From IMG/VR virus record IMGVR_UViG_3300029309_000064, positions 1-51,660 of that record: a DNA stretch of 51,660 nt; one strand, given 5' to 3'. A model generated the notes under the pieces. That model was not told the DNA's origin, did no database searches, and was given only the letters and a program-made list of their open reading frames with translations. The translations under genes and the position numbers were made by a program. This document shows positions 1-51,660 of this stretch, piece after piece; positions within the stretch are counted from its first letter, which is position 1, and every line of letters begins with the position of its first letter. The stretch is from a virus (taxonomy: Duplodnaviria; Caudoviricetes).

Positions 1-808
1 ATTGAGGATAATCATCTACGCCTAAAGCGGCAGTTTCGCCTTTAAGATGTGCAGTACTTTGTGGCGAACTCGTGCCAATCCCAACATTTTGACTAGCATC
101 AATACGAATAGCCTCTACGTTTCCTGTGTGCATGGTCATCACATCAGAGCCAGGAAATGCAATAAATGTATTTCCATCTGTATCACCAGCAATATCGTCT
201 ACTTGGAGAGAACCAACATTCGTAATATTGTTATCACCGAAAGAGACATTGCCACTAAAAGTAGTGCCAGCTAGGTTGGTTGTGCTAGTAACAGCAAGAG
301 TGCCGCCAATAGTTGCATTACCAACAACATTTACGTTAGTTGTACCTGTAGGTATTTCTATTACATCTGCGTCAGCATCATTTTTAATTGTAACATCATT
401 AGTGCTACCCTGACCTGTAAGAATAAGACCTTCAGCAGCAGTGTATCCTATTGCAGCATTATCACCAGCAGAAGTATCACCATCTGGTTCAAATGTTGCG
501 GCAGTCATTATACCATCTGTGTCTACAGTACCCTGAAAGAAAGCATCTTTAAATTGTAAAGAAGATGTACCTAAATCAAGAGTATTATCTGTTTTAGGTT
601 TAACTTGAGAAGCACTTATTACAAGGTCTTGTGCAGGACCAACTACAGTAACAGGACCACCTTCTGCAGATGTTCCATCGTGAGTATGTCCACTTGTACC
701 AAAGGCACTTTCAATTGCATCAAATTCGCCATCTAAATCTGAGGCATTAATAACATTACCATCAGCAATATTATTAGATGTGTCGTTCCTAGTGTAACCT
801 GTTCCCAT
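1..808 (-). CDS. Tail fibre protein, N-terminal part (runs off the left edge)
   Basis: Not in the ORF track. ATG at 808 reads MGTGYTRNDTSNNIADGNVINASDLDGEFDAIESAFGTSGHTHDGTSAEGG..., open to base 2, with a NVGIGTSSP fibre motif; follows the tail genes. Confidence 0.85.
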   Translation of the reverse strand, partial: MGTGYTRNDTSNNIADGNVINASDLDGEFDAIESAFGTSGHTHDGTSAEGGPVTVVGPAQDLVISASQVKPKTDNTLDLGTSSLQFKDAFFQGTVDTDGIMTAATFEPDGDTSAGDNAAIGYTAAEGLILTGQGSTNDVTIKNDADADVIEIPTGTTNVNVVGNATIGGTLAVTSTTNLAGTTFSGNVSFGDNNITNVGSLQVDDIAGDTDGNTFIAFPGSDVMTMHTGNVEAIRIDASQNVGIGTSSPQSTAHLKGETAALGVDDYPQ

Positions 809-814
809 TTTGGT

Positions 815-2797
815 TTACCTTCTCGTGTTTGTACCATATTCTAATGTAATAGCATCTAAAGAAAATGGTGGATCTGTGCTATCTGATTCAAATTGTATTG
901 ACCCTGTAAAACCTGATCCAATTAATTGTGATTCAAACAAAGTCAAAAGTTTATTACTATATACCGCAGATGATCCAAATGTTGCTGAACCATAAAATGC
1001 AACCTCACCTGTATTACTGTCAAAGTTTATTTCTGTTGGTTGTATACTATCTTTCTGATCAAAGTCTAATTTAAGACTCATATCAAACGAAACACTTCCT
1101 TGTGGATCTGTATATAAAAATGCTTTATAAAAAGTTTTACGAATACGAGGATCATTAATTGGCATAAAAGGTGTAGCAAAAGTAGTTTTTATATTAGAAC
1201 CATCAAAGTTATTGCCTTTTTCCATTTGATATAAATAACCATCATCGTTAGCAAATACAATTGTTTCTGTGTTTTGAAAAAATCTACTATCTGCTACAAA
1301 AGCTCTAATGCCACGAAGTTCTGACCAAGCCATTCCTTCTCCACCTTGACTGGCAAATTGTGTTCCAAGAATACCTTGAGCACTTTCTTGTGCAATATTT
1401 GTATTGTAGCCAAATATTCTATATTGTGATTTATCACGAACAACCACACTTGAAAAAGATGTGTTTGCTGCAATAAAATTTATTACTTCTTTTTGTATTG
1501 ATTTAGATACATTACCTAATCCAAAATCACCAATACGATCTGTACCACTTAATAGTCTCAAACCGTCTGGGCCTAAAAACATTACATCGCCACCAACCTC
1601 TTGTATTGTATCTGTATCTACACATCCAATATCTAATGTTATAGGTTGTAAATTAAAGTCTGCATTAGTATTGCCAGTTATTTGTAGTATAGATGTTTCA
1701 GTAAATATAATCAACTGCTGTCTAAATACTATCAGTCCTGTTATTGCTGCTCCCAAGGATATTGTACCAGAACCATTAGATGTTGTAAAGTCATTATCTG
1801 TAAATGGGGCAGTAAAAGTTAATAAAGTACCTTTGCCAAAAAACAAATGATTTTTAAAATTAACTACAAAACTCGAACCAATAACATCTGCAGGAGCAGC
1901 ATTTAATGCAGTAAACGTAGTATTGTCATATACTGCAGGGACATTAGTACCATCTACTATAGCAATCTTTTCTGTTCCTGTAAAATTATATCTAGCAAAT
2001 CTTCTTTTATTAGAGCTTTCTAGTGATGTACTTAAAAAAGTTATTGCAGCATTATCTGCTGGAGAACTAGCCAATGAAGGATTAATTGCTAATGTAGCAC
2101 CGCCAGAGCTTACAGATGCATCTGCAGTTACAGTATATACTTTATCTACACCTGTTATTTTAAAAACATCACCTTCTTGTGGGGCTGCAGTTAGACCATC
2201 TACAACAAGGCTAGATCCAGTTTGTGATGCGCCATTTACAAGTACAGTACCATAACTAGGTACGTTAATATGTGTTATTGCACTGGAAGATACTTTAAAA
2301 AGATCATCATTTCTAGCTACAATAACGTTTTCTAAAAATACACCACAACCAAGTGCAAGGTACTTACTTGTTGTTGTAGCGAATATAACTGTTGTTGCAT
2401 TTGCAGGAGAACTAGCAAGAGAACTTGTAAGAGTTAGTGTAGCTCTGTTGTTTGTAGCATCATATGATACACCACCAGATGCAATAGTATATGTGCCTGT
2501 TACTCCTGTTATTGTAAAAGTATCACCTGCTTCTGGTGTTTGATGTATATTACCTATAATAAGAGTAGTGCCAGATTGACTGCCACCATGTACCACAGGA
2601 GCACCATAGGGTGGAATAATACTACTATTATATTTAGTAAATCCTTCAACTCTACGATAACCACCTTCAATAGAAGGTTCAAAGTTTTTAAGCACCCTAG
2701 CAGACCCTGCAGAATTAATACCTTGTTGCAATGGACTCATATTAGTAATAAGCCCACCACGAAACTCAACAGGGTATGTTTGACGACTTGTTGGCAT
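815..2797 (-). CDS. Tail tubular/nozzle-like virion protein (660 aa) with two copies of an inserted beta domain
   Basis: Size, position after the 240-aa adaptor, beta-rich sequence, internal duplication. Confidence 0.65.
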   Translation of the reverse strand: MPTSRQTYPVEFRGGLITNMSPLQQGINSAGSARVLKNFEPSIEGGYRRVEGFTKYNSSIIPPYGAPVVHGGSQSGTTLIIGNIHQTPEAGDTFTITGVTGTYTIASGGVSYDATNNRATLTLTSSLASSPANATTVIFATTTSKYLALGCGVFLENVIVARNDDLFKVSSSAITHINVPSYGTVLVNGASQTGSSLVVDGLTAAPQEGDVFKITGVDKVYTVTADASVSSGGATLAINPSLASSPADNAAITFLSTSLESSNKRRFARYNFTGTEKIAIVDGTNVPAVYDNTTFTALNAAPADVIGSSFVVNFKNHLFFGKGTLLTFTAPFTDNDFTTSNGSGTISLGAAITGLIVFRQQLIIFTETSILQITGNTNADFNLQPITLDIGCVDTDTIQEVGGDVMFLGPDGLRLLSGTDRIGDFGLGNVSKSIQKEVINFIAANTSFSSVVVRDKSQYRIFGYNTNIAQESAQGILGTQFASQGGEGMAWSELRGIRAFVADSRFFQNTETIVFANDDGYLYQMEKGNNFDGSNIKTTFATPFMPINDPRIRKTFYKAFLYTDPQGSVSFDMSLKLDFDQKDSIQPTEINFDSNTGEVAFYGSATFGSSAVYSNKLLTLFESQLIGSGFTGSIQFESDSTDPPFSLDAITLEYGTNTRR

Positions 2798-2799
2798 AT

Positions 2800-3522
2800 T
2801 TAATTTACTCTAAATGAATTAGCTGACATACGAGTACGATCTAATACAGTAGATCTAACATAATCATATCTATTAATATACAAACTACGCATGTTTTTAA
2901 TTTCATCTATAAACTTGGATTGCACTAAATTAGCTTCTTGTGTTTCTCCTCTAAACATATATGCATAATGCATTGCACCCTCCACAATAATGTATCTAAA
3001 TTGTTCTGGTATAGTAGGAACATCAGTAGCATTAAGTAAATCTATAGGAAGTCTGTAATATTCATATACTACTTTGTATGCTTTATCTGGTGCATTTACA
3101 AATCCAAACTCTTGACTTGGTGCTCTAAATACAAAATCAGGCAACCCTCTAATATTGCTAGTAGTGTTATATTCAGCATCTACGTATTTATTTAAATATT
3201 CTTCATAAGTAATAATATTAAGTTTTTTTGTGTCGTTGCCTAAAGTACTATCTTTTTTAATTCTAAAACTATCCATATCAATTGTTTTAGTATCAGAAGG
3301 GTATGCATATCTAACTATCCCTTCAGTAAGAGTTTCTTCTGTTTCTACATGATTAAAAGGCCATTCATATTCATGTTGATTAATATATCTTATTGCTGAG
3401 TTTACAGCATCTTTAATCATTGAATATTCACCAACTGCACTTGCAAAATTAGAAGATGTAAGCTGTACTTCATTAAGCCTACGATTTAAATCATTTACAA
3501 TGCCAAGATAATCGTAGGCCAT
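2800..3522 (-). CDS. Head-tail adaptor / tail tubular protein A-like (240 aa)
   Basis: Helical N-terminus (YLGIVNDLNRRLNEVQL...AVNSAIRYI...WPF) typical of podovirus adaptors; position. Confidence 0.65.
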   Translation of the reverse strand: MAYDYLGIVNDLNRRLNEVQLTSSNFASAVGEYSMIKDAVNSAIRYINQHEYEWPFNHVETEETLTEGIVRYAYPSDTKTIDMDSFRIKKDSTLGNDTKKLNIITYEEYLNKYVDAEYNTTSNIRGLPDFVFRAPSQEFGFVNAPDKAYKVVYEYYRLPIDLLNATDVPTIPEQFRYIIVEGAMHYAYMFRGETQEANLVQSKFIDEIKNMRSLYINRYDYVRSTVLDRTRMSANSFRVN

Positions 3523-3870
3523 TTAACGTTCCTTTAATCTTAATTTAATACTACGTTCTGCTTGACTGCCTGTGCTATCTACCATATTACAGAAAAAAGT
3601 ATATTCAATATTATTTTGACCACCACCAATATTTATAGTTGCAACTGTATCTGTATTTGTTTGAGATACGTTTTGTATGGTATCTGTTGTAGCTGAACTT
3701 GAAGCAGTTGTTAATGTTTGTCCTGCAGCTAATGTAGTTTTGACATCATACGAAGTAGATTTTACAGACCATGTAACTGAACTGATGGTAGCACCAGCAA
3801 GAAATCTTTCCCAATCTACACTATAATCTAATTGTTCATCTGGATCTTTATTAGGCCAACGAAAACTCAT
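3523..3870 (-). CDS. Small virion protein, fibre/tail adaptor-like (115 aa)
   Basis: KDPDEQLDYSVDW motif common in phage tail modules. Confidence 0.55.
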   Translation of the reverse strand: MSFRWPNKDPDEQLDYSVDWERFLAGATISSVTWSVKSTSYDVKTTLAAGQTLTTASSSATTDTIQNVSQTNTDTVATINIGGGQNNIEYTFFCNMVDSTGSQAERSIKLRLKER

Positions 3871-3872
3871 TT

Positions 3873-3983
3873 TTAATCCTCAGTTGCATACACAGTTCTA
3901 TCTGCTGACGTTGTTTGTCGTTGCACAAAAACTATTCTATTTTCTTCTGGTACTATTACCGTTCTTTCTGCTGAAGTAGACAT
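3873..3983 (-). CDS. 36-aa hypothetical protein MSTSAERTVIVPEENRIVFVQRQTTSADRTVYATED
   Basis: Below the ORF-track cutoff; fills the gap exactly, start overlaps the upstream stop; internal repeat TSAERTV/TSADRTV. Confidence 0.6.
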   Translation of the reverse strand: MSTSAERTVIVPEENRIVFVQRQTTSADRTVYATED

Positions 3984-4624
3984 TAGGCTGCTCTTGCTAT
4001 ATAAATTGTACGCCTACGGCTGTATTGATTTTTTACCGATTCAAAATCAAATGCTCTTCCTACTGTAACTGCAGTGCTAATAATACCTGTGCTACTAATA
4101 CTAGCAAGAGATTCTTTTATGTTTACTGTTACAGTATTTATAGAACCTGTAGCTGAAACACCCGTAACTTTTTCAGTTGTTTTGTCTTCTACAGAATTTA
4201 CTGCACCAGTTGCAGATACAGAAGATATAACTATTGTTGAATCTGCAAGTAATACAAGAGTTCCTATTGAACCTGTAGAAGATGTGCCAGTAAGACCTGC
4301 GCCAGTTGCTATTTGAGAAAGGCTATTTACAGAACCAGTACCACTTACTCCTGCACTAATACGTTCTGTAATATCAATTTCAAAACCACCAGCAGATACA
4401 GCTTCTATTGCACTTGTACCTACTACACTAGCAAGAGTTTCTTTTACATTTTCTGTTACAGTATTTACAGAACCTGTTGCAGATACTCCTGCTGGTGTAA
4501 CAACTATAGCAACTACGCCATAATTTGAAGAACCATATTTACCTGTTCCATATATAGCAGGAAGAAAAACAGTTGTTTCTATTCCACCTATTGGTTCAGA
4601 TGATAGTGGGTGGAAACCTAACAT
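3983..4624 (-). CDS. Ser/Thr/Gly/Val-rich repetitive virion protein (213 aa)
   Basis: Repeated VSATG(S/A)(V/I)N(T/S)V units; structural operon. Confidence 0.6.
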   Translation of the reverse strand: MLGFHPLSSEPIGGIETTVFLPAIYGTGKYGSSNYGVVAIVVTPAGVSATGSVNTVTENVKETLASVVGTSAIEAVSAGGFEIDITERISAGVSGTGSVNSLSQIATGAGLTGTSSTGSIGTLVLLADSTIVISSVSATGAVNSVEDKTTEKVTGVSATGSINTVTVNIKESLASISSTGIISTAVTVGRAFDFESVKNQYSRRRTIYIARAA

Positions 4625-4627
4625 AAT

Positions 4628-6355
4628 CTAAGTCGATGTGCTAAACTGATATACTGTATCGTTACTTTCGCCTACAGCATACAATTTTTTTCCACTGTCT
4701 CCAAAACACATCCCTTGGATATAAGTCCCAAAATCACTGGTATTAAGTGTAAAAGATTTACTTGCATATGAGACATTAGAAAGATCCCACGCTGAAGCTA
4801 AATTATACTGATAAATTGTAGAATCCGAATAGCCATGCACGAACATTTTTGTTCCATCGTCAGAAAAATCCATAGTTTCGAATCCCCCACCCTGTGTTGG
4901 ACTATAAGCTCTAGTGTAAGACGCAGTACTAACGTCAAAGGCTGTTGATAGTGCAAATTCTCCAACTTTAGCAGCATTGCGGTCAAGAATAAACATCTTA
5001 GTGCCATCAGTCTTAAACTGCACTTCAAAAGGATTTTGAATTACATTACTGCTCAGACTACCAACAGTTGAACTTGTGTAAGACGAGCTTGCTGTACTAG
5101 TATCGTAATTTGTACTTAGAGTCCAGCTTTGGACTTTTCCCGTCCCATTTGCGGTGGTGAAAACCATATGGCCTGATGATGAATAACAACAACCTGTTAT
5201 TACAGGGGTACTTCCAGAAGGAGAAAGATCACCGCCTGAAGAGTGTGATGCAGTGCTCACGTCAAACGCTGTGCTCAAAGTGTAATAGTGAACATCATCG
5301 CTTGTGTTCCCTGCAATGATCATTTTTGTTCCATCAGCGCTTATATCGACACCCTTGGGTGAACTTTCTTGACCACTTACAGAGAAACTTTTACTCATGT
5401 AAGATGCATTGACAATATCAAAGCTAGAAACAAAAGAAATTGTAAAAGAGTGCGTTACATTTGCAATGTTCGTGCCATCTGACACATCAAATCTAATTGC
5501 TACTGTTCCACCCCCAGAGCTTGCAGGAGTGAGGGTAAATGTATTACCTGACTGATTGCTCACTGGAAAACTTGGTGAACTAAAAACATCTGAGGCTGTA
5601 CCGCTTGTGACAGTGGCAGAAAAACTTAACGTATCTAAATTTGCATCAGTTGCATTAACCGTAATAACGGTATTGCTTCCAGCCGTTAGTGTAAATGTAC
5701 CACCAGAAGAAAGGTTGTTTGCACTTGCTCCACCAGTAGCTTCTGAAAAGCTGCTAATAACAGGAGTTGCATTTGTAATTGTTGCGAGAAGAAAAAAACC
5801 TGACGAAGATTTTACATACAGTTTATTTGCGCCAGTGTCATAATGCAGCGAACCCTCTGAAGCAGATGCTGCATCTGTCAGCATTGCAGATTGATTTGAA
5901 TGTACTGTTACACCAGATGTTATATCACTACTATTTGCAAGCTTAACCCAATTACCTGCATGAGCAAAATACATGGCTCCTTCTCCATGAACGTGATAGA
6001 TACGGCCATGATAGTCAGTAGCGCTGGGCAAGTCAGAAGTACCTGAAAACACCTCTACGATCTGTAAATCTTGTGCCGCAGGTGTGAGAAAGACTGTGTG
6101 AGTACCGCTTCCTAAATTAAGTAAAGAGCCAGTCGAAGAAGACCGTAATGTTCGTGTTAAATTTAACGAAGAGTGGGTATATGTACCTGTTCCAATTTCA
6201 AAAGCAGAGCCACTTTCAATGACATAACCTACGGTCAGTCCATTTAAACTTGATGGAAAAGCATTAAATCCTGTTGCCCCAGACGCAGACAAAGTAAGAG
6301 CACCTGTTCCAGTAGTTGTTGTTGTGGTTTTAACTCTATCTGCAAAGTAAGGCAT
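4628..6355 (-). CDS. Fibre / receptor-binding protein with C-terminal beta-propeller (575 aa)
   Basis: N-terminal ADRVKTTTTTTGTG fibre anchor; blade repeats YTLSTAFDVSTAS, WTLSTNYDTSTAS, FALSTAFDVSTAS, YNLASAWDLSNVS. Confidence 0.65.
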   Translation of the reverse strand: MPYFADRVKTTTTTTGTGALTLSASGATGFNAFPSSLNGLTVGYVIESGSAFEIGTGTYTHSSLNLTRTLRSSSTGSLLNLGSGTHTVFLTPAAQDLQIVEVFSGTSDLPSATDYHGRIYHVHGEGAMYFAHAGNWVKLANSSDITSGVTVHSNQSAMLTDAASASEGSLHYDTGANKLYVKSSSGFFLLATITNATPVISSFSEATGGASANNLSSGGTFTLTAGSNTVITVNATDANLDTLSFSATVTSGTASDVFSSPSFPVSNQSGNTFTLTPASSGGGTVAIRFDVSDGTNIANVTHSFTISFVSSFDIVNASYMSKSFSVSGQESSPKGVDISADGTKMIIAGNTSDDVHYYTLSTAFDVSTASHSSGGDLSPSGSTPVITGCCYSSSGHMVFTTANGTGKVQSWTLSTNYDTSTASSSYTSSTVGSLSSNVIQNPFEVQFKTDGTKMFILDRNAAKVGEFALSTAFDVSTASYTRAYSPTQGGGFETMDFSDDGTKMFVHGYSDSTIYQYNLASAWDLSNVSYASKSFTLNTSDFGTYIQGMCFGDSGKKLYAVGESNDTVYQFSTST

Positions 6356-6368
6356 ATTTATTTATCCA

Positions 6369-6806
6369 TTAAGCAATACGAATTACGGCAGTACTTGCTC
6401 CTGCTGCAGGAAACTCAATAGTTAAATCTCCTGCTGTAGCACTTACTGTACCACCAAAATCAATTACAGCAATAGCTTTATTAGATGCAGATGAGTTATA
6501 GATAATACAACCATCTGCTGATGTTGTTACATTTGAAAACACTTCATCTGCAAAGTCTACCAAAGCAGTAGTGCCTGAAGTAGTAATAGCTGCACTATCT
6601 AAATTTTGACCCCCTGCAGAATAGTTAGTACCAGATGCTTCATCAGAGTTACCTGTAACATCTGAATAATTAGTTGTTGCTGCATTATACGTACCAGAAG
6701 GTGAAGCTTTAATTAATGCAAGTTTAATTGTATGTGTATCCAAATCATGGATACCGCCAAGCAGTTCGCCTTTAAAACTTGTACACATTGCTGTTGTGAT
6801 AGCCAT
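6369..6806 (-). CDS. Virion structural protein (145 aa)
   Basis: MAITTAMCTSFKGELL...IDFGG type seen in marine phage structural modules; GAGG RBS. Confidence 0.6.
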   Translation of the reverse strand: MAITTAMCTSFKGELLGGIHDLDTHTIKLALIKASPSGTYNAATTNYSDVTGNSDEASGTNYSAGGQNLDSAAITTSGTTALVDFADEVFSNVTTSADGCIIYNSSASNKAIAVIDFGGTVSATAGDLTIEFPAAGASTAVIRIA

Positions 6807-6831
6807 GTTTAGAATCCTCTAGTTAAGTTTA

Positions 6832-6857
6832 AGGGGCCAGCGCTGGGCCAGCCCCTA
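6832..6857 (-). terminator. GC-rich hairpin after the capsid and decoration genes (terminator or stabiliser)
   Basis: Minus strand GGGGCUGG-cccagcg-CUGGCCCC just after the stop; U-tract weak (UUAAACUU). Confidence 0.5.
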
Positions 6858-6863
6858 AAGTAG

Positions 6864-7400
6864 TTATGCAAGTAGATCACGATCCACTTCATTAGCAGAG
6901 CTAGACTGTGAAACATCATCCATGATTAAGCATACAGCATAAACACGAATAATACCACCAGTAATAGTTCCACCTGACGCATGAATTTCTACGTCAACAG
7001 TATCTGCTGATGCAGTAAATACAGGTAGGTTTGAACATACACCTGAAGATGTAATAGCAGGAGTGTGATCTCCTACGGATGCACCATCAAGGTCAAATGA
7101 TGCAGCAAAAATATCTACATCTGTTCCTGTAATACCAACATGAATAGCAGAGTCAGTAGTAGTACCTGTCATTGCAGTAACAACTTTAAAACCTGCATGT
7201 AGGATTAAAGTGTTTGCAGGGACAGCAATAGCTTCAATGATATCATTAGCTGCTAGTGCAGTACCACCGTTTTGTAAGATAGCATCTGCAAGATCAATAT
7301 CGTTCTGCAGAGTTACCATGCTTGCACGTAACTGCTTATTGCCAGTACCGCCATTGTTGGAAGTAGAGGCTGAGTTTGTGCTCATTGAGATAGTAGCCAT
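6864..7400 (-). CDS. Probable capsid decoration protein (178 aa)
   Basis: Directly after the major capsid gene with GGGAGG RBS; beta-rich. Confidence 0.5.
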   Translation of the reverse strand: MATISMSTNSASTSNNGGTGNKQLRASMVTLQNDIDLADAILQNGGTALAANDIIEAIAVPANTLILHAGFKVVTAMTGTTTDSAIHVGITGTDVDIFAASFDLDGASVGDHTPAITSSGVCSNLPVFTASADTVDVEIHASGGTITGGIIRVYAVCLIMDDVSQSSSANEVDRDLLA

Positions 7401-7414
7401 AATTCAATCCTCCC

Positions 7415-8488
7415 TTACGCTGCGTTGTACTTGGCAGTAACGATTGCTTCTGGACGAAGTATCTTCCTACCATATAGATGCATACCACGAACAATGTCAG
7501 CAAAGCTGTCTGGATCACGATACGTTTCCGTTTTGTTGATCTGTTCAGCAGTTGCTACTGCGCTGTCGTGTCCAGCAACAATCACACCAAAATTTGCGTT
7601 CTGGTTAGCTGTTCCTGTAGTTCCTGGTCCTGTGCCTACTGCTGGCAAGTTTGATGACACGTAGAAACGGAAACCGTGAAAGTTATTCAGAGTTAGTCCG
7701 TTACGGATACCACCTGACTCACCGTAATCCCCATTCATAAAGCGTGAATCTTCGTCACGAAGAAGCTCCATAAATACAGGGTCAACTACCAGCCATCTCC
7801 CTTGTGTATCAACCTGTTGTTGATCAAGAAGACGTGCCATACGTGCAACAACTTGCAAAGGCGAAGCTACATCATTTGGTATTGACGTAGCACCTGGCAA
7901 ACGTACTGCTAGTGGAATAGAGTGATCCCCTGCAGAACCTGTTGTGATATTGCCAAACGAGTCTTTACGCAGTTTCATGCTTGTAAGCAATTCGTCTGAA
8001 CCTGCAGTTGTTACAGCTTTTTCACCACTTGCTGTGGTATTGGCTGTATCAGCTTTTGAGTGCAGTGAAGACTGCTTGAAACCTGTCATGTAACCAAGAA
8101 CTTCTTGGTCATACTGATCAGCTAGACGATAGGCTGCACGATCAGTGGCAAGTTGCATGAAGTTAACGTGGCTGTGTGCTTCTTCGATGTCATCCATCTT
8201 AAAAGCAAAGTAGTTGGATTTATCAACAACCAGTGTGAAGTCTTCGTCATCAAGGTCTTGCGCTGTTACAGTGGTCCCACGAGTGTAGGATTGCACTGAA
8301 ATTTCAGGTTCCTTGATAATTCTGACTGTATCACCTTGGGCAGAAATCTCCCCAAAATAATCTGAGTTAGTGATGTCTCCAACAGTGGCACTCTTGCGAA
8401 ATGCAAGTTGTACCTGTTTGGAATAGATTATAGGGCTAAAATTACCGTTAGGTAAGTTCCCATAACCTGATGCGGATGAAAAAGCCAT
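7415..8488 (-). CDS. Major capsid protein (357 aa)
   Basis: NFSPIIYSKQV, GDTVRII, ETYRDPDSFADIVRGMHLYGRKILRPEA motifs; AAGGAGG RBS; follows the scaffold gene. Confidence 0.92.
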   Translation of the reverse strand: MAFSSASGYGNLPNGNFSPIIYSKQVQLAFRKSATVGDITNSDYFGEISAQGDTVRIIKEPEISVQSYTRGTTVTAQDLDDEDFTLVVDKSNYFAFKMDDIEEAHSHVNFMQLATDRAAYRLADQYDQEVLGYMTGFKQSSLHSKADTANTTASGEKAVTTAGSDELLTSMKLRKDSFGNITTGSAGDHSIPLAVRLPGATSIPNDVASPLQVVARMARLLDQQQVDTQGRWLVVDPVFMELLRDEDSRFMNGDYGESGGIRNGLTLNNFHGFRFYVSSNLPAVGTGPGTTGTANQNANFGVIVAGHDSAVATAEQINKTETYRDPDSFADIVRGMHLYGRKILRPEAIVTAKYNAA

Positions 8489-8697
8489 AATAAATCCTCC
8501 TTAGATGTTTGCTGGCTTATGTGAAGTAAGCCCAAACTTACTTTAAGGGGCTGACGTTTCTAGGGTGCAAGTGTACTGATCAGGTTAACTTGGGCCTATA
8601 CTTAATCAGGTGTGTCTTAACTTAGTTGTTTGGCTTAGTTTAGTAAGAACACAAAGGTAGCTAATATTATTAGGGCTTTATGCTCTTGTCTTAACAT
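8489..8697 (-). promoter_or_regulatory. Structured 5' leader of the capsid mRNA (three hairpins)
   Basis: Stems at 8645-8687, 8543-8620 and 8524-8543 with CC/C(U)AC internal loops and an AGUA/GAA loop-E-like motif. Confidence 0.65.
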
Positions 8698-8702
8698 ACA
8701 CA

Positions 8703-8730
8703 GTTATACATATAAATTGTGTAATGTCAA
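8703..8730 (-). promoter_or_regulatory. Sigma70-like capsid promoter TTGACA-16-TATAAC
   Basis: TTGACA 8730-8725, TATAAC 8708-8703; extended motif shared with 19891-19918. Confidence 0.7.
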
Positions 8731-8737
8731 TACTTTT

Positions 8738-9619
8738 TTAACGTGCAGCACCAGAAAGATCGTAAATAAATTTACCACTACGTATTGACTCCATGATTGC
8801 ATCAGAGTTAGCCTCGTATTCTTGGGCTGTCATCTTTTGCACATCTGACTCACGGAAGCTTCCTGATGTGTCGTTAGTTTCTACTTTGGTTGTGCGTTTA
8901 GTCTTAACTTGAGAAGCTGCCTCTTTAGTAGACTTACGCTTACCTTTTACGTCCATGCCGTTGTCAATCTTGTAAAGATCAATAACACGCACAACAGACT
9001 TAGGATCATCTTGGTTTTCGTACAAGGCATCTTGTACCCACTTAGGTTGTTCCTCTGCCCACTCGTGAAAGTTATCACTAGCGCGTAGATCATCAAAGTC
9101 TTTGTGTATAGAACGTATTTCATCTTCAGCTTTAGAACGATATGTTTCTGCAGCTATCTTATCTAACTCCTGTAGCCTAGCGTCAGCGTTCTTAAACTTT
9201 TCGTTTGCCTTTTTGTCAGCAATAGTTTCTACGATCTGTGCTATCTCAGGATACTTTTTAGCCCAAGCATCTATGCTTTCGTCACTAGCAGGTGGACGTA
9301 CAGAACCATTTTTTGCAGCGTTATCTAGTTTAGCTTTTAGTTCTTTTAGCTCCTCGTTCTGTTTATTTAGATGGCTGCGTAAATCACTATACCGTTTTTT
9401 AAACGTTCTTTCTTCTGCAGATAGTGTCTCTTCTTTATCTTCTGTATTGGCCTCTGCCTCTTTGGTATCGGCCTCTTCGTCACTGGATGATCCCCCTTCC
9501 ATAAGGGCTTTGAGTTCTGCTTCATCCTGTTCTATACGTTTTTTATTTGCATTTCTTGTACTCTTTGATTGTACGAATCCTGCATTTTTTGGTGTCTCCA
9601 CTTCTGCTAGTTCAGGCAT
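8738..9619 (-). CDS. Capsid scaffolding protein (293 aa)
   Basis: Acidic, coiled-coil, FKKRYSDLR motif, immediately upstream of the capsid gene. Confidence 0.75.
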   Translation of the reverse strand: MPELAEVETPKNAGFVQSKSTRNANKKRIEQDEAELKALMEGGSSSDEEADTKEAEANTEDKEETLSAEERTFKKRYSDLRSHLNKQNEELKELKAKLDNAAKNGSVRPPASDESIDAWAKKYPEIAQIVETIADKKANEKFKNADARLQELDKIAAETYRSKAEDEIRSIHKDFDDLRASDNFHEWAEEQPKWVQDALYENQDDPKSVVRVIDLYKIDNGMDVKGKRKSTKEAASQVKTKRTTKVETNDTSGSFRESDVQKMTAQEYEANSDAIMESIRSGKFIYDLSGAAR

Positions 9620-9635
9620 ATTGTATTCCTTTCTT

Positions 9636-9669
9636 ATATGGGGCCAGCGTTATTGCTGGGTAGCCTTAT
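9636..9669 (-). promoter_or_regulatory. Hairpin upstream of the scaffold RBS with CUAC/CC internal loop
   Basis: GG-CUAC-CCAGC-aauaac-GCUGG-CC-CC, just before the AAGGA RBS. Confidence 0.55.
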
Positions 9670-9713
9670 CGTTGTTTAGTTTAGTATATTTTAGTATTGT
9701 TGTTAGATCACGT

Positions 9714-11828
9714 TTAAGTTACAGCTTTTTTAATTTCTTCAAATTCTCTTTCTTCGTCTACATCTCTAGGTTTTAATGTTCCTGAAATTATATCACGAAT
9801 CCTTTGTTGTTCTCTTAGTCTATCTATTCTATCGCCAGATGCGCTACTACCATAAGATTCAGATATTTCGTAGGGAGACATATCTTTATATCTATCAACA
9901 GAAACACCAGCAGCCCTTGCTAAGTTTTCTATCTCTACATCTGCTCTAGATCTTTCTTCATCTTTTCGTAAACCACCAAGCATTTCAGTAAGTTTAGTAC
10001 CTTTGATTTTTTCTTCTTTACCTGCATACTTAGCTATAGCTTCTGGTGTAGCTGATCTTGATGTTGATGTAATTCTAATATTTGGTAATATTTGGCCTGT
10101 ATCTTTATCAATACGTGTAGCACTTGGTGGTCTTGATCTAGGTCTAAACCCTCCTGCTGCGTAATACTCATCTACATCACCTATTCTTACAATCTCACCT
10201 GTTTCTGTATCTCTTACCGCTTCTTGTACAGGAACATTTTTTAAATCAAATATTTTTAAATTTCTTTTATCTCTTGCTTCTTGAGTAGGAAAACCCCCTT
10301 CATCCAACTCACTATCTTTAAATGGATTAGCTACTACAGGATCATAACCTGAAACACCTAAAGCAGAACCTAGTATATAATTAGTATCTGCAACCGTAGC
10401 ATAGTAAGGATCATCGAATTTAATTTCTGAAGCTCTTGTATCTGCATCCATTATATTTGCAGTCTTTTCAAAAATTGTTTGTGCTCTGTCCCTTTTTTGT
10501 TTTTCTGCAAGTTTTACTAAACCCAAAGCTCCTGCTGGGCCAGCAATAATCGAACCTACTAAACTTAATATACCTTTTTCTACAAAACTTAATTTTAAAG
10601 GATTTCGTTTATTGTCTAAAGAACTGTTTAATTCATCATAGTGATCTTGATAATCTAAAGGCTCCCATTTATCAACATTTTTAGTTTTAAAACTATTTTC
10701 TATTTCTATTTCTTCTTCTCTACGATCTTTTCTAGCAGACTCTACTATTTTTTGTTCTTCTACTACATCTGCTTCTTTTTCACGAAAACCTGAAGGTATT
10801 CTACTTAAAGGTCTACCATTAAAAAAGAATATAGTTACTCTTTGTCCTGTGCTGTCATTTATAAAAACCCTAGGTTCAAAACCTGTAAATAGTGATCCTG
10901 TACCACCGTAACCTCCAAAACCACCGCCTACAGGTTTAGGTACTTCGCGTTCAGGAACAACACCACCCTCTTGCATATTTATAGGTTTGTCTTGTCCTTT
11001 TTTCTCATCTTCTACTTCAAGCTCATCATCTCTAAAGTAAGACTCTTCACCTTTTTTAATACGCTCCCAACCTTCTGCTGCAGACTTTTGTAGCTCTTCA
11101 AAAAACTCCGTACCAAAGTAACGTCTAGTTGCGGCATTAATCATAAACTCATTAGGACTAGCATTAATGGGTATGTCATCACGTACTTCCTCTGGTGTAG
11201 CACCAAGAGGAGCAGTGTTGCCACTAACAGGATCTTTTGTTTCACTTAGTATCAAGTCCATTTCCATCTGCATAGGATTAGTATCAGGAACAGAACCACC
11301 CTCTGCAAAGTCAAGTGTAAAGCCAGTGTTAGCTACTACAGGAGAATCTTTTTTTAAAAAATCTTTGTCAGCATCCAAATAAGCTTTACCTTTACCAATT
11401 TTAAAAGTAAAACCTTTTTTACCTGAAGGTGTATTTTCATAAGTTAGTCTTGAACCAAATGGAACAGCATCTACTTTATCTATAAAACTTATATCTAACC
11501 CTTCATATAAACCCTCATCAGTAGAATAAAGATCTATTACTTTTCTATCTACAAGATCTATATTAGCTATTGTGTTACCTTTAGAATCTTTGAGAGGAAC
11601 AGTGCGGTTTTCATCGCTGACTGATATAGTGTTTGATTCACCTTTGTCATCATCATAATAAGTTACAGTAGAGGGTTGTTTATTATCATCTTTTTCAGGT
11701 CTAGCTCTTGGCCTAATGTTAGGAGAATCATCTCTACCAGCAGCAGCCTGTGATTCTGCGTAAGCTTTTGCTGAATCATAAGCGTCACGAGCCTCTTGCC
11801 CACCTAAACCATAATCTCTTTCAGGCAT
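9714..11828 (-). CDS. Large hypothetical, probable internal virion protein (704 aa)
   Basis: Between portal and scaffold; DPVSGN...EEVRDDIP...EFMINA core and FAEGG/MQEGG motifs. Confidence 0.55.
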   Translation of the reverse strand: MPERDYGLGGQEARDAYDSAKAYAESQAAAGRDDSPNIRPRARPEKDDNKQPSTVTYYDDDKGESNTISVSDENRTVPLKDSKGNTIANIDLVDRKVIDLYSTDEGLYEGLDISFIDKVDAVPFGSRLTYENTPSGKKGFTFKIGKGKAYLDADKDFLKKDSPVVANTGFTLDFAEGGSVPDTNPMQMEMDLILSETKDPVSGNTAPLGATPEEVRDDIPINASPNEFMINAATRRYFGTEFFEELQKSAAEGWERIKKGEESYFRDDELEVEDEKKGQDKPINMQEGGVVPEREVPKPVGGGFGGYGGTGSLFTGFEPRVFINDSTGQRVTIFFFNGRPLSRIPSGFREKEADVVEEQKIVESARKDRREEEIEIENSFKTKNVDKWEPLDYQDHYDELNSSLDNKRNPLKLSFVEKGILSLVGSIIAGPAGALGLVKLAEKQKRDRAQTIFEKTANIMDADTRASEIKFDDPYYATVADTNYILGSALGVSGYDPVVANPFKDSELDEGGFPTQEARDKRNLKIFDLKNVPVQEAVRDTETGEIVRIGDVDEYYAAGGFRPRSRPPSATRIDKDTGQILPNIRITSTSRSATPEAIAKYAGKEEKIKGTKLTEMLGGLRKDEERSRADVEIENLARAAGVSVDRYKDMSPYEISESYGSSASGDRIDRLREQQRIRDIISGTLKPRDVDEEREFEEIKKAVT

Positions 11829-12009
11829 TTACTTCATCCCTCAAATAAGTTAATCTGCGTAGTGCAGCCAGTTCACCTTGAGCACGATATATACCTTCCA
11901 TAGAAGTTTCGTGTTCTAACTTTTTCTGTGATACAGCTATCTTTGCATTTATGTTTTCTAAGAAAGCATCCCATAAAGGTTTATCGTTTACTAGTTTTTT
12001 TATTGTCAT
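11821..12009 (-). CDS. Small conserved protein after portal (62 aa)
   Basis: IYRAQG helical motif; overlaps both neighbours. Confidence 0.65.
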   Translation of the reverse strand: MTIKKLVNDKPLWDAFLENINAKIAVSQKKLEHETSMEGIYRAQGELAALRRLTYLRDEVNA

Positions 12010-14144
12010 GTTCCAGTAAACCCTTGCTCACCTGGAGTTGGTACTGTTCCTGTGCCTATGTTGCCACCCCCAGCACCTGTAGTATCTTGTACGCCTACTC
12101 CTGCTTGCTCTGGTGCTGCACCTGGTGATGGTGGTGCAGGTGGTCCTTGTGGTGCTCCATCTGGTGGAGCAGGTGGCGGTTGTTGAAACTTCTTGAGTAT
12201 CTCTGCTTGTATAGCTGCATCACCTAGAGAGTTTGTTACCTTATCAGGATCAAGGTCCATGCTCTTAGCTATCTCACGTATGATGTAGTCACTTTTTACA
12301 AAAGGCATGAGCGCTGGGTTAGATGCTACACCCATGAACTGCATCAAGCGTTGTGAGCGTACCTCGTTAGCCATTAGACTTTCTGTACCTGATGCCTTAA
12401 CTTCTAGATCACCTTTAATATCACTATCAAAATCAAACTGCATGTTAAATGCAAAGAAAGCCCTACCTATAGGACCGATTAAGTAATCATCTACATTCTT
12501 AACAACATTGCGGATAGAACCATTAGCAGCAGACATAAGCATAGAGATACCAGAAGCAGTACGGCCCACACCAGTGACGCCAGTTTGACCATGCGCGAAA
12601 CTTGGGAACCCTGTACTTTCATCGGCTAACACCCTTGCTTTATCAAACAATTGCATGTTTTCACCTGCTACGTTAGGAAACTTAGTGCCAAAGATACCTT
12701 GTCCTGGTGCTCCCCCTTGCCTACGAAATATCTTACCAGGATACACAGATAAGTCTTGACCTGGAACTAAATTAGTCTCGTCAACTTCGATAATAAGATT
12801 ACCACTTAGCGCTGCATTATCTATTGCCATACGCATAAAACCATTCATAAGGGTCTGTGTATCATCCATATTTTCAGCTATACCTACCCCAAAAAATGAG
12901 TAAGGGTTTAATTCGTATGGTACAGCATAGTAAGGAATACGTGCTGGCTTAAATGGATTCAACACTAAACGTAAAACAGTACCGTTACATATCCAAGCGT
13001 TAACGCTAACTTGCTCTGAGTTCTTTAACTCTTTGGTAATTGTAACACCATTTTCTGCAAGTATATCTGTATCTACGTAACCCCAAAACTCTAGTACTTC
13101 ATATCTATATGGAGCAGAACTATACTGAGATTCATCCTCCATGTCCTGTTCCCAATACTTTTTTTCGTATGACTCACCTAAGTTAATAGCTTCGTTAATA
13201 GACTCCTCTCTAAAAAAAGGTCTTGACTTTAAACCACGCATTTGTGAACGTGTCATGCGGTGACGTTCTACTACAAACTCAGCCTCATCCATATTGTACG
13301 CATCAGGGTCAGGATAAAAGTTCCATATAGAAACGTGACTAGTAGATGGCACAGTCTTAATGGTAGGATTGTAATCGCCTGACTCCATATCCCAATTAGG
13401 ATACTCTTTGTCGATAGCAAATGGTCCCTTCATTATGCCAGTACCAAAAAGCGCCATCTCAAAAGCTGTGTGGCGTAGCTGTTTGTTAGCACCACTTTCC
13501 TCTAGCTGATCATGTATTTTCTTTTCCATCTTCTTAGCTGCAACCATAGCAGGATGAAAAGTAACTGTGCTTTGATTTGTACCTGGACCTTCAATAACTT
13601 TATCACCCATCTGCTCTAGTTTATTTTCTAGAGGACCAAGACGCTTCATGCGGTCATACATAGTCTCGCCAGGTTTTAACTTTTCATCAGGGTCAAATAA
13701 ATAAGAAACCTTTGGTTCTTTTCCAAAGGCTGATGATAGTTCTTCTTGAGCTTGTTCTGCATTAGGGTCTATATTAATGTGTACAGACTCAGCTACACCC
13801 TCTGGCAAAGTAGTAGGATTTACTGTAAGTGGAAAGCGTGAGCTACCAAATAACACATCTACAATCTGTCCATACGCAGCTAGAGTTTTTGTTTTAGTGA
13901 CTTTAACAAATACTCTGGACTTTTCAGTCTCAGTAAACTGCACATCAGGACCATATAAACCACGATAGTTACGATATGCGCGAAGCCATCTATTTTCATC
14001 TGTGTATCTTGCGTCTTCTGCACGTTTAAACTTTTCTGTTACAAAGGCAACCACGCTACCTGCGTCTAGCTCATCTCCATCTTGAACAACAGACACTTCA
14101 TCTGTTTCAAAAAGTTCAGCTTGTTCGTTTTCATTTACTGCCAT
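12006..14144 (-). CDS. Portal protein (712 aa)
   Basis: Follows terL; FGTGIMKGP, WNFYPDP, FFGVGIAE, RTASGISML motifs; Pro/Gly-rich tail. Confidence 0.88.
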   Translation of the reverse strand: MAVNENEQAELFETDEVSVVQDGDELDAGSVVAFVTEKFKRAEDARYTDENRWLRAYRNYRGLYGPDVQFTETEKSRVFVKVTKTKTLAAYGQIVDVLFGSSRFPLTVNPTTLPEGVAESVHINIDPNAEQAQEELSSAFGKEPKVSYLFDPDEKLKPGETMYDRMKRLGPLENKLEQMGDKVIEGPGTNQSTVTFHPAMVAAKKMEKKIHDQLEESGANKQLRHTAFEMALFGTGIMKGPFAIDKEYPNWDMESGDYNPTIKTVPSTSHVSIWNFYPDPDAYNMDEAEFVVERHRMTRSQMRGLKSRPFFREESINEAINLGESYEKKYWEQDMEDESQYSSAPYRYEVLEFWGYVDTDILAENGVTITKELKNSEQVSVNAWICNGTVLRLVLNPFKPARIPYYAVPYELNPYSFFGVGIAENMDDTQTLMNGFMRMAIDNAALSGNLIIEVDETNLVPGQDLSVYPGKIFRRQGGAPGQGIFGTKFPNVAGENMQLFDKARVLADESTGFPSFAHGQTGVTGVGRTASGISMLMSAANGSIRNVVKNVDDYLIGPIGRAFFAFNMQFDFDSDIKGDLEVKASGTESLMANEVRSQRLMQFMGVASNPALMPFVKSDYIIREIAKSMDLDPDKVTNSLGDAAIQAEILKKFQQPPPAPPDGAPQGPPAPPSPGAAPEQAGVGVQDTTGAGGGNIGTGTVPTPGEQGFTGT

Positions 14145-14146
14145 TA

Positions 14147-15724
14147 TTAGTATCCAAATGTTGCGTCAGAAGCCTGAAACCCTGAACGTTGTGATATAGG
14201 ATTAAAATCCCAAAGGGAACTACGTGGTCTTGTCATTATACCATATCTCAGTGCATCATACAAGTGATCTTCTGCATTTGTGTCTACATCTTCGTGGTTT
14301 TTTTTGTCTAAAGGTAAACCAGGAAGCTGTGCTATTATGTTGGTGCAGGAAGAAAAGAATACTAACCTTGGCTCATCAGTAAACTCATCTACCTGCAAAC
14401 GGCGGTGAAGCTCATTTTTACCTGCAACCCTAGAACCTCTAGAACGATCAGAAGGACGCCAACGACACCCCTTTGCGTTCATCTGTTCAGCCAAGGACGG
14501 TCCTGTGTCTCCACGTTTATGCCACAGGGAACTGTCTAACACGCCGTACCTGATACTACCATCTTCACTTTCTGCTTCTAGTATCATATCCGCTAAATCT
14601 GTAGCTGTTACTTTAGAACAATATAACTCTCTATAAACTACAAGTTGTTCGCTTGGCGTGACAGTAAACCATACTACTCCTGTGAAACTACCATAACCGT
14701 AGTCACAAGCTCTAAATCTAGCCCAGCTACGAGGTATGTCATACGGTTCTACTACGTGTATCTTTCTGTTAAACTCAGGAAAAGCTGCACCTTCATTTAC
14801 ATCCCAATTACCTTCTAGTAGCTGCTTACGTTGATGTTCAGGTAACGAAAGAAGCATAGCTTCGTAGTCGCCACTTTCAGCTAAGTAAGGATTATCGAAG
14901 AGACTAGCAGGTATGAACCTACGCTTAAACAGGGGTTGACCAGATTTACTATGCCCTTTGGGAAACTTCAGAACCTCACTAGTCTCTATGTCCGTTGCCC
15001 AGAATGCTGTGTTAGGTTGTGCTGGGTCAATGAACATCTTTTTAACCCAAGAGTGTCCCAATCCACCTGGGTTTGTTGTAGCTCTCATGTATAGCCCTAA
15101 GTCTTTGTTTGCACTACGTAATCTTGAGCGCATATAATTCCAACTGTAAGGGCTACCCCACTGAGTTAGCTCGTCAAAAGCTACGTAGTTAAACGCCTGT
15201 CCTTGATATCTCATAACGTCTGTGTCTCTGTCTAGGTACGACATCCATAATGTGCCGCCTCTAGGTGTAGTCCACTGTGACTTACGCTCTGACCACTTGA
15301 TACCAGGAATAGCTTTAGGGTATAACTCCTGACTTTTTTGTATTAACTCTCTTAGTTCCTCAGTAGTGTGACGTACAAGAAGACCACTAAAATCTGAATT
15401 GTTCATATTACGTAAAGGGTCTGCTAACGTAGCGTAACTCTTGCCACCTCCTGCTGCCCCTCCATACAAAACTTCCCTCTCACTTGCAGCTAAAAACTCT
15501 GTTTGAGGACCAACGTTAGGCTTGAACACTACATTCTGTGCTTCTTGTACGTCATACTCTGCAGGTTTAACCTGCGCTGGGGGTACTTTCGTTGGCGTCT
15601 TCTTCGTAGGTGTAGTAGCCAAATCTTTCTTTTTCGAGGATTTCGATCTGACGTAACGCTTTTTCAAGCCGTTTGGCGTACTCGCGTTTAATCGTAGTAA
15701 GTCTTTTTCTTTTCCTTTCAACAT
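14147..15724 (-). CDS. terL: Terminase large subunit (true start uncertain, possibly TTG at 15622)
   Basis: Walker A YGGAAGGGKS, Walker B VAFDE, ATTNPGG, nuclease DYGY and DHLYDALRY. Confidence 0.93.
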   Translation of the reverse strand: MLKGKEKDLLRLNASTPNGLKKRYVRSKSSKKKDLATTPTKKTPTKVPPAQVKPAEYDVQEAQNVVFKPNVGPQTEFLAASEREVLYGGAAGGGKSYATLADPLRNMNNSDFSGLLVRHTTEELRELIQKSQELYPKAIPGIKWSERKSQWTTPRGGTLWMSYLDRDTDVMRYQGQAFNYVAFDELTQWGSPYSWNYMRSRLRSANKDLGLYMRATTNPGGLGHSWVKKMFIDPAQPNTAFWATDIETSEVLKFPKGHSKSGQPLFKRRFIPASLFDNPYLAESGDYEAMLLSLPEHQRKQLLEGNWDVNEGAAFPEFNRKIHVVEPYDIPRSWARFRACDYGYGSFTGVVWFTVTPSEQLVVYRELYCSKVTATDLADMILEAESEDGSIRYGVLDSSLWHKRGDTGPSLAEQMNAKGCRWRPSDRSRGSRVAGKNELHRRLQVDEFTDEPRLVFFSSCTNIIAQLPGLPLDKKNHEDVDTNAEDHLYDALRYGIMTRPRSSLWDFNPISQRSGFQASDATFGY

Positions 15725-16019
15725 CTAAACGCTTCTTCAACCCATCGTGTGTTATGCTTCTGCCTGACTGCGTAGTTAACCATGCTGACACTTGCCTCAA
15801 GCTGTATTGTTTTACGTGTTTTTTAGCTAGTTCAAGTAACTCTAGCTCTTCAGGTATAGGGTTTAACCAATCATTATCCTCTGGATCTACCTCATAACCA
15901 AACGGTATATACTGACTTAATCTTGGTATGCGTTGCCAAAGCTTTACTTTAAATGGTACTCTAGGTAGCATCCAGTATTCGTGTTGTAAAGGACGCTCTC
16001 TTTTAAGTTTAAGCTTCAT
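15567..16019 (-). CDS. Putative DNA-binding protein between terS and terL
   Basis: IPFGY...YSLRQVSAWL resembles the recombinase DNA-binding domain; ATG at 16019 chosen inside ORF 15567-16061. Confidence 0.5.
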   Translation of the reverse strand: MKLKLKRERPLQHEYWMLPRVPFKVKLWQRIPRLSQYIPFGYEVDPEDNDWLNPIPEELELLELAKKHVKQYSLRQVSAWLTTQSGRSITHDGLKKRLDVERKRKRLTTIKREYAKRLEKALRQIEILEKERFGYYTYEEDANESTPSAG

Positions 16020-16377
16020 CTTCGTTTTTTGGTGGCAATATAAATAATCCACCTGGTGCATCTACAGATACTCTCTCTGTTTTTACCACCCCAGCGCGAT
16101 CTAGTATTTGACCTGCAGCCATCATCTTTTCTTTGATGCCTAGCTGGGTAGGATCGTCCAAAGCAGAGGCATATGCAACTGCAGCTTTAGGGCCAACTCT
16201 TGACATGTACGTTTTAGTTGCTTCAAATATCTCATCTTTTAGAGACTCCACTATTGAACTAGTAGATGAGTTATCGTTGTACCCTGCCAGCTTTTTAGCT
16301 TGCACAACGTCACCACCTGCTTCCTCAAAGAGCACTTCTAAGAACCTAGCTTGGTTTTCTGTAAGCTTACGTGTCAT
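16009..16377 (-). CDS. terS: Probable terminase small subunit (122 aa)
   Basis: LTENQARFLE...AKKLAGY HTH-like N-terminus, AAGQILDRAG; upstream of terL. Confidence 0.65.
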   Translation of the reverse strand: MTRKLTENQARFLEVLFEEAGGDVVQAKKLAGYNDNSSTSSIVESLKDEIFEATKTYMSRVGPKAAVAYASALDDPTQLGIKEKMMAAGQILDRAGVVKTERVSVDAPGGLFILPPKNEDEA

Positions 16378-16622
16378 GTTACCTTCCTGTAGGCTCTGGT
16401 TTTTTTTGCGATCTTTTTAGGTTGAGCCACATGCTGCTTACCTGCCTTAGTGCCTTTTCGTTTAGCTCTGGTTGTAGCGGCATACTCAGCATCGCTAAGA
16501 GACTTAATAGCCGCACTAGGTAAATAACGCTCACCAGTCTTAGCGCTAGGCTTCCCACTCTTTGTGCGCCACTTTTGTTTTGTCCATGACTTGAGACTTT
16601 TTTGAGATTTCTTTAGGGCCAT
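16374..16622 (-). CDS. Small basic protein, DUF5872-like C-terminal half (82 aa)
   Basis: SQKSLKSWTKQKWRT...ERYLP motif. Confidence 0.6.
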   Translation of the reverse strand: MALKKSQKSLKSWTKQKWRTKSGKPSAKTGERYLPSAAIKSLSDAEYAATTRAKRKGTKAGKQHVAQPKKIAKKTRAYRKVT

Positions 16623-16694
16623 TTAACAACATTCACACTCTGGATGACATTTACGATTTAATAAAGCACACCATAATCTTTTTAGGTATCTCAT
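16623..16694 (-). CDS. 23-aa Cys-rich peptide MRYLKRLWCALLNRKCHPECECC
   Basis: Fills the gap exactly; start overlaps the upstream stop; GGAGG RBS in the upstream gene end. Confidence 0.5.
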   Translation of the reverse strand: MRYLKRLWCALLNRKCHPECECC

Positions 16695-16876
16695 CATGAT
16701 TTGTATCCTCCCCCTGCTTTTTTATAGGCAGAGGCCAGCATTTGAGCTTTTCTCGCTGACCACTGACCTGGTTTTCCTCCCTTGCTACCAGCTTTTATTC
16801 TGGCAAACTGTCGTTTACGCATGGCTGGCTTAGTATAATTTCCAGCTTTATTTACTGTAGATTTAGCTTTAGCCAT
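16694..16876 (-). CDS. Small basic protein, DUF5872-like N-terminal half (60 aa)
   Basis: YTKP...KGGKPGQWSARKAQ...YKKAGGGY motif. Confidence 0.6.
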   Translation of the reverse strand: MAKAKSTVNKAGNYTKPAMRKRQFARIKAGSKGGKPGQWSARKAQMLASAYKKAGGGYKS

Positions 16877-16888
16877 GCGTAACTCCTC

Positions 16889-17317
16889 CTACTTACCATA
16901 AAACATACCTGATTTACGGTAGTCTTTACTTCCATTATTAATTAAACCACCACGATTTTTAAAACCCATCTTATTACGTACTTCAGTGGGTAGTTTTTTT
17001 AGACCTACATTTCCTGCAGGGGGTTCTTTTAGTTTACCACCTTCAGCCATGTTAGGCGTACCTTGAGGTAAGGGTCTTTGCATTTGTTGTGAGTCCATCA
17101 TGCCTTGTTGACGTTGCATATCAGAAGCCGTAGGATTGTACATAGGCTGTATAGGATTAATAATGCCGCCTACTTGTTTATTCTTGCCCATGTTTTTCTC
17201 CACTCCTTTTATAATCCCTTTGTTACGAGAGGCATAAAATACAGACTCTCCTTTTTTAGGACCATACTGCTCTTTCATAGAGCGCATTATCTTTTTACCT
17301 TTTTTAGTTAAAGGCAT
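16889..17317 (-). CDS. Basic hypothetical protein (142 aa)
   Basis: MPLTKKGKKIM..MKEQYG.KKGE.VFYAS motif; xxxGG motifs. Confidence 0.65.
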   Translation of the reverse strand: MPLTKKGKKIMRSMKEQYGPKKGESVFYASRNKGIIKGVEKNMGKNKQVGGIINPIQPMYNPTASDMQRQQGMMDSQQMQRPLPQGTPNMAEGGKLKEPPAGNVGLKKLPTEVRNKMGFKNRGGLINNGSKDYRKSGMFYGK

Positions 17318-17321
17318 AGCG

Positions 17322-17543
17322 TTACATCTTAGTTAGTTTGTAGCCTTTGGCTTTAGCTGCAGAACGCATTTGAGCTAGAGTCATGCCTGTTGCTCCACCC
17401 TTGGCGTAACCTTTTTTCATTTTACCGCCACGGGCCATACCTTTTTTCTTCATAGGCATTTTACCACCTTTAGCCATTCCCTTCTTTTTCATAGCTCCAC
17501 CACGAGCCATACCTTTCTTTTTGTTGTTTTTCTTCATTGCCAT
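17322..17543 (-). CDS. Lys/Met/Gly-rich repeat protein (73 aa)
   Basis: Four KKG(M/Y)A(R/K)GG repeats. Confidence 0.7.
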   Translation of the reverse strand: MAMKKNNKKKGMARGGAMKKKGMAKGGKMPMKKKGMARGGKMKKGYAKGGATGMTLAQMRSAAKAKGYKLTKM

Positions 17544-17548
17544 AGCAA

Positions 17549-18229
17549 TTACTCCTTATCGCTGTACAGATTGTTAAACACTCGTTGCGTATCCCAAACG
17601 TATTCTACGTCTTGCTTAGAGTGAAATATGTTTTGGTTTGGCCTGAAGTCAGGAGCACCTTGTCCTGTTTCAAACCAAGCTGGGTGAGTTACTCTCACTC
17701 TGTTATTGGGCAACGCAACTATGTTACCAGTATATTCTCCTGCATCTAACAACTCCAGCACATGTGATTGTTTATGCTGGGCAGGATCATCTGCTACTTC
17801 GTTATCTGTATAATCAACTGTAAAATAATACTTAGCTGGATAAAACTCATTATCAATCTTTGCAATCCAAGGCGCTGGGCTTGCTCTGTTAAGCACGTAA
17901 ACAGAGTGATAATGTGACATACAATCCCAAGGTTGTGCCATATACGGAGGTAGTTCAGTGGGCCATTCTTCTAGTGGAGTATCAGCTACTAAAGCAGTAA
18001 GGGGCATCCTAGCCCACATAGCTCCTCCGTGAACGTTTAGGTCTTCGTCCGATTCGTCTGACTCGCACCCTGTAAATATAACTTGGAAGCTTAGAGTCCT
18101 GTTTGGCATCGTTGTCACTGCTATCACCATGCAGTGCAGAAACTCTCCGTGATATTCTTCTAAGTTCTTTGTATACTCTCTTCTTACCCATGCTTTAAAA
18201 TAAGGTATGTTACTTTGAAGATACGGCAT
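17549..18229 (-). CDS. Conserved hypothetical phage protein (226 aa)
   Basis: Long ORF with HGGAMWARMP, QPWDC and PNNR motifs; function unknown. Confidence 0.7.
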   Translation of the reverse strand: MPYLQSNIPYFKAWVRREYTKNLEEYHGEFLHCMVIAVTTMPNRTLSFQVIFTGCESDESDEDLNVHGGAMWARMPLTALVADTPLEEWPTELPPYMAQPWDCMSHYHSVYVLNRASPAPWIAKIDNEFYPAKYYFTVDYTDNEVADDPAQHKQSHVLELLDAGEYTGNIVALPNNRVRVTHPAWFETGQGAPDFRPNQNIFHSKQDVEYVWDTQRVFNNLYSDKE

Positions 18230-18512
18230 CTTTTTCCTTTCGCAATCTTGTTTTAGCTTTTTTAGCTATCTGAACAACTTCTGTTTTGCCCATTACTTTA
18301 GCACGTTGTTCCATAACTGTCAAGATCTGAATTTTTCTTGCGAAAGGTTTTCCTGATTTTCTTACTCTTGCAACAGTTTCCCTTGCATCCTTTGTTGTTG
18401 CAAACTTTATAGGTACAGTATCTTTAGGGTTTTCGTCAGTGTACAACCTACGTCCTGACCCTTTAGGTTTTTTACCTGTTCCTACTTTTGGGTCTTTTCG
18501 TTTTTGAGCCAT
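18210..18512 (-). CDS. Basic hypothetical protein (100 aa)
   Basis: LYTDENPKDTV motif; overlapping operon arrangement. Confidence 0.65.
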   Translation of the reverse strand: MAQKRKDPKVGTGKKPKGSGRRLYTDENPKDTVPIKFATTKDARETVARVRKSGKPFARKIQILTVMEQRAKVMGKTEVVQIAKKAKTRLRKEKDAVSSK

Positions 18513-18624
18513 TACCTACTATACCTTTTAGTGTTCTAGCTTGACCTTGATGTGTTTTTACAGCTTTGTTTAAACCCTTTATAACACCTTTAACTTTTTG
18601 TTTATTCTGTTTTGTTAATGCCAT
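18472..18624 (-). CDS. 50-aa basic protein MALTKQNKQKVKGVIKGLNKAVKTHQGQARTL...
   Basis: Below cutoff; AGGA RBS; fills the gap in the operon. Confidence 0.55.
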   Translation of the reverse strand: MALTKQNKQKVKGVIKGLNKAVKTHQGQARTLKGIVGNGSKTKRPKSRNR

Positions 18625-18632
18625 ATTCTTTC

Positions 18633-18860
18633 CTATGCTACAATAAAGTCTACGTTTTCACCTACACGGTGCGGATATACTTTATTCATGTTATGAGGAT
18701 GATAAGTATATGCATCTGTGTACTTATACTTATGTACTTTTTTGTCTATAGCTTTTGCTGTTTCTTCTACACGTTGTGTGGAGGGTAAATCAGGTGCAAC
18801 TTTATTAAACGGCATCTGCGGTAAAGGCATATAGTCTAATAAACTTAAGCTTACATTCAT
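18633..18860 (-). CDS. Hypothetical protein (about 75 aa)
   Basis: ATG at 18860 overlaps the upstream stop; part of ORF 18633-18914. Confidence 0.5.
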   Translation of the reverse strand: MNVSLSLLDYMPLPQMPFNKVAPDLPSTQRVEETAKAIDKKVHKYKYTDAYTYHPHNMNKVYPHRVGENVDFIVA

Positions 18861-19042
18861 CCTGGTAACATCCAAATTATATAACCAGTAAGGAATACCC
18901 ACAGCGCTATCCAAATGCGATACTCAAATACCCACTTAGCAAAACTCACAGTAAGTTTCCTCCACTCCTGCTTCTTTACCCAGCGCCCTATGTCCATTAT
19001 TAAGTTAGCTAACGTCCATGCACCACTGATGATATTCCACAT
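18857..19042 (-). CDS. Small membrane protein (61 aa)
   Basis: Trp-rich with hydrophobic C-terminus; operon position. Confidence 0.45.
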   Translation of the reverse strand: MWNIISGAWTLANLIMDIGRWVKKQEWRKLTVSFAKWVFEYRIWIALWVFLTGYIIWMLPG

Positions 19043-19048
19043 GTTAAA

Positions 19049-19333
19049 CTACCAAGCCTTACAAGACCAGTAACGTGCAGTAAATTTATCTTTAGCTGTA
19101 TCACAATTGTGCCTAGCACGAAAGCTCTTACGTCTTTCAGGGTTATCTTTCTTGATAGACATGTTAGGGTCCCCAAAACGTACAACTTTTATTTGATCAC
19201 CCTTCTTAGCTAGTACGGCTGACTTCTTTGACTCGCCTGACAAACGTTTAGGCTTGTTATACCCAGGAAAAGTTTCCCCACGATACTTTAACTTACCACT
19301 AGGTAGTCGTTCTACGTCTTTAGTTGTAGCCAT
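19049..19333 (-). CDS. Basic conserved phage protein, DUF6321-like (94 aa)
   Basis: VRFGDPNM...RRKSFRARHNC...ARYWSC motif. Confidence 0.7.
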   Translation of the reverse strand: MATTKDVERLPSGKLKYRGETFPGYNKPKRLSGESKKSAVLAKKGDQIKVVRFGDPNMSIKKDNPERRKSFRARHNCDTAKDKFTARYWSCKAW

Positions 19334-19599
19334 TACTCACCGTATCCTCGTGTTCGATTAGGGTCTAGGACTTCATGTGACTCCAAGTACCCTTCCATGT
19401 ACATAGCTCTCTCTACATGATCTAAATCATACTTAATTCCTGTACGATTGTAAATAGCTTCACGCACATAGAATACATCTGACTTAGGAATGTGTACTTT
19501 ATGTAAGAAACGTGTGTCCTCTGATGCTAAAGCTTCATAAAAGTCTTCAATAACAGACTCACTTGCATATAGTTGTACCTTTTTTTTGTACATTGTCAA
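19333..19599 (-). CDS. Hypothetical protein, first gene of the late operon (about 85 aa)
   Basis: ORF track; coupled to the next gene. Confidence 0.6.
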   Translation of the reverse strand: MTMYKKKVQLYASESVIEDFYEALASEDTRFLHKVHIPKSDVFYVREAIYNRTGIKYDLDHVERAMYMEGYLESHEVLDPNRTRGYGE

Positions 19600-19611
19600 G
19601 TCTTTATTTAA

Positions 19612-19745
19612 GGAAAAAGATAAAAAGTACTACAAACGTCTAGATGTACATGAGGGAGAGGAGACACAGATGGAGTTGTATCATCTGAACGTCTGTAGTA
19701 CTTATAGTTTAACTACAAGTTATTATTATTATAGTAGTTATGTAA
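19612..19745 (-). ncRNA. Candidate small RNA: long hairpin with anti-RBS loop and intrinsic terminator
   Basis: Stem 19626-19702 (AGUACUACAGACGU/ACGUUUGUAGUACU), loop ACUCCAUCUGUGUCUCCUCUCCCUCA, then UUUUAUCUUUUU; upstream TTGACA at 19776-19771; 5' end approximate. Confidence 0.6.
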
Positions 19746-19871
19746 TTATATTATCATATATTTAATTATATGTCAATAGTTTATTTATATTTAATTATAT
19801 TATTGTTAGTTTAACTATAAGTTGTACTATCCTATGTCCAATTCTTTATGTTTTTACTATAAAGTTTAACT
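19706..19871. repeat. Three copies of AGTTTAACT in an AT-rich intergenic tract
   Basis: Copies at 19706-19714, 19808-19816 and 19863-19871. Confidence 0.6.
19748..19776 (-). promoter_or_regulatory. Sigma70-like promoter TTGACA-17-TAATAT
   Basis: Perfect -35; AT-rich -10 region. Confidence 0.5.
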
Positions 19872-19890
19872 TAGCTGCTACTGCTACGCA

Positions 19891-19918
19891 GTTATACATA
19901 AAAATATACCCTAGTCAA
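19891..19918 (-). promoter_or_regulatory. Late promoter TTGACT-16-TATAAC
   Basis: Shares TATGTATAACTGYGTA and the 16-nt spacer with the capsid promoter. Confidence 0.65.
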
Positions 19919-20955
19919 GTAGTAACGTTACGTAACTTTACTCATATTTCTTTAATAGCTTGTATTATTAGACAAACAACCATGTCCGTATACAAAATAT
20001 AGTACTCTAAAAGTAAAAATCCCGTGTGTTGCAGAGTATGTATACATATACGGCATACCCCCCGATGGCCCTCGCCCGACCCCACTATCGTTCTTAGTCT
20101 GATTGCGGCATTTCATAGGTCAAAAGCGACATAGTAAAACTAAAAAGAGCAATTCAAAACCGATTCATACTCATAAGTTATTGTTTTTATTACACTTTAT
20201 TACAGATAGGGTATCAGTAAACTTAGGAATTGGACTTATTTACGTTCAAATCTGGACTGATTCGCTGAAAACAAATAGTGGATGCACAACTTAGAACGAA
20301 TCAGGAACAAACGCAGCTTTTAGAACAACACGAGAACATTACCAGTATATCCCCCATGTCATGCTGCACAGATACACCCCAAGCTTTTTTTGCCATTATA
20401 ATGTATAAAACTTTTTTTGTTTATCGTGCATTTTTTTCTTGCAATATGTTTTTGTTTCGTGTCATGGTTATCACATGGAAAGCAGAACACAGCGAAACAT
20501 TCGAAAGACTAAGTTTCCAACATGACGCACCACGCAAGGCCTAGCAATCAAGTGGGCCACGAATAAAAGACTAAACTAATACTTGACTACCAAACTACAA
20601 ACTGACAGACTAAATGTAACAAAACAGAAAGGACAACCAAAGCGACACACAAAAGATTAGACATAAACGTAGCAATAGCGCATAGCCTAGCGCAAGAATA
20701 AAGCGTGAATGGAGCCTGGATTTCCAGTGCCTCTTGGCCCGACGATAAGTCACGATAGCAATAAATGTGTACGGCACTAAGCTATCTGAAAGAGTTGGCA
20801 TACTCATACCCATTGAAAAGATGATAACCTACTGATTGTCTTTGGATGTTTTTTGTTATGACACAAGCTGACTAATTTAGGCCAACCTAAACTTATGCTT
20901 GACGTATGGGTTGGCTTGTGTCTTACTGAACACATCAACACAATGAGGTGACACA

Positions 20956-21117
20956 ATGACATTATATACCCTACCCCATAAATTTACCGTACATCGTTCT
21001 AAAATAGATGGGACTAGCTTTGTTCTAATGTGTAACGGTAATTTTGTTTCTTGTGCAGAAACGCTAGATGATATTTTTATCACCTATGGTAATCAATTGA
21101 AATATGCAAAAGGGTAA
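20956..21117 (+). CDS. 53-aa early hypothetical protein
   Basis: GAGGTG RBS, ATG 20956, MTLYTLPHKFTVHRSKIDG... Confidence 0.55.
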   Translation: MTLYTLPHKFTVHRSKIDGTSFVLMCNGNFVSCAETLDDIFITYGNQLKYAKG

Positions 21118-21123
21118 GACACC

Positions 21124-21711
21124 ATGACACAATACACACGCAACATTCTTAAAGTGTACAAGCAATGCACTAGTGATGAGATACAACACGGCATGACTTG
21201 GTACGCTGACGCTAAGTCTGACGCTCAAAGCATGGCTGACAAGTACGAGCTACCATTGCACATTGTAGTTGGCGTAATTGCCGCACTCAGTCCGACTAAT
21301 CGCTGGGAGCGTAATTTGATTGACGCTGACAATATGCTTGATGTCTTTGTATCAGGCGGCTATGTTGAAAGCTGTACACCATGTACGTACAAGACGATGC
21401 GAGACAAAGCGTGGTCTATCCTACAGACTACACCACATGACGCTGACGCTGTAGCTTTCATACTCAAAGGGCCAAAGATTACAGACTTCTTTTACTGTAT
21501 TATGGGTGAGAATGTATGCGTCATTGACGGACACGCTTGGTGCATCGCTAACAATGACAGACGCACTATGCAGGAAGTACCAAGCATAGGTAAGAAGCTA
21601 CGTGCTGAACTACAAGAGTGCTACAGACGTGCAGCGAAGAAACATGGCATCACAGCATATCAGATGCAAGCTGCGACTTGGGTAGCGTGGAAACGTATTC
21701 ACAATGTTTAG
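21124..21711 (+). CDS. Conserved early phage protein (DUF7178-like; possibly HhH glycosylase-like fold)
   Basis: WY...GVIAALSP..RWERN...GPKITDFF...VIDGHA...QMQAATW motifs. Confidence 0.6.
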   Translation: MTQYTRNILKVYKQCTSDEIQHGMTWYADAKSDAQSMADKYELPLHIVVGVIAALSPTNRWERNLIDADNMLDVFVSGGYVESCTPCTYKTMRDKAWSILQTTPHDADAVAFILKGPKITDFFYCIMGENVCVIDGHAWCIANNDRRTMQEVPSIGKKLRAELQECYRRAAKKHGITAYQMQAATWVAWKRIHNV

Positions 21712-21713
21712 GC

Positions 21714-21742
21714 TTGACAAATAAACTAAACTATGATCTAAC
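21714..21742 (+). promoter_or_regulatory. Possible early promoter TTGACA-17-TCTAAC
   Basis: Perfect -35 in the intergenic gap; weak -10. Confidence 0.4.
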
Positions 21743-21770
21743 TATATCGAACACATAAAGGAGACACATC

Positions 21771-21998
21771 ATGTTCGTACTATTCGCAACCAAGCCACTT
21801 AACGATGGCACTAACGGATTCCGTTTCAACTTTGCAGGTGTCAAAGGTCTGACACGTAAGCGCAAGCACGCGAGCCGTGGCTTCAAGATTACACGTAATG
21901 ATTGCATGACTGCACTGCACTTAGGCAAGCGTACCATCTACGTAGAACAAAAGTTTAACCGTAACACTAAGCGTAAGCTTTGCCACTTTGCAGGTTGA
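21771..21998 (+). CDS. Basic early protein (75 aa)
   Basis: AAGGAGAC RBS; ORF track. Confidence 0.7.
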   Translation: MFVLFATKPLNDGTNGFRFNFAGVKGLTRKRKHASRGFKITRNDCMTALHLGKRTIYVEQKFNRNTKRKLCHFAG

Positions 21999-22000
21999 TT

Positions 22001-22168
22001 ATGCTGACACACATGACTAGGGATATCTTGGCAGAGGCATGGCACGATTGTGTCTCTGCAAGAGATAAACTAAAAGCACTAGATGAGTTTTACTTTTCTT
22101 GTGTACACGAAGACACAGTGAAAAAGCTAGACGATAGCTTGCACACAATAGCTGAACTACTCAATTGA
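22001..22168 (+). CDS. Hypothetical protein (55 aa)
   Basis: ATG at 22001 within ORF 21980-22168, AGGT upstream. Confidence 0.5.
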   Translation: MLTHMTRDILAEAWHDCVSARDKLKALDEFYFSCVHEDTVKKLDDSLHTIAELLN

Positions 22169-22183
22169 ACAGGAGACTGCTTA

Positions 22184-22309
22184 ATGTTTAAGATGTATTA
22201 CGAATGTCCATGTGGTGAAGAGTGGGAAATGGAATGGGAGTGCTGTTGTAATGATCGTTGCCCATCATGCAACAGAGAAAATGAAGCAGTAGATATTGAG
22301 GATATATAG
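22184..22309 (+). CDS. 41-aa acidic zinc-ribbon-like protein MFKMYYECPCGEEWEMEWECCCNDRCPSCNRENEAVDIEDI
   Basis: AGGAGAC RBS; CPC and CPSC motifs; below cutoff. Confidence 0.65.
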   Translation: MFKMYYECPCGEEWEMEWECCCNDRCPSCNRENEAVDIEDI

Positions 22310-22327
22310 TAAAGGAGATATGAGACA

Positions 22328-22732
22328 ATGACAACTTTTACAAAACCAGTACTACGTGAATTAAGTAATCAACTGCAAACTTTGCTTGACAACAGTAAAT
22401 ACATAGGCACAGCGAAAGGCTTGAACGACTACGCCTTTGAGCTAGGCAACTGTAAATATGACGAAGGCGAAGCTACCTTTCAACTCAAGGTGCTTATCAA
22501 AGGTAGTAAGTCTAGACAAGAGAGAGATCTTGAAGACTTAGCAAAACTCAGTGACCTTGACACAACCAAGATTGCCACATTGCAAGGCATGAAAGTGTCA
22601 CTTGTAGGGTACAACACTAGAGCACGTAAACGCCCTTGGCTAATTCAAGACTTGACAACGGCTAAACAATATGTCTTAGATGATTACCAAGCCAGGCGTT
22701 TGTTTGGTGTAGTAGAAACAGAGGTATCTTGA
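22328..22732 (+). CDS. Hypothetical protein (134 aa)
   Basis: AAGGAG RBS; LVGYNTRARKRP motif. Confidence 0.7.
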   Translation: MTTFTKPVLRELSNQLQTLLDNSKYIGTAKGLNDYAFELGNCKYDEGEATFQLKVLIKGSKSRQERDLEDLAKLSDLDTTKIATLQGMKVSLVGYNTRARKRPWLIQDLTTAKQYVLDDYQARRLFGVVETEVS

Positions 22733-22735
22733 TAT

Positions 22736-22830
22736 GGGGAGTACGCTGGTGCGTTAATCTTATCTGTGGCAATATAGATAAGAGCCTAATTGTCTAGGTG
22801 TGGGGGGTTCAATTCCCTCACTCCTCACCA
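22736..22830 (+). ncRNA. tRNA-like RNA with CCA end but no anticodon loop
   Basis: Acceptor GGGGAGU/ACUCCUC-A-CCA, T arm GGGGG-UUCAAUU-CCCUC, D-like ACGC-UGGU-GCGU, 11-bp stem with GCAA loop, long variable arm. Confidence 0.7.
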
Positions 22831-22872
22831 TGAAACAAAATATGAGTTTAACAGTTTAGAGGAGACTACACA

Positions 22873-23208
22873 ATGAAACTTACAATCAACACAAACGCTT
22901 TCCCTGATGTACCAGAAGAACACCTCAAGGAAATGCTTGGCATATTACCCTATTGGGTACGTGAGTATAACCTTCTAGGTGAGGGCATGGACATTTTAAA
23001 CTTTATGACTGAACGGTATGGCTTTGGTAGCTTGCACCAATTCAAGGGTGGCGTACAAGAGGACGGTACGTACAGCTATCCAGAAGATCCTGACCTGCCA
23101 TACATAGGAAAGATGAACACACCCAACGGCTACGTGTACTTCTATCAGTACGCTATGCTTGCACTACCGTTGCCTAATGGTGAATACTTTGTAACAAGGA
23201 TGGACTAA
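22873..23208 (+). CDS. Hypothetical protein (111 aa)
   Basis: GAGGAG RBS; YPEDPDL..., FYQYA and VTRMD motifs. Confidence 0.7.
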   Translation: MKLTINTNAFPDVPEEHLKEMLGILPYWVREYNLLGEGMDILNFMTERYGFGSLHQFKGGVQEDGTYSYPEDPDLPYIGKMNTPNGYVYFYQYAMLALPLPNGEYFVTRMD

Positions 23209-23365
23209 TGTATTATGTAGAAACAAGAGTAGTGTTTAGAGTTGGTAATGAGTCAGATGCAAAAGACCTTTGGTGGTTAGAGGAAGCAATAGAAAAATAT
23301 CTTAGAGTAAATGAAGAGATTGTTTGTATTGATGCACCAAAGGTGACAAGGATGGACTGATGTAT
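23191..23365. repeat. 23-bp direct repeat GTRACAAGGATGGACTRATGTAT
   Basis: Copies at 23191-23213 and 23343-23365, 21/23 identical. Confidence 0.8.
23208..23360 (+). CDS. 50-aa hypothetical protein flanked by direct repeats
   Basis: TAATG coupling; ends in VTRMD like the upstream gene. Confidence 0.55.
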   Translation: MYYVETRVVFRVGNESDAKDLWWLEEAIEKYLRVNEEIVCIDAPKVTRMD

Positions 23366-23536
23366 ATCTTACTTATACTTATGGCTTCTTGGATGGCTAT
23401 GATAATAACGTCAACCTTACTAGTACAGCTAGGCGTAGACAAAAAAGCTATTGACACCATAGATATCTTTGTGATATACGTTCAGATATTCTTAATAACT
23501 TACACACTAAGGAGACTAAAACAATGGATGATGTAA
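23360..23536 (+). CDS. 58-aa membrane protein with two hydrophobic segments
   Basis: TGATG coupling; MYILLILMASWMAMIITSTLLVQLG... Confidence 0.4.
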   Translation: MYILLILMASWMAMIITSTLLVQLGVDKKAIDTIDIFVIYVQIFLITYTLRRLKQWMM

Positions 23537-23688
23537 TACCTCTACAGCAATACAGCGTAGACTTGCAGCGTGAGATTGACGATGCAGAATGGCTTGGCGA
23601 GTTTGATCGTGCTGATGCAGACAAACGAGAGCTTGAAGATGTCAAGCGTATGATTGACAATGGCGAACTATGGTATGCAACATTCTAA
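23524..23688 (+). CDS. 54-aa acidic protein MDDVIPLQQYSVDLQREIDDAEW...
   Basis: AAGGAGAC RBS; TTGACA at 23451 upstream. Confidence 0.65.
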   Translation: MDDVIPLQQYSVDLQREIDDAEWLGEFDRADADKRELEDVKRMIDNGELWYATF

Positions 23689-23700
23689 GGAGAGAGAGAC

Positions 23701-24006
23701 ATGATTATTGAAGATCAAACAGTAGAAGTAAAAGTATGGGATCACAATGACGCAGTTATCTTTGTGTATGAAAGTATACACGAGAAGACAGATGAATTAC
23801 ACGAGGGTGTACCTGTTTGGAAGGGCTATAAAAAAGTTCTTACTGCCATACCTGTAAACTTTTGTTACGGTTCTTTATCTAAAGATGAACAGCTAGATAA
23901 GGTATGCAAAGTAGCTGATGCATTGAGTGAATTGTACTCTGATGATGATTCAAATGAAATAGGTGTCTCTTACTACATCAACCATGATCCGTATGTAAAT
24001 TGCTAA
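23701..24006 (+). CDS. Acidic hypothetical protein (101 aa)
   Basis: AAGGAG RBS; ORF track. Confidence 0.65.
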   Translation: MIIEDQTVEVKVWDHNDAVIFVYESIHEKTDELHEGVPVWKGYKKVLTAIPVNFCYGSLSKDEQLDKVCKVADALSELYSDDDSNEIGVSYYINHDPYVNC

Positions 24007-24007
24007 C

Positions 24008-24100
24008 ATGGTAGCTGGATCACAGATAATCTTACCGTTCTTGATAGCTTACGTAGGTGGCTTCATCTACTTCTACTTGAAAGGTAGTGACGAGGAGTAA
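24008..24100 (+). CDS. 30-aa single-TM peptide
   Basis: MVAGSQIILPFLIAYVGGFIYFYLKGSDEE; fills the gap. Confidence 0.4.
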   Translation: MVAGSQIILPFLIAYVGGFIYFYLKGSDEE

Positions 24101-24103
24101 CGT

Positions 24104-24313
24104 ATGGCCTTGTACATTAAAAGAGTTCTTATCGCCCTCTCAGTATTGGTTAATGTAATACTTGGCGGTATGAACAACCAAACGTTTAGCGCTAGGAATT
24201 GGCAATGGAGAAGGGATCGTAAGCCTAACTTGGTTTGGTTGATTGATCTCACAGTAGGGAAAGGACACTGTTCAGAATGTTGGGTTTACTGGAAGACACG
24301 CAGGAAATGGTAA
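24104..24313 (+). CDS. Small conserved protein (69 aa)
   Basis: GAGGAG RBS; NVILGG.NNQTFSAR...HC motif. Confidence 0.6.
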   Translation: MALYIKRVLIALSVLVNVILGGMNNQTFSARNWQWRRDRKPNLVWLIDLTVGKGHCSECWVYWKTRRKW

Positions 24314-25197
24314 AGGCTAAGACAGTACAGCAGTTAGTGTACGCATACTTAAAGTCAGATGCGTTTCGCAAGCTAGGCCAAGCTTCACAAAAAGACTACT
24401 ATGACTGCCTAAGTATAATAGAAGATGGATTAGGACATATCAGTCTCAAGTCAGGCTTGACTGTACCTACCATGCAGAAACACTACAACGCTTGGCTTGT
24501 ACGTGGAGTTCATCGTGCAAACAAGATAGCTGCGATCATGTCTATACTTATTAATTGGGCTACGAAGAATAACTTACGTGTCTTCAACCCTATGCCGTAC
24601 ATAGACAAGACACCTAACCCACCTCGCAAAGTTACATGGGAGCCAAGCCAGGTTAAGCTGTTCTTGGATACAGCGTACAGCCAGTGGAAGTGGCGATCCA
24701 TAGGCTTGATTGTACACATGGCTTACGAGTGGGGGCAACGTGTAGGTGATATGCGTATGCTGTTATGGAACGCTATAGACTTAGACAAAGGACGCTGTGA
24801 CTTTGAGCAAAGCAAACGAGGTGAGGCAGTGCACTTGCCTATCAGTGATGGCTTGATGCACGTACTGAGACAACAACACGAAACGTTTAGCTTTCAAGTC
24901 TTGGTAGCTCCACAGATACAGCCTAGTGATGGAGCGTACAAGCCATACACGAAGGAAGGTCTTCACGTACACGTCAATGCAATACTGGAGGAAGCTGGAC
25001 TGCCAAGCCACCTGACAGCTATGGATATGAGGCGTACAGCTATTACTGAAATGGTTGAAGCTGGTGTAGATATAACACAGATCAAACAAGTTAGTGGTCA
25101 CACCAGTATAAATAGCTTGACTCCGTATATCAAACACACGTATACTGGTGCATCAGAAGCATTAGCCCAGCGCAGTGCGTACAAGGATAAAGAGTGA
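24307..25197 (+). CDS. int: Tyrosine recombinase / integrase
   Basis: Catalytic set GQRVGD (R), DMRRT, SGH and PY; ATG at 24307 within ORF 24277-25197. Confidence 0.88.
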   Translation: MVKAKTVQQLVYAYLKSDAFRKLGQASQKDYYDCLSIIEDGLGHISLKSGLTVPTMQKHYNAWLVRGVHRANKIAAIMSILINWATKNNLRVFNPMPYIDKTPNPPRKVTWEPSQVKLFLDTAYSQWKWRSIGLIVHMAYEWGQRVGDMRMLLWNAIDLDKGRCDFEQSKRGEAVHLPISDGLMHVLRQQHETFSFQVLVAPQIQPSDGAYKPYTKEGLHVHVNAILEEAGLPSHLTAMDMRRTAITEMVEAGVDITQIKQVSGHTSINSLTPYIKHTYTGASEALAQRSAYKDKE

Positions 25198-25829
25198 TGA
25201 AATCTTGTAAAACATGCGGTAAAGATACTGATGAATTATATAAACATCATATAATCCCTATAGCTAATGGAGGTAAAGACAAAAAAGAAAACATTATAGA
25301 TATATGTGTAGATTGTCATAGCATAGCACATGATGTAAGTTTTAAAAGTTCTAAAGGCCCAATTAAAAATGGAATTAAAAAAACAAAAGATGCACATGCT
25401 TACTTCTGTACTCTTGACGATAATTTTTGGTTAAGTTTTTTTGATGATTTGAATTTTGAAAATAACTATCTATATTGCTTTGTATGGGGAGGTTTTATGT
25501 GTGGTGAAATATCTGGATCAGATTTGATACGTATGTTAGAAGATAATTTTAAAAAAAGAAAGAACATAATAAACATAAGTGATAAAACCATAAGAGACAT
25601 TAAAAGTATATATGAATATCGTAAAGAAGTAGATGCATTTAAAGATAAATTAAAGCAGGAAAAATCTAAAAAAAACTACCCATCAAATAGAGTATCTAAA
25701 GTGGACAATAAAAAAATTAAAGAGTTACTAGATCAGGGTTTAAACAAAGCAGAGGTAGCAAGAACTCTTAACGTAAGTAGGATGACGGTTTATAGAGCAA
25801 TTAATATTAAGGATAACACAGATGGATAA
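25194..25829 (+). CDS. HNH endonuclease with C-terminal helix-turn-helix
   Basis: CKTC...HHIIPIANGG...N...CVDCH; C-terminal NKAEVARTLNVSRMTVYR; more A-rich than its neighbours. Confidence 0.8.
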   Translation: MMKSCKTCGKDTDELYKHHIIPIANGGKDKKENIIDICVDCHSIAHDVSFKSSKGPIKNGIKKTKDAHAYFCTLDDNFWLSFFDDLNFENNYLYCFVWGGFMCGEISGSDLIRMLEDNFKKRKNIINISDKTIRDIKSIYEYRKEVDAFKDKLKQEKSKKNYPSNRVSKVDNKKIKELLDQGLNKAEVARTLNVSRMTVYRAINIKDNTDG

Positions 25830-26637
25830 CTACATAGAAGAGACACTGGACTTAACTGAGGGTGAGTCGATACGCAAGGCTTGTCCTAAGTGTGGTAGCA
25901 AGAATACTTTCACTGCACGTAAGGTTGACGGTAGGATTATCTATAACTGTTATAAATTATCGTGCGATCTCAAAGGCATGGTGTCCACAGCTATGACTGC
26001 AGAAGAGATGGATTCTTACTTTAGGAAGCCCTTAGTAGAAACATACAACAATAACAAAGAGTTAACCACCTTTGTTTATCCAGAGAACGTAGTCGATGGC
26101 AGCGCTGCACAAGATGGACAACTACGTAGATTTATTATGCGTTGGCCTATACTTAACCATGAAAAGTTAATGTATGACGTTAAGGATAAACGTGCAGTCT
26201 TTCCTATCTATGAGGATAATAGATTAGTAGATGCAATAGGACGTGCGTTAGATGGAGCTATACCAAAGTGGTATAGATACAATGGTGTAGGAAGTTGCTA
26301 CAAGAGGTGTATAGGTAAACCTAATGGCGTATATGTTATAGTCGAAGATGTTATCAGTGCTATCACTGTGGCTAAACGTATGCCAGGAACTACTGGCTTT
26401 GCTATACTTGGCACTAGCTTGACACAGGATCATCTAGCTGATATAAGTGACAATGCGTCATGCTGTCTGGTTGCACTTGATCCTGATGCACTAAGTAAGA
26501 GTATGCAGTTTAGTAAAAAGATACAACTTTGGACTGACTTACCTGCTTGGGTGTTGCACGTTGAGGATGATATCAAGTATGAACGTAAGAATGATATGGA
26601 TACTTTAAGGAGTCTGATAGATGGAGCGATTGAATAA
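25822..26637 (+). CDS. DNA primase (zinc finger plus TOPRIM)
   Basis: CPKC...CYKLSC; IVEDVISA; ALDPDA. Confidence 0.85.
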   Translation: MDNYIEETLDLTEGESIRKACPKCGSKNTFTARKVDGRIIYNCYKLSCDLKGMVSTAMTAEEMDSYFRKPLVETYNNNKELTTFVYPENVVDGSAAQDGQLRRFIMRWPILNHEKLMYDVKDKRAVFPIYEDNRLVDAIGRALDGAIPKWYRYNGVGSCYKRCIGKPNGVYVIVEDVISAITVAKRMPGTTGFAILGTSLTQDHLADISDNASCCLVALDPDALSKSMQFSKKIQLWTDLPAWVLHVEDDIKYERKNDMDTLRSLIDGAIE

Positions 26638-26758
26638 ACAGAATCCTATAGCTAAAGATTTGCGGCAACCTAAGTACAAGCAACGAGTTATACCTGATAA
26701 GAAAAAACCTAAACCAGTACGGAAAGAAAAGCATAAAGGAAATAAGGATGAAGTATAA
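26621..26758 (+). CDS. 45-aa basic ArfA-like protein MERLNKQNPIAKDLRQPKYKQRVIPDKKKPKPVRKEKHKGNKDEV
   Basis: AAGGAG RBS; fills the primase-nuclease gap; N..A..L..P.(F/Y).QRV...KK....RK.KH pattern as in ArfA. Confidence 0.55.
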   Translation: MERLNKQNPIAKDLRQPKYKQRVIPDKKKPKPVRKEKHKGNKDEV

Positions 26759-27251
26759 AAAGTCTTGGCAAGAAGGTAGAGAAGCTGAAAAAATATTTAT
26801 CGAAAGAAGAGGTAATAACTTTATCAGAAGGGCTAGTAAAGAAGAAGACATCCATGAACATTGGGATGTTCTAGATAGTGAACTAGGAAGGATAGATATA
26901 AAAGCAGCAAAACGTAAGTATAGACATGGTAGTGTTGACGGTACAGTTTGGTGGGAACTTAGGACGGTAAAGCGTCCCCCTAAAGGCGAATCAAAAGAAG
27001 GCTGGGGAGTGCCTAACGGTATTGATAGGCTTATTGCTGTTAAGATAGAAGATAATTTTTATCTAGTCAAACCAGAGAAAATAATAGAAGATTTACGTGG
27101 GAGATGCAAAGAATATTATCGTGGTGAGTTTGGATTACATTCAAGGCCAGGAAGAGGAGATTTAATGACTATACTACCACATGAGTACGTTATAGAAAAT
27201 GCAACTTGTATTGTAGGGGCATCATCGGAGGTTAAACCATGTATAAATTAA
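26748..27251 (+). CDS. PD-(D/E)XK nuclease-like protein (167 aa)
   Basis: G.EAE..F, HWD, IDIK and WELR motifs. Confidence 0.6.
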   Translation: MKYKKSWQEGREAEKIFIERRGNNFIRRASKEEDIHEHWDVLDSELGRIDIKAAKRKYRHGSVDGTVWWELRTVKRPPKGESKEGWGVPNGIDRLIAVKIEDNFYLVKPEKIIEDLRGRCKEYYRGEFGLHSRPGRGDLMTILPHEYVIENATCIVGASSEVKPCIN

Positions 27252-27562
27252 TAGCAGCACTGTTTGTGCTTGCAGGTACAGCACACGCAGGTCAACTACA
27301 AAATAAACCTGTCTTATGTGGTAGTGGTGCAGAAGTTTTTGCTACTATTGAACTAGGAGAACAACAACTAATTTATAAAGCAACGCAAGTCACTACAGTA
27401 AGATCTCTTAACGGCGTTGCTCCCGATCCAGTTCTTTTACCTATGTCCATCTTTATGAATTTAGATAAAAAAACTTATACTGTTTTAGAGTATCATCCTA
27501 GCTACAATATGTACTGCATTATAAGTTTTGGCAATCAAGGAGAGTTTGCCAGTGAAGATTAA
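27239..27562 (+). CDS. Exported hypothetical protein (107 aa)
   Basis: Signal peptide MYKLIAALFVLAGTAHA; two Cys. Confidence 0.6.
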   Translation: MYKLIAALFVLAGTAHAGQLQNKPVLCGSGAEVFATIELGEQQLIYKATQVTTVRSLNGVAPDPVLLPMSIFMNLDKKTYTVLEYHPSYNMYCIISFGNQGEFASED

Positions 27563-28298
27563 AGCAACATATATAAATCATATGGGCAATGATATTACAG
27601 TAGTAAACGCTGCTCGTGTGTCTTTTGGTAAAAGATCAGGAATGATTTGTGTAGATAATGTACTAGGCAAATGGGAGCTTGAAGAAAAAGATAGTAAATT
27701 AATATATTATCTTGCCAAGCACAAACATATGTCACCGTTTGGTCACTGCTTTGTTACCTTTCATGTAAAGGCTCCTATCTTTGTAGCACGTCAACTAGTC
27801 AAGCATAAATTCTTGCGATGGAATGAGATTAGTAGAAGGTATGTTGACAGTGAGCCTGAGTTTTATGTCCCTGAGTTTCGTGAAGCAGTTGCAGATAAAA
27901 AACAGGGATCAGGAGATACTTTAAACTCTGAAAATTTAAGAATACGTTTTGAAAGAGATATGGTAAGTTTTAAACATAAGTACGGGTATCTATTACACCA
28001 AAAGGTTTGTCCAGAGCAAGCACGTATGGTACTACCACAGTCTACCATGACTGAGTGGTACTGGTCAGGTAGCCTTGATGCCTTTGCTGATATGTGTAAT
28101 TTGCGCTGTGCTTCTGATACACAACACGAAACACGCATAGTTGCTACGCAGATTAGTGCTAAGATGCTTAACCTGTTTCCTGTATCGTGGAATGCTTTGG
28201 TAAAAGTTAGTGAACATCAAGCAGAAAAGATGACTGACTTTACAGTATCTCCAAAAGATATATGGAAAGATGGTGATGGAGGGGAGTTGTTTGTATGA
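27552..28298 (+). CDS. thyX: Flavin-dependent thymidylate synthase
   Basis: [19 protein letters not shown]...[15 protein letters not shown]; GTG start at 27552 likely. Confidence 0.93.
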
Positions 28299-29320
28299 GA
28301 CTAGAGAATGAAATTAAACTAGACTTTAAAGACGTTCTAATAAGACCAAAGCGAAGCACCCTTGGTAGTCGCAAGCAAGTTGAATTAACTAGAGATTTTA
28401 AGTTTAAAAATTCTCTTGGGGGGTATCAAGGTATACCCATAATGGCTGCTAACATGGATGGCGTTGGTACTTTTGAAATGGCAAGAGCTTTAAAAGAACT
28501 TGGTCTGTTTACTTGTTTAGTTAAGACATACACACCTGAAGAGATCATTGACTTTTTTAAAAGTGATCAACGATTATATCAAAGCGTAGCTGTAAGCATC
28601 GGTATCACTGATGCTGATCTGGTAAAGTGGCACGAGGTTTATTCTCAAGAGCACAGTGTAAAATATGTTTGTATTGATGTTGCTAACGGTTACAGTGAAA
28701 ACTTTGTAGGTTTTGTAAAAGAGTTTAGAGATAGATACCCTGAGATAGTTATCATAGCAGGTAATGTAGTCACTGGTGAAATGACAGAAGAATTAATACT
28801 AAGTGGTGCTGACATAGTTAAAGTTGGTATTGGTCCTGGTTCAGTTTGTACAACAAGAATACAAACAGGTGTTGGCTACCCACAACTGTCAGCTATAATA
28901 GAGTGTGCTGATGCTGCTCATGGTCTTGGTGGTTTAGTTATTGCTGACGGTGGTTGTACCTGTGCTGGTGATGTTGCAAAGGCTTTTGGTGCAGGTGCAG
29001 ACTATGTAATGCTTGGTGGTATGTTTGCTGGTCACGATGAAGGTGGCTCTGAAATAATAGATGGCAAGGTTCAGTTCTACGGCATGAGTTCTAAAGCTGC
29101 TAATGACAAACACTTTGGTGGGCTAAAAGAATACAGAGCATCTGAAGGTAGGGATGTTCAGATACCACACAAAGGAAAAATATCGGGTACGGTTCAAGAA
29201 ATACTTGGTGGTCTTCGATCTTCTTGTACTTATGTAGGTGCAAAAAGTTTAAAGAATTTAAGTAAGTGTACAACTTTTATTAGATGTACCCAGACACACA
29301 ACTCTGTTTTTGTAAAGTAA
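28295..29320 (+). CDS. guaC: GMP reductase
   Basis: [50 protein letters not shown]. Confidence 0.93.
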
Positions 29321-29334
29321 AAGGATGCTAGTCA

Positions 29335-29529
29335 GTGTTACCTAGAGAAGCTGCACAGATAGAAGCAGAAAAAACATATGCTGAGTTTATAAGATGGACA
29401 AAGATTGCATGTAAGTGGATTGCAATAACGCTATTTGTGGTTGTGGTTGGTTGTAATAACGGTGTTGAAACAGATAAGGATGCAACAGGAAGTAAATACA
29501 ATGGTGAAGTATATGACCCAAGAATATAG
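29335..29529 (+). CDS. Small membrane protein (64 aa)
   Basis: AEKTYAEFIRWTK followed by a hydrophobic segment. Confidence 0.5.
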   Translation: MLPREAAQIEAEKTYAEFIRWTKIACKWIAITLFVVVVGCNNGVETDKDATGSKYNGEVYDPRI

Positions 29530-29674
29530 AAAAGATATACGTCCCATGACAGAAGAGGAAAGACAAAGAGCAAAGGAAAAAGAAGCTTACAACACAGTTG
29601 GATTTAACTTATGTGTTAGCTGTGGCTGTCCTACACCTAACACTTGGTGTGAGTTTTGTTTGATGGAGGAATGA
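29501..29674 (+). CDS. Small zinc-finger protein (about 57 aa)
   Basis: CVSC...CEFC; ATG at 29501 after AGGA. Confidence 0.55.
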   Translation: MVKYMTQEYRKDIRPMTEEERQRAKEKEAYNTVGFNLCVSCGCPTPNTWCEFCLMEE

Positions 29675-30894
29675 TGGAGTTAGCATTAATAAGAACCCTT
29701 ATGGACAAGGAGTTCTACGACAATAACAAAGGTATCAGGACGCCTGATAATCTATTTAGTAAAGATGTGCGTGGCATTAAGAGAACCTTAGACTACGCTA
29801 TGGAAACATATGAGAGGAGTATAACACCTGCAGAACTAGAAGGATTATTCTTTACACACAACGTCTTAACTACAGCGAATAAAGATTCGTACAGAGAGTT
29901 GTTCAAGAAGATAAACACAGCAGAACCTATGGCATCTGACATTGCACAGGAAGTTATGGGTAACTTATTTCAGAAGTTAGTAGGAGAGGAGATAGCAAAC
30001 TTAGGTATTAAGTATGTCAACGGTGTAGAGAATACACTGGAGCCTGTGCGTAAGATAATAGAAGACTATCAGGATGACTTCATGCCTAACCTCAAGATTG
30101 ATTGGGGTGACATATCTATAGATAGTCTACTAGAAAAGGCTGACATCCAAGCTAAGTGGAAATTTAACATACCATCACTTAAAAGACGCATAGAAGGTGT
30201 GTCAGGTGGGCATTTAGTTTTGGTAGGCGCAAGGCCAAATACAGGCAAGACATCATTCCATGCTTCTATTATAGCGTCTGATGGTGGGTTTGCTAGGCAG
30301 GGTGCGAAGTGTATAGTTTTATGTAATGAAGAATCCTATGATCGTGTAGGTGCTAGGTATCTAAGTGCTGCATCCAACCTATCTATGGAGGAGGTCAAAG
30401 GTAACTACGCTCTAGCGGCAACAAGGTACAAACCAGTGCACGATAACATCAAGATTAAGGATAGTACAGGTAAAGATATGCGCTGGGTTGAAGCTGTAGT
30501 AAAAGCATACCAGCCTGACATCTTAGTGCTAGACATGGGTGATAAGTTTGCTAGTAAAGGTAACGCTGACTCACATGTGTACTTAAAGGACGCAGCTATA
30601 CACGCACGTAACATAGCCAAGCAGTACGACTGTGCTATTATATGGATGTCACAACTGTCTGCTGATGCTGAAGGTAAAGTATACGTAGATCAATCTATGA
30701 TGGAGGGTAGTAAGACAGGTAAGGCAGCAGAGAGTGACTTGATGATCTTGATATCTAAGAACCCACAAGTAGAGGGCCAAGATGAACAAGATCCACAAAG
30801 ACACTTAAACATAGCTAAGAATAAACTACGTGGTGGATGGCATGGTGTTGTACACTGTGAGTTGGATGGTAGTAGATCAAGGTATACAGCATGA
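29671..30894 (+). CDS. SF4 (DnaB-like) replicative helicase
   Basis: Walker A GARPNTGKT, ILVLD, SQL and AKNK motifs. Confidence 0.9.
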   Translation: MMELALIRTLMDKEFYDNNKGIRTPDNLFSKDVRGIKRTLDYAMETYERSITPAELEGLFFTHNVLTTANKDSYRELFKKINTAEPMASDIAQEVMGNLFQKLVGEEIANLGIKYVNGVENTLEPVRKIIEDYQDDFMPNLKIDWGDISIDSLLEKADIQAKWKFNIPSLKRRIEGVSGGHLVLVGARPNTGKTSFHASIIASDGGFARQGAKCIVLCNEESYDRVGARYLSAASNLSMEEVKGNYALAATRYKPVHDNIKIKDSTGKDMRWVEAVVKAYQPDILVLDMGDKFASKGNADSHVYLKDAAIHARNIAKQYDCAIIWMSQLSADAEGKVYVDQSMMEGSKTGKAAESDLMILISKNPQVEGQDEQDPQRHLNIAKNKLRGGWHGVVHCELDGSRSRYTA

Positions 30895-32933
30895 GAAGAG
30901 TTCTTGATGTAGAAAACTCTATCACTTTACGTGATGGTAAGATACACAACGATCCATTTGAACCTAGTAACACACTTACACAGGTGGGTGTGCTTTGCTT
31001 AGATACACAACAGCAGTCTCTGCTTTGCTTTGACCATCAAGAAAAAAATAACTCAGAAGACAACAAGTGTAAACTACAGAGGTGGCTTGACTCTACCACG
31101 CTACTAATAGGACACAACTTGCAGTATGACTTGTCATGGTTGTGGGCTAGTGGATTTACTTATGATGGCGACATATATGATACCATGCTGGCTGAGTATC
31201 TGCTTTTGCGTGGACAAAAAGAACCTTTGAGTTTAGAGCAATGCGCCCAGCGCAGACAGTTAGAGTATCAGAAGGATGATACACTAAAGTCTTATTACAA
31301 AAAAGGATATAACACAAATGAAATACCCTTGGATGAACTTAGCTATTATTTGTCTTGCGATCTTCTTAGTACTGGTGAGTTGTACAAATCCATTGAAAAA
31401 GACTATCAAGACCCTGCCTCAACTTCCCTATATAACGTCAGAGACATTACCTTCCGCACCTGCAAGTCCCTTGCCAGAATGTACATGCGAGGGTTCAGGG
31501 TGGATACTACCGCCCTCAAACATGTCCGTGATGAGTTCCAACGAGAGCGAAACGAAATCGAAGATAGATTGCAGGAGCAAGTGCGAACACTCATGGGAGG
31601 AACACCCATAAACTTAAACTCACCAGAACAACTATCTCAAGTTTTCTTTAGTAGAAGAATACACAACAAGAAAGAGTGGGCTGACTTGTTTGAGTTTGCA
31701 GGTACACTTAAAAACTTCCAAGATATAGTAGAGAAGAACAGTGATCTTATCTTGAAGACATACGCTGTGACATGCCCTACCTGTAAAGGTAAGGGAAAAA
31801 CATATAAAGTAAGGAAGGATGGCACAAAGTATGCCAAACCTAATAAATGTAAGGACTGTGATGCAAGAGGCTATCAGCTACGTGAGTTACGAGAGGTTGC
31901 AGGTCTACAGTTTAGAGCGCCTAACAAGTCTTGGATTAGTGCTAACGGTTTTAGCACAGGTAAAGATAAACTAGATGTCCTTATAGCTAATGCAAAAACA
32001 AAAGGTATGAAAGATGCAGAACGATTTATTACGGATGTTAAAAGGCTTTCTGCTATTAGCAGTTATCTCAGTAGCTTTGTGGATGGTATTTCCACCTACA
32101 CTAAAAAAGATGGACTCCTCCACGTTGGACTTACCCAGCATATCACCAGCACAGGTAGATTTTCTGGAAGAAACCCTAACATGCAGAACATGCCAAGAGG
32201 AGGAACCTTCCCTGTAAAGCGTGTGTTTATTTCGCGCTGGGCTGATGGTCACATATTGGAGGCTGACTTTGCCCAGCTTGAGTTTCGCACAGCAGCGTTT
32301 CTTGCACAGGATGACACAGCTATGCAAGAGATAGACACAGGGTTTGATGTACACAGCTACACAGCAAAGGTTATTTCTGATGCAGGGCAACCTACTACTA
32401 GACAGGAAGCCAAAGCTCACACATTTGCACCTCTCTTTGGAGCTACCTCGTATGGCAGAAGTAAAGCAGAGGGTGCGTACTACGAGCACTTTGTAGAGAA
32501 GTACAAAGGTATAGCTAGGTGGCACAAGGAATTAGGTAATGAGGCACTACGCTTTCAAAAGATAACTAACGTAAGTGGTAGGCAATATGCTTTCCCTGAC
32601 GTTACACGTAGAGCGAATGGTAGTGTGTCACACTTTACTAGGATTAAGAACTACCCTGTGCAAGGTTTTGCTACAGGTGATGTAGTACCGCTTGTCTTGA
32701 TAGAATTAGATGCTAGGTTAGAAAAACTACACTCAGGTATAGTTAACAGTGTGCATGATTCTGTAGTTGTAGACGTACACCCAAGCGAAAAAGAATACGT
32801 GGTTGAAATGATAGACACATTGAATGAAGATCTTAATAGTATAGTGGAGGAAGCGTATGGCATAAAAATAAACGTGCCTTTATTACTAGAAGCTAAAATA
32901 GGAAAGAATTGGCTTGACATTAAGGACGTTTAG
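30891..32933 (+). CDS. polA: Family A DNA polymerase with 3'-5' exonuclease and inserted DnaJ-type zinc finger
   Basis: Exo DVE, GHNLQYD; TGRFS, ADFAQLEFR, KAHTFAPLFG, NYPVQG, VHDS; insert CPTCKGKG...CKDCDARG. Confidence 0.95.
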   Translation: MRRVLDVENSITLRDGKIHNDPFEPSNTLTQVGVLCLDTQQQSLLCFDHQEKNNSEDNKCKLQRWLDSTTLLIGHNLQYDLSWLWASGFTYDGDIYDTMLAEYLLLRGQKEPLSLEQCAQRRQLEYQKDDTLKSYYKKGYNTNEIPLDELSYYLSCDLLSTGELYKSIEKDYQDPASTSLYNVRDITFRTCKSLARMYMRGFRVDTTALKHVRDEFQRERNEIEDRLQEQVRTLMGGTPINLNSPEQLSQVFFSRRIHNKKEWADLFEFAGTLKNFQDIVEKNSDLILKTYAVTCPTCKGKGKTYKVRKDGTKYAKPNKCKDCDARGYQLRELREVAGLQFRAPNKSWISANGFSTGKDKLDVLIANAKTKGMKDAERFITDVKRLSAISSYLSSFVDGISTYTKKDGLLHVGLTQHITSTGRFSGRNPNMQNMPRGGTFPVKRVFISRWADGHILEADFAQLEFRTAAFLAQDDTAMQEIDTGFDVHSYTAKVISDAGQPTTRQEAKAHTFAPLFGATSYGRSKAEGAYYEHFVEKYKGIARWHKELGNEALRFQKITNVSGRQYAFPDVTRRANGSVSHFTRIKNYPVQGFATGDVVPLVLIELDARLEKLHSGIVNSVHDSVVVDVHPSEKEYVVEMIDTLNEDLNSIVEEAYGIKINVPLLLEAKIGKNWLDIKDV

Positions 32934-32942
32934 TGGTATAAC
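32914..32942 (+). promoter_or_regulatory. Sigma70 promoter TTGACA-17-TATAAC
   Basis: TTGACA 32914-32919, TATAAC 32937-32942. Confidence 0.7.
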
Positions 32943-32974
32943 TAAGACTCTTTTAATATTGAAAGGAAAACAAT

Positions 32975-33826
32975 ATGAGTACAGAAGTTGCACTTAGTGT
33001 AGACAACATGAACCTAGCTGACGCTATGGGTTTCTCAGCGTCTGCAGCAAGTGGTGGTAGTGGTTCTAACTTACACAGGATTACTGCTACTGTAATACAG
33101 GAAGTACATCCAGACACAAACAAGATTGTATCATCCCCTGTATTTAAGATTAGAAAAGATGAAGATGAGTTCTATTCTCGTGAGATAGAGATACGTCTTT
33201 TTGCAGAACGCCAACGCTGGCAGAAGTGGGACAGTGAAAATAATACCTTCCAAAAAACTGTCATGTCTACTAACTTAAATACAGACTTGAAGGATACTTT
33301 AGGTACGTTTAATTTGGGTAGACCTACTGGTTACATCAAAGACTTTAATGGTTTACCTGAGACTACAAAAGATATTATTCGTTCTGTTAATCGTGTTAAA
33401 GTTTACATGGGTATGGTTATCTTTTCAGAACCTTTCTATGAGGGTGGTGCTCACGTAGATACATACGATGGTTTTGAAGTACCTTTTATAGCTGATGTTA
33501 AAAACCGTGAGAGTTTGAAATCAATAGACAATGTTGTTGCTAAGTTGATGAACAAGCGCATCTCTCCAGTAGAGCACACTATTACCTTGACAGGTGATGT
33601 CAGAGCCATGCCTAACGGTAATAAGTATGCGGTGATGCAAGCCTCACTCAATGAACTTGTAACCATTGCTAATGGTGACAACGATGTCCTGCAAAACTTT
33701 GTAGATTACGTTAACAACACTAACGATTATATTCTAAAAAAGTGGGATGAAACACACGTAGAGAAACTTGATGACGAGTCTTCAAAGATTGTATCTAATA
33801 TCGTAGACTTGGAGGACTTTGAATAA
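32975..33826 (+). CDS. Probable ssDNA-binding protein (283 aa)
   Basis: Follows the polymerase with its own promoter; acidic C-terminus DLEDFE; function inferred. Confidence 0.5.
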   Translation: MSTEVALSVDNMNLADAMGFSASAASGGSGSNLHRITATVIQEVHPDTNKIVSSPVFKIRKDEDEFYSREIEIRLFAERQRWQKWDSENNTFQKTVMSTNLNTDLKDTLGTFNLGRPTGYIKDFNGLPETTKDIIRSVNRVKVYMGMVIFSEPFYEGGAHVDTYDGFEVPFIADVKNRESLKSIDNVVAKLMNKRISPVEHTITLTGDVRAMPNGNKYAVMQASLNELVTIANGDNDVLQNFVDYVNNTNDYILKKWDETHVEKLDDESSKIVSNIVDLEDFE

Positions 33827-34683
33827 TGCAACACCCTGCTGAACTGTCTATATATTCTTACCTGAGAAAATCTATTGATGGTAAGGCAGGGATGTCACAG
33901 GAAGTTATTGACAAGATAGCTGACGATATTAAAGAAGCCCTACATAAACAGTTTAACTCTGAGAAACGAAAGTTCAAAGTTAGAATGTCAAATGTAGGGC
34001 GTCCTAAATGTCAGCTATGGTTTGATAAGAACAACCCTGATAAAGCAGAACCTCTACCTGCATCATTCAAGATCAACATGGTTATAGGTGATATAGTAGA
34101 GGCTGTGTTTAAAGGATTGCTCAGAGCATCAGGCACAGAGTTTGAAGATAACGATAACGTGACACTCAAGTTGTCAGATAAAGCAAAAATATCTGGTGAG
34201 TATGACATGATACTTGACGGTAAAGTAGATGATGTAAAGTCTGCTTCACCTTGGTCTTTTCAAAATAAGTTTGAGGATTTCCACAGCCTTAACAAAGGTG
34301 ACTCGTTTGGTTACGTATCACAGCTTGTAGGGTACGCTACTGCTGCAGGTAAAGATGTAGGTGGCTGGTGGGTAGTCAACAAAGGCAACGGTGACTTCAA
34401 GTACGTGTCAGCTTCTGAGGTAGATAAAAAAGAAGTGTTAAAAAATATAGAGGATACTTATGATTACTTAGATAAAGATAAACCCTTTGAGCGTTGCTTT
34501 GAGCCTGTACCAGAAACATATCGTGGTAAAGCCAGCGGCAACTACAAGTTAAGTAAAACGTGTGGCTTCTGCTCACACAAAAAGAAATGTTGGCCTACAC
34601 TTAGAGCATTACCTTCTCAGGTATATAGTGGAAAGCTAACACCCCCAACAGTAGAATATGTCAGTTTATGGAGTGATAGATAA
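33826..34683 (+). CDS. Cas4-like PD-(D/E)XK exonuclease
   Basis: RMSNVGRPKCQLW, GEYD, DDVKS, QLVGY, C..C.....C. Confidence 0.8.
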   Translation: MQHPAELSIYSYLRKSIDGKAGMSQEVIDKIADDIKEALHKQFNSEKRKFKVRMSNVGRPKCQLWFDKNNPDKAEPLPASFKINMVIGDIVEAVFKGLLRASGTEFEDNDNVTLKLSDKAKISGEYDMILDGKVDDVKSASPWSFQNKFEDFHSLNKGDSFGYVSQLVGYATAAGKDVGGWWVVNKGNGDFKYVSASEVDKKEVLKNIEDTYDYLDKDKPFERCFEPVPETYRGKASGNYKLSKTCGFCSHKKKCWPTLRALPSQVYSGKLTPPTVEYVSLWSDR

Positions 34684-34895
34684 TGACAACAGTAGTAATT
34701 GATGAAGTAGAGTACGATACAGAGAACTTTACAGAAGAGCAAAACAATATGGTAGCTGAGTTGCAATACAATGCAAACATGCAACGTCAACTTACCTATC
34801 AATTAAGTACACTTAAAGCAGTAGGTGAGATCTTAGCATCTCGTGTTAAACAATCCTTAACAGAGAAGAAGGATGACAAAGAAGAGACGTCATAA
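34683..34895 (+). CDS. Hypothetical coiled-coil protein (70 aa)
   Basis: IDEVEYD..NFTEEQ motif. Confidence 0.6.
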   Translation: MTTVVIDEVEYDTENFTEEQNNMVAELQYNANMQRQLTYQLSTLKAVGEILASRVKQSLTEKKDDKEETS

Positions 34896-35316
34896 CTCAA
34901 GAAGGTATCGCAGTGGGCTAGAACGTGAAGTCGCTGCGTTCCTAAAAAATAATCAAACTAGAGTCAGGTATGAGGTTTTAAAGATAGAGTGGGAAGACCT
35001 ACGATACAGAACTTACACACCTGACTTTATTTTGGACAATGGTATAATAATAGAAACGAAAGGTATCTTTGACAGTGAAGACAGAAGGAAGCACATAGAG
35101 ATACGTAAGCAACACCCTGAGTTAGATATACGGTTTGTGTTTAGTAACTCTATGGCAAAACTTTACAAAGGTGCTAAGTCAAGGTACTACAACTGGTGTG
35201 ACAAGAATGAGTTTCTTTGGGCGCATCGTGTTATACCTGAAGCTTGGTTAAAAGAAAAGGGAAGACCAACAAAGTTAAAAGTTATACCGTTTAAAGGTAC
35301 AAAAAGGAAAACGTAA
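34873..35316 (+). CDS. T7 endonuclease I-like Holliday junction resolvase
   Basis: YRSGLE, YTPDF, IETKG, LDIRFVF. Confidence 0.9.
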   Translation: MTKKRRHNSRRYRSGLEREVAAFLKNNQTRVRYEVLKIEWEDLRYRTYTPDFILDNGIIIETKGIFDSEDRRKHIEIRKQHPELDIRFVFSNSMAKLYKGAKSRYYNWCDKNEFLWAHRVIPEAWLKEKGRPTKLKVIPFKGTKRKT

Positions 35317-35660
35317 TGCCTTACACAGTGAAGGACGATGAAGTAGCAATACTTTTAAGACCTGCAAGTTTTGATACAGACGGAGAATGGACAGGTGAGT
35401 TAGAAACAAGCTTGGCTTGTGGCGCAATGGTACAGACAGACATGGAAACTATGGGGTATTTAGTTCACTTAGCTACATTAATGGGTACATTTTTATCAAT
35501 GGCTCAAGATGATGAAAATCTGTATGCATCAGTAGCAGAAAGAAGAGACTACATGATAAGCCTTGACAAACAAAATGAATCGGTGTATGAAAGGGTAGAG
35601 GGAACTGATGGTAAGGTTCTTAAACTTACTAAGTGGACTAAAACAGAGGGTAATGCATGA
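35316..35660 (+). CDS. Hypothetical protein (114 aa)
   Basis: Coupled ORF ending KTEGNA. Confidence 0.65.
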   Translation: MPYTVKDDEVAILLRPASFDTDGEWTGELETSLACGAMVQTDMETMGYLVHLATLMGTFLSMAQDDENLYASVAERRDYMISLDKQNESVYERVEGTDGKVLKLTKWTKTEGNA

Positions 35661-35890
35661 CTAATATTGATCCAGTAAACAAACCTATACACTATAATCA
35701 AGCAGGTATAGAGTGTATTGATGCTATTGAAGCTATGACAGAAAATATGTCAGGGTATATAGCACCTCAAGCAGCTAACGTACTGAAGTATATATGGCGT
35801 TGTGAATACAAGAACGGCTTAGAAGATATAGACAAGGCAATATGGTATCTACAAAGGATGAAAAAAAGGTGGATGGAGTTTCACAAATGA
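35657..35890 (+). CDS. DUF3310 family (T7 gp1.7-like nucleotide kinase domain)
   Basis: DPVNKPIHY...IECIDAI...KYIWR...KNGLEDIDKA.WY. Confidence 0.85.
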   Translation: MTNIDPVNKPIHYNQAGIECIDAIEAMTENMSGYIAPQAANVLKYIWRCEYKNGLEDIDKAIWYLQRMKKRWMEFHK

Positions 35891-36060
35891 TACAGAAAAA
35901 GTTTAGTGTTACATTTGTATTGAAGGTACAAGAAGATAACAATATATTTTCTTCTGTAGAAGAGGCACACGAGGATGATATATATGATTTAGTACACAAT
36001 ACTTTTCACGATATAGATGACGTGGAACTAGATAATTTAAACGTTAAGGAGAGATGGTAA
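35887..36060 (+). CDS. Small acidic protein (57 aa)
   Basis: ATGA overlap, GGAG RBS. Confidence 0.55.
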   Translation: MIQKKFSVTFVLKVQEDNNIFSSVEEAHEDDIYDLVHNTFHDIDDVELDNLNVKERW

Positions 36061-36061
36061 A

Positions 36062-36424
36062 ATGCTCAGTCAAGATGATATTGATGCTTTCAAAAGACTC
36101 AACGATGTAGATTACTTAATGAATGAGTATCAAAGTATGGCTGCGGCAACAGCTATATATGATAAAAAACATCAAGTAATATACCCAGCGCTGGGTTTGG
36201 CTGCAGAAGCAGGAGAGGTAGCTAACAAAGTAAAAAAGATTTTACGTGATGGTAAGTTTGACCGTGAAGGTATATCAGATGAAATTGGAGATTGTCTGTG
36301 GTACATTGCAGCGTTATGCCGTGACTTAAACGTAGACTTATCAGAGATAGCTAAAAATAATATTAACAAGTTGCGTGATCGTAAGGAAAGAGGTACGTTA
36401 AAGGGAAGCGGAGATAAACGGTGA
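36062..36424 (+). CDS. mazG: MazG-like nucleotide pyrophosphohydrolase
   Basis: LGLAAEAGEV..KVKK..RD, EIGDCLWY, KL.DR..RG...GSGD.R. Confidence 0.9.
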   Translation: MLSQDDIDAFKRLNDVDYLMNEYQSMAAATAIYDKKHQVIYPALGLAAEAGEVANKVKKILRDGKFDREGISDEIGDCLWYIAALCRDLNVDLSEIAKNNINKLRDRKERGTLKGSGDKR

Positions 36425-36834
36425 GTATCATAAGTCGAATACCAGAGTTTTATGTAAGTCACTGGCTACTACGAATACCCCTTATAATTATTTTCTTTCA
36501 ACAAGGAATGGATAAACTACCTATAGATCTAGAAACAGCAGAATCATTTGATTTACCGTACTTAGTTTGGTGGTTTGTAGCATGGGGTGAGTTGGGTGCT
36601 TCCATCGGATTAATGTTTGGTGGCTTGGCACACATTGATGGTCTAAAGGATTGGATTGCAAAGTGTGGTGATATGCTTACACGTTTTAGTGGATTCACAA
36701 TTGGATGTATTATGACAGGTGTTATATGGATAGCTAAACCAGAAAGTCTACTAGACGTTTTGTTATATGACCACTTTCATTTACTGCTTTGGGTAGGTGG
36801 TTTATTTTTTGCATTGAGAGGAAACAGAATATGA
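36421..36834 (+). CDS. DoxX family membrane protein
   Basis: WLLRIPL..IF.QQG..K, VAWGELG, four hydrophobic segments. Confidence 0.7.
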   Translation: MSIISRIPEFYVSHWLLRIPLIIIFFQQGMDKLPIDLETAESFDLPYLVWWFVAWGELGASIGLMFGGLAHIDGLKDWIAKCGDMLTRFSGFTIGCIMTGVIWIAKPESLLDVLLYDHFHLLLWVGGLFFALRGNRI

Positions 36835-38750
36835 GTAACTATTTACCAACGGACTATCAGTCCTTCATACACAAATCAAGGTACGCTAAATACTTTGATG
36901 GTAAAGGGCGTGAGTCTTGGAGCGACACAGTAGAGCGCTACATGGATAACGTAGTGCGCCCAAAGCTAGGTGATGATAGCTACGTAAACAACATACGAGA
37001 TGCTATTCTTAACTTAGAAGTTATGCCATCCATGAGGGCTATGATGACTGCTGGCCCAGCGCTAGAGCGTGACAATACTGCAGGGTATAACTGTAGTTAT
37101 CTACCCGTAGATGACCCTAAGTCCTTTGATGAGGCTATGTTTATCCTCCTCTGTGGCACGGGTGTCGGTTTCAGTGTTGAGAGGCAGTACATCAGTAAGC
37201 TCCCTGAAGTCCCTACTCTCTTCGAGAGCGATACCACTATCGTTGTCAAGGACAGCAAGGAGGGATGGGCTAAGGCGTTTAGACAATTGTTGGCACTCCT
37301 TTGGGCTGGTGAGATTGCTAAATGGGATGTAACTAAAGTTCGTCCTGCAGGTGCAAGACTTAAAACTTTTGGTGGCAGGGCATCAGGGCCAGGACCACTA
37401 GTAGAACTATTTAACTTTGCAGTACAGACATTCAAGGCTGCACAGGGCAGAAAGCTATCCTCAATAGAGTGTCACGACTTGTTGTGCAAGGTTGGTGAGA
37501 TAGTAGTTGTGGGCGGTGTTCGTAGGTCAGCTATGATAAGCCTAAGTAATTTGGATGATGATCAAATTCGCCATGCTAAATCAGGTAAATGGTATGATGA
37601 ACCTGACCTAAACATATACCGTTTTGGCTATCGTTCCTTAGCAAATAATTCAGTAGCCTACGATAAGAAACCCGACAGTCCATCTTTTATGCGAGAGTGG
37701 ATGGCTCTGGTTGAAAGCGGTAGTGGTGAACGTGGTATATTTAATAGACAGGCTGCACAGGTACAGGCTGCTAAGAATGGTAGGCGTGATCCTAACCATG
37801 ACTTTGGCACTAATCCTTGCAGTGAGATCATACTTAGGCCGTATCAGTTCTGTAATCTTACGGAAGTTGTGGTCAGGGCTACAGATGATATTGAAAGTCT
37901 TGAGCGAAAGGTACGTGTTGCAACAATATTGGGAACAATACAATCCTCCTACACTAAGTTTCCCTATCTGCGTAAGGTGTGGCAAAACAATACAGAGGAG
38001 GAGCGATTGCTTGGCGTGTCACTGACAGGCATAATGGACAATCGTTTAATGACACCTAAGAATAAAGGCTTAGAAAAAACACTGGAGCACCTAAAGAATG
38101 TCGCCATTTCTACTAACGATGAACTTGCTGGGCGTCTTAATGTACCGCCCTCTGCTGCAATTAGCTGCGTCAAACCGTCAGGGACAGTCTCCCAATTGGT
38201 TGACTCCGCAAGTGGTATACACGCTAGGCACTCTCCATATTATATCCGTACTGTACGTGGTGATAACAAAGATCCCCTCACTCAGTTTATGAAAGATCAA
38301 GGCATACCCAGTGAGCCGTGTGTATTCAAAGGTGACACAACCACTGTGTTTAGTTTTCCTGTAAAGTCACCCAACGGTGCAGTAACTAGAAATGATATGG
38401 CAGCCATAGAACAGCTAGACTTGTGGCTTACGTATCAACGTCACTGGTGTGAACACAAACCTAGTGTAACTATTACAGTGCGTGACGATGAGTGGATGGC
38501 AGTAGGAGCTTTCGTGTACGAGCACTTTGACGAAATGTCAGGTGTATCTTTCTTGCCACACTCAGATCATACTTATCAGCAAGCCCCATATCAGGATTGC
38601 ACTAAGGATGAGTATGAGTTATTATTAAGTTCGATGCCAGAAAAAATAGATTGGTCTAAGCTTTCTGAGTACGAACAAGAAGACAACACTTTAGCAATGC
38701 AAACAATGGCTTGCTCTGGTGATGTGTGCGAAGTAGTTGACATAACATAA
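36831..38750 (+). CDS. nrdJ: Class II (B12-dependent) ribonucleotide reductase
   Basis: PSMR, YNC, GTGVGFS, GGVRRSA, TNPCSEI, VKPSGT, C-terminal CSGDVCE; ATG at 36831. Confidence 0.92.
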   Translation: MSNYLPTDYQSFIHKSRYAKYFDGKGRESWSDTVERYMDNVVRPKLGDDSYVNNIRDAILNLEVMPSMRAMMTAGPALERDNTAGYNCSYLPVDDPKSFDEAMFILLCGTGVGFSVERQYISKLPEVPTLFESDTTIVVKDSKEGWAKAFRQLLALLWAGEIAKWDVTKVRPAGARLKTFGGRASGPGPLVELFNFAVQTFKAAQGRKLSSIECHDLLCKVGEIVVVGGVRRSAMISLSNLDDDQIRHAKSGKWYDEPDLNIYRFGYRSLANNSVAYDKKPDSPSFMREWMALVESGSGERGIFNRQAAQVQAAKNGRRDPNHDFGTNPCSEIILRPYQFCNLTEVVVRATDDIESLERKVRVATILGTIQSSYTKFPYLRKVWQNNTEEERLLGVSLTGIMDNRLMTPKNKGLEKTLEHLKNVAISTNDELAGRLNVPPSAAISCVKPSGTVSQLVDSASGIHARHSPYYIRTVRGDNKDPLTQFMKDQGIPSEPCVFKGDTTTVFSFPVKSPNGAVTRNDMAAIEQLDLWLTYQRHWCEHKPSVTITVRDDEWMAVGAFVYEHFDEMSGVSFLPHSDHTYQQAPYQDCTKDEYELLLSSMPEKIDWSKLSEYEQEDNTLAMQTMACSGDVCEVVDIT

Positions 38751-38761
38751 AGGAGAATAAC

Positions 38762-38875
38762 ATGTTTGAAGTCATCTCATTTTTTGCTGCTGTGGGTATT
38801 ACAGTCGGTGCTATCACAGAGATTATAATACCGTTGGTTAGCCAAGGCACTGAACTTATAAAGACAGTTCTATGA
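38762..38875 (+). CDS. 37-aa hydrophobic peptide
   Basis: AAGGAG RBS; MFEVISFFAAVGITVGAITEIIIPLV... Confidence 0.5.
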   Translation: MFEVISFFAAVGITVGAITEIIIPLVSQGTELIKTVL

Positions 38876-39063
38876 AGTGGATACTAATCTTTGTAATGTT
38901 TAATAATGGCGTTCACTATTCTCAAAGCTTGCCTCTCTTGTATGATAATTATGACACATGTAAGATAGCGGCTGAAGATGTAAAGCAAAGATTAGAGGGT
39001 ACTAAACCTAATGATGCTGCATACGCCTTATCTTTCTGTGTAGCTTTACCAGAAGGTGCGTAA
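38872..39063 (+). CDS. Small exported/membrane protein (63 aa)
   Basis: MKWILIFV N-terminus, two Cys; ATGA overlap. Confidence 0.55.
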   Translation: MKWILIFVMFNNGVHYSQSLPLLYDNYDTCKIAAEDVKQRLEGTKPNDAAYALSFCVALPEGA

Positions 39064-39196
39064 AATAAACTTAGAGGAGGAGGCAAAAAAGTTTCTTGAT
39101 CTGAGAAAGAAAGAAGCTGAACCAGAGGAGTTACGTAAAGAGTTAATAGCTATACTAGAACGTTTTATAAGTGAGCTAAAAAAGAAGGGGCTGTAA
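39056..39196 (+). CDS. 46-aa charged helical protein
   Basis: GTG start overlapping the upstream stop; ends in the terminator; RBS weak. Confidence 0.4.
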   Translation: MRKINLEEEAKKFLDLRKKEAEPEELRKELIAILERFISELKKKGL

Positions 39197-39212
39197 AGCC
39201 CCTCTTTACTTT
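39178..39212. terminator. Bidirectional terminator between the convergent arms
   Basis: AAAAAAGAAGGGGC-TGTAAA-GCCCCTCTTTACTTT. Confidence 0.75.
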
Positions 39213-42200
39213 ATTCTTTTTTCATCTCTCTGTAGTATGATAGTATAGCTTTAAATTGATTTAACTCTGACTCGTTCATGTCTAATGGCGTTTTCATTTT
39301 TAACTTTTTAAGTTCTTCTTCTGTAGCACCTTCATCTCTCAGTTTTTCTAATCGCATATCGTGAAAAAGTTTTTTAGCATTTTTAAATTGCTCACCATCC
39401 CCTGCATAATTCATCACATCGTACTTGTGTTTGTTTTGTTTGTGATGCCTAGATAAGTACGGCATAGCTTCGTTTACTGCATTTCTAGTTTGTTTTAATA
39501 TTTTTTTAACTTCTTTTCTTCTGTAGGTGTTAGTGCCTTGCATAAACTTCTTGTCACTTAAAAGTTTTCTAGCTTTTCTTTCTAGTATAGGACTCACTGT
39601 TTCATTTAACAGCCTGTCATACATAGCTACTCCACTCCTACGACTTGCTGTAAAACCTTTTAAACCTGCCATAGTGTAAACTTTTTCTGATGCAGTTTTA
39701 CTTGGCACAACTTTCACTCCAAAGATAGAGTTTAATGGATTAGGATCGTACAAGTCTCCTCCTCTAGTAGCAACACGCAAGTTAGTAAAATCGTTTTCTT
39801 CATTTGTATCACGAAAGATGTCTAGCATATTATCCACGTAACGTGTAGCTTCAAGAGAGAAAATATCTCCTCCTGTTCTGGCTACCAGTTCTACTTCACC
39901 TTGATCATTTACAACAGCTTTTTGTCTTTTGTCTTTGTGTATGTCTGTGTCGAAGATAAAACCTACTGCTTTATCCAGTATTTGAAAAGGTCTGGTAAAT
40001 CCAGCTAAAAAGCTACCACCTCTTCTTTGTAGTTCTGCAACCCCAGCTTCACCATTTGTTTCATCAAAGAACATGTTTAAGATTCTGTTCATGTCGTTAC
40101 CAAATTGTATGTCTCTAGCGAACTGACCCACACCTATCTGTACGAGCATATCTTGTATCGCCTCTGGAGTAGTGGTAGCGTAGTAAGGTAATGTATCTTT
40201 TTCTATCGTAGGCTCTGCAGGTTTTCCTGGTAAATCTATGCCAAAGATAGATCCTTGTTTGCCTAATTGATTCACTAATCTACCCATAGACATAAACTCA
40301 GACATAGGAAAAGCATTTTTAATATCTATTATTGTGCCGCCACCTACATCTAATTCTGTAGCTTCTAAACCTCTGTCTTGTCTTTCTTGATCCATCCTAG
40401 CTGCCATGATAAGACCAGCAGTGCCTACAGCAGCACGACTAAAAGCTTCCATTGTTTGTATGTCGCCTCTACCTCGCATAATTTTAGCTGTTGCAGGAAG
40501 TAAAGACCAAGGGCCAAGTTGATAAACTGTAGCTATAGTGTTGTTAAAAAACCTACCAAATGGTAAAACAGAACCTAGTACTGGTAAGTTAGATATACTT
40601 TCTACAAACTTAGCTGCACTGCGTATGGCAGGTGCTTGTTCTACTGTAGTGTAGTCTTTTGAGAAAACACTTTTCATTGTAGAGTCCATAGCTAAACCTG
40701 CTATGTCTTCATCTATTACATTAAGGTTGTTATCTCGCATTGCATCAGCAAGTTTAATACCCTTCTTTATCCTAAGATGTTTATCTAACTCTGTCATAAA
40801 CATTTGAGATTTAGTAAAAGTATCTTGTGCTCTAACACCTGTTATATATGTGGCAGCAGCTACATATCTTTCTATAGTTTTGTAAACTTTACTGTCAGGA
40901 TTTATATCAAACTTACTAGCGGAAAGCTCAACACCAGTACCACCTGCAGTCTCGTGTATCAAAGATTTAATATCTTTGTTTTCATCAAGAAACTTCATGT
41001 AAGCATCGTGTGTAGTAAATGGGTCTAGTAAGTTTCTAAACTTCGCGCCCTGCACTTGAAAATAAACTTGTCCTACACGTCTTGCTTCACGTCCTGCTTC
41101 TGTGTTGCCTCGTAGCACACCGTATGCGTAAAACAAACCACCATTCAGAGAGTCAGCTACAGCCTGTCCTAAGTAGTACTGTGACCAGCCAAACACGTTA
41201 GCTGCAGTGGTAGGCACAGATGAGACAAGAGTTCTACGCCATACGTTTTGTAGGTACATAAGTGTCTTAGGTTGCACCTCTCTAGATAAGTAACCTGGTA
41301 GTCCATCCTCTAGGGCATCTCTTATCTCTTTTCTTTCTAGTGATTGATTAATGATGTCGTTACCCATAACAACACCAGCGTTCAGCTTGTTCTTAGCTTG
41401 TGCAAAGACAGAAAGTTCTCTACCTAAACCACTAGAGTAGGATGCTATAACGTCACTAAGTTTAACTTTTGCTGTGGCAACATCACCTAAAGGTAGACCT
41501 GTAGCTTTTTCAAAATCCTTTGATATTGCAAGAAACTCTTCATCAGGCATGACACGTATAACATCAGTTAAAAAGTCAGATATAAATGTGTCTTTATTTA
41601 CTGTAATACCTTTGCTTCTTAAAAAACCCACAAGACCTGTCTCTTTATCTGGTCCTAATAATATCTCTCCAAGCAAACCCTCTGGCATCATTTGATTGCC
41701 ACGTATTTCTTTACCTGCCTCTACCTTTTTAGCCCAAGACTTGTATCCATCACGTATAACTTTTGTAGCTTCAAAGCTTACACCTGCATCTACTGTTCCT
41801 TTAGTAGCAAACTTTTTAAGTGCCATCTCTCTTGTAGCATCACCTAACGAAGAACCACCTACAAACTTTCTAGCACCACTACCTGCTAAACTAAAAGCAG
41901 GAGCTACAGCACCACCTATAAGACCATTTAGTAGGACTTGCTTTTTGTTTATTGCTGTAACAGAATCATCAACGTTTACGTCAAGATAAATGTCTTGTAT
42001 AGCTAAATCTTGAAAAGCAGCTATAGTGGCGTCTGCAGTAAACGTACCACCTAACTCTGCAGCAACACCTTTTAGTCTACGCTTCTTTTCTATATCTCTA
42101 ACTGCACCCATGCCTATAGTACGCAGTGCTTCTCGCCTTGCGTTCATGGCAGCATGATCTAGTGCAACTTTACCTGCACCACTCTTCACTGCGTCCTTAC

Positions 42201-42897
42201 CTAGCTTTTTTATTAGAGATTCTTGTGCTTCAGTTACAGCTTTAGCTACTGCTTGTGATGATGCACCTTTTTTAACTGCCTCTTTATACGCTTGCTTTGT
42301 AACTGCTTTAAGTGCTTTCTTACTAGTCTCTGTAACACCTAATGTAGCGGCTTTACCTAGACCACCAGTGAGTAAACCAATATAGTTTGATGGATCAACT
42401 GCTGCAGCAAAGATGTAATCCTTTATACCATCTATCTTACCGCCTAAAGTTTCACCTCTATTAAAAAGATTACCAAGGTTATCGTACAATCTATATGCGT
42501 CTGCTGCTGCAGCACGATCAGCGTCACTACCTTTTCTAACAAACTGCACTTCACCTGCAAGAGATAGTGTGTTGGTGTTAAACCAACGCATGTGATCTAC
42601 AAAGTCATCGACTAGTTTACTATCGTCTTTTGTAGTTCTGTACTCTTCGCCTTTATGACGTGCCATGTATTCACGTATAGTGTTTAAGTTAGATGGCCTA
42701 TAAAAATCTTCTATCTTTAGTTTTTTATTTTCAGGTATAGTGCTTTCAAATATCTCATCCTCTTTACTGTCTTTTTTATTTAGTAAGTCAGGTATACTTC
42801 CAGTATAAACTTTTTTGTTTGGCACAGTTATAGCTGTACCAACTTTTTTACTGTCTCCAAGTAAGTCAAATATACTACCTTTATAAGCTTCTGTCAT
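39211..42897 (-). CDS. Large internal virion (ejection) protein (1228 aa)
   Basis: Size, Ala/Gly-rich hydrophobic N-terminal third, last gene of the late arm. Confidence 0.65.
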   Translation of the reverse strand: MTEAYKGSIFDLLGDSKKVGTAITVPNKKVYTGSIPDLLNKKDSKEDEIFESTIPENKKLKIEDFYRPSNLNTIREYMARHKGEEYRTTKDDSKLVDDFVDHMRWFNTNTLSLAGEVQFVRKGSDADRAAAADAYRLYDNLGNLFNRGETLGGKIDGIKDYIFAAAVDPSNYIGLLTGGLGKAATLGVTETSKKALKAVTKQAYKEAVKKGASSQAVAKAVTEAQESLIKKLGKDAVKSGAGKVALDHAAMNARREALRTIGMGAVRDIEKKRRLKGVAAELGGTFTADATIAAFQDLAIQDIYLDVNVDDSVTAINKKQVLLNGLIGGAVAPAFSLAGSGARKFVGGSSLGDATREMALKKFATKGTVDAGVSFEATKVIRDGYKSWAKKVEAGKEIRGNQMMPEGLLGEILLGPDKETGLVGFLRSKGITVNKDTFISDFLTDVIRVMPDEEFLAISKDFEKATGLPLGDVATAKVKLSDVIASYSSGLGRELSVFAQAKNKLNAGVVMGNDIINQSLERKEIRDALEDGLPGYLSREVQPKTLMYLQNVWRRTLVSSVPTTAANVFGWSQYYLGQAVADSLNGGLFYAYGVLRGNTEAGREARRVGQVYFQVQGAKFRNLLDPFTTHDAYMKFLDENKDIKSLIHETAGGTGVELSASKFDINPDSKVYKTIERYVAAATYITGVRAQDTFTKSQMFMTELDKHLRIKKGIKLADAMRDNNLNVIDEDIAGLAMDSTMKSVFSKDYTTVEQAPAIRSAAKFVESISNLPVLGSVLPFGRFFNNTIATVYQLGPWSLLPATAKIMRGRGDIQTMEAFSRAAVGTAGLIMAARMDQERQDRGLEATELDVGGGTIIDIKNAFPMSEFMSMGRLVNQLGKQGSIFGIDLPGKPAEPTIEKDTLPYYATTTPEAIQDMLVQIGVGQFARDIQFGNDMNRILNMFFDETNGEAGVAELQRRGGSFLAGFTRPFQILDKAVGFIFDTDIHKDKRQKAVVNDQGEVELVARTGGDIFSLEATRYVDNMLDIFRDTNEENDFTNLRVATRGGDLYDPNPLNSIFGVKVVPSKTASEKVYTMAGLKGFTASRRSGVAMYDRLLNETVSPILERKARKLLSDKKFMQGTNTYRRKEVKKILKQTRNAVNEAMPYLSRHHKQNKHKYDVMNYAGDGEQFKNAKKLFHDMRLEKLRDEGATEEELKKLKMKTPLDMNESELNQFKAILSYYREMKKE

Positions 42898-44756
42898 TGT
42901 CCAAATGTATCCTGTATGTTAGATATAACTGTGTTAGTAAAAAAGTCTGATAGTAAATTCTTTTCAGCATATCTTTTCCACTCAGACAACAATCTATTTT
43001 TATCATTAACAAAACCTTTTTCTTTAGCAAAATCAAAGAAAAACTTTAATTGATCTTGTGTTCTTTTATTAACCTGCTCTAATAAAGGCTCAGTTATTTC
43101 TTTTTGTGTAATAAGTGTTTTAGGTTTACCAGTTCTTCTATCATTAATGTATACTTGATTATCCTCTGTGATTGAAAAGTTTTGACCTCCAAATCTCTCA
43201 ATTGCTTTTACTGTTATGTCTTCTACAGGTTCTACCTCCGCTTCTTTATCCTCTTTTACTTTCTCTCTTACTTCAGATAAACTTTCTCTACGCCCTGTAA
43301 AAAACTCTTTAACTTCATCTCTAAGAAACTTAAACTCATCACTTTCAAACAGACCTACAGTCTCAGCAGATTGCACAGCCTCTCTTACTTTAGGTACAAG
43401 TGCCTCTTTTTCTTCTTCGTTTGCTGCTTCAAACTCTTCTTTAAGGTCTTTCAATTCTACTCTTATATCAGAATCAAGCAAAGGATCATCTACTGTTACA
43501 TCTTGTTCAACGATAGTATCAAGTGCGTTTCTTTCTGAGAGCATATCTACTTTTGCATATGCTAGTTCTTCTGCTGTCATAGTATCCGTATCAGGTCTAC
43601 CTAGTGCTTCCCCTGTTACATCTTGTTCAGCAACATTATTAAGTACGTTTCTTCCTGAGAGCACATCAAAATTAAATCCTAGTTTCTTAAAATCTTTTAA
43701 TTGCTCTGCATTTCCCTCTATTATATCAGTTCTTAATTTTCCTGTTTCTGAATCTGTATAGGTATATTTAATATCGCCACTTATGCTACCGTCTGGAAGC
43801 CCTATATATTCTATTGTGCCATTATCAGTATTTTGTACAATTCGTTGACCTAGATCTTCGTTGAGAGCCTTAACTACAGCCTTACCAATAACTGTTTGCT
43901 TTTGATCATCTAGTTCAGCCTCTGCTGATACAAGCAACTCGTCTGGTACAATTCCTTTAGGTAGCCCTTGAATAAACTCTTGTCCATATAAACCTATATA
44001 TTTTTGCATTACTTGCGTTTGAGCATCTAAAATTATTTTATTTTGTTCTCCCTCGCCTATAGCTGCTTTAAAAGCAGGTGTTCTACTTACTAGTTTTTCT
44101 ACACCCTCTAACTCTTTAAAAAACTGTTCGTTTGTTTTTAAGGAATCATACACGTCTACGTCAGCTTGCTCTAAAGTTAAAAATACACCAGCACCTTCAG
44201 GAGCTAGGCTTTCATAAGCATCCTGTCTAGCTAACTCTATAGTACGCATTTTATCAGCACCAAGTCTAGATTTGGCTGTGCCTTTAGGGTCAACTGCAAA
44301 CATGCGTTGAAATACATTTCTATTGTCTGTAAGTTCTTTAGTGTCTTCCTCTAAGCTCATCAAGTTACGTGAACGTTCAAAGAACTCCTCTACGTCACCC
44401 TCTTCAAATAAGTCCTCACCCTCTATCAGTGCTCCTGCTTCTGTTGTAGCAAGCTTGCGCCCTCCCAATAAAGCAGATTGTTTTTCCATTGCACCAACAA
44501 ACTTTAACAAACCGCCCTTACCTGCTGCATGGGCTGCTTTTAACATCTCATCACTTGCACCTAAAAACTTACCTTTACTGTATAGGCGCATGTCTTGTGC
44601 AACTAAATCTTTTCTATTGTTAAATATTTTTTTAGCTTCATCATACTCTTCTTCGTACTTATCAGTATAAGCTTTACGTTCCTCTGCTCTTTCAAGTATA
44701 CCTTTGCTTACTTGATTAAGGAAGCCTGTTGTAAATGATTTGTAATCAAAAGCCAT
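42894..44756 (-). CDS. Probable internal virion protein (620 aa)
   Basis: Acidic helical protein in the ejection-protein cluster. Confidence 0.55.
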   Translation of the reverse strand: MAFDYKSFTTGFLNQVSKGILERAEERKAYTDKYEEEYDEAKKIFNNRKDLVAQDMRLYSKGKFLGASDEMLKAAHAAGKGGLLKFVGAMEKQSALLGGRKLATTEAGALIEGEDLFEEGDVEEFFERSRNLMSLEEDTKELTDNRNVFQRMFAVDPKGTAKSRLGADKMRTIELARQDAYESLAPEGAGVFLTLEQADVDVYDSLKTNEQFFKELEGVEKLVSRTPAFKAAIGEGEQNKIILDAQTQVMQKYIGLYGQEFIQGLPKGIVPDELLVSAEAELDDQKQTVIGKAVVKALNEDLGQRIVQNTDNGTIEYIGLPDGSISGDIKYTYTDSETGKLRTDIIEGNAEQLKDFKKLGFNFDVLSGRNVLNNVAEQDVTGEALGRPDTDTMTAEELAYAKVDMLSERNALDTIVEQDVTVDDPLLDSDIRVELKDLKEEFEAANEEEKEALVPKVREAVQSAETVGLFESDEFKFLRDEVKEFFTGRRESLSEVREKVKEDKEAEVEPVEDITVKAIERFGGQNFSITEDNQVYINDRRTGKPKTLITQKEITEPLLEQVNKRTQDQLKFFFDFAKEKGFVNDKNRLLSEWKRYAEKNLLSDFFTNTVISNIQDTFGQ

Positions 44757-44757
44757 C

Positions 44758-45372
44758 TTACATACCTCCTCTTGACATCAGCCCAGCGCCTTGCTCTTTT
44801 TCCTCTGGAGGTATACCCTCTGTTCCCTGCAAGTCTGCTGCTTCTGGTGGCATTTCTTCTACATCCTCTACATCTTCTGCTTGCTCTTGCTGCTCTAAAG
44901 TATCTGACATTTCTTGTAACAACTGTACGCCTCTGTCATCTGCACTTTCAGCTTCAACACCTTTAGCTATGGCAGCTTGAAACATCATGTGTAGTTTCTT
45001 TTGTTCTTTTTCTTCCTTTTGTACTTTTGGATTAACATCACTAAACTTATAATCTATACCGTATGACTTAGCAACAGAAGCTAAAAACTCAGACAACACT
45101 GGTGCAACTAAAATACCTACATCTAAGTTGTGTTTACCATTCATTACGGATGTCATGTACATAGTCTTAACTACAGGATTAATAGGCACACCCATATCTA
45201 ATACAGTCATAATGTCATCTATAACTTCATCATTACTAAAACTTTTAAAGTAGTACTCTAGTGCCTCTTCTACTGTGTTTAACTCAGGAGGACGTTCAAA
45301 GGGTCTTTCTCCTAACTTGTTTAAAGTAAGAGAGGAGCCAGGTAAAGGAGCATTAAATTGTGATACTTGCAT
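44758..45372 (-). CDS. Probable virion protein (about 204 aa)
   Basis: FNAPLPGSSLT...RPFERPP motif; ATG at 45372 within ORF 44758-45405. Confidence 0.55.
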   Translation of the reverse strand: MQVSQFNAPLPGSSLTLNKLGERPFERPPELNTVEEALEYYFKSFSNDEVIDDIMTVLDMGVPINPVVKTMYMTSVMNGKHNLDVGILVAPVLSEFLASVAKSYGIDYKFSDVNPKVQKEEKEQKKLHMMFQAAIAKGVEAESADDRGVQLLQEMSDTLEQQEQAEDVEDVEEMPPEAADLQGTEGIPPEEKEQGAGLMSRGGM

Positions 45373-45382
45373 CTTTATTTTC

Positions 45383-45826
45383 CTACTTAGTAAACCCTGC
45401 ACCAAAGTACAGTCCTACGATTGCTGATACTATGTGTGTGTCTAGTGGTGTGATTACAAAGCCTTTTGCCATCTTCCACTGTATTGCTTCCTCTGGTCCA
45501 AACAACCAGTTAAATAAACCACCTGTTGCTTCTGTGTAACCCACATAAACACTAACATCAGGATACCATACTGCAACTAGCTTTGGCAAAACAATAATGC
45601 TAAACACTGCAGATAAAGCTATGATGCGTCTAGTCCAAGCGAAATGACTGTCGTTCTTACCTGCGTTCCTAGCTTCGTTAACTTGCTCTGCTCTAAACTG
45701 TGCAGTCTGGAGCATCATCTTATTTTGCTCTTGGCGATTCTTCATGCTCTGACCCCAGATAGACATAACGCCACCTAGTATTGTAGAGAAGAGCATCGTT
45801 ATAAGTTCTAGTGGTAAGCCTAACAT
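45383..45826 (-). CDS. Membrane protein, holin candidate (147 aa)
   Basis: Three hydrophobic segments, WTRR, GLYFG; adjacent to the lysozyme-like gene. Confidence 0.5.
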   Translation of the reverse strand: MLGLPLELITMLFSTILGGVMSIWGQSMKNRQEQNKMMLQTAQFRAEQVNEARNAGKNDSHFAWTRRIIALSAVFSIIVLPKLVAVWYPDVSVYVGYTEATGGLFNWLFGPEEAIQWKMAKGFVITPLDTHIVSAIVGLYFGAGFTK

Positions 45827-47025
45827 TAGATTTCTATATCATCCATTGAGTTGCTTTTATCAAGACCTTGATATACTTTGTCATTACCTGATACGGAAGG
45901 TGTGTATTTGTGTATTTCATTTCCATCAGCATCTTTCCAAATAAAAGAAGGTTTTTCTCTTGTGCCGCCTACAGAAATAGTTTTTACAGGTTTAAAATCT
46001 TTGTCTCCCATCATCAATCCATTGTACTCTTGTGCACGTCTTTTTGAAAGACCCTTACTAGATGTGTAAATTATTTTTCCGTCTTTATCTTTTTTTCTAG
46101 TATTGTCATCATTTCTAGGAGAACCTAATACAACGGACGCTAGAGAATCTTTAGCTGCGTCAAAATCAGGTGTGTCTTTAGATAAAGCTGTAACTAAACC
46201 ATTAGGTAAACTGCCTGTGTTTATATACATAGAAAAAACATTAATTTTTTTAGTATCTGTTAAACCTTTAAATACATCTGGGTATTTTTTATCAGCTTCA
46301 TTATACATTTTTTGATAAACATCTTTTGCTAAAACTCTTCTATCTTTGTACTTTTCAGAATCAGGATCAAACCCATAAGTTTTAGCAGTAGCAGGTAAAA
46401 CACCATAACCTAATGTTTTTATACCTAAGTGATCTATGTGATCTTCTTTGCTTTCTAAATCTCCTATCTTATCTACAAAAGAGTCTATAAAAGATTTAGG
46501 ATCAATAGGTCTACTCATAAGACCGCCAACTACTTTTTTGTCGATGGCTGCACCTCCATCAGCATCGTTGGTGTCAATATCAAGAGGGTCATCACGAGTA
46601 ATAGTTGATAAGGTTTCCATAATTTTACTTTGTAATTTTTTATCATCTATCATTACCTCTGGCTTTGTAATTTTAGTAGGTATGTTAATTAACCCATCTA
46701 CTGCACCATCAGGATTAGCTAAAGATAAATCTAAAATACTTACACCTTCAAGATTAGCTTCTCTAGCTGCGTTTTCTTTTCTAACTGTTTTAGTAGTTTG
46801 TAGTTCATCATCATCGCCACGCATATAATCTTTAAAACCATCCAAGAATCTAGATAGTATACTACCTGCTTTTTCTTGTTGTACAGGTTGCTCTTCTTGT
46901 TCAGGTACATTAGTAATGGTTTTAGAGCCTAGACCTGCTGTGGGTACAGGATCAGGCTTTGCCTCTTCCTGTATTTCCTCATACACATTTTGTATGTAGG
47001 ATGATATTAAGTTTTCTCTATTCAT
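45826..47025 (-). CDS. Protein with divergent GH24 (T4-type) lysozyme domain (399 aa)
   Basis: LE...DHLGIKTLGYG, SMYINTG and GLSKRRAQE match GH24 motifs. Confidence 0.6.
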   Translation of the reverse strand: MNRENLISSYIQNVYEEIQEEAKPDPVPTAGLGSKTITNVPEQEEQPVQQEKAGSILSRFLDGFKDYMRGDDDELQTTKTVRKENAAREANLEGVSILDLSLANPDGAVDGLINIPTKITKPEVMIDDKKLQSKIMETLSTITRDDPLDIDTNDADGGAAIDKKVVGGLMSRPIDPKSFIDSFVDKIGDLESKEDHIDHLGIKTLGYGVLPATAKTYGFDPDSEKYKDRRVLAKDVYQKMYNEADKKYPDVFKGLTDTKKINVFSMYINTGSLPNGLVTALSKDTPDFDAAKDSLASVVLGSPRNDDNTRKKDKDGKIIYTSSKGLSKRRAQEYNGLMMGDKDFKPVKTISVGGTREKPSFIWKDADGNEIHKYTPSVSGNDKVYQGLDKSNSMDDIEI

Positions 47026-47038
47026 GTATCTCTACTCA

Positions 47039-50000
47039 CTAGAAAATTTTTGTGTAATTGTCAAGCATACCATTAACTACGGCCCCTAAGAAAGTACCTG
47101 CTGCGCCAGCTAAACCTGCGTCTTTTTGTGCGTCTGAATTTATATTGTTTATAGCAAGTCTAGTTTCTCTCTCTAACGCACTCTCAGAACTACTCCAAGC
47201 GTAATTCATTAAGTCACGCTCTTGTTGCCACAACTCAGCTAAACCTTGCATAGTCATATTGTTAGCCGCCATAACTTCTGCCATGTTAGCCTCGTTAAGC
47301 GCAGCAGTATTAGCTGTAGCTACAGCCTGTCTCCACACAGTATTAGCTTGTGCTATTACCAGTTCGTTCTGTGCGTTAAACAAGTCACGCTGATTGTCTA
47401 GTTCAGCTTGAAACTTAGTCATAGAGTTTTCTTCACCTGCGTTAAACTGCTCCATAGCATTACTTTGTGCTATATTAAACTGATTAACTTGTGTGGATAA
47501 ACTATCGAAGAACTGGTTGACTTGGTTTACACTCTCAGCGTTAAACTGCATCTGTGCATTTTCTGCAGCTTGATCAGAGAACACACTCTGTACTAGTGAC
47601 TGTGCTTCAAACATAACAGCTTGTTGTTCGTTATCTAGGTTAGCCATATCCATCTGCAGGAAAGCTTGTGCTTGTTGTGCTTGTGCTTGTTGTCTGTTGT
47701 TTAAATTAGCCATGTCTACATCAGCAAATGCCGCTACGTCAGCCATAAGCTTTGCTTGTTTGTTTGACAAGTTAGCTAAGTCTACTGTCTGTGCAAGCTG
47801 TGCGTTTTGTAAAGCACGAGATTGTTCTGCAGTAAAGTTCATATTAGCTATCTCAGCTATACGTTCTGCTTTAATTACAGCTACTTGTTGTTTGTTAGAT
47901 AGCTCCTGACCTTTCATGGCTGCTTCTATCTGAGCGTTAGCTAGTGCAGTCTGCTGTCTACTTGAAAGTTCCTCTAATCCAATAGTCAGCTTATTACTCA
48001 TATTAAAGATAGCAGTTTGTTGTTCGTTGTTTAACTCTATCTCTCTTTCAGCTACAGAATTAGCTACATTAAACAAAGCAGTCTGTTGTTTGTTATCTAA
48101 CACACGCCCTTCTATAGCTGCACTAGCTACGGCATCCTGTATGAACGCCTGCTGTTTACGTGTAGCGTCACCCATGTTGGCTTCAAAAGCTTGTGTGCTT
48201 TCTAACACTGCCATCTGTTGTTCGTTAGTTAGGTCTTGACCCATCATGGCAGCTTTAACTTGTAAGTTAGATAGTGCTGTCTGTTGTGCATTAGACAGGT
48301 TAGCCATCTCTACTTCTAAGTTTTGTGTTGAACGTAGTATAGACGTTTGTTGTCTGTTTGTCAAGTTAATATCGTTAACTGCAGCGTAACGTGCAGCATT
48401 AGCTATAGCTACGTTAGCGCTAATACTTAGCTCTTGTCCTTGCAATGACGCTTTAAACTGTGCTGTTGCTAGTACAGCCTCTTGTTCATTTGATAAGTTT
48501 TTAAGTTGCAAGTTGGCATTGTTCATGGAGTTCTGTATGCGTACAGCTTGTTCGTTGGACAAGTTAGATAACTTAAAGTTCTGTGCTGCAGCAGCATTAG
48601 CTAGTGCAACAGCTTGTGCATTACGCACGTTTTCCATATCCATAGCTTGAAAAGTGGCTGCATCAGATTGTGCTATAGGTATTGCACTCTCCATAGCTGC
48701 TTGTATCATAGCCGCACTAGACATAGAACTAGCGCCTAAACCACGCGCATTCATAGCTGCAGTTACCCTACGTAACGCACCAGCCGCCCATGCAGGTGTA
48801 CCATCGTTAAATTGTTCCATCAACTTAGATAGCTGACCTTGTACAGTTGATGCAGCACTAACCTCACCCTTTACAGCCTTAGCTTCTAGCTGTTGTGTAA
48901 ATGTAGCGGTAGCGGCTTTAGCTGTAGCTGCATCGTTTAGTGCATCTAACGTCTTAGCTGTAACAATAATCTCTTCGTTATTTACTATCTCGTTTACATC
49001 TACTAATTCATCTGCGCCTACCGTAGTTTCCTCTGCTTCTATATCAGCTACAAACTCTGACTTCTTTTCTTCTGCTGATGCTATTTCATCAAACTTAGCA
49101 GCATCTTTTACTTTAGATTCTTCTTGTTCTGCTATTTTTGTAGGAGTTAAACTGTAGTCTACCTCTGCAGTTGCTTTAGGTGTTTCTGTTTCAAACTTAG
49201 CAGGGTCTACATCTTTTACATCACCCTCAAACTTAGCTGCCTCAGATTTAGTGTATTCATCAAAAAGTTCAGCATCAGGAAACTCACCCTGATCTATGGA
49301 CATTTTTATCTCAGGTATTTGACGTATCACATCTAGTGTCTTAGCATCTAGATCTAGCTGTGCTAATTCTTCAGGGTCCATAGTTTCAGCTTTCATCAAA
49401 GCTTCATCTGATGGTGTGCCTGTAGCTGCAGCAAAGTCTTCTAATGCAGTCTTAACTTTCTCTTGTGACATGACTGCATCGTATATTTCTGCTGAGTTTT
49501 TCTTAGCATCTTGCTCAATACGTGCTTGTATTGTTTCTATATCTGATGCAGTAGCGTTTGGCGACAGGCCATACTTTTCTTGCTTTTCTTCATCTGAAAG
49601 ACCATCAAGGTACGCTAGTGCAGCCTTAACTGCAGGATCATCTACTTTACCTGAATCTTGTGCTTGCTTAACTAAAAGTGTAGCTGCAGTTGCTACTTGT
49701 CCAGTAACCTCATCAATAAGCTGATCATCTTCTACTTTCAAGCCATACACTGTGGGGTTCTGTAAGATAGAGCTAGGGTTAGTTATAGCTTTACCCAGCG
49801 CTTCTGAAGTGGACGGTATGTCTGTAGTCTCTAACTGCTTTTGTTTAGTTGCCAGATCAGCCTGTGTTTGTGTAACTAAAAGTTCTGCGTCCTCTAAATC
49901 TTTTTTTAGTTGTTCAAAATTTGGATCATCACTAGAAACACCACTCAACGCTTTTTGTGCATCGGTGAGCTTTCCCATAGCGCTACTGTATGTTTCTTGT

Positions 50001-50599
50001 GCAGTGTCTAATTTTTGTGATGCTTCAGTTATTTCTGGTATAGGTGTTCCTTCTTTAAGTACTTGTGAACCTTCAGGTGGATCTGTAGGTGCAGGATCAA
50101 CAGGGTCTACTGGCCTTATAAAATAATCATCTCTTGGATCAGGCTGTCTAGGTTGATTTATAGCAGGTTTAGGACCACCTATCCTAGATACCTCTGTATA
50201 ATTTGCAAGAGCAGGATCGTTAAATCCTGTAATAACACCCCTCTCAATAGTGTAACCTGCATCTTTTAAACGTTGTGTATTTCTTCGCACATTAGTGTCG
50301 CCCATAGGAGTGCCAATAGGAATATTTTTAATATCTAAATTACCTGCTCTTACAGCATTAAGGGCAGACTCAGAACTGTCATAAGATGTTGCACCACCAG
50401 CTTGCATACCCATACCAGATAAAGGTCTGCCCTCTACACGTTGCCTAGCTATATCTGTGTATCTGCCTAGCTGAGAGGCAGCACTAGGGCTAGATGCAAG
50501 AAACGCATCCATGTCATCCTTTTGCGCTGGGCCTGTGTAGCCAAACTCTTTAAGGAGTTGGTGCGTTTGATCGTTAGTAAAACCTTTAAATCTTTTCAT
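47039..50599 (-). CDS. Large Gln/Ala/Asn-rich repetitive virion protein (1186 aa)
   Basis: Many (A/S)NL(S/N)NxQ repeats, GLGASS motif. Confidence 0.6.
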   Translation of the reverse strand: MKRFKGFTNDQTHQLLKEFGYTGPAQKDDMDAFLASSPSAASQLGRYTDIARQRVEGRPLSGMGMQAGGATSYDSSESALNAVRAGNLDIKNIPIGTPMGDTNVRRNTQRLKDAGYTIERGVITGFNDPALANYTEVSRIGGPKPAINQPRQPDPRDDYFIRPVDPVDPAPTDPPEGSQVLKEGTPIPEITEASQKLDTAQETYSSAMGKLTDAQKALSGVSSDDPNFEQLKKDLEDAELLVTQTQADLATKQKQLETTDIPSTSEALGKAITNPSSILQNPTVYGLKVEDDQLIDEVTGQVATAATLLVKQAQDSGKVDDPAVKAALAYLDGLSDEEKQEKYGLSPNATASDIETIQARIEQDAKKNSAEIYDAVMSQEKVKTALEDFAAATGTPSDEALMKAETMDPEELAQLDLDAKTLDVIRQIPEIKMSIDQGEFPDAELFDEYTKSEAAKFEGDVKDVDPAKFETETPKATAEVDYSLTPTKIAEQEESKVKDAAKFDEIASAEEKKSEFVADIEAEETTVGADELVDVNEIVNNEEIIVTAKTLDALNDAATAKAATATFTQQLEAKAVKGEVSAASTVQGQLSKLMEQFNDGTPAWAAGALRRVTAAMNARGLGASSMSSAAMIQAAMESAIPIAQSDAATFQAMDMENVRNAQAVALANAAAAQNFKLSNLSNEQAVRIQNSMNNANLQLKNLSNEQEAVLATAQFKASLQGQELSISANVAIANAARYAAVNDINLTNRQQTSILRSTQNLEVEMANLSNAQQTALSNLQVKAAMMGQDLTNEQQMAVLESTQAFEANMGDATRKQQAFIQDAVASAAIEGRVLDNKQQTALFNVANSVAEREIELNNEQQTAIFNMSNKLTIGLEELSSRQQTALANAQIEAAMKGQELSNKQQVAVIKAERIAEIANMNFTAEQSRALQNAQLAQTVDLANLSNKQAKLMADVAAFADVDMANLNNRQQAQAQQAQAFLQMDMANLDNEQQAVMFEAQSLVQSVFSDQAAENAQMQFNAESVNQVNQFFDSLSTQVNQFNIAQSNAMEQFNAGEENSMTKFQAELDNQRDLFNAQNELVIAQANTVWRQAVATANTAALNEANMAEVMAANNMTMQGLAELWQQERDLMNYAWSSSESALERETRLAINNINSDAQKDAGLAGAAGTFLGAVVNGMLDNYTKIF

Positions 50600-51061
50600 C
50601 TATCTAGTTCCTATCCAAACAAAGCCGAAGATAGCGCCAAGGCCCAAAAGGAATACAGCAATCCCTGTTGCCCACTCGATGATTGCTTGTTTAATTTCCA
50701 TTTGTCTATGTTCATGTTCACGTTTTTGCTTCCTTAAATCCGCTTCAATCGCTAATATCTCCTGCCACTTACTAGGGCCATACATAACGGAGATGTACTC
50801 TTTTAGCTCCTGTCTCATAGATGCGGCTTTCTGCTTTGCAGCAAAGATTTCCATAGCTTGAGCTTGTACACCACCGCCTAATGTTTTATACCATGCAGGT
50901 TTCTGGTTTTGTTTTTCAGCGAAGTCAAGGTCAGCTATAGATCCTGCCCACTTAGACAGTTGACCACCCATGTCTTGTAAGTCCTTCCCGACTGCTATCC
51001 CCTTCTTGAGCATCTGAAATGCTGCAGAAGCGCCAGCCAAGGCCGTTACTGGATCAATCAT
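50600..51061 (-). CDS. Conserved protein with C-terminal TM (153 aa)
   Basis: MIDPVTALA...KKGI.VGKD motif; hydrophobic C-terminus. Confidence 0.65.
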   Translation of the reverse strand: MIDPVTALAGASAAFQMLKKGIAVGKDLQDMGGQLSKWAGSIADLDFAEKQNQKPAWYKTLGGGVQAQAMEIFAAKQKAASMRQELKEYISVMYGPSKWQEILAIEADLRKQKREHEHRQMEIKQAIIEWATGIAVFLLGLGAIFGFVWIGTR

Positions 51062-51294
51062 CTGCGCTCTATGATTCTATCTAGCTTTGCGTCTAGAGCC
51101 TCCAGCCTATCTATTATTCTGTTCATGTCGCTGTTTGCCTCCACCTTAGTCATGTAGTCACGAGCCATCTCCTCTCGCGTCTTATTTAGTAGGACTTGCA
51201 TACGTTGTGTTTCTGTGTGTTGACTACGGATAATCCAGCCTACTATACCAAGTAGGCCAGTTAGTCCAGCACTCCATAGCAACTCCATTTCCAT
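51058..51294 (-). CDS. Small TM plus coiled-coil protein (78 aa)
   Basis: N-terminal TM, LLNKTREE.ARDY.TK motif. Confidence 0.65.
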   Translation of the reverse strand: MEMELLWSAGLTGLLGIVGWIIRSQHTETQRMQVLLNKTREEMARDYMTKVEANSDMNRIIDRLEALDAKLDRIIERR

Positions 51295-51295
51295 C

Positions 51296-51604
51296 CTACC
51301 AAGGAACTCCGCTCATGGTTGGTGGGTTCTTAAGATTATCTATGCCTTTCGCAAGATTTGCTTCGGTTGCATCCTTGTCTACCTGCGCTTGGACCCATGC
51401 AATGCAGTTAGCTTCTGTAACGCTGTCATAAGCAATAAAGTTGCTATCTGATGGGTCAGGAGTGTGGCTTGTCATGCCATATGAGCTTACAATATGCTCA
51501 CCATCAACTGCTGTGCACCGCCAGTGCAAGGTCTGTATGCCTTTGCTACCACTTGCTGTTTCGTATTCAGTTTGATCAATAGTCCATGTGTATTCGATTG
51601 CCAT
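51296..51604 (-). CDS. Tail-fibre-associated small protein (102 aa)
   Basis: YTWTI...HWRC...FIAYDSVTE...W...GVPW; follows the fibre gene. Confidence 0.65.
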   Translation of the reverse strand: MAIEYTWTIDQTEYETASGSKGIQTLHWRCTAVDGEHIVSSYGMTSHTPDPSDSNFIAYDSVTEANCIAWVQAQVDKDATEANLAKGIDNLKNPPTMSGVPW

Positions 51605-51606
51605 TT

Positions 51607-51660
51607 TTATGCTCCTTCTAAGGCTGTAATACGTGCTTCTAATTCTTGGATGGTTTTAAC
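51607..51660 (-). CDS. C-terminal end of a tail fibre (intramolecular-chaperone-type tail)
   Basis: Reads VKTIQELEARITALEGA-stop from the right edge. Confidence 0.7.
   Translation of the reverse strand, partial: VKTIQELEARITALEGA

Follow-up and report, generated by a model that had tools for sequence, protein, structure and literature searches.

A conserved internal-loop RNA module before the putative scaffold and capsid genes of P22-coat-type podophages: a candidate translational operator

In a marine phage genome sequence of 51,660 nt (IMG/VR record IMGVR_UViG_3300029309_000064; the whole stretch is called the window below), the leaders of the major capsid protein gene and of the putative scaffolding protein gene directly upstream of it are, judged by comparison with related contigs, conserved and structured cis-acting RNAs. 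Both carry the same module, an asymmetric internal loop with a C-G pair (rarely U-A or U-G) between a (Y)NAC strand and a CC strand. The loop occurs in two sizes, 2x4 (CC/CUAC) and 2x3 (CC/CAC), in either helix orientation and in up to four copies across two mRNAs (M1 to M4, Table 1); at these four sites the module strands are constant and both flanking stems covary. The shared loop probably binds a common factor that controls the amounts of the shell-building proteins. To our knowledge, the P22 work of the 1980s left open how scaffold synthesis is matched to coat synthesis in tailed phages, and no RNA target has been defined since. The candidate operator described here is compact (25–40 nt), sequence-defined, located beside the scaffold ribosome binding site and reused on the capsid mRNA, which makes this question directly testable. 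Its range covers a wide group of podophages with P22-type coats, some of which rank among the most numerous viruses in surface ocean water.

Table 1. Features of the scaffold and capsid leaders and their genes; positions refer to the window.
Feature	Position	Strand	Basis or remark
Putative scaffolding protein gene, 293 aa	8738..9619	-	position and predicted model
Shine-Dalgarno-like AAGGA (9631-9627) and start codon (9619-9617), scaffold-like gene	9617..9631	-	
Scaffold-leader hairpin with module M4	9640..9665	-	model R2 and covariation
Module M4 strands	CUAC 9663-9660, CC 9643-9642	-	
Capsid-gene promoter, -35 hexamer TTGACA	8725..8730	-	conserved in relatives
Capsid-gene promoter, -10 hexamer TATAAC	8703..8708	-	conserved in relatives
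Hairpin 1, at the putative 5' end of the capsid mRNA	8645..8687	-	MFE fold and relatives
Module M1 in hairpin 1	CC 8675-8674, CUAC 8660-8657	-	short / long strand
Hairpin 2, capsid leader	8543..8620	-	covariance model R1 and covariation
Module M2, base of hairpin 2	ACACAC 8615-8610 opposite CCC 8550-8548	-	
Loop-E-like signature, hairpin 2	AGUA 8602-8599 opposite GAA 8560-8558	-	
Module M3, inner hairpin 2	CC 8594-8593 opposite CAC 8567-8565	-	
Hairpin 3, between hairpin 2 and the ribosome binding site	8507..8537	-	MFE fold
Capsid Shine-Dalgarno AAGGAGGA (8502-8495) and start codon (8488-8486)	8486..8502	-	sequence
Major capsid protein gene, 357 aa	7415..8488	-	phrog_267 and PDB 8e16_I matches

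The capsid gene product was identified by its matches to phrog_267 (major head protein, E 1.6e-63) and to PDB 8e16_I (major capsid protein, E 3.3e-17). The 293-aa protein matched phrog_13678, a family of unknown function, and gave no match in Pfam; AlphaFold2 returned an all-helical model with a mean pLDDT of 72.8. A PDB sequence search with this protein gave nothing but a spectrin repeat (E 0.14), a Foldseek search with the model gave nothing at E < 1, and neither search revealed a known RNA-binding fold. No similarity to named scaffold families was detectable by Pfam, phrog, PDB sequence or fold comparison. The position of the gene and the predicted all-helical model suggest a scaffold, and the gene is called scaffold-like on these grounds.

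Within the window alone, the hairpins and the module are barely beyond chance. A strict scan for the module gave 3 matches versus 0.82 ± 0.93 in 200 shuffles, and a relaxed scan 18 versus 14.7 ± 4.1; folded from the window sequence alone, the capsid leader reached z = -2.30 (3 of 200 shuffles as good) and the scaffold leader z = -0.77 (40 of 200). We regard the hairpins as conserved because related contigs show compensatory changes in the stems and constant letters in the loops. Covariation and loop conservation were both found for hairpins 1 and 2 and for the scaffold-leader hairpin, in agreement with the initial annotation, which had written these hairpins on the minus strand, where all of them are present, and had proposed the same asymmetric loop within different flanking stems before both genes. 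It had also counted four similar C-rich loops. This stood for M1, M3 and M4; M2 deviates in the window, with ACACAC opposite CCC where most relatives have ACUAC opposite CC.

Frequent G-U pairs in the stems of hairpin 2 and of the scaffold-leader hairpin fit an RNA transcribed from the gene strand. RNAalifold on a raw MAFFT alignment of whole leaders yielded only 9 pairs, because indel-rich loops misalign, and was replaced by segment alignments and loop-anchored counts. A comparison with Rfam, which the initial annotation had suggested, matched no family: cmscan against Rfam 15 gave nothing at E up to 10 for the two leaders, nothing at the gathering score for the whole window, and nothing at E up to 1 for the HMO-2011, CRP-9, HTVC104P and phiM6 loci.

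The scaffold-leader hairpin, GG-CUAC-CCAGC(AAUAAC)GCUGG-CC-CC, was the sole match of covariance model R2 on the whole window (44.5 bits, E 4e-12). Of 57 distinct scaffold leaders, 52 carry M4, in hairpins that total 7–12 base pairs, many of them closed by UNCG-type tetraloops (UACG, UUCG). Pairing was maintained at 77.6%, versus 11–48% with the partners slid, and none of 500 shuffles scored as high; in a broader sequence set the corresponding values were 75.2% and 14–39%. The placement is equally regular, the loop CC lying 5–10 nt before the first Shine-Dalgarno-like tetramer and 14–23 nt before the ATG in 52 of 52 parsed leaders. A possible interaction between GGCUACC and the 3' domain of 16S rRNA was considered and rejected, as the modules of Vibrio and Aeromonas phages lack the required changes.

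The capsid leader follows a promoter of its own, TTGACA-N16-TATAAC, found in 64 of 65 distinct capsid-upstream regions with a spacing of 16 nt in every case. A promoter consensus scan missed its -10 hexamer because the scan demands T at the last position. The transcript would start near 8697–8695, and hairpin 1 begins 7–25 nt past the -10 hexamer in 63 of 64 leaders. Hairpin 1 reads AAGAGCAUAAAG-CC-CUAAU(AAU)AUUAG-CUAC-CUUUGUGUUCUU, followed by ACUAAACU, and is intact, module included, in 63 of 64 distinct capsid leaders; in HMO-2011 it has no intact module. The short strand of M1 is CC in 63 of 63 copies and the long strand CUAC (48), CCAC (8), NCUAC (6) or AUUAC (1), and both stems covary, most of their positions showing 4–6 types of pair. 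Folding the 249-nt leader to its MFE structure recovers hairpin 1 together with the hairpin 2 core, but pairs the 3' basal strand of hairpin 2 with the Shine-Dalgarno sequence instead. Hairpin 3 was seen in relatives with altered stem letters, by eye rather than by formal count because the MAFFT register shifts. The GGAGGA of the capsid Shine-Dalgarno sequence is conserved in the alignment of relatives.

Hairpin 2 is a coaxial helix of ~25 bp interrupted by internal loops, with the core UAGG-CC-CAAGU...ACUUG-CAC-CCUA. R1 gave a single match on the whole window (8542–8623; 60.1 bits, E 4.9e-13). Its pairing was kept in 84.1% of cells versus 28–48% with the partners slid, and double-change cells numbered 143 versus 18–51, with 0 of 500 shuffles as high. 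M3 occurs in all 64 distinct capsid leaders, its long strand being CAC in 56 and CUAC in 3; a strict pattern for M2 matched 51 of the 64. The R1 search did not detect hairpin 2 in Rhizobium and Pelagibacter phages.

The AGUA and GAA strands flank the UAGG/CCUA helix in the window, and the initial annotation had read them as a loop-E signature. As in the sarcin-ricin or loop-E (bulged-G) motif, AGUA faces GAA across an internal loop, and the order AGUA, helix, GAA agrees with that motif. However, the signature is not kept wherever hairpin 2 is: both strands occur in 52 of 64 distinct leaders and 12 are without them, and the pair is absent from HMO-2011, CRP-212 and L129, although hairpin 2 of HMO-2011 and CRP-212 matches R1. 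Being limited to a clade, it is therefore an accessory of that clade, outside the shared module.

Among other phages, single or tandem modules precede the scaffold homologues of HMO-2011 and of Roseobacter, Rhizobium/Sinorhizobium, Pelagibacter and Aeromonas phages, and Vibrio phage CHOED carries a variant loop, AUAC opposite AC. The hosts of phages with the canonical loop (SAR116, Roseobacter, SAR11, Rhizobium and Aeromonas) together with the Vibrio variant span Alpha- and Gammaproteobacteria; it is therefore the phage's own pair of scaffold and capsid genes that the module accompanies. Tandem copies, which are common for the sites of oligomeric binders, occur in several lineages. Two modules are found in 45 of 67 distinct upstream regions of one Pelagibacter-phage lineage, where the 3' strand of the outer helix of the proximal module, CAAAGGAGG or CUAAAGG, is the Shine-Dalgarno sequence itself, and the outer helix shows a compensatory change from UUAG/CUAA to UUUG/CAAA.

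Run on whole records, R2 gave one match each in 4 of 5 isolates, every one at the scaffold leader. In the whole records of 5 more distant isolates it gave no scaffold-leader match, with one weak match away from the scaffold leader in the Aeromonas record; the modules of these five isolates come from our own parse. Among 80 listed matches of a degenerate DNA pattern in viral contigs, 34 form a stem of at least 4 pairs. Of these 34 listed hairpin-forming matches, 28 directly precede a scaffold homologue, versus 2 of the 46 without a hairpin. The module was not found in the relatives Slicky01, L061 and L077. Literature searches on HMO-2011, directed at structures and promoters, listed nothing on the capsid/scaffold-leader region.

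With moderate confidence, we read the module as a translational operator bound by one trans-acting factor, possibly the scaffold protein. Translational operators include the MS2 coat/replicase hairpin, the T4 gp32 and RegA sites and the leaders of r-protein genes. The trait common to such phage and r-protein operators is a hairpin at or over the ribosome binding site in which the unpaired letters are constant and the stems free to vary; M4 adjoins the ribosome binding site and overlaps the Shine-Dalgarno sequence in the Pelagibacter-phage lineage with two modules. In these operators, a bulged A or a hairpin loop takes the place of the asymmetric 2x3 or 2x4 internal loop that would be recognised in the candidate. 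The module further differs from known operators in its two orientations, its up to four copies and its presence on two mRNAs, with three copies far from a Shine-Dalgarno sequence. M1–M3 lie at least 45 nt upstream of that of the capsid gene, and therefore a simple steric operator cannot explain them.

In the mechanism we propose, the module would be the recognition site of a single trans-acting factor, most likely a protein. The ancestral, primary copy would be the one just upstream of the ribosome binding site of the scaffold-like gene, where the bound factor, or a helix stabilised by it, would block 30S access. In HMO-2011-type phages, the capsid gene would have acquired a separate promoter and a long leader that holds extra module copies, an arrangement that Rhizobium/Sinorhizobium phages would share in reduced form. 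Control by the same factor would thereby extend to the capsid mRNA, by way of its stability or of long-range structure. The most economical candidate for the factor would be the scaffold protein itself, in a P22-style feedback. The comparisons above show the structures with their conservation and covariation, where they lie and how widely they occur; that the module is bound, by which factor and in which direction control runs is what we infer here. A more detailed version appears unlikely to hold in full: free scaffold protein would bind the copy at its own ribosome binding site and turn translation off, and would also bind the capsid mRNA at its three copies, altering the stability or translation of this mRNA and so keeping the shell:scaffold ratio.

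The P22 scaffolding protein is said to autoregulate its synthesis, a subject treated by Casjens & Adams (1985) and by Wyckoff & Casjens (1985); we know of no RNA target for this autoregulation. The present phages resemble P22 in that a scaffold-type gene directly precedes a P22-type coat gene (the coat is annotated as Pfam PF11651 in the HMO-2011 record), and post-transcriptional feedback on scaffold synthesis would be an idea shared by analogy. In P22, by contrast, 13 nt separate the portal and scaffold (gene 8) genes, and gene 8 overlaps the coat gene, gene 5. A search around gene 8 found no compact module, the one weak and distant match lying inside its coding sequence. The link to P22 drawn in the initial annotation thus comes down to analogy, since P22 has neither the module nor room for a leader. 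If scaffold feedback is true, the module would be the first RNA operator to be defined by sequence for a feedback circuit in procapsid assembly. Abundant marine podophages that infect SAR11, SAR116 and Roseobacter would have this circuit in common with phages of Rhizobium, Vibrio and Aeromonas.

The same hairpins could also act without a factor, stabilising the mRNAs and setting fixed translation rates, with the loop as a self-contained, C-loop-like three-dimensional motif. The 5'-terminal stem-loop would shield the capsid mRNA from 5'-end-dependent decay, and the loop would shape or rigidify the helix. We consider this possible, if rather improbable. The location of hairpin 1 at or near the putative 5' end in 63 of 64 leaders and the UNCG-type tetraloops on many M4 hairpins agree with it, as does the description of C-loops as recurrent structural motifs that alter helical twist (PMC9516175). 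A plain stabiliser, however, needs no constant letters, and CC and AC-C stay invariant through stem changes at four sites; the distance from the module to the scaffold Shine-Dalgarno sequence is likewise fixed across distant lineages. Internal-loop RNase III sites lie between T7 genes, and comparable processing signals would divide the polycistronic late transcript into stable pieces. Such a role would suit repeated conserved hairpins between late genes and the long, loop-interrupted helix of hairpin 2, but is quite unlikely in view of the M4 hairpins, whose 7–12 base pairs are too short for RNase III, and of the capsid leader, which has its own promoter and therefore needs no processing for its 5' end.

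Invariant unpaired letters, a short hairpin, tandem copies and, in one lineage, a Shine-Dalgarno sequence within the flanking helix are features shared by small tandem riboswitches, and a small-ligand or ion sensor would build riboswitch-like tandem aptamers from the conserved internal loop. We find this very unlikely: Rfam matched neither the leaders (E up to 10) nor the window (gathering score), a 2x4 loop gives little pocket, and there is no obvious reason for metabolite gating of scaffold synthesis. One further reading concerns the capsid leader alone. Its two large stem-loops, interrupted by internal loops, come directly after an invariant promoter, an arrangement reminiscent of HK022 put, a cis-acting transcription antitermination RNA; such an RNA would help RNA polymerase to traverse the long structural operon. 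The same module in promoterless scaffold leaders, next to the Shine-Dalgarno sequence, makes this highly improbable, as does the failure to find terminator-like sites nearby, neither leader containing an intrinsic terminator (GC-rich hairpin and U tract). Hardly credible is a coincidence of four unrelated conserved hairpins, each with a C-rich loop by chance. The chance-level relaxed scan of the window agrees with it, but CC and NAC with the paired C are constant at each site across 52–64 distinct sequences, and the module recurs in distant lineages at the same genomic position.

The module, which we prefer to read as an operator, shares several traits with C-loops. In PMC9516175 and PMC2952876, C-loops are exemplified by rRNA and the E. 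coli thrS operator and described as protein-binding sites involved in translational regulation. As there, the asymmetric loop sits in a hairpin stem, and its long strand usually starts with C and has two cytosines around an unpaired A (CAC, CUAC); among the M1 copies, 56 of 63 have the C-first strand CUAC or CCAC. The PSTVd example described there has one free base on the short strand where the module has two Cs. C-loops are defined by two base triples between long-strand bases and the flanking pairs, which a sequence does not show. If the loop is a C-loop-type protein site, it would constitute a compact, portable RNA tag.

A catalogue of candidate structured RNAs drawn from IMG/VR, and so comparable in both source data and subject, counts 879 candidates that lie no more than 25 bp upstream of a gene, and five that precede a major capsid protein family (PMC10690425). 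The passages compared here describe neither this element nor the module nor a link to scaffold genes. The module appears to add an uncatalogued RNA motif to a field of mostly anonymous phage cis-regulatory RNAs.

The capsid leader was also considered as a small protein gene or a tRNA. Both were rejected: the overlapping ORFs are 20–35 aa and no others, the indels among relatives have lengths that are not multiples of three, and an ARAGORN scan of the leader found no tRNA or tmRNA. Two metatranscriptome contigs, from RNA libraries, reach from within the capsid gene to positions 8550 and 8571 of the leader with no mismatch; being contigs only, they do not allow start, strand, transcription or processing ends to be read, and the parts they leave uncovered are uninformative.

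The apical loop of hairpin 2 contains CUGAUCAG. Kissing-loop dimers through palindromic apical loops (GGCC, GCGC, UGAUCA, CUGAUCAG) are not supported, because the loop can also be GGCA or GGCG, neither of them palindromic, and the apical hairpin is missing altogether from some relatives. Pairing between apical GGUAG and CUACC was likewise rejected, the loop letter varying without covariation. A switch in which GCCUCUU would sequester the Shine-Dalgarno sequence by pairing with GGAGG is predicted in most leaders (median pairing 0.75) and may be entertained as a weak idea, lying weakly above shuffled controls: Shine-Dalgarno pairing averaged 0.86 in real versus 0.73 in shuffled leaders, and 7 of 20 leaders beat all 12 of their shuffles. 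In CRP-212, which is without the anti-Shine-Dalgarno sequence, the basal helix is preserved by compensatory change.

A C-rich internal loop shared by the leaders of the putative scaffold and major capsid genes represents a new phage RNA motif, widely conserved and of a generally known kind, the cis-regulatory leader element. It provides a concrete entry point to scaffold/capsid dosage control. The IMG/VR virus record that carries it (51,660 bases) is rated 94% complete. Its nearest named relatives, at 67–72% nucleotide identity in the capsid region, are the HMO-2011-type marine podophages: Roseobacter phages CRP-9, CRP-1 and CRP-13, and Puniceispirillum phage HMO-2011.

Genes and leader hairpins of the portal–capsid region
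Feature	Position	Strand	Assignment
Portal gene	12006–14144	minus	PF23899, phrog_332/1216
62-aa ORF		minus	no family
704-aa ORF between portal and scaffold	9714–11828	minus	no Pfam or PHROG family
Scaffold-leader hairpin	9665–9640	minus	
293-aa scaffold-like gene	8738–9619	minus	phrog_13678, unknown function
Capsid-leader hairpin 1	8687–8645	minus	
Capsid-leader hairpin 2	8620–8543	minus	
Major capsid gene	7415–8488	minus	phrog_267; PDB 8e16_I, E 3.3e-17

The 293-aa protein, which had no match in Pfam, PDB-sequence or fold searches, is a putative scaffold judging by its gene position and all-helical AlphaFold2 model (mean pLDDT 72.8). Across 36 sequences it shows an invariant basic patch in residues 69–81 (E69 E70 K74 K75 R76 Y77 D79 R81) and a conserved C-terminal GKFxYD...R (residues 282–293), both candidate RNA- or coat-binding surfaces. 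The counterpart of the 704-aa ORF is very variable in size (4,188 nt in CRP-9, 3,612 nt in CRP-212). Two snoRNA-family matches within this ORF (10619–10683 and 10794–10870, minus strand; 22.6 and 17.5 bits, E 9.4 and 5.1) fall far under the gathering scores and were set aside as chance.

All hairpins written out in the initial annotation were found in the sequence at the positions tabulated, and an MFE fold computed for the capsid leader (249 nt) returned hairpin 1 together with the core of hairpin 2. One of the four C-rich loops, the basal copy in hairpin 2, is ACACAC opposite CCC in the window and thereby departs from the ACUAC opposite CC of most relatives. Statistics from the window by itself are weak: the fold z-scores of the leaders are −2.30 (capsid) and −0.77 (scaffold), a strict module scan gives 3 matches vs 0.82 ± 0.93 in shuffles, and a relaxed definition occurs at chance frequency (18 vs 14.7 ± 4.1).

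The capsid leader was compared across 80 IMG/VR loci whose encoded capsids are 79–90% identical in protein. Immediately 3′ of the scaffold stop codon, 64 of 65 distinct upstream regions carry TTGACA-N16-TATAAC, with a spacing of 16 nt every time, so the capsid gene has a promoter of its own, and its leader is about 190–260 nt long (the scaffold–capsid gap is 221–293 nt at the 70 loci with the upstream gene in view). Of 64 distinct leaders, 63 have an intact hairpin 1, which starts 7–25 nt past the −10 hexamer. The short strand of its loop reads CC in 63/63 and the long strand CUAC (48), CCAC (8), NCUAC (6) or AUUAC (1), and in both stems most positions show 4–6 pair types. When 40 sequences of hairpin 2 were aligned and scored on our structure, 84.1% of cells were paired vs 28–48% with slid partners, and 143 cells had double changes vs 18–51; the observed score was reached by none of 500 shuffles. 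A covariance model of hairpin 2 has a single site in the window (8542–8623, 60.1 bits) and scores the homologous site at 89 bits in CRP-9, 43 bits in HMO-2011 and 27 bits in CRP-212. All 64 leaders have the inner loop, GG-CC...CAC-CC, and 51 have the basal loop by a strict pattern. The hairpin stems thus covary among relatives and the loop letters are kept, and since many pairs are G-U, the structure is one of RNA of the gene strand.

The loop-E signature proposed for hairpin 2, AGUA opposite GAA, is present in 52 of 64 leaders and fits the sarcin-ricin/loop-E pattern, which it also matches in orientation; it is, however, restricted to one clade and absent from HMO-2011 and CRP-212. The apical loop of hairpin 2 (8583–8576, minus strand) mostly shows a short palindrome, CUGAUCAG in the window and GGCC, GCGC or UGAUCA in relatives (L001–L080, the capsid set). 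An obligatory kissing dimer through this loop is argued against by the apical variants GGCA and GGCG and by relatives lacking the apical hairpin.

The four sites share one constant part, a C-G pair with 5′-(Y)NAC in one strand and CC-3′ in the opposite strand, inserted in either orientation. The scaffold-leader form, GG-CUAC-CCAGC...GCUGG-CC-CC, occurs in 52 of 57 distinct leaders, its loop CC lying 5–10 nt upstream of the Shine-Dalgarno and 14–23 nt upstream of the ATG. Pairing reaches 77.6% vs 11–48% with slid partners; in a broader set, where some columns are fixed by the search pattern, it is 75.2% vs 14–39%, with double changes in 10 of 12 pairs. A covariance model of this hairpin matches solely the scaffold leader in the window and, in whole records, gives one match each in HMO-2011, CRP-9, phiM6 and RHph_N3_19, always directly upstream of the scaffold homologue; it gave none in the whole record of CRP-212 and no scaffold-leader match in the whole records of the five most distant phages. 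One relative (L035:1798–1875) has a second copy of the module's 5′ half (CGAUAAGGCUACC) 27 nt before the full hairpin.

Homologues of the scaffold-like protein were found in 27 phage records. By our own parse of the upstream sequence, the module precedes the homologue in HMO-2011, CRP-9, CRP-212, Rhizobium phage RHph_N3_19, Sinorhizobium phage phiM6, Pelagibacter phages HTVC104P (two, in tandem), HTVC115P (two) and HTVC033P, and Aeromonas phage 1233, with a variant (AUAC opposite AC) in Vibrio phage CHOED; it is absent there in Pseudoalteromonas phage Slicky01. Among 80 loci listed from a degenerate-pattern scan of viral contigs, some shared with the capsid set, 28 of the 34 matches with at least four pairs in the intervening sequence lie just upstream of a scaffold homologue followed by a capsid homologue; of the 46 matches without a hairpin, 2 do so. 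Not every lineage has modules in the capsid leader: HMO-2011-type phages have them, phiM6 and RHph each carry a two-module hairpin, and the short capsid leaders of the Pelagibacter-phage and some other lineages lack them.

Tandem modules occur in several distant lineages, with covarying outer helices of 4–5 bp. In the HTVC104P lineage, 80 further loci gave 67 distinct upstream regions, 45 of them with two modules; zero counts are partly loci with the gene start elsewhere than our script assumed. The SD-proximal module has an outer helix with CAAAGGAGG or CUAAAGG as its 3′ strand, so the loop-framing helix encloses the ribosome binding site. In one Pelagibacter-phage sublineage (L239, L244, L245, L249, L256–L259, L264, L265, L268, L269, L271), CUUUUUUUG pairs with CAAAGGAGG in this helix about 35 nt before the scaffold start, and the Shine-Dalgarno is therefore one helix strand.

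Together, these results confirm and extend the initial annotation's observation, and its interpretation, candidate protein-binding operators for the scaffold:capsid ratio, is plausible. We give roughly even chances to the module being the recognition site of one trans-acting factor acting on scaffold-gene translation, because the loop letters are fixed and the stems free, its place at the ribosome binding site is fixed, copies occur in tandem, and it is inherited, across host classes, with the scaffold/capsid genes of the phages. The capsid mRNA of HMO-2011-type phages would have come under the same factor's control. The putative factor may be phage-encoded, the scaffold protein being the obvious candidate, or a component common to Proteobacteria. 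Scaffold feedback specifically, with the scaffold protein as the putative binder, appears unlikely. P22 scaffolding protein autoregulates its own synthesis; P22 lacks both the module and the space for a leader of this kind.

The chief alternative is that the module works without a factor, stabilising the mRNA and tuning translation to a fixed level; the 5′-terminal position of hairpin 1 and the UNCG loops support it, but it leaves the fixed loop letters unexplained. We rate RNase processing, ligand sensing and put-like antitermination below both a recognition site and a stability role, and support for an SD-sequestering switch in the capsid leader is weak.

Covariance-model scans against Rfam matched no family in the leaders at E up to 10, in the whole window at gathering score or in the HMO-2011, CRP-9, HTVC104P and phiM6 loci at E up to 1. 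The module loop resembles the C-loop motif (PMC9516175, PMC2952876), its short strand being longer than in the example seen there. A 2023 survey (PMC10690425) reports 8,495 candidate structured RNAs from IMG/VR, five of them upstream of a capsid family. Our literature searches found no description of the shared module or the scaffold-gene link, and an anonymous entry in the supplements of that survey is possible.

In RHph_N3_19 (L084), the scaffold homologue (1563–2441) is annotated as a 'topoisomerase II domain-containing protein', and a 138-nt reverse-strand ORF is annotated at the scaffold gene 3′ end, extending into the module-bearing capsid leader; both annotations look doubtful. The capsid-gene promoter form, TTGAC[A/T]-N16/17-TATAAC, has only two further copies in the window, one at the head of the leftward minus-strand operon (19918–19891, minus) and one 40 nt upstream of ORF 32975–33826 (32914–32941, plus). 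Between divergent gene blocks, an AT-rich stretch devoid of ORFs of at least 90 aa (19334–21123) contains a further promoter-like TTGACA...TATGATAAT near 19776.

Follow-up and report, generated by a model that had tools for sequence, protein, structure and literature searches.

Features of the control region

The window analysed here (the whole stretch of phage DNA, 51,660 nucleotides [nt] in length) has a divergent non-coding region of 1.3 kb between its two gene arms, and this region contains a hairpin element that lies between a promoter, P1, and the first gene of the late arm, just upstream of the latter. A first-pass annotation of the sequence had described a minus-strand TTGACA promoter, an imperfect hairpin and a U-tract at this locus; all three were confirmed, and every other feature that it named was found in its place in the window. 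No tRNA or tmRNA was found in the window.

P1 (19748–19776, minus strand) is a near-consensus sigma-70 promoter, with TTGACA at 19776–19771, a 17-nt spacer and TAATAT with an upstream TG. It matches 10 of 12 consensus positions, and its predicted transcription start is at approximately 19741. The minimum free energy (MFE) structure of the downstream sequence includes a small 5' hairpin (19710–19740, minus strand; 7 pairs, AACUACU...(A)GUAGUU), similar to one in the folds of the L013 clade of relatives. The long hairpin (19625–19703, minus strand) is 79 nt in length and has approximately 25 pairs in three stacked helices (16+5+4). Its 26-nt apical loop, ACUCCAUCUGUGUCUCCUCUCCCUCA (19651–19676, minus strand), has no pairs in the MFE structure or in the centroid. 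Directly after the stem is a U-rich tract, UUUUUAUCUUUUUCC (19610–19624, minus strand), which could function as the tail of a terminator or bind Hfq, and perhaps also serves as an AT-rich region upstream of the next TTGACA.

The stability of the hairpin is beyond chance: the MFE of the 177-nt minus-strand stretch is -38.0 kcal/mol, compared with -21.7 ± 3.3 kcal/mol for shuffled sequences (z-score of -4.9), and none of 200 shuffles was equally stable. The z-score of the plus strand is -2.6. A consensus terminator scan of the hairpin returned no call because the loop is longer than 8 nt; a loop of 26 nt is unusual for a terminator. At the gathering score, no Rfam family was matched anywhere in the window. 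In a relaxed Rfam scan, a match to mir-3179 was rejected as spurious (30 bits, against a gathering score of 90), as it reflects a generic long hairpin.

The first late-arm gene (19333–19593, minus strand) encodes an 86-amino acid (aa) product with no Pfam or PHROG family and lacks a Shine-Dalgarno (SD) sequence. Its product served as the anchor for finding relatives; when bacterial genome contigs were searched with this protein for prophage copies, no relative was found. The start codon of this gene is overlapped by TTGACA-N16-TACAACTAT (19569–19599, minus strand), an element that might signal a pause or act as a second promoter. Its spacing and sequence are preserved in 14 of 14 diverse relatives, including HMO-2011, CRP-1 and CRP-345 (which do not have the hairpin), and over the 17 nt that end with its TTGACA it shares 82% identity with the equivalent stretch of P1 (repeat D3). 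P1 itself is flanked by the only two exact copies in the window of a near-palindrome, TAGTTTAACTA (19705–19715 and 19807–19817), which are 102 bp apart and are candidate operator sites; repeats D2 and D6 were also found.

Conservation of the hairpin element

The element is conserved in relatives of the Roseobacter phages CRP-2, CRP-207 and CRP-603, one subgroup of the HMO-2011-type marine podophages, which are among the most abundant viruses of the surface ocean. The same architecture is present upstream of the orthologous first late-arm gene in 31 of the 34 loci with enough upstream sequence, and in all clades the hairpin element is 25–67 nt before the ATG of this gene. A 14-mer scan added further clades: of its at least 117 stretches, 27 had this context. 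Stems of different clades are unrelated in sequence, and at least ten clades differ strongly in this respect, with compensatory changes and with G-U pairs that fit the minus strand only.

Stem covariation, one of the checks proposed in the first-pass annotation, is evident in the alignments. The first (A1) has 21 consensus pairs, seven with compensatory changes, and a covariance model built from it detects the orthologous hairpin in all of the other hairpin-bearing clades. In the alignment fitted to this model (28 distinct rows), 89.9% of cells pair, double changes are present at 20 of the 21 pairs, and there are 53 G-U cells compared to 14 A.C cells, a signal of strand. The second alignment (A2) has 99.3% of 450 cells paired (20–52% in slid controls) and a covariation score of 0.118, a value reached by none of 500 shuffles; it includes 66 wobble cells and one G-U pair that is invariant in 15 of 15 sequences. 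The folding z-score is better on the minus strand in 15 of 16 representatives.

All 17 representatives have an equivalent promoter, of the form TTGACA-17/18-TAnnnT, upstream of the hairpin and on its strand; the TTGACA is exact in 16. Loop length varies from 16 to 30 nt across the family, and GUCUCC is present in the loop of 24 of 28 distinct members (the other four are accounted for by AUCUCC plus GUCACC). The element thus has two properties of trans-acting base-pairing small RNAs (sRNAs): a promoter of its own that is conserved across relatives, and a conserved single-stranded seed in a variable scaffold of differing, covarying stems. The U-rich tract is more variable, with 4–10 U in the 12 nt after the stem among the 28 members (nine in the window), and is weak (4–5 U) in L034, L035, L082, L149 and CRP-207. 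In the hairpin-less phages CRP-1 and CRP-345, this position is occupied by a hairpin that is short and rich in GC, with a T-rich run after it.

Structure, strand, promoter and loop conservation are computed observations, as is the finding, described below, that the loop and GGAGAC ribosome sites occur together. Based on these comparisons, we take the element to be a conserved non-coding RNA of the minus strand.

Complementarity to ribosome sites in the window

The part of the loop that is kept across the family is a core, GUGUCUCCUC, that reads as an extended anti-SD sequence. The first-pass annotation had proposed that the loop is antisense to the ribosome sites of most early genes and to the primase start, and the matches that it listed on the early arm are present. 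The early genes upstream of the integrase have GAC(AC)-extended ribosome sites that are complementary to the loop core (spanning 20945–23700, plus strand): GAGGTGACACA at 20945–20955, AGACAC at 21117–21122, AGGAGACACA at 21759–21768, AGGAGAC at 22171–22177, a site at 22313–22327, a site at 22858–22866 (with AGGAGAC at 22860), AGGAGAC at 23510–23516, and GGAGAGAGAGAC at 23689–23700, before 23701. The late ribosome sites that it cited (capsid, scaffold and 7400) do lack the AC extension.

Using curated gene starts for the window, the proposal holds for the pre-integrase block only: GAC is present in the spacer of 10 of these 11 genes and GGAGAC at four of the 11. Among sites containing GGAG, GGAGAC is found at 4/6 in the pre-integrase block, 0/10 in the rest of the early arm and 0/7 in the late arm (Fisher p = 0.0017). 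The replication genes, also named as targets, have GGAGAC at none of 23 starts, so this part of the proposal is not supported. The match across the primase start, ACACAGATGGA (25816–25826), is perfect in the window (11/11) but is kept in none of three same-clade relatives, and the primase start was rejected as a target. The AGGAGAC 7-mer is not itself enriched window-wide (six copies compared to 4.3 expected, with 24 of 100 shuffles reaching six); five of the six copies are on the plus strand within 19659–23516.

Duplex energies depend on how much of the loop is used as a probe. Against the 11 pre-integrase start regions, the loop has a mean duplex energy of -15.9, and none of 500 loop shuffles was as good; when the CU block was kept and only the 5' 13 nt of the loop were shuffled, none of 400 matched the observed value. 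A scan with the whole loop is unspecific: pre-integrase genes are only two of the top ten among 70 start regions, and across the genome the strongest matches fall in purine-rich stretches inside genes. With the 10-mer core, seven of the top ten among the 70 start regions are pre-integrase genes, and mean duplex energies are -11.3 for the pre-integrase block, -7.3 for the rest of the early arm and -6.1 for the late arm (-5.8, -5.2 and -4.2, respectively, for CUCCUC alone). The 10-mer with at most one mismatch also matches internal late-gene sites at 2942, 9424, 9592, 14505 and 19512.

Ribosome sites in related phages

For the other phages, GenBank-annotated starts were used. Among hairpin-bearing phages, GGAGAC ribosome sites are found at 17 of 110 early-arm starts, compared to 0 of 50 in the hairpin-less phages HMO-2011, CRP-1 and CRP-345 (p = 0.0016) and 0 of 60 late starts (p = 0.0007). 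Two further hairpin-less loci have GGAGAC at 1/22 (L063) and 0/17 (L065) starts. The motif is present at many unrelated gene families, and the orthologues in hairpin-less phages are without it. In the L020 clade, the loop holds GUGUCACCUCA, which is perfectly complementary to TGAGGTGACAC, the ribosome site that two early genes of that contig have. The hairpin-bearing phages may be a single clade, in which case the co-occurrence of hairpin and GGAGAC could represent one historical event. A link between the hairpin and the presence of an integrase was considered and rejected, since HMO-2011, CRP-1 and CRP-345 also have an integrase.

Duplex energies replicate weakly in these phages. The loops of CRP-2, CRP-603 and CRP-207 beat their shuffles modestly (10, 11 and 9 of 300 shuffles, respectively, were as good), and the reversed loop performs nearly equally. 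In hairpin-less CRP-1, early genes have a stronger SD than late genes with the same 10-mer (p = 0.0017), so the contrast in energy between early and late genes is not specific to hairpin-bearing phages. Because of this, we relied on counts of the GGAGAC motif instead. Much of the energy gap between early and late genes reflects only the stronger early SD. The idea of early targets is partly supported: the core is complementary to the GGAGAC variant of the early arm, but the full loop is unspecific and the variant occurs at only 17 of 110 early-arm starts.

Proposed mechanism

Our best reading, to which we give close to an even chance, is that the element, as a leader or small RNA with an anti-SD loop, represses early genes of the phage itself. 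Host sigma-70 RNA polymerase would initiate at P1 (approximately 19741), and the transcript would fold into the small hairpin and then the long stable hairpin, exposing the 26-nt pyrimidine-rich loop ahead of the U-rich tract. Most transcripts may stop at this tract to give an sRNA of approximately 130 nt; alternatively, the structure may be retained at the 5' end of late-operon transcripts as their leader. The loop would mimic the 3' end of 16S rRNA, extended by GUGU, and pair with the SD and spacer of mRNAs whose ribosome site is (G)GGAGAC(AC). These would be early-arm genes, mainly the small ones upstream of the integrase, and their translation would be lowered if this pairing (7–10 bp) beats that of the ribosome (5 bp). 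Synthesis of the RNA, the position of its 3' end, its pairing in trans and the resulting translational repression are all inferences here. Among the sequencing runs listed for 19300–20300, none was of RNA.

The RNA could be a timer or shut-off in lytic growth, or a brake that keeps early genes silent in a lysogen. The near-consensus promoter suggests that RNA would be present from the start of infection, which is a poor fit to late shut-off. It is possible, with somewhat less than an even chance, that this subgroup of HMO-2011-type phages encodes a mimic of the 16S rRNA 3' end in which one sRNA silences a class of early genes with a co-evolved GGAGAC site. Such an RNA might be an immunity or timing device coupled to control of late-operon termination, in phages that have an integrase and no recognised repressor.

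We know of nothing on the timing of gene expression in HMO-2011-type phages. None of the papers searched deals with HMO-2011 together with small RNAs, and a term search of the accessible portion of the HMO-2011 comparative genomics paper (PMC9038755) found no passage on intergenic regions, promoters or hairpins. With its promoter, structured RNA and seed sequence, the element offers a defined and conserved unit of regulation that can be tested, and cultured phage-host pairs exist for this purpose (CRP-2, CRP-207 and CRP-603). If the trans-acting model is true, the phage tunes a private dialect of ribosome sites through which one RNA addresses many genes simultaneously, a principle that would be usable in synthetic biology. 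If the RNA acts in cis only, the element still marks a control point of the late operon.

Alternative explanations

The element could instead be a cis-acting leader of the late operon, in the manner of the lambda PR'-6S RNA-tR' module described below. Its hairpin and U-tract would control how far transcription from P1 continues into the late genes, as an attenuator or terminator, or as an element for RNase III processing or stability. The conserved loop would then be bound by some factor of phage or host, and its likeness to early sites would be a by-product of pyrimidine richness. We regard this as doubtful. In its favour, in all clades the element is between a strong promoter and the nearby ATG of the first late-arm gene, most clades have the U-rich tract, the hairpins of CRP-1 and CRP-345 suggest a general leader-terminator design, candidate operator repeats lie on both sides of P1, and the whole-loop energy tests are unspecific. 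A leader of this kind accounts neither for the exact complementarity between the loop core and a site variant confined to early-arm genes of hairpin-bearing phages, nor for conservation of the loop rather than the stem. Moreover, scans of 17 window proteins (Pfam or PHROGs; most have no family) revealed no recognisable antiterminator, and the conserved downstream TTGACA-N16-TAcAAC may be the late genes' own promoter. An element acting as DNA (a protein-binding palindrome or cruciform serving as operator, origin or packaging site, its RNA without a role) would suit the divergent non-coding region and the adjoining operator-like repeats. It is very improbable: arms that differ wholly between clades while their pairing persists are the opposite of what a protein-binding site would show, conservation is in the loop and not in the arms, and the G-U asymmetry between strands (53 compared to 14 cells) and the wobble cells of A2 are also against it. 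We give almost no credence to the reading, named in the first-pass annotation as one that would overturn its proposal, that the loop is merely the ribosome site and start of a 31-aa plus-strand gene (19670–19765). Although the loop does contain a strong SD and an ATG on the plus strand, this open reading frame (ORF) is 31 aa in the window and L004 only, is shortened to 9 aa by a 1-nt indel in L005, L007 and L009, is 1–13 aa in L020, L021, L025, L026 and CRP-207, and is absent in L013, L015, L034, CRP-2 and CRP-603; in L032 a 37-aa frame begins with GTG but is unrelated. The promoter and wobble pairs also favour the other strand. The ORF was rejected as not conserved.

The RNA could also be a trans-acting anti-SD sRNA aimed mainly at host mRNAs, a phage copy of the logic of the cuckoo RNAs, with the matches to phage early genes being secondary. 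The cuckoo RNAs (CcsR1-4 of Rhodobacter and NfeR1/ar14 of Sinorhizobium) are described, in the available portion of PMC8034643, as alphaproteobacterial hairpins with pyrimidine-rich anti-SD loops, with two or more hairpins per RNA and CCUCCUCCC in each loop; the CcsR RNAs are linked there to DUF1127 proteins. The pyrimidine-rich anti-SD loop is shared with our element, and the Alphaproteobacteria are the host group of its cultured relatives, whose known hosts are Rhodobacteraceae. The loops of CRP-2 and CRP-207 hold CUCCUCCC, which has eight of the nine letters of the cuckoo motif, and CRP-603 has an annotated DUF1127 protein, gp69, encoded approximately 2.5 kb downstream in the late arm. A host-directed role may be entertained, but it is unlikely. 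The element is phage-borne, with a single hairpin, a loop of 16–30 nt and a conserved core, GUGUCUCC; in the window, the loop of its one long hairpin (CUCCUCUCCCUC) does not contain CCUCCUCCC. The ar14 covariance model had no match on 19560–19800 at E up to 10, nor on the CRP-207, CRP-2, L082 and L114 loci at E up to 1, and a search of the window for DUF1127 (PF06568, whose adjacency marks the CIN1 subgroup) at E up to 0.1 was negative. The core also has a GU extension that the cuckoo motif lacks, yet this extension fits the phage's own ribosome sites.

Comparison with known systems

Repression of early genes by an anti-SD RNA would resemble several known systems. The c4 antisense RNA of phages P1 and P7 and the CI RNA of satellite P4 are RNA immunity factors, and the sar RNA of P22 may be compared with them. 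All are small, structured, phage-encoded RNAs made from or beside an operon leader, with exposed loops that pair with early or antirepressor genes of the phage itself, at or near their ribosome-binding sites. Our element shares with them a small structured phage RNA and, by computation, a loop complementary to its own early ribosome-binding sites. It differs in that it heads the late arm of a podophage, and in that its loop would address a class of site common to many genes, whereas c4, P4 CI and sar have one or two dedicated target sites. It has no homology to c4 or P4 CI, and no Rfam phage RNA family was matched.

In phage lambda, the late genes are directly preceded by the PR'-6S RNA-tR' module, which consists of a sigma-70 promoter, a short transcript with secondary structure and a terminator, and is subject to Q antitermination. 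Our element likewise has a constitutive-looking sigma-70 promoter, a structured transcript and a terminator-like hairpin before the late genes, but differs in its large conserved loop and in the second promoter-like element downstream; a Q-like protein or Q-binding element was not recognised. Certain sRNAs of Staphylococcus (RNAIII/RsaE-type) block the SD of several mRNAs with C-rich UCCC/CUCC loop motifs; they are host-encoded, unrelated in sequence to our element and without the GUGU extension. The RegA protein of T4 represses many early mRNAs at their ribosome-binding sites. If our reading is correct, the proposed outcome would be alike (many early mRNAs controlled by one phage factor), with the factor here being an RNA that acts by base pairing, an RNA counterpart of RegA.

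Genome organization

Among named phages, CRP-207, CRP-2 and CRP-603 are closest to the window, a 51.66 kb IMG/VR virus record with a completeness estimate of 94%. These Roseobacter phages are podophages of the HMO-2011 type and share its layout. Structural and lysis genes are carried on the minus-strand late arm (19593 to 2, then 51660–39211). The plus-strand early arm (20956–38750) begins with 11–12 small genes of no known function, followed by the integrase (24277–25197; PF00589, E 2e-19), an HTH-tailed HNH endonuclease, the primase (assigned by synteny) and replication genes. The endonuclease (25197–25829), whose C-terminal HTH is of the resolvase type, likewise lies between integrase and primase in CRP-2 and CRP-603. 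A 226-aa late-arm protein (17549–18229, minus strand) matches PHROG 3704 (labelled ferredoxin, auxiliary metabolic gene; E 7e-28) and has no Pfam match.

The arms are separated by a 1.35 kb divergent non-coding region, with the hairpin site at its minus-strand border. The first-pass annotation had placed here a candidate small RNA with a loop antisense to the ribosome sites of early genes and to the primase start, and every one of its statements about the sequence itself is correct in the window. Folding of the minus-strand RNA from 19776 to 19600 gives a small hairpin (19740–19710) and a long hairpin (19703–19625) with a 26-nt open loop (19676–19651); the minimum free energy is -38.0 kcal/mol (z = -4.9), and none of 200 shuffles is equally stable. 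The plus strand of this stretch is weaker relative to its own shuffles (z = -2.6). The U-rich tract contains 9 U of 12 (4–10 across the family). A sigma-70-like site, TTGACA-17-TAATAT with a TG (promoter P1, 19776–19748), precedes the hairpin on the minus strand. Since a scan for such sites found no excess over shuffles (7 versus 9.2 ± 3.4), the weight of this promoter rests on its conservation.

Conservation of the hairpin element

Using the 86-aa first late-arm protein (19333–19593, minus strand) as an anchor, 32 IMG/VR loci and GenBank relatives were collected. Upstream sequence was sufficient in 34 loci, and in 31 of these the late-arm strand shows one arrangement: a promoter is followed by a long hairpin, whose pyrimidine-rich loop measures 16–30 nt, then by a U-rich tract, TTGACA and the ATG. 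The exceptions are L029–L031. The element is also absent from CRP-9, CRP-1, CRP-345, HMO-2011 and a Manatee Spring phage, all of which are more distant. An IMG/VR scan with a loop 14-mer returned at least 117 stretches, mostly chance; 27 are in the exact element context, and the clades added are L082/L165 (stem of approximately 40 bp), L114 (two GUCUCC copies) and L119/122/179.

Stem sequences are unrelated from clade to clade, yet pairing is always kept. In one MAFFT alignment of the hairpin (A1), compensatory double changes occur in 7 of 21 pairs. In a second (A2, 15 sequences), 99.3% of 450 cells are paired, compared to only 20–52% in slid controls; double changes are found in three pairs, which 6 of 500 shuffles reach, and the covariation score of 0.118 is reached by none of 500. 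A covariance model built from two clades only recovers the orthologous hairpin in all other hairpin-bearing clades (28 distinct sense-strand matches), with no match in 8 hairpin-less loci or in 9 chance-hit loci tested; across the window it finds a single site, the hairpin, plus its own antisense. In the model-fitted alignment, which leans towards structure, 89.9% of cells are paired (22–46% with the partner slid) and double changes are present in 20 of 21 pairs.

Read as minus strand, the model-fitted alignment contains 53 G-U cells versus 14 A.C cells, and wobble pairs occur at several positions of A2, including one that is invariant in 15/15 sequences. Of 16 representatives, 15 give the better z-score on the minus strand and 13 the lower energy. 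A TTGACA-17/18-TAnnnT promoter is located 6–95 nt upstream of the hairpin on the same strand in 17/17 representatives (exact TTGACA in 16). Because of this combined evidence (architecture, covariation, covariance model, G-U pairs, z-scores and promoter), we conclude with high confidence that the element is a conserved minus-strand RNA structure. The first-pass annotation had set against this reading the possible conservation of a plus-strand 31-aa ORF. This ORF is rejected as a conserved gene: it is 31 aa long in the window and L004 only, 9 aa in L005, L007 and L009, and 1–13 aa in five other loci, and is absent from L013, L015, L034, CRP-2 and CRP-603. L032 has an unrelated 37-aa plus-strand frame starting at GTG.

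No Rfam family matches the element, and none of the papers searched combines HMO-2011 with a small RNA. A term search of an HMO-2011-type comparative paper gave no mention of promoters, repressors, hairpins, or intergenic or non-coding sequence; among the matches listed for phage-encoded anti-Shine-Dalgarno (SD) sRNAs and early genes, none is of this kind. As no precedent was found, the element is considered a previously undescribed family of RNAs in this abundant group of phages.

Complementarity of the loop to early ribosome sites

Within the element it is the loop that is conserved. GUCUCC occurs in 24 of 28 members, in most cases as GUGUCUCC with further C and U after it; in the L020 clade, GUAUCUCC plus GUGUCACCUCA take its place. 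By its sequence, the conserved loop is an anti-SD CUCC with a 5' extension. Computation places at this site a conserved promoter, a minus-strand structure and an open loop with an extended anti-SD.

In the window, the mean pairing energy of the whole loop is -15.9 kcal/mol at the 11 starts upstream of the integrase (a pre-integrase class set after the first-pass site list was known, the integrase being a natural boundary), -13.2 at 23 other early starts and -11.3 at 36 late starts; none of 500 shuffled loops equals the real loop on the pre-integrase starts. Early and late starts are also told apart by a 16S-tail control motif (p = 0.004), so part of the loop signal is SD strength alone. The discriminating part is the extension. 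With the CU block fixed and the 5' half shuffled, the observed value is reached by 0/400; energies for GUGUCUCCUC are -11.3 (pre-integrase), -7.3 (other early) and -6.1 (late), and those for CUCCUC are -5.8, -5.2 and -4.2. Among GGAG-containing sites, GGAGAC occurs at 4/6 pre-integrase, 0/10 other early and 0/7 late starts (p = 0.0017), and 10 of the 11 pre-integrase genes have GAC at -14 to -1, versus 6 of 59 others (p = 2e-7).

The proposed complementarity holds for the pre-integrase block, of which the 10-mer forming the conserved loop core places 7 starts among the best 10 of 70 start regions. The whole loop places 2 there, and its top places in the window are internal purine-rich sites. 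Five internal late-arm sites match the 10-mer as well with at most one mismatch. The 11/11 match at the primase start is kept in none of three same-clade relatives with an identical loop, and we read it as chance. Start contexts are unlike in the two arms in more than the SD: pre-integrase genes (20956–23701) tend to have ACA/ACAC immediately 5' of the ATG and ACA as codon 2, and codon 2 of late genes is often GC(N).

GGAGAC was also counted within 22 nt of GenBank-annotated starts. Hairpin-bearing phages have it at 17/110 early-arm starts (window 4/34, CRP-2 4/24, CRP-603 5/27, CRP-207 4/25) and at 0/60 late-arm starts (Fisher p = 0.0007). In hairpin-less HMO-2011, CRP-1 and CRP-345 it occurs at 0/50 early-arm starts, though GGAG is present in 33/50 (p = 0.0016 against hairpin-bearing phages; p = 0.00016 restricted to GGAG sites). 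A gene-caller-free count is concordant, with 2–6 early-arm copies and almost none in the late arm of hairpin-bearing loci, and 1/22 and 0/17 in the hairpin-less L063 and L065. By computation, the matching ribosome-site variant is confined to early-arm genes of loop-bearing phages. GGAGAC precedes many unrelated protein families, and hairpin-less orthologues in several of these (134-aa protein, DUF7178, helicase, thymidylate synthase) carry GGAGA[A/G]. In the L020 clade, two early genes located on the contig that carries the loop have the site TGAGGTGACAC, to which the loop variant GUGUCACCUCA is exactly complementary. The phages with the hairpin may all belong to one clade, in which case the co-occurrence of loop and GGAGAC may count as one event. 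An energy test of each phage's own loop against shuffles gave no clean replication (10, 11 and 9 of 300 shuffles as good in CRP-2, CRP-603 and CRP-207), the reversed loop being nearly as good, and hairpin-less CRP-1 has the same early/late contrast with the 10-mer (p = 0.0017).

Possible function of the RNA

The first-pass observation holds, the element is real and conserved, and support for the interpretation is partial. We tentatively propose, at a little short of even probability, a trans-acting RNA directed at the phage's own early genes. Host polymerase would make the RNA, and many transcripts would stop at the U-rich tract, or the RNA would be excised from the leader. Its loop would pair with the SD and spacer of GGAGAC-type early mRNAs over 7–10 bp, versus 5 bp for 16S rRNA, reducing their translation. 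The near-consensus promoter argues for expression from the start. However, two exact copies of the near-palindrome TAGTTTAACTA (19705–19715 and 19807–19817), the only ones in 51.6 kb, lie 102 bp from each other on either side of P1, with a third, imperfect copy at 19862–19872; these may be operators for a regulator. CRP-207 has another repeated motif, ACTGTAACACTTA, at the corresponding place. The phage immunity RNAs c4 (P1/P7), CI (P4) and sar (P22), and C-rich-loop sRNAs such as RNAIII, would be similar in action, and T4 RegA protein in outcome. The mechanism is probably of a known kind; new, if true, would be its breadth, one loop addressing a whole ribosome-site class.

The layout also resembles the lambda PR'-6S-tR' leader, as would suit a purely cis role as attenuator, processing or stability element of the late leader; no antiterminator was recognised among window proteins scanned with Pfam or PHROGs, and we consider this role possible but rather unlikely. 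A mainly host-directed, cuckoo-like sRNA is still less probable. The cuckoo family (CcsR, NfeR1) is the nearest host analogue: its hairpin loops carry the anti-SD CCUCCUCCC and are linked to DUF1127 proteins in Rhodobacteraceae, one of which, CcaF1 of Rhodobacter, binds anti-SD CcsR sRNAs and aids their maturation (PMC8034643). As a member of this family, however, the window element fails every feature tested: the Rfam cuckoo model does not match it, it has one hairpin in place of two, and the window contains neither the exact CCUCCUCCC motif nor a DUF1127 gene. The small remaining probability falls to DNA-level or coding readings. CRP-603 gp69 (L037 1–182) is a DUF1127 protein of the late arm, encoded approximately 2.5 kb downstream of the anti-SD hairpin.

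Other features of the control region

The first late-arm gene has no SD, and its start codon lies inside a TTGACA-N16-TA[C/A]AAC[T/A]AT element (19569–19599, minus strand). All 14 of the diverse relatives compared keep this element, hairpin-less HMO-2011, CRP-1 and CRP-345 among them, and loci that have it include L073, L074 and L075; its spacing is kept even where the ATG is shifted by 3 nt, and third codon positions are invariant. Its -10 resembles the alphaproteobacterial consensus TANAWC, and it may represent a further promoter or a sigma-dependent pause site. Approximately 1.1 kb between the divergent promoters (19780–20900) lacks a convincing ORF, has a GC-rich patch (20020–20090), and might hold attP, an origin or additional RNAs; in CRP-207 this region (L002 3600–4100) contains a CA-rich low-complexity tract and AAACGAATCA repeats. 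The probable early promoter region (20857–20935; L002 4520–4590) has AGGCCAACCTA...GCTTGAC in common between the window and CRP-207, and is flanked in the window by a 12-nt inverted repeat (20857–20868 and 20914–20925). The leader of the first early gene, ATCAACACAATGAGGTGACACAATG, is conserved and is also present in L024 and L035.
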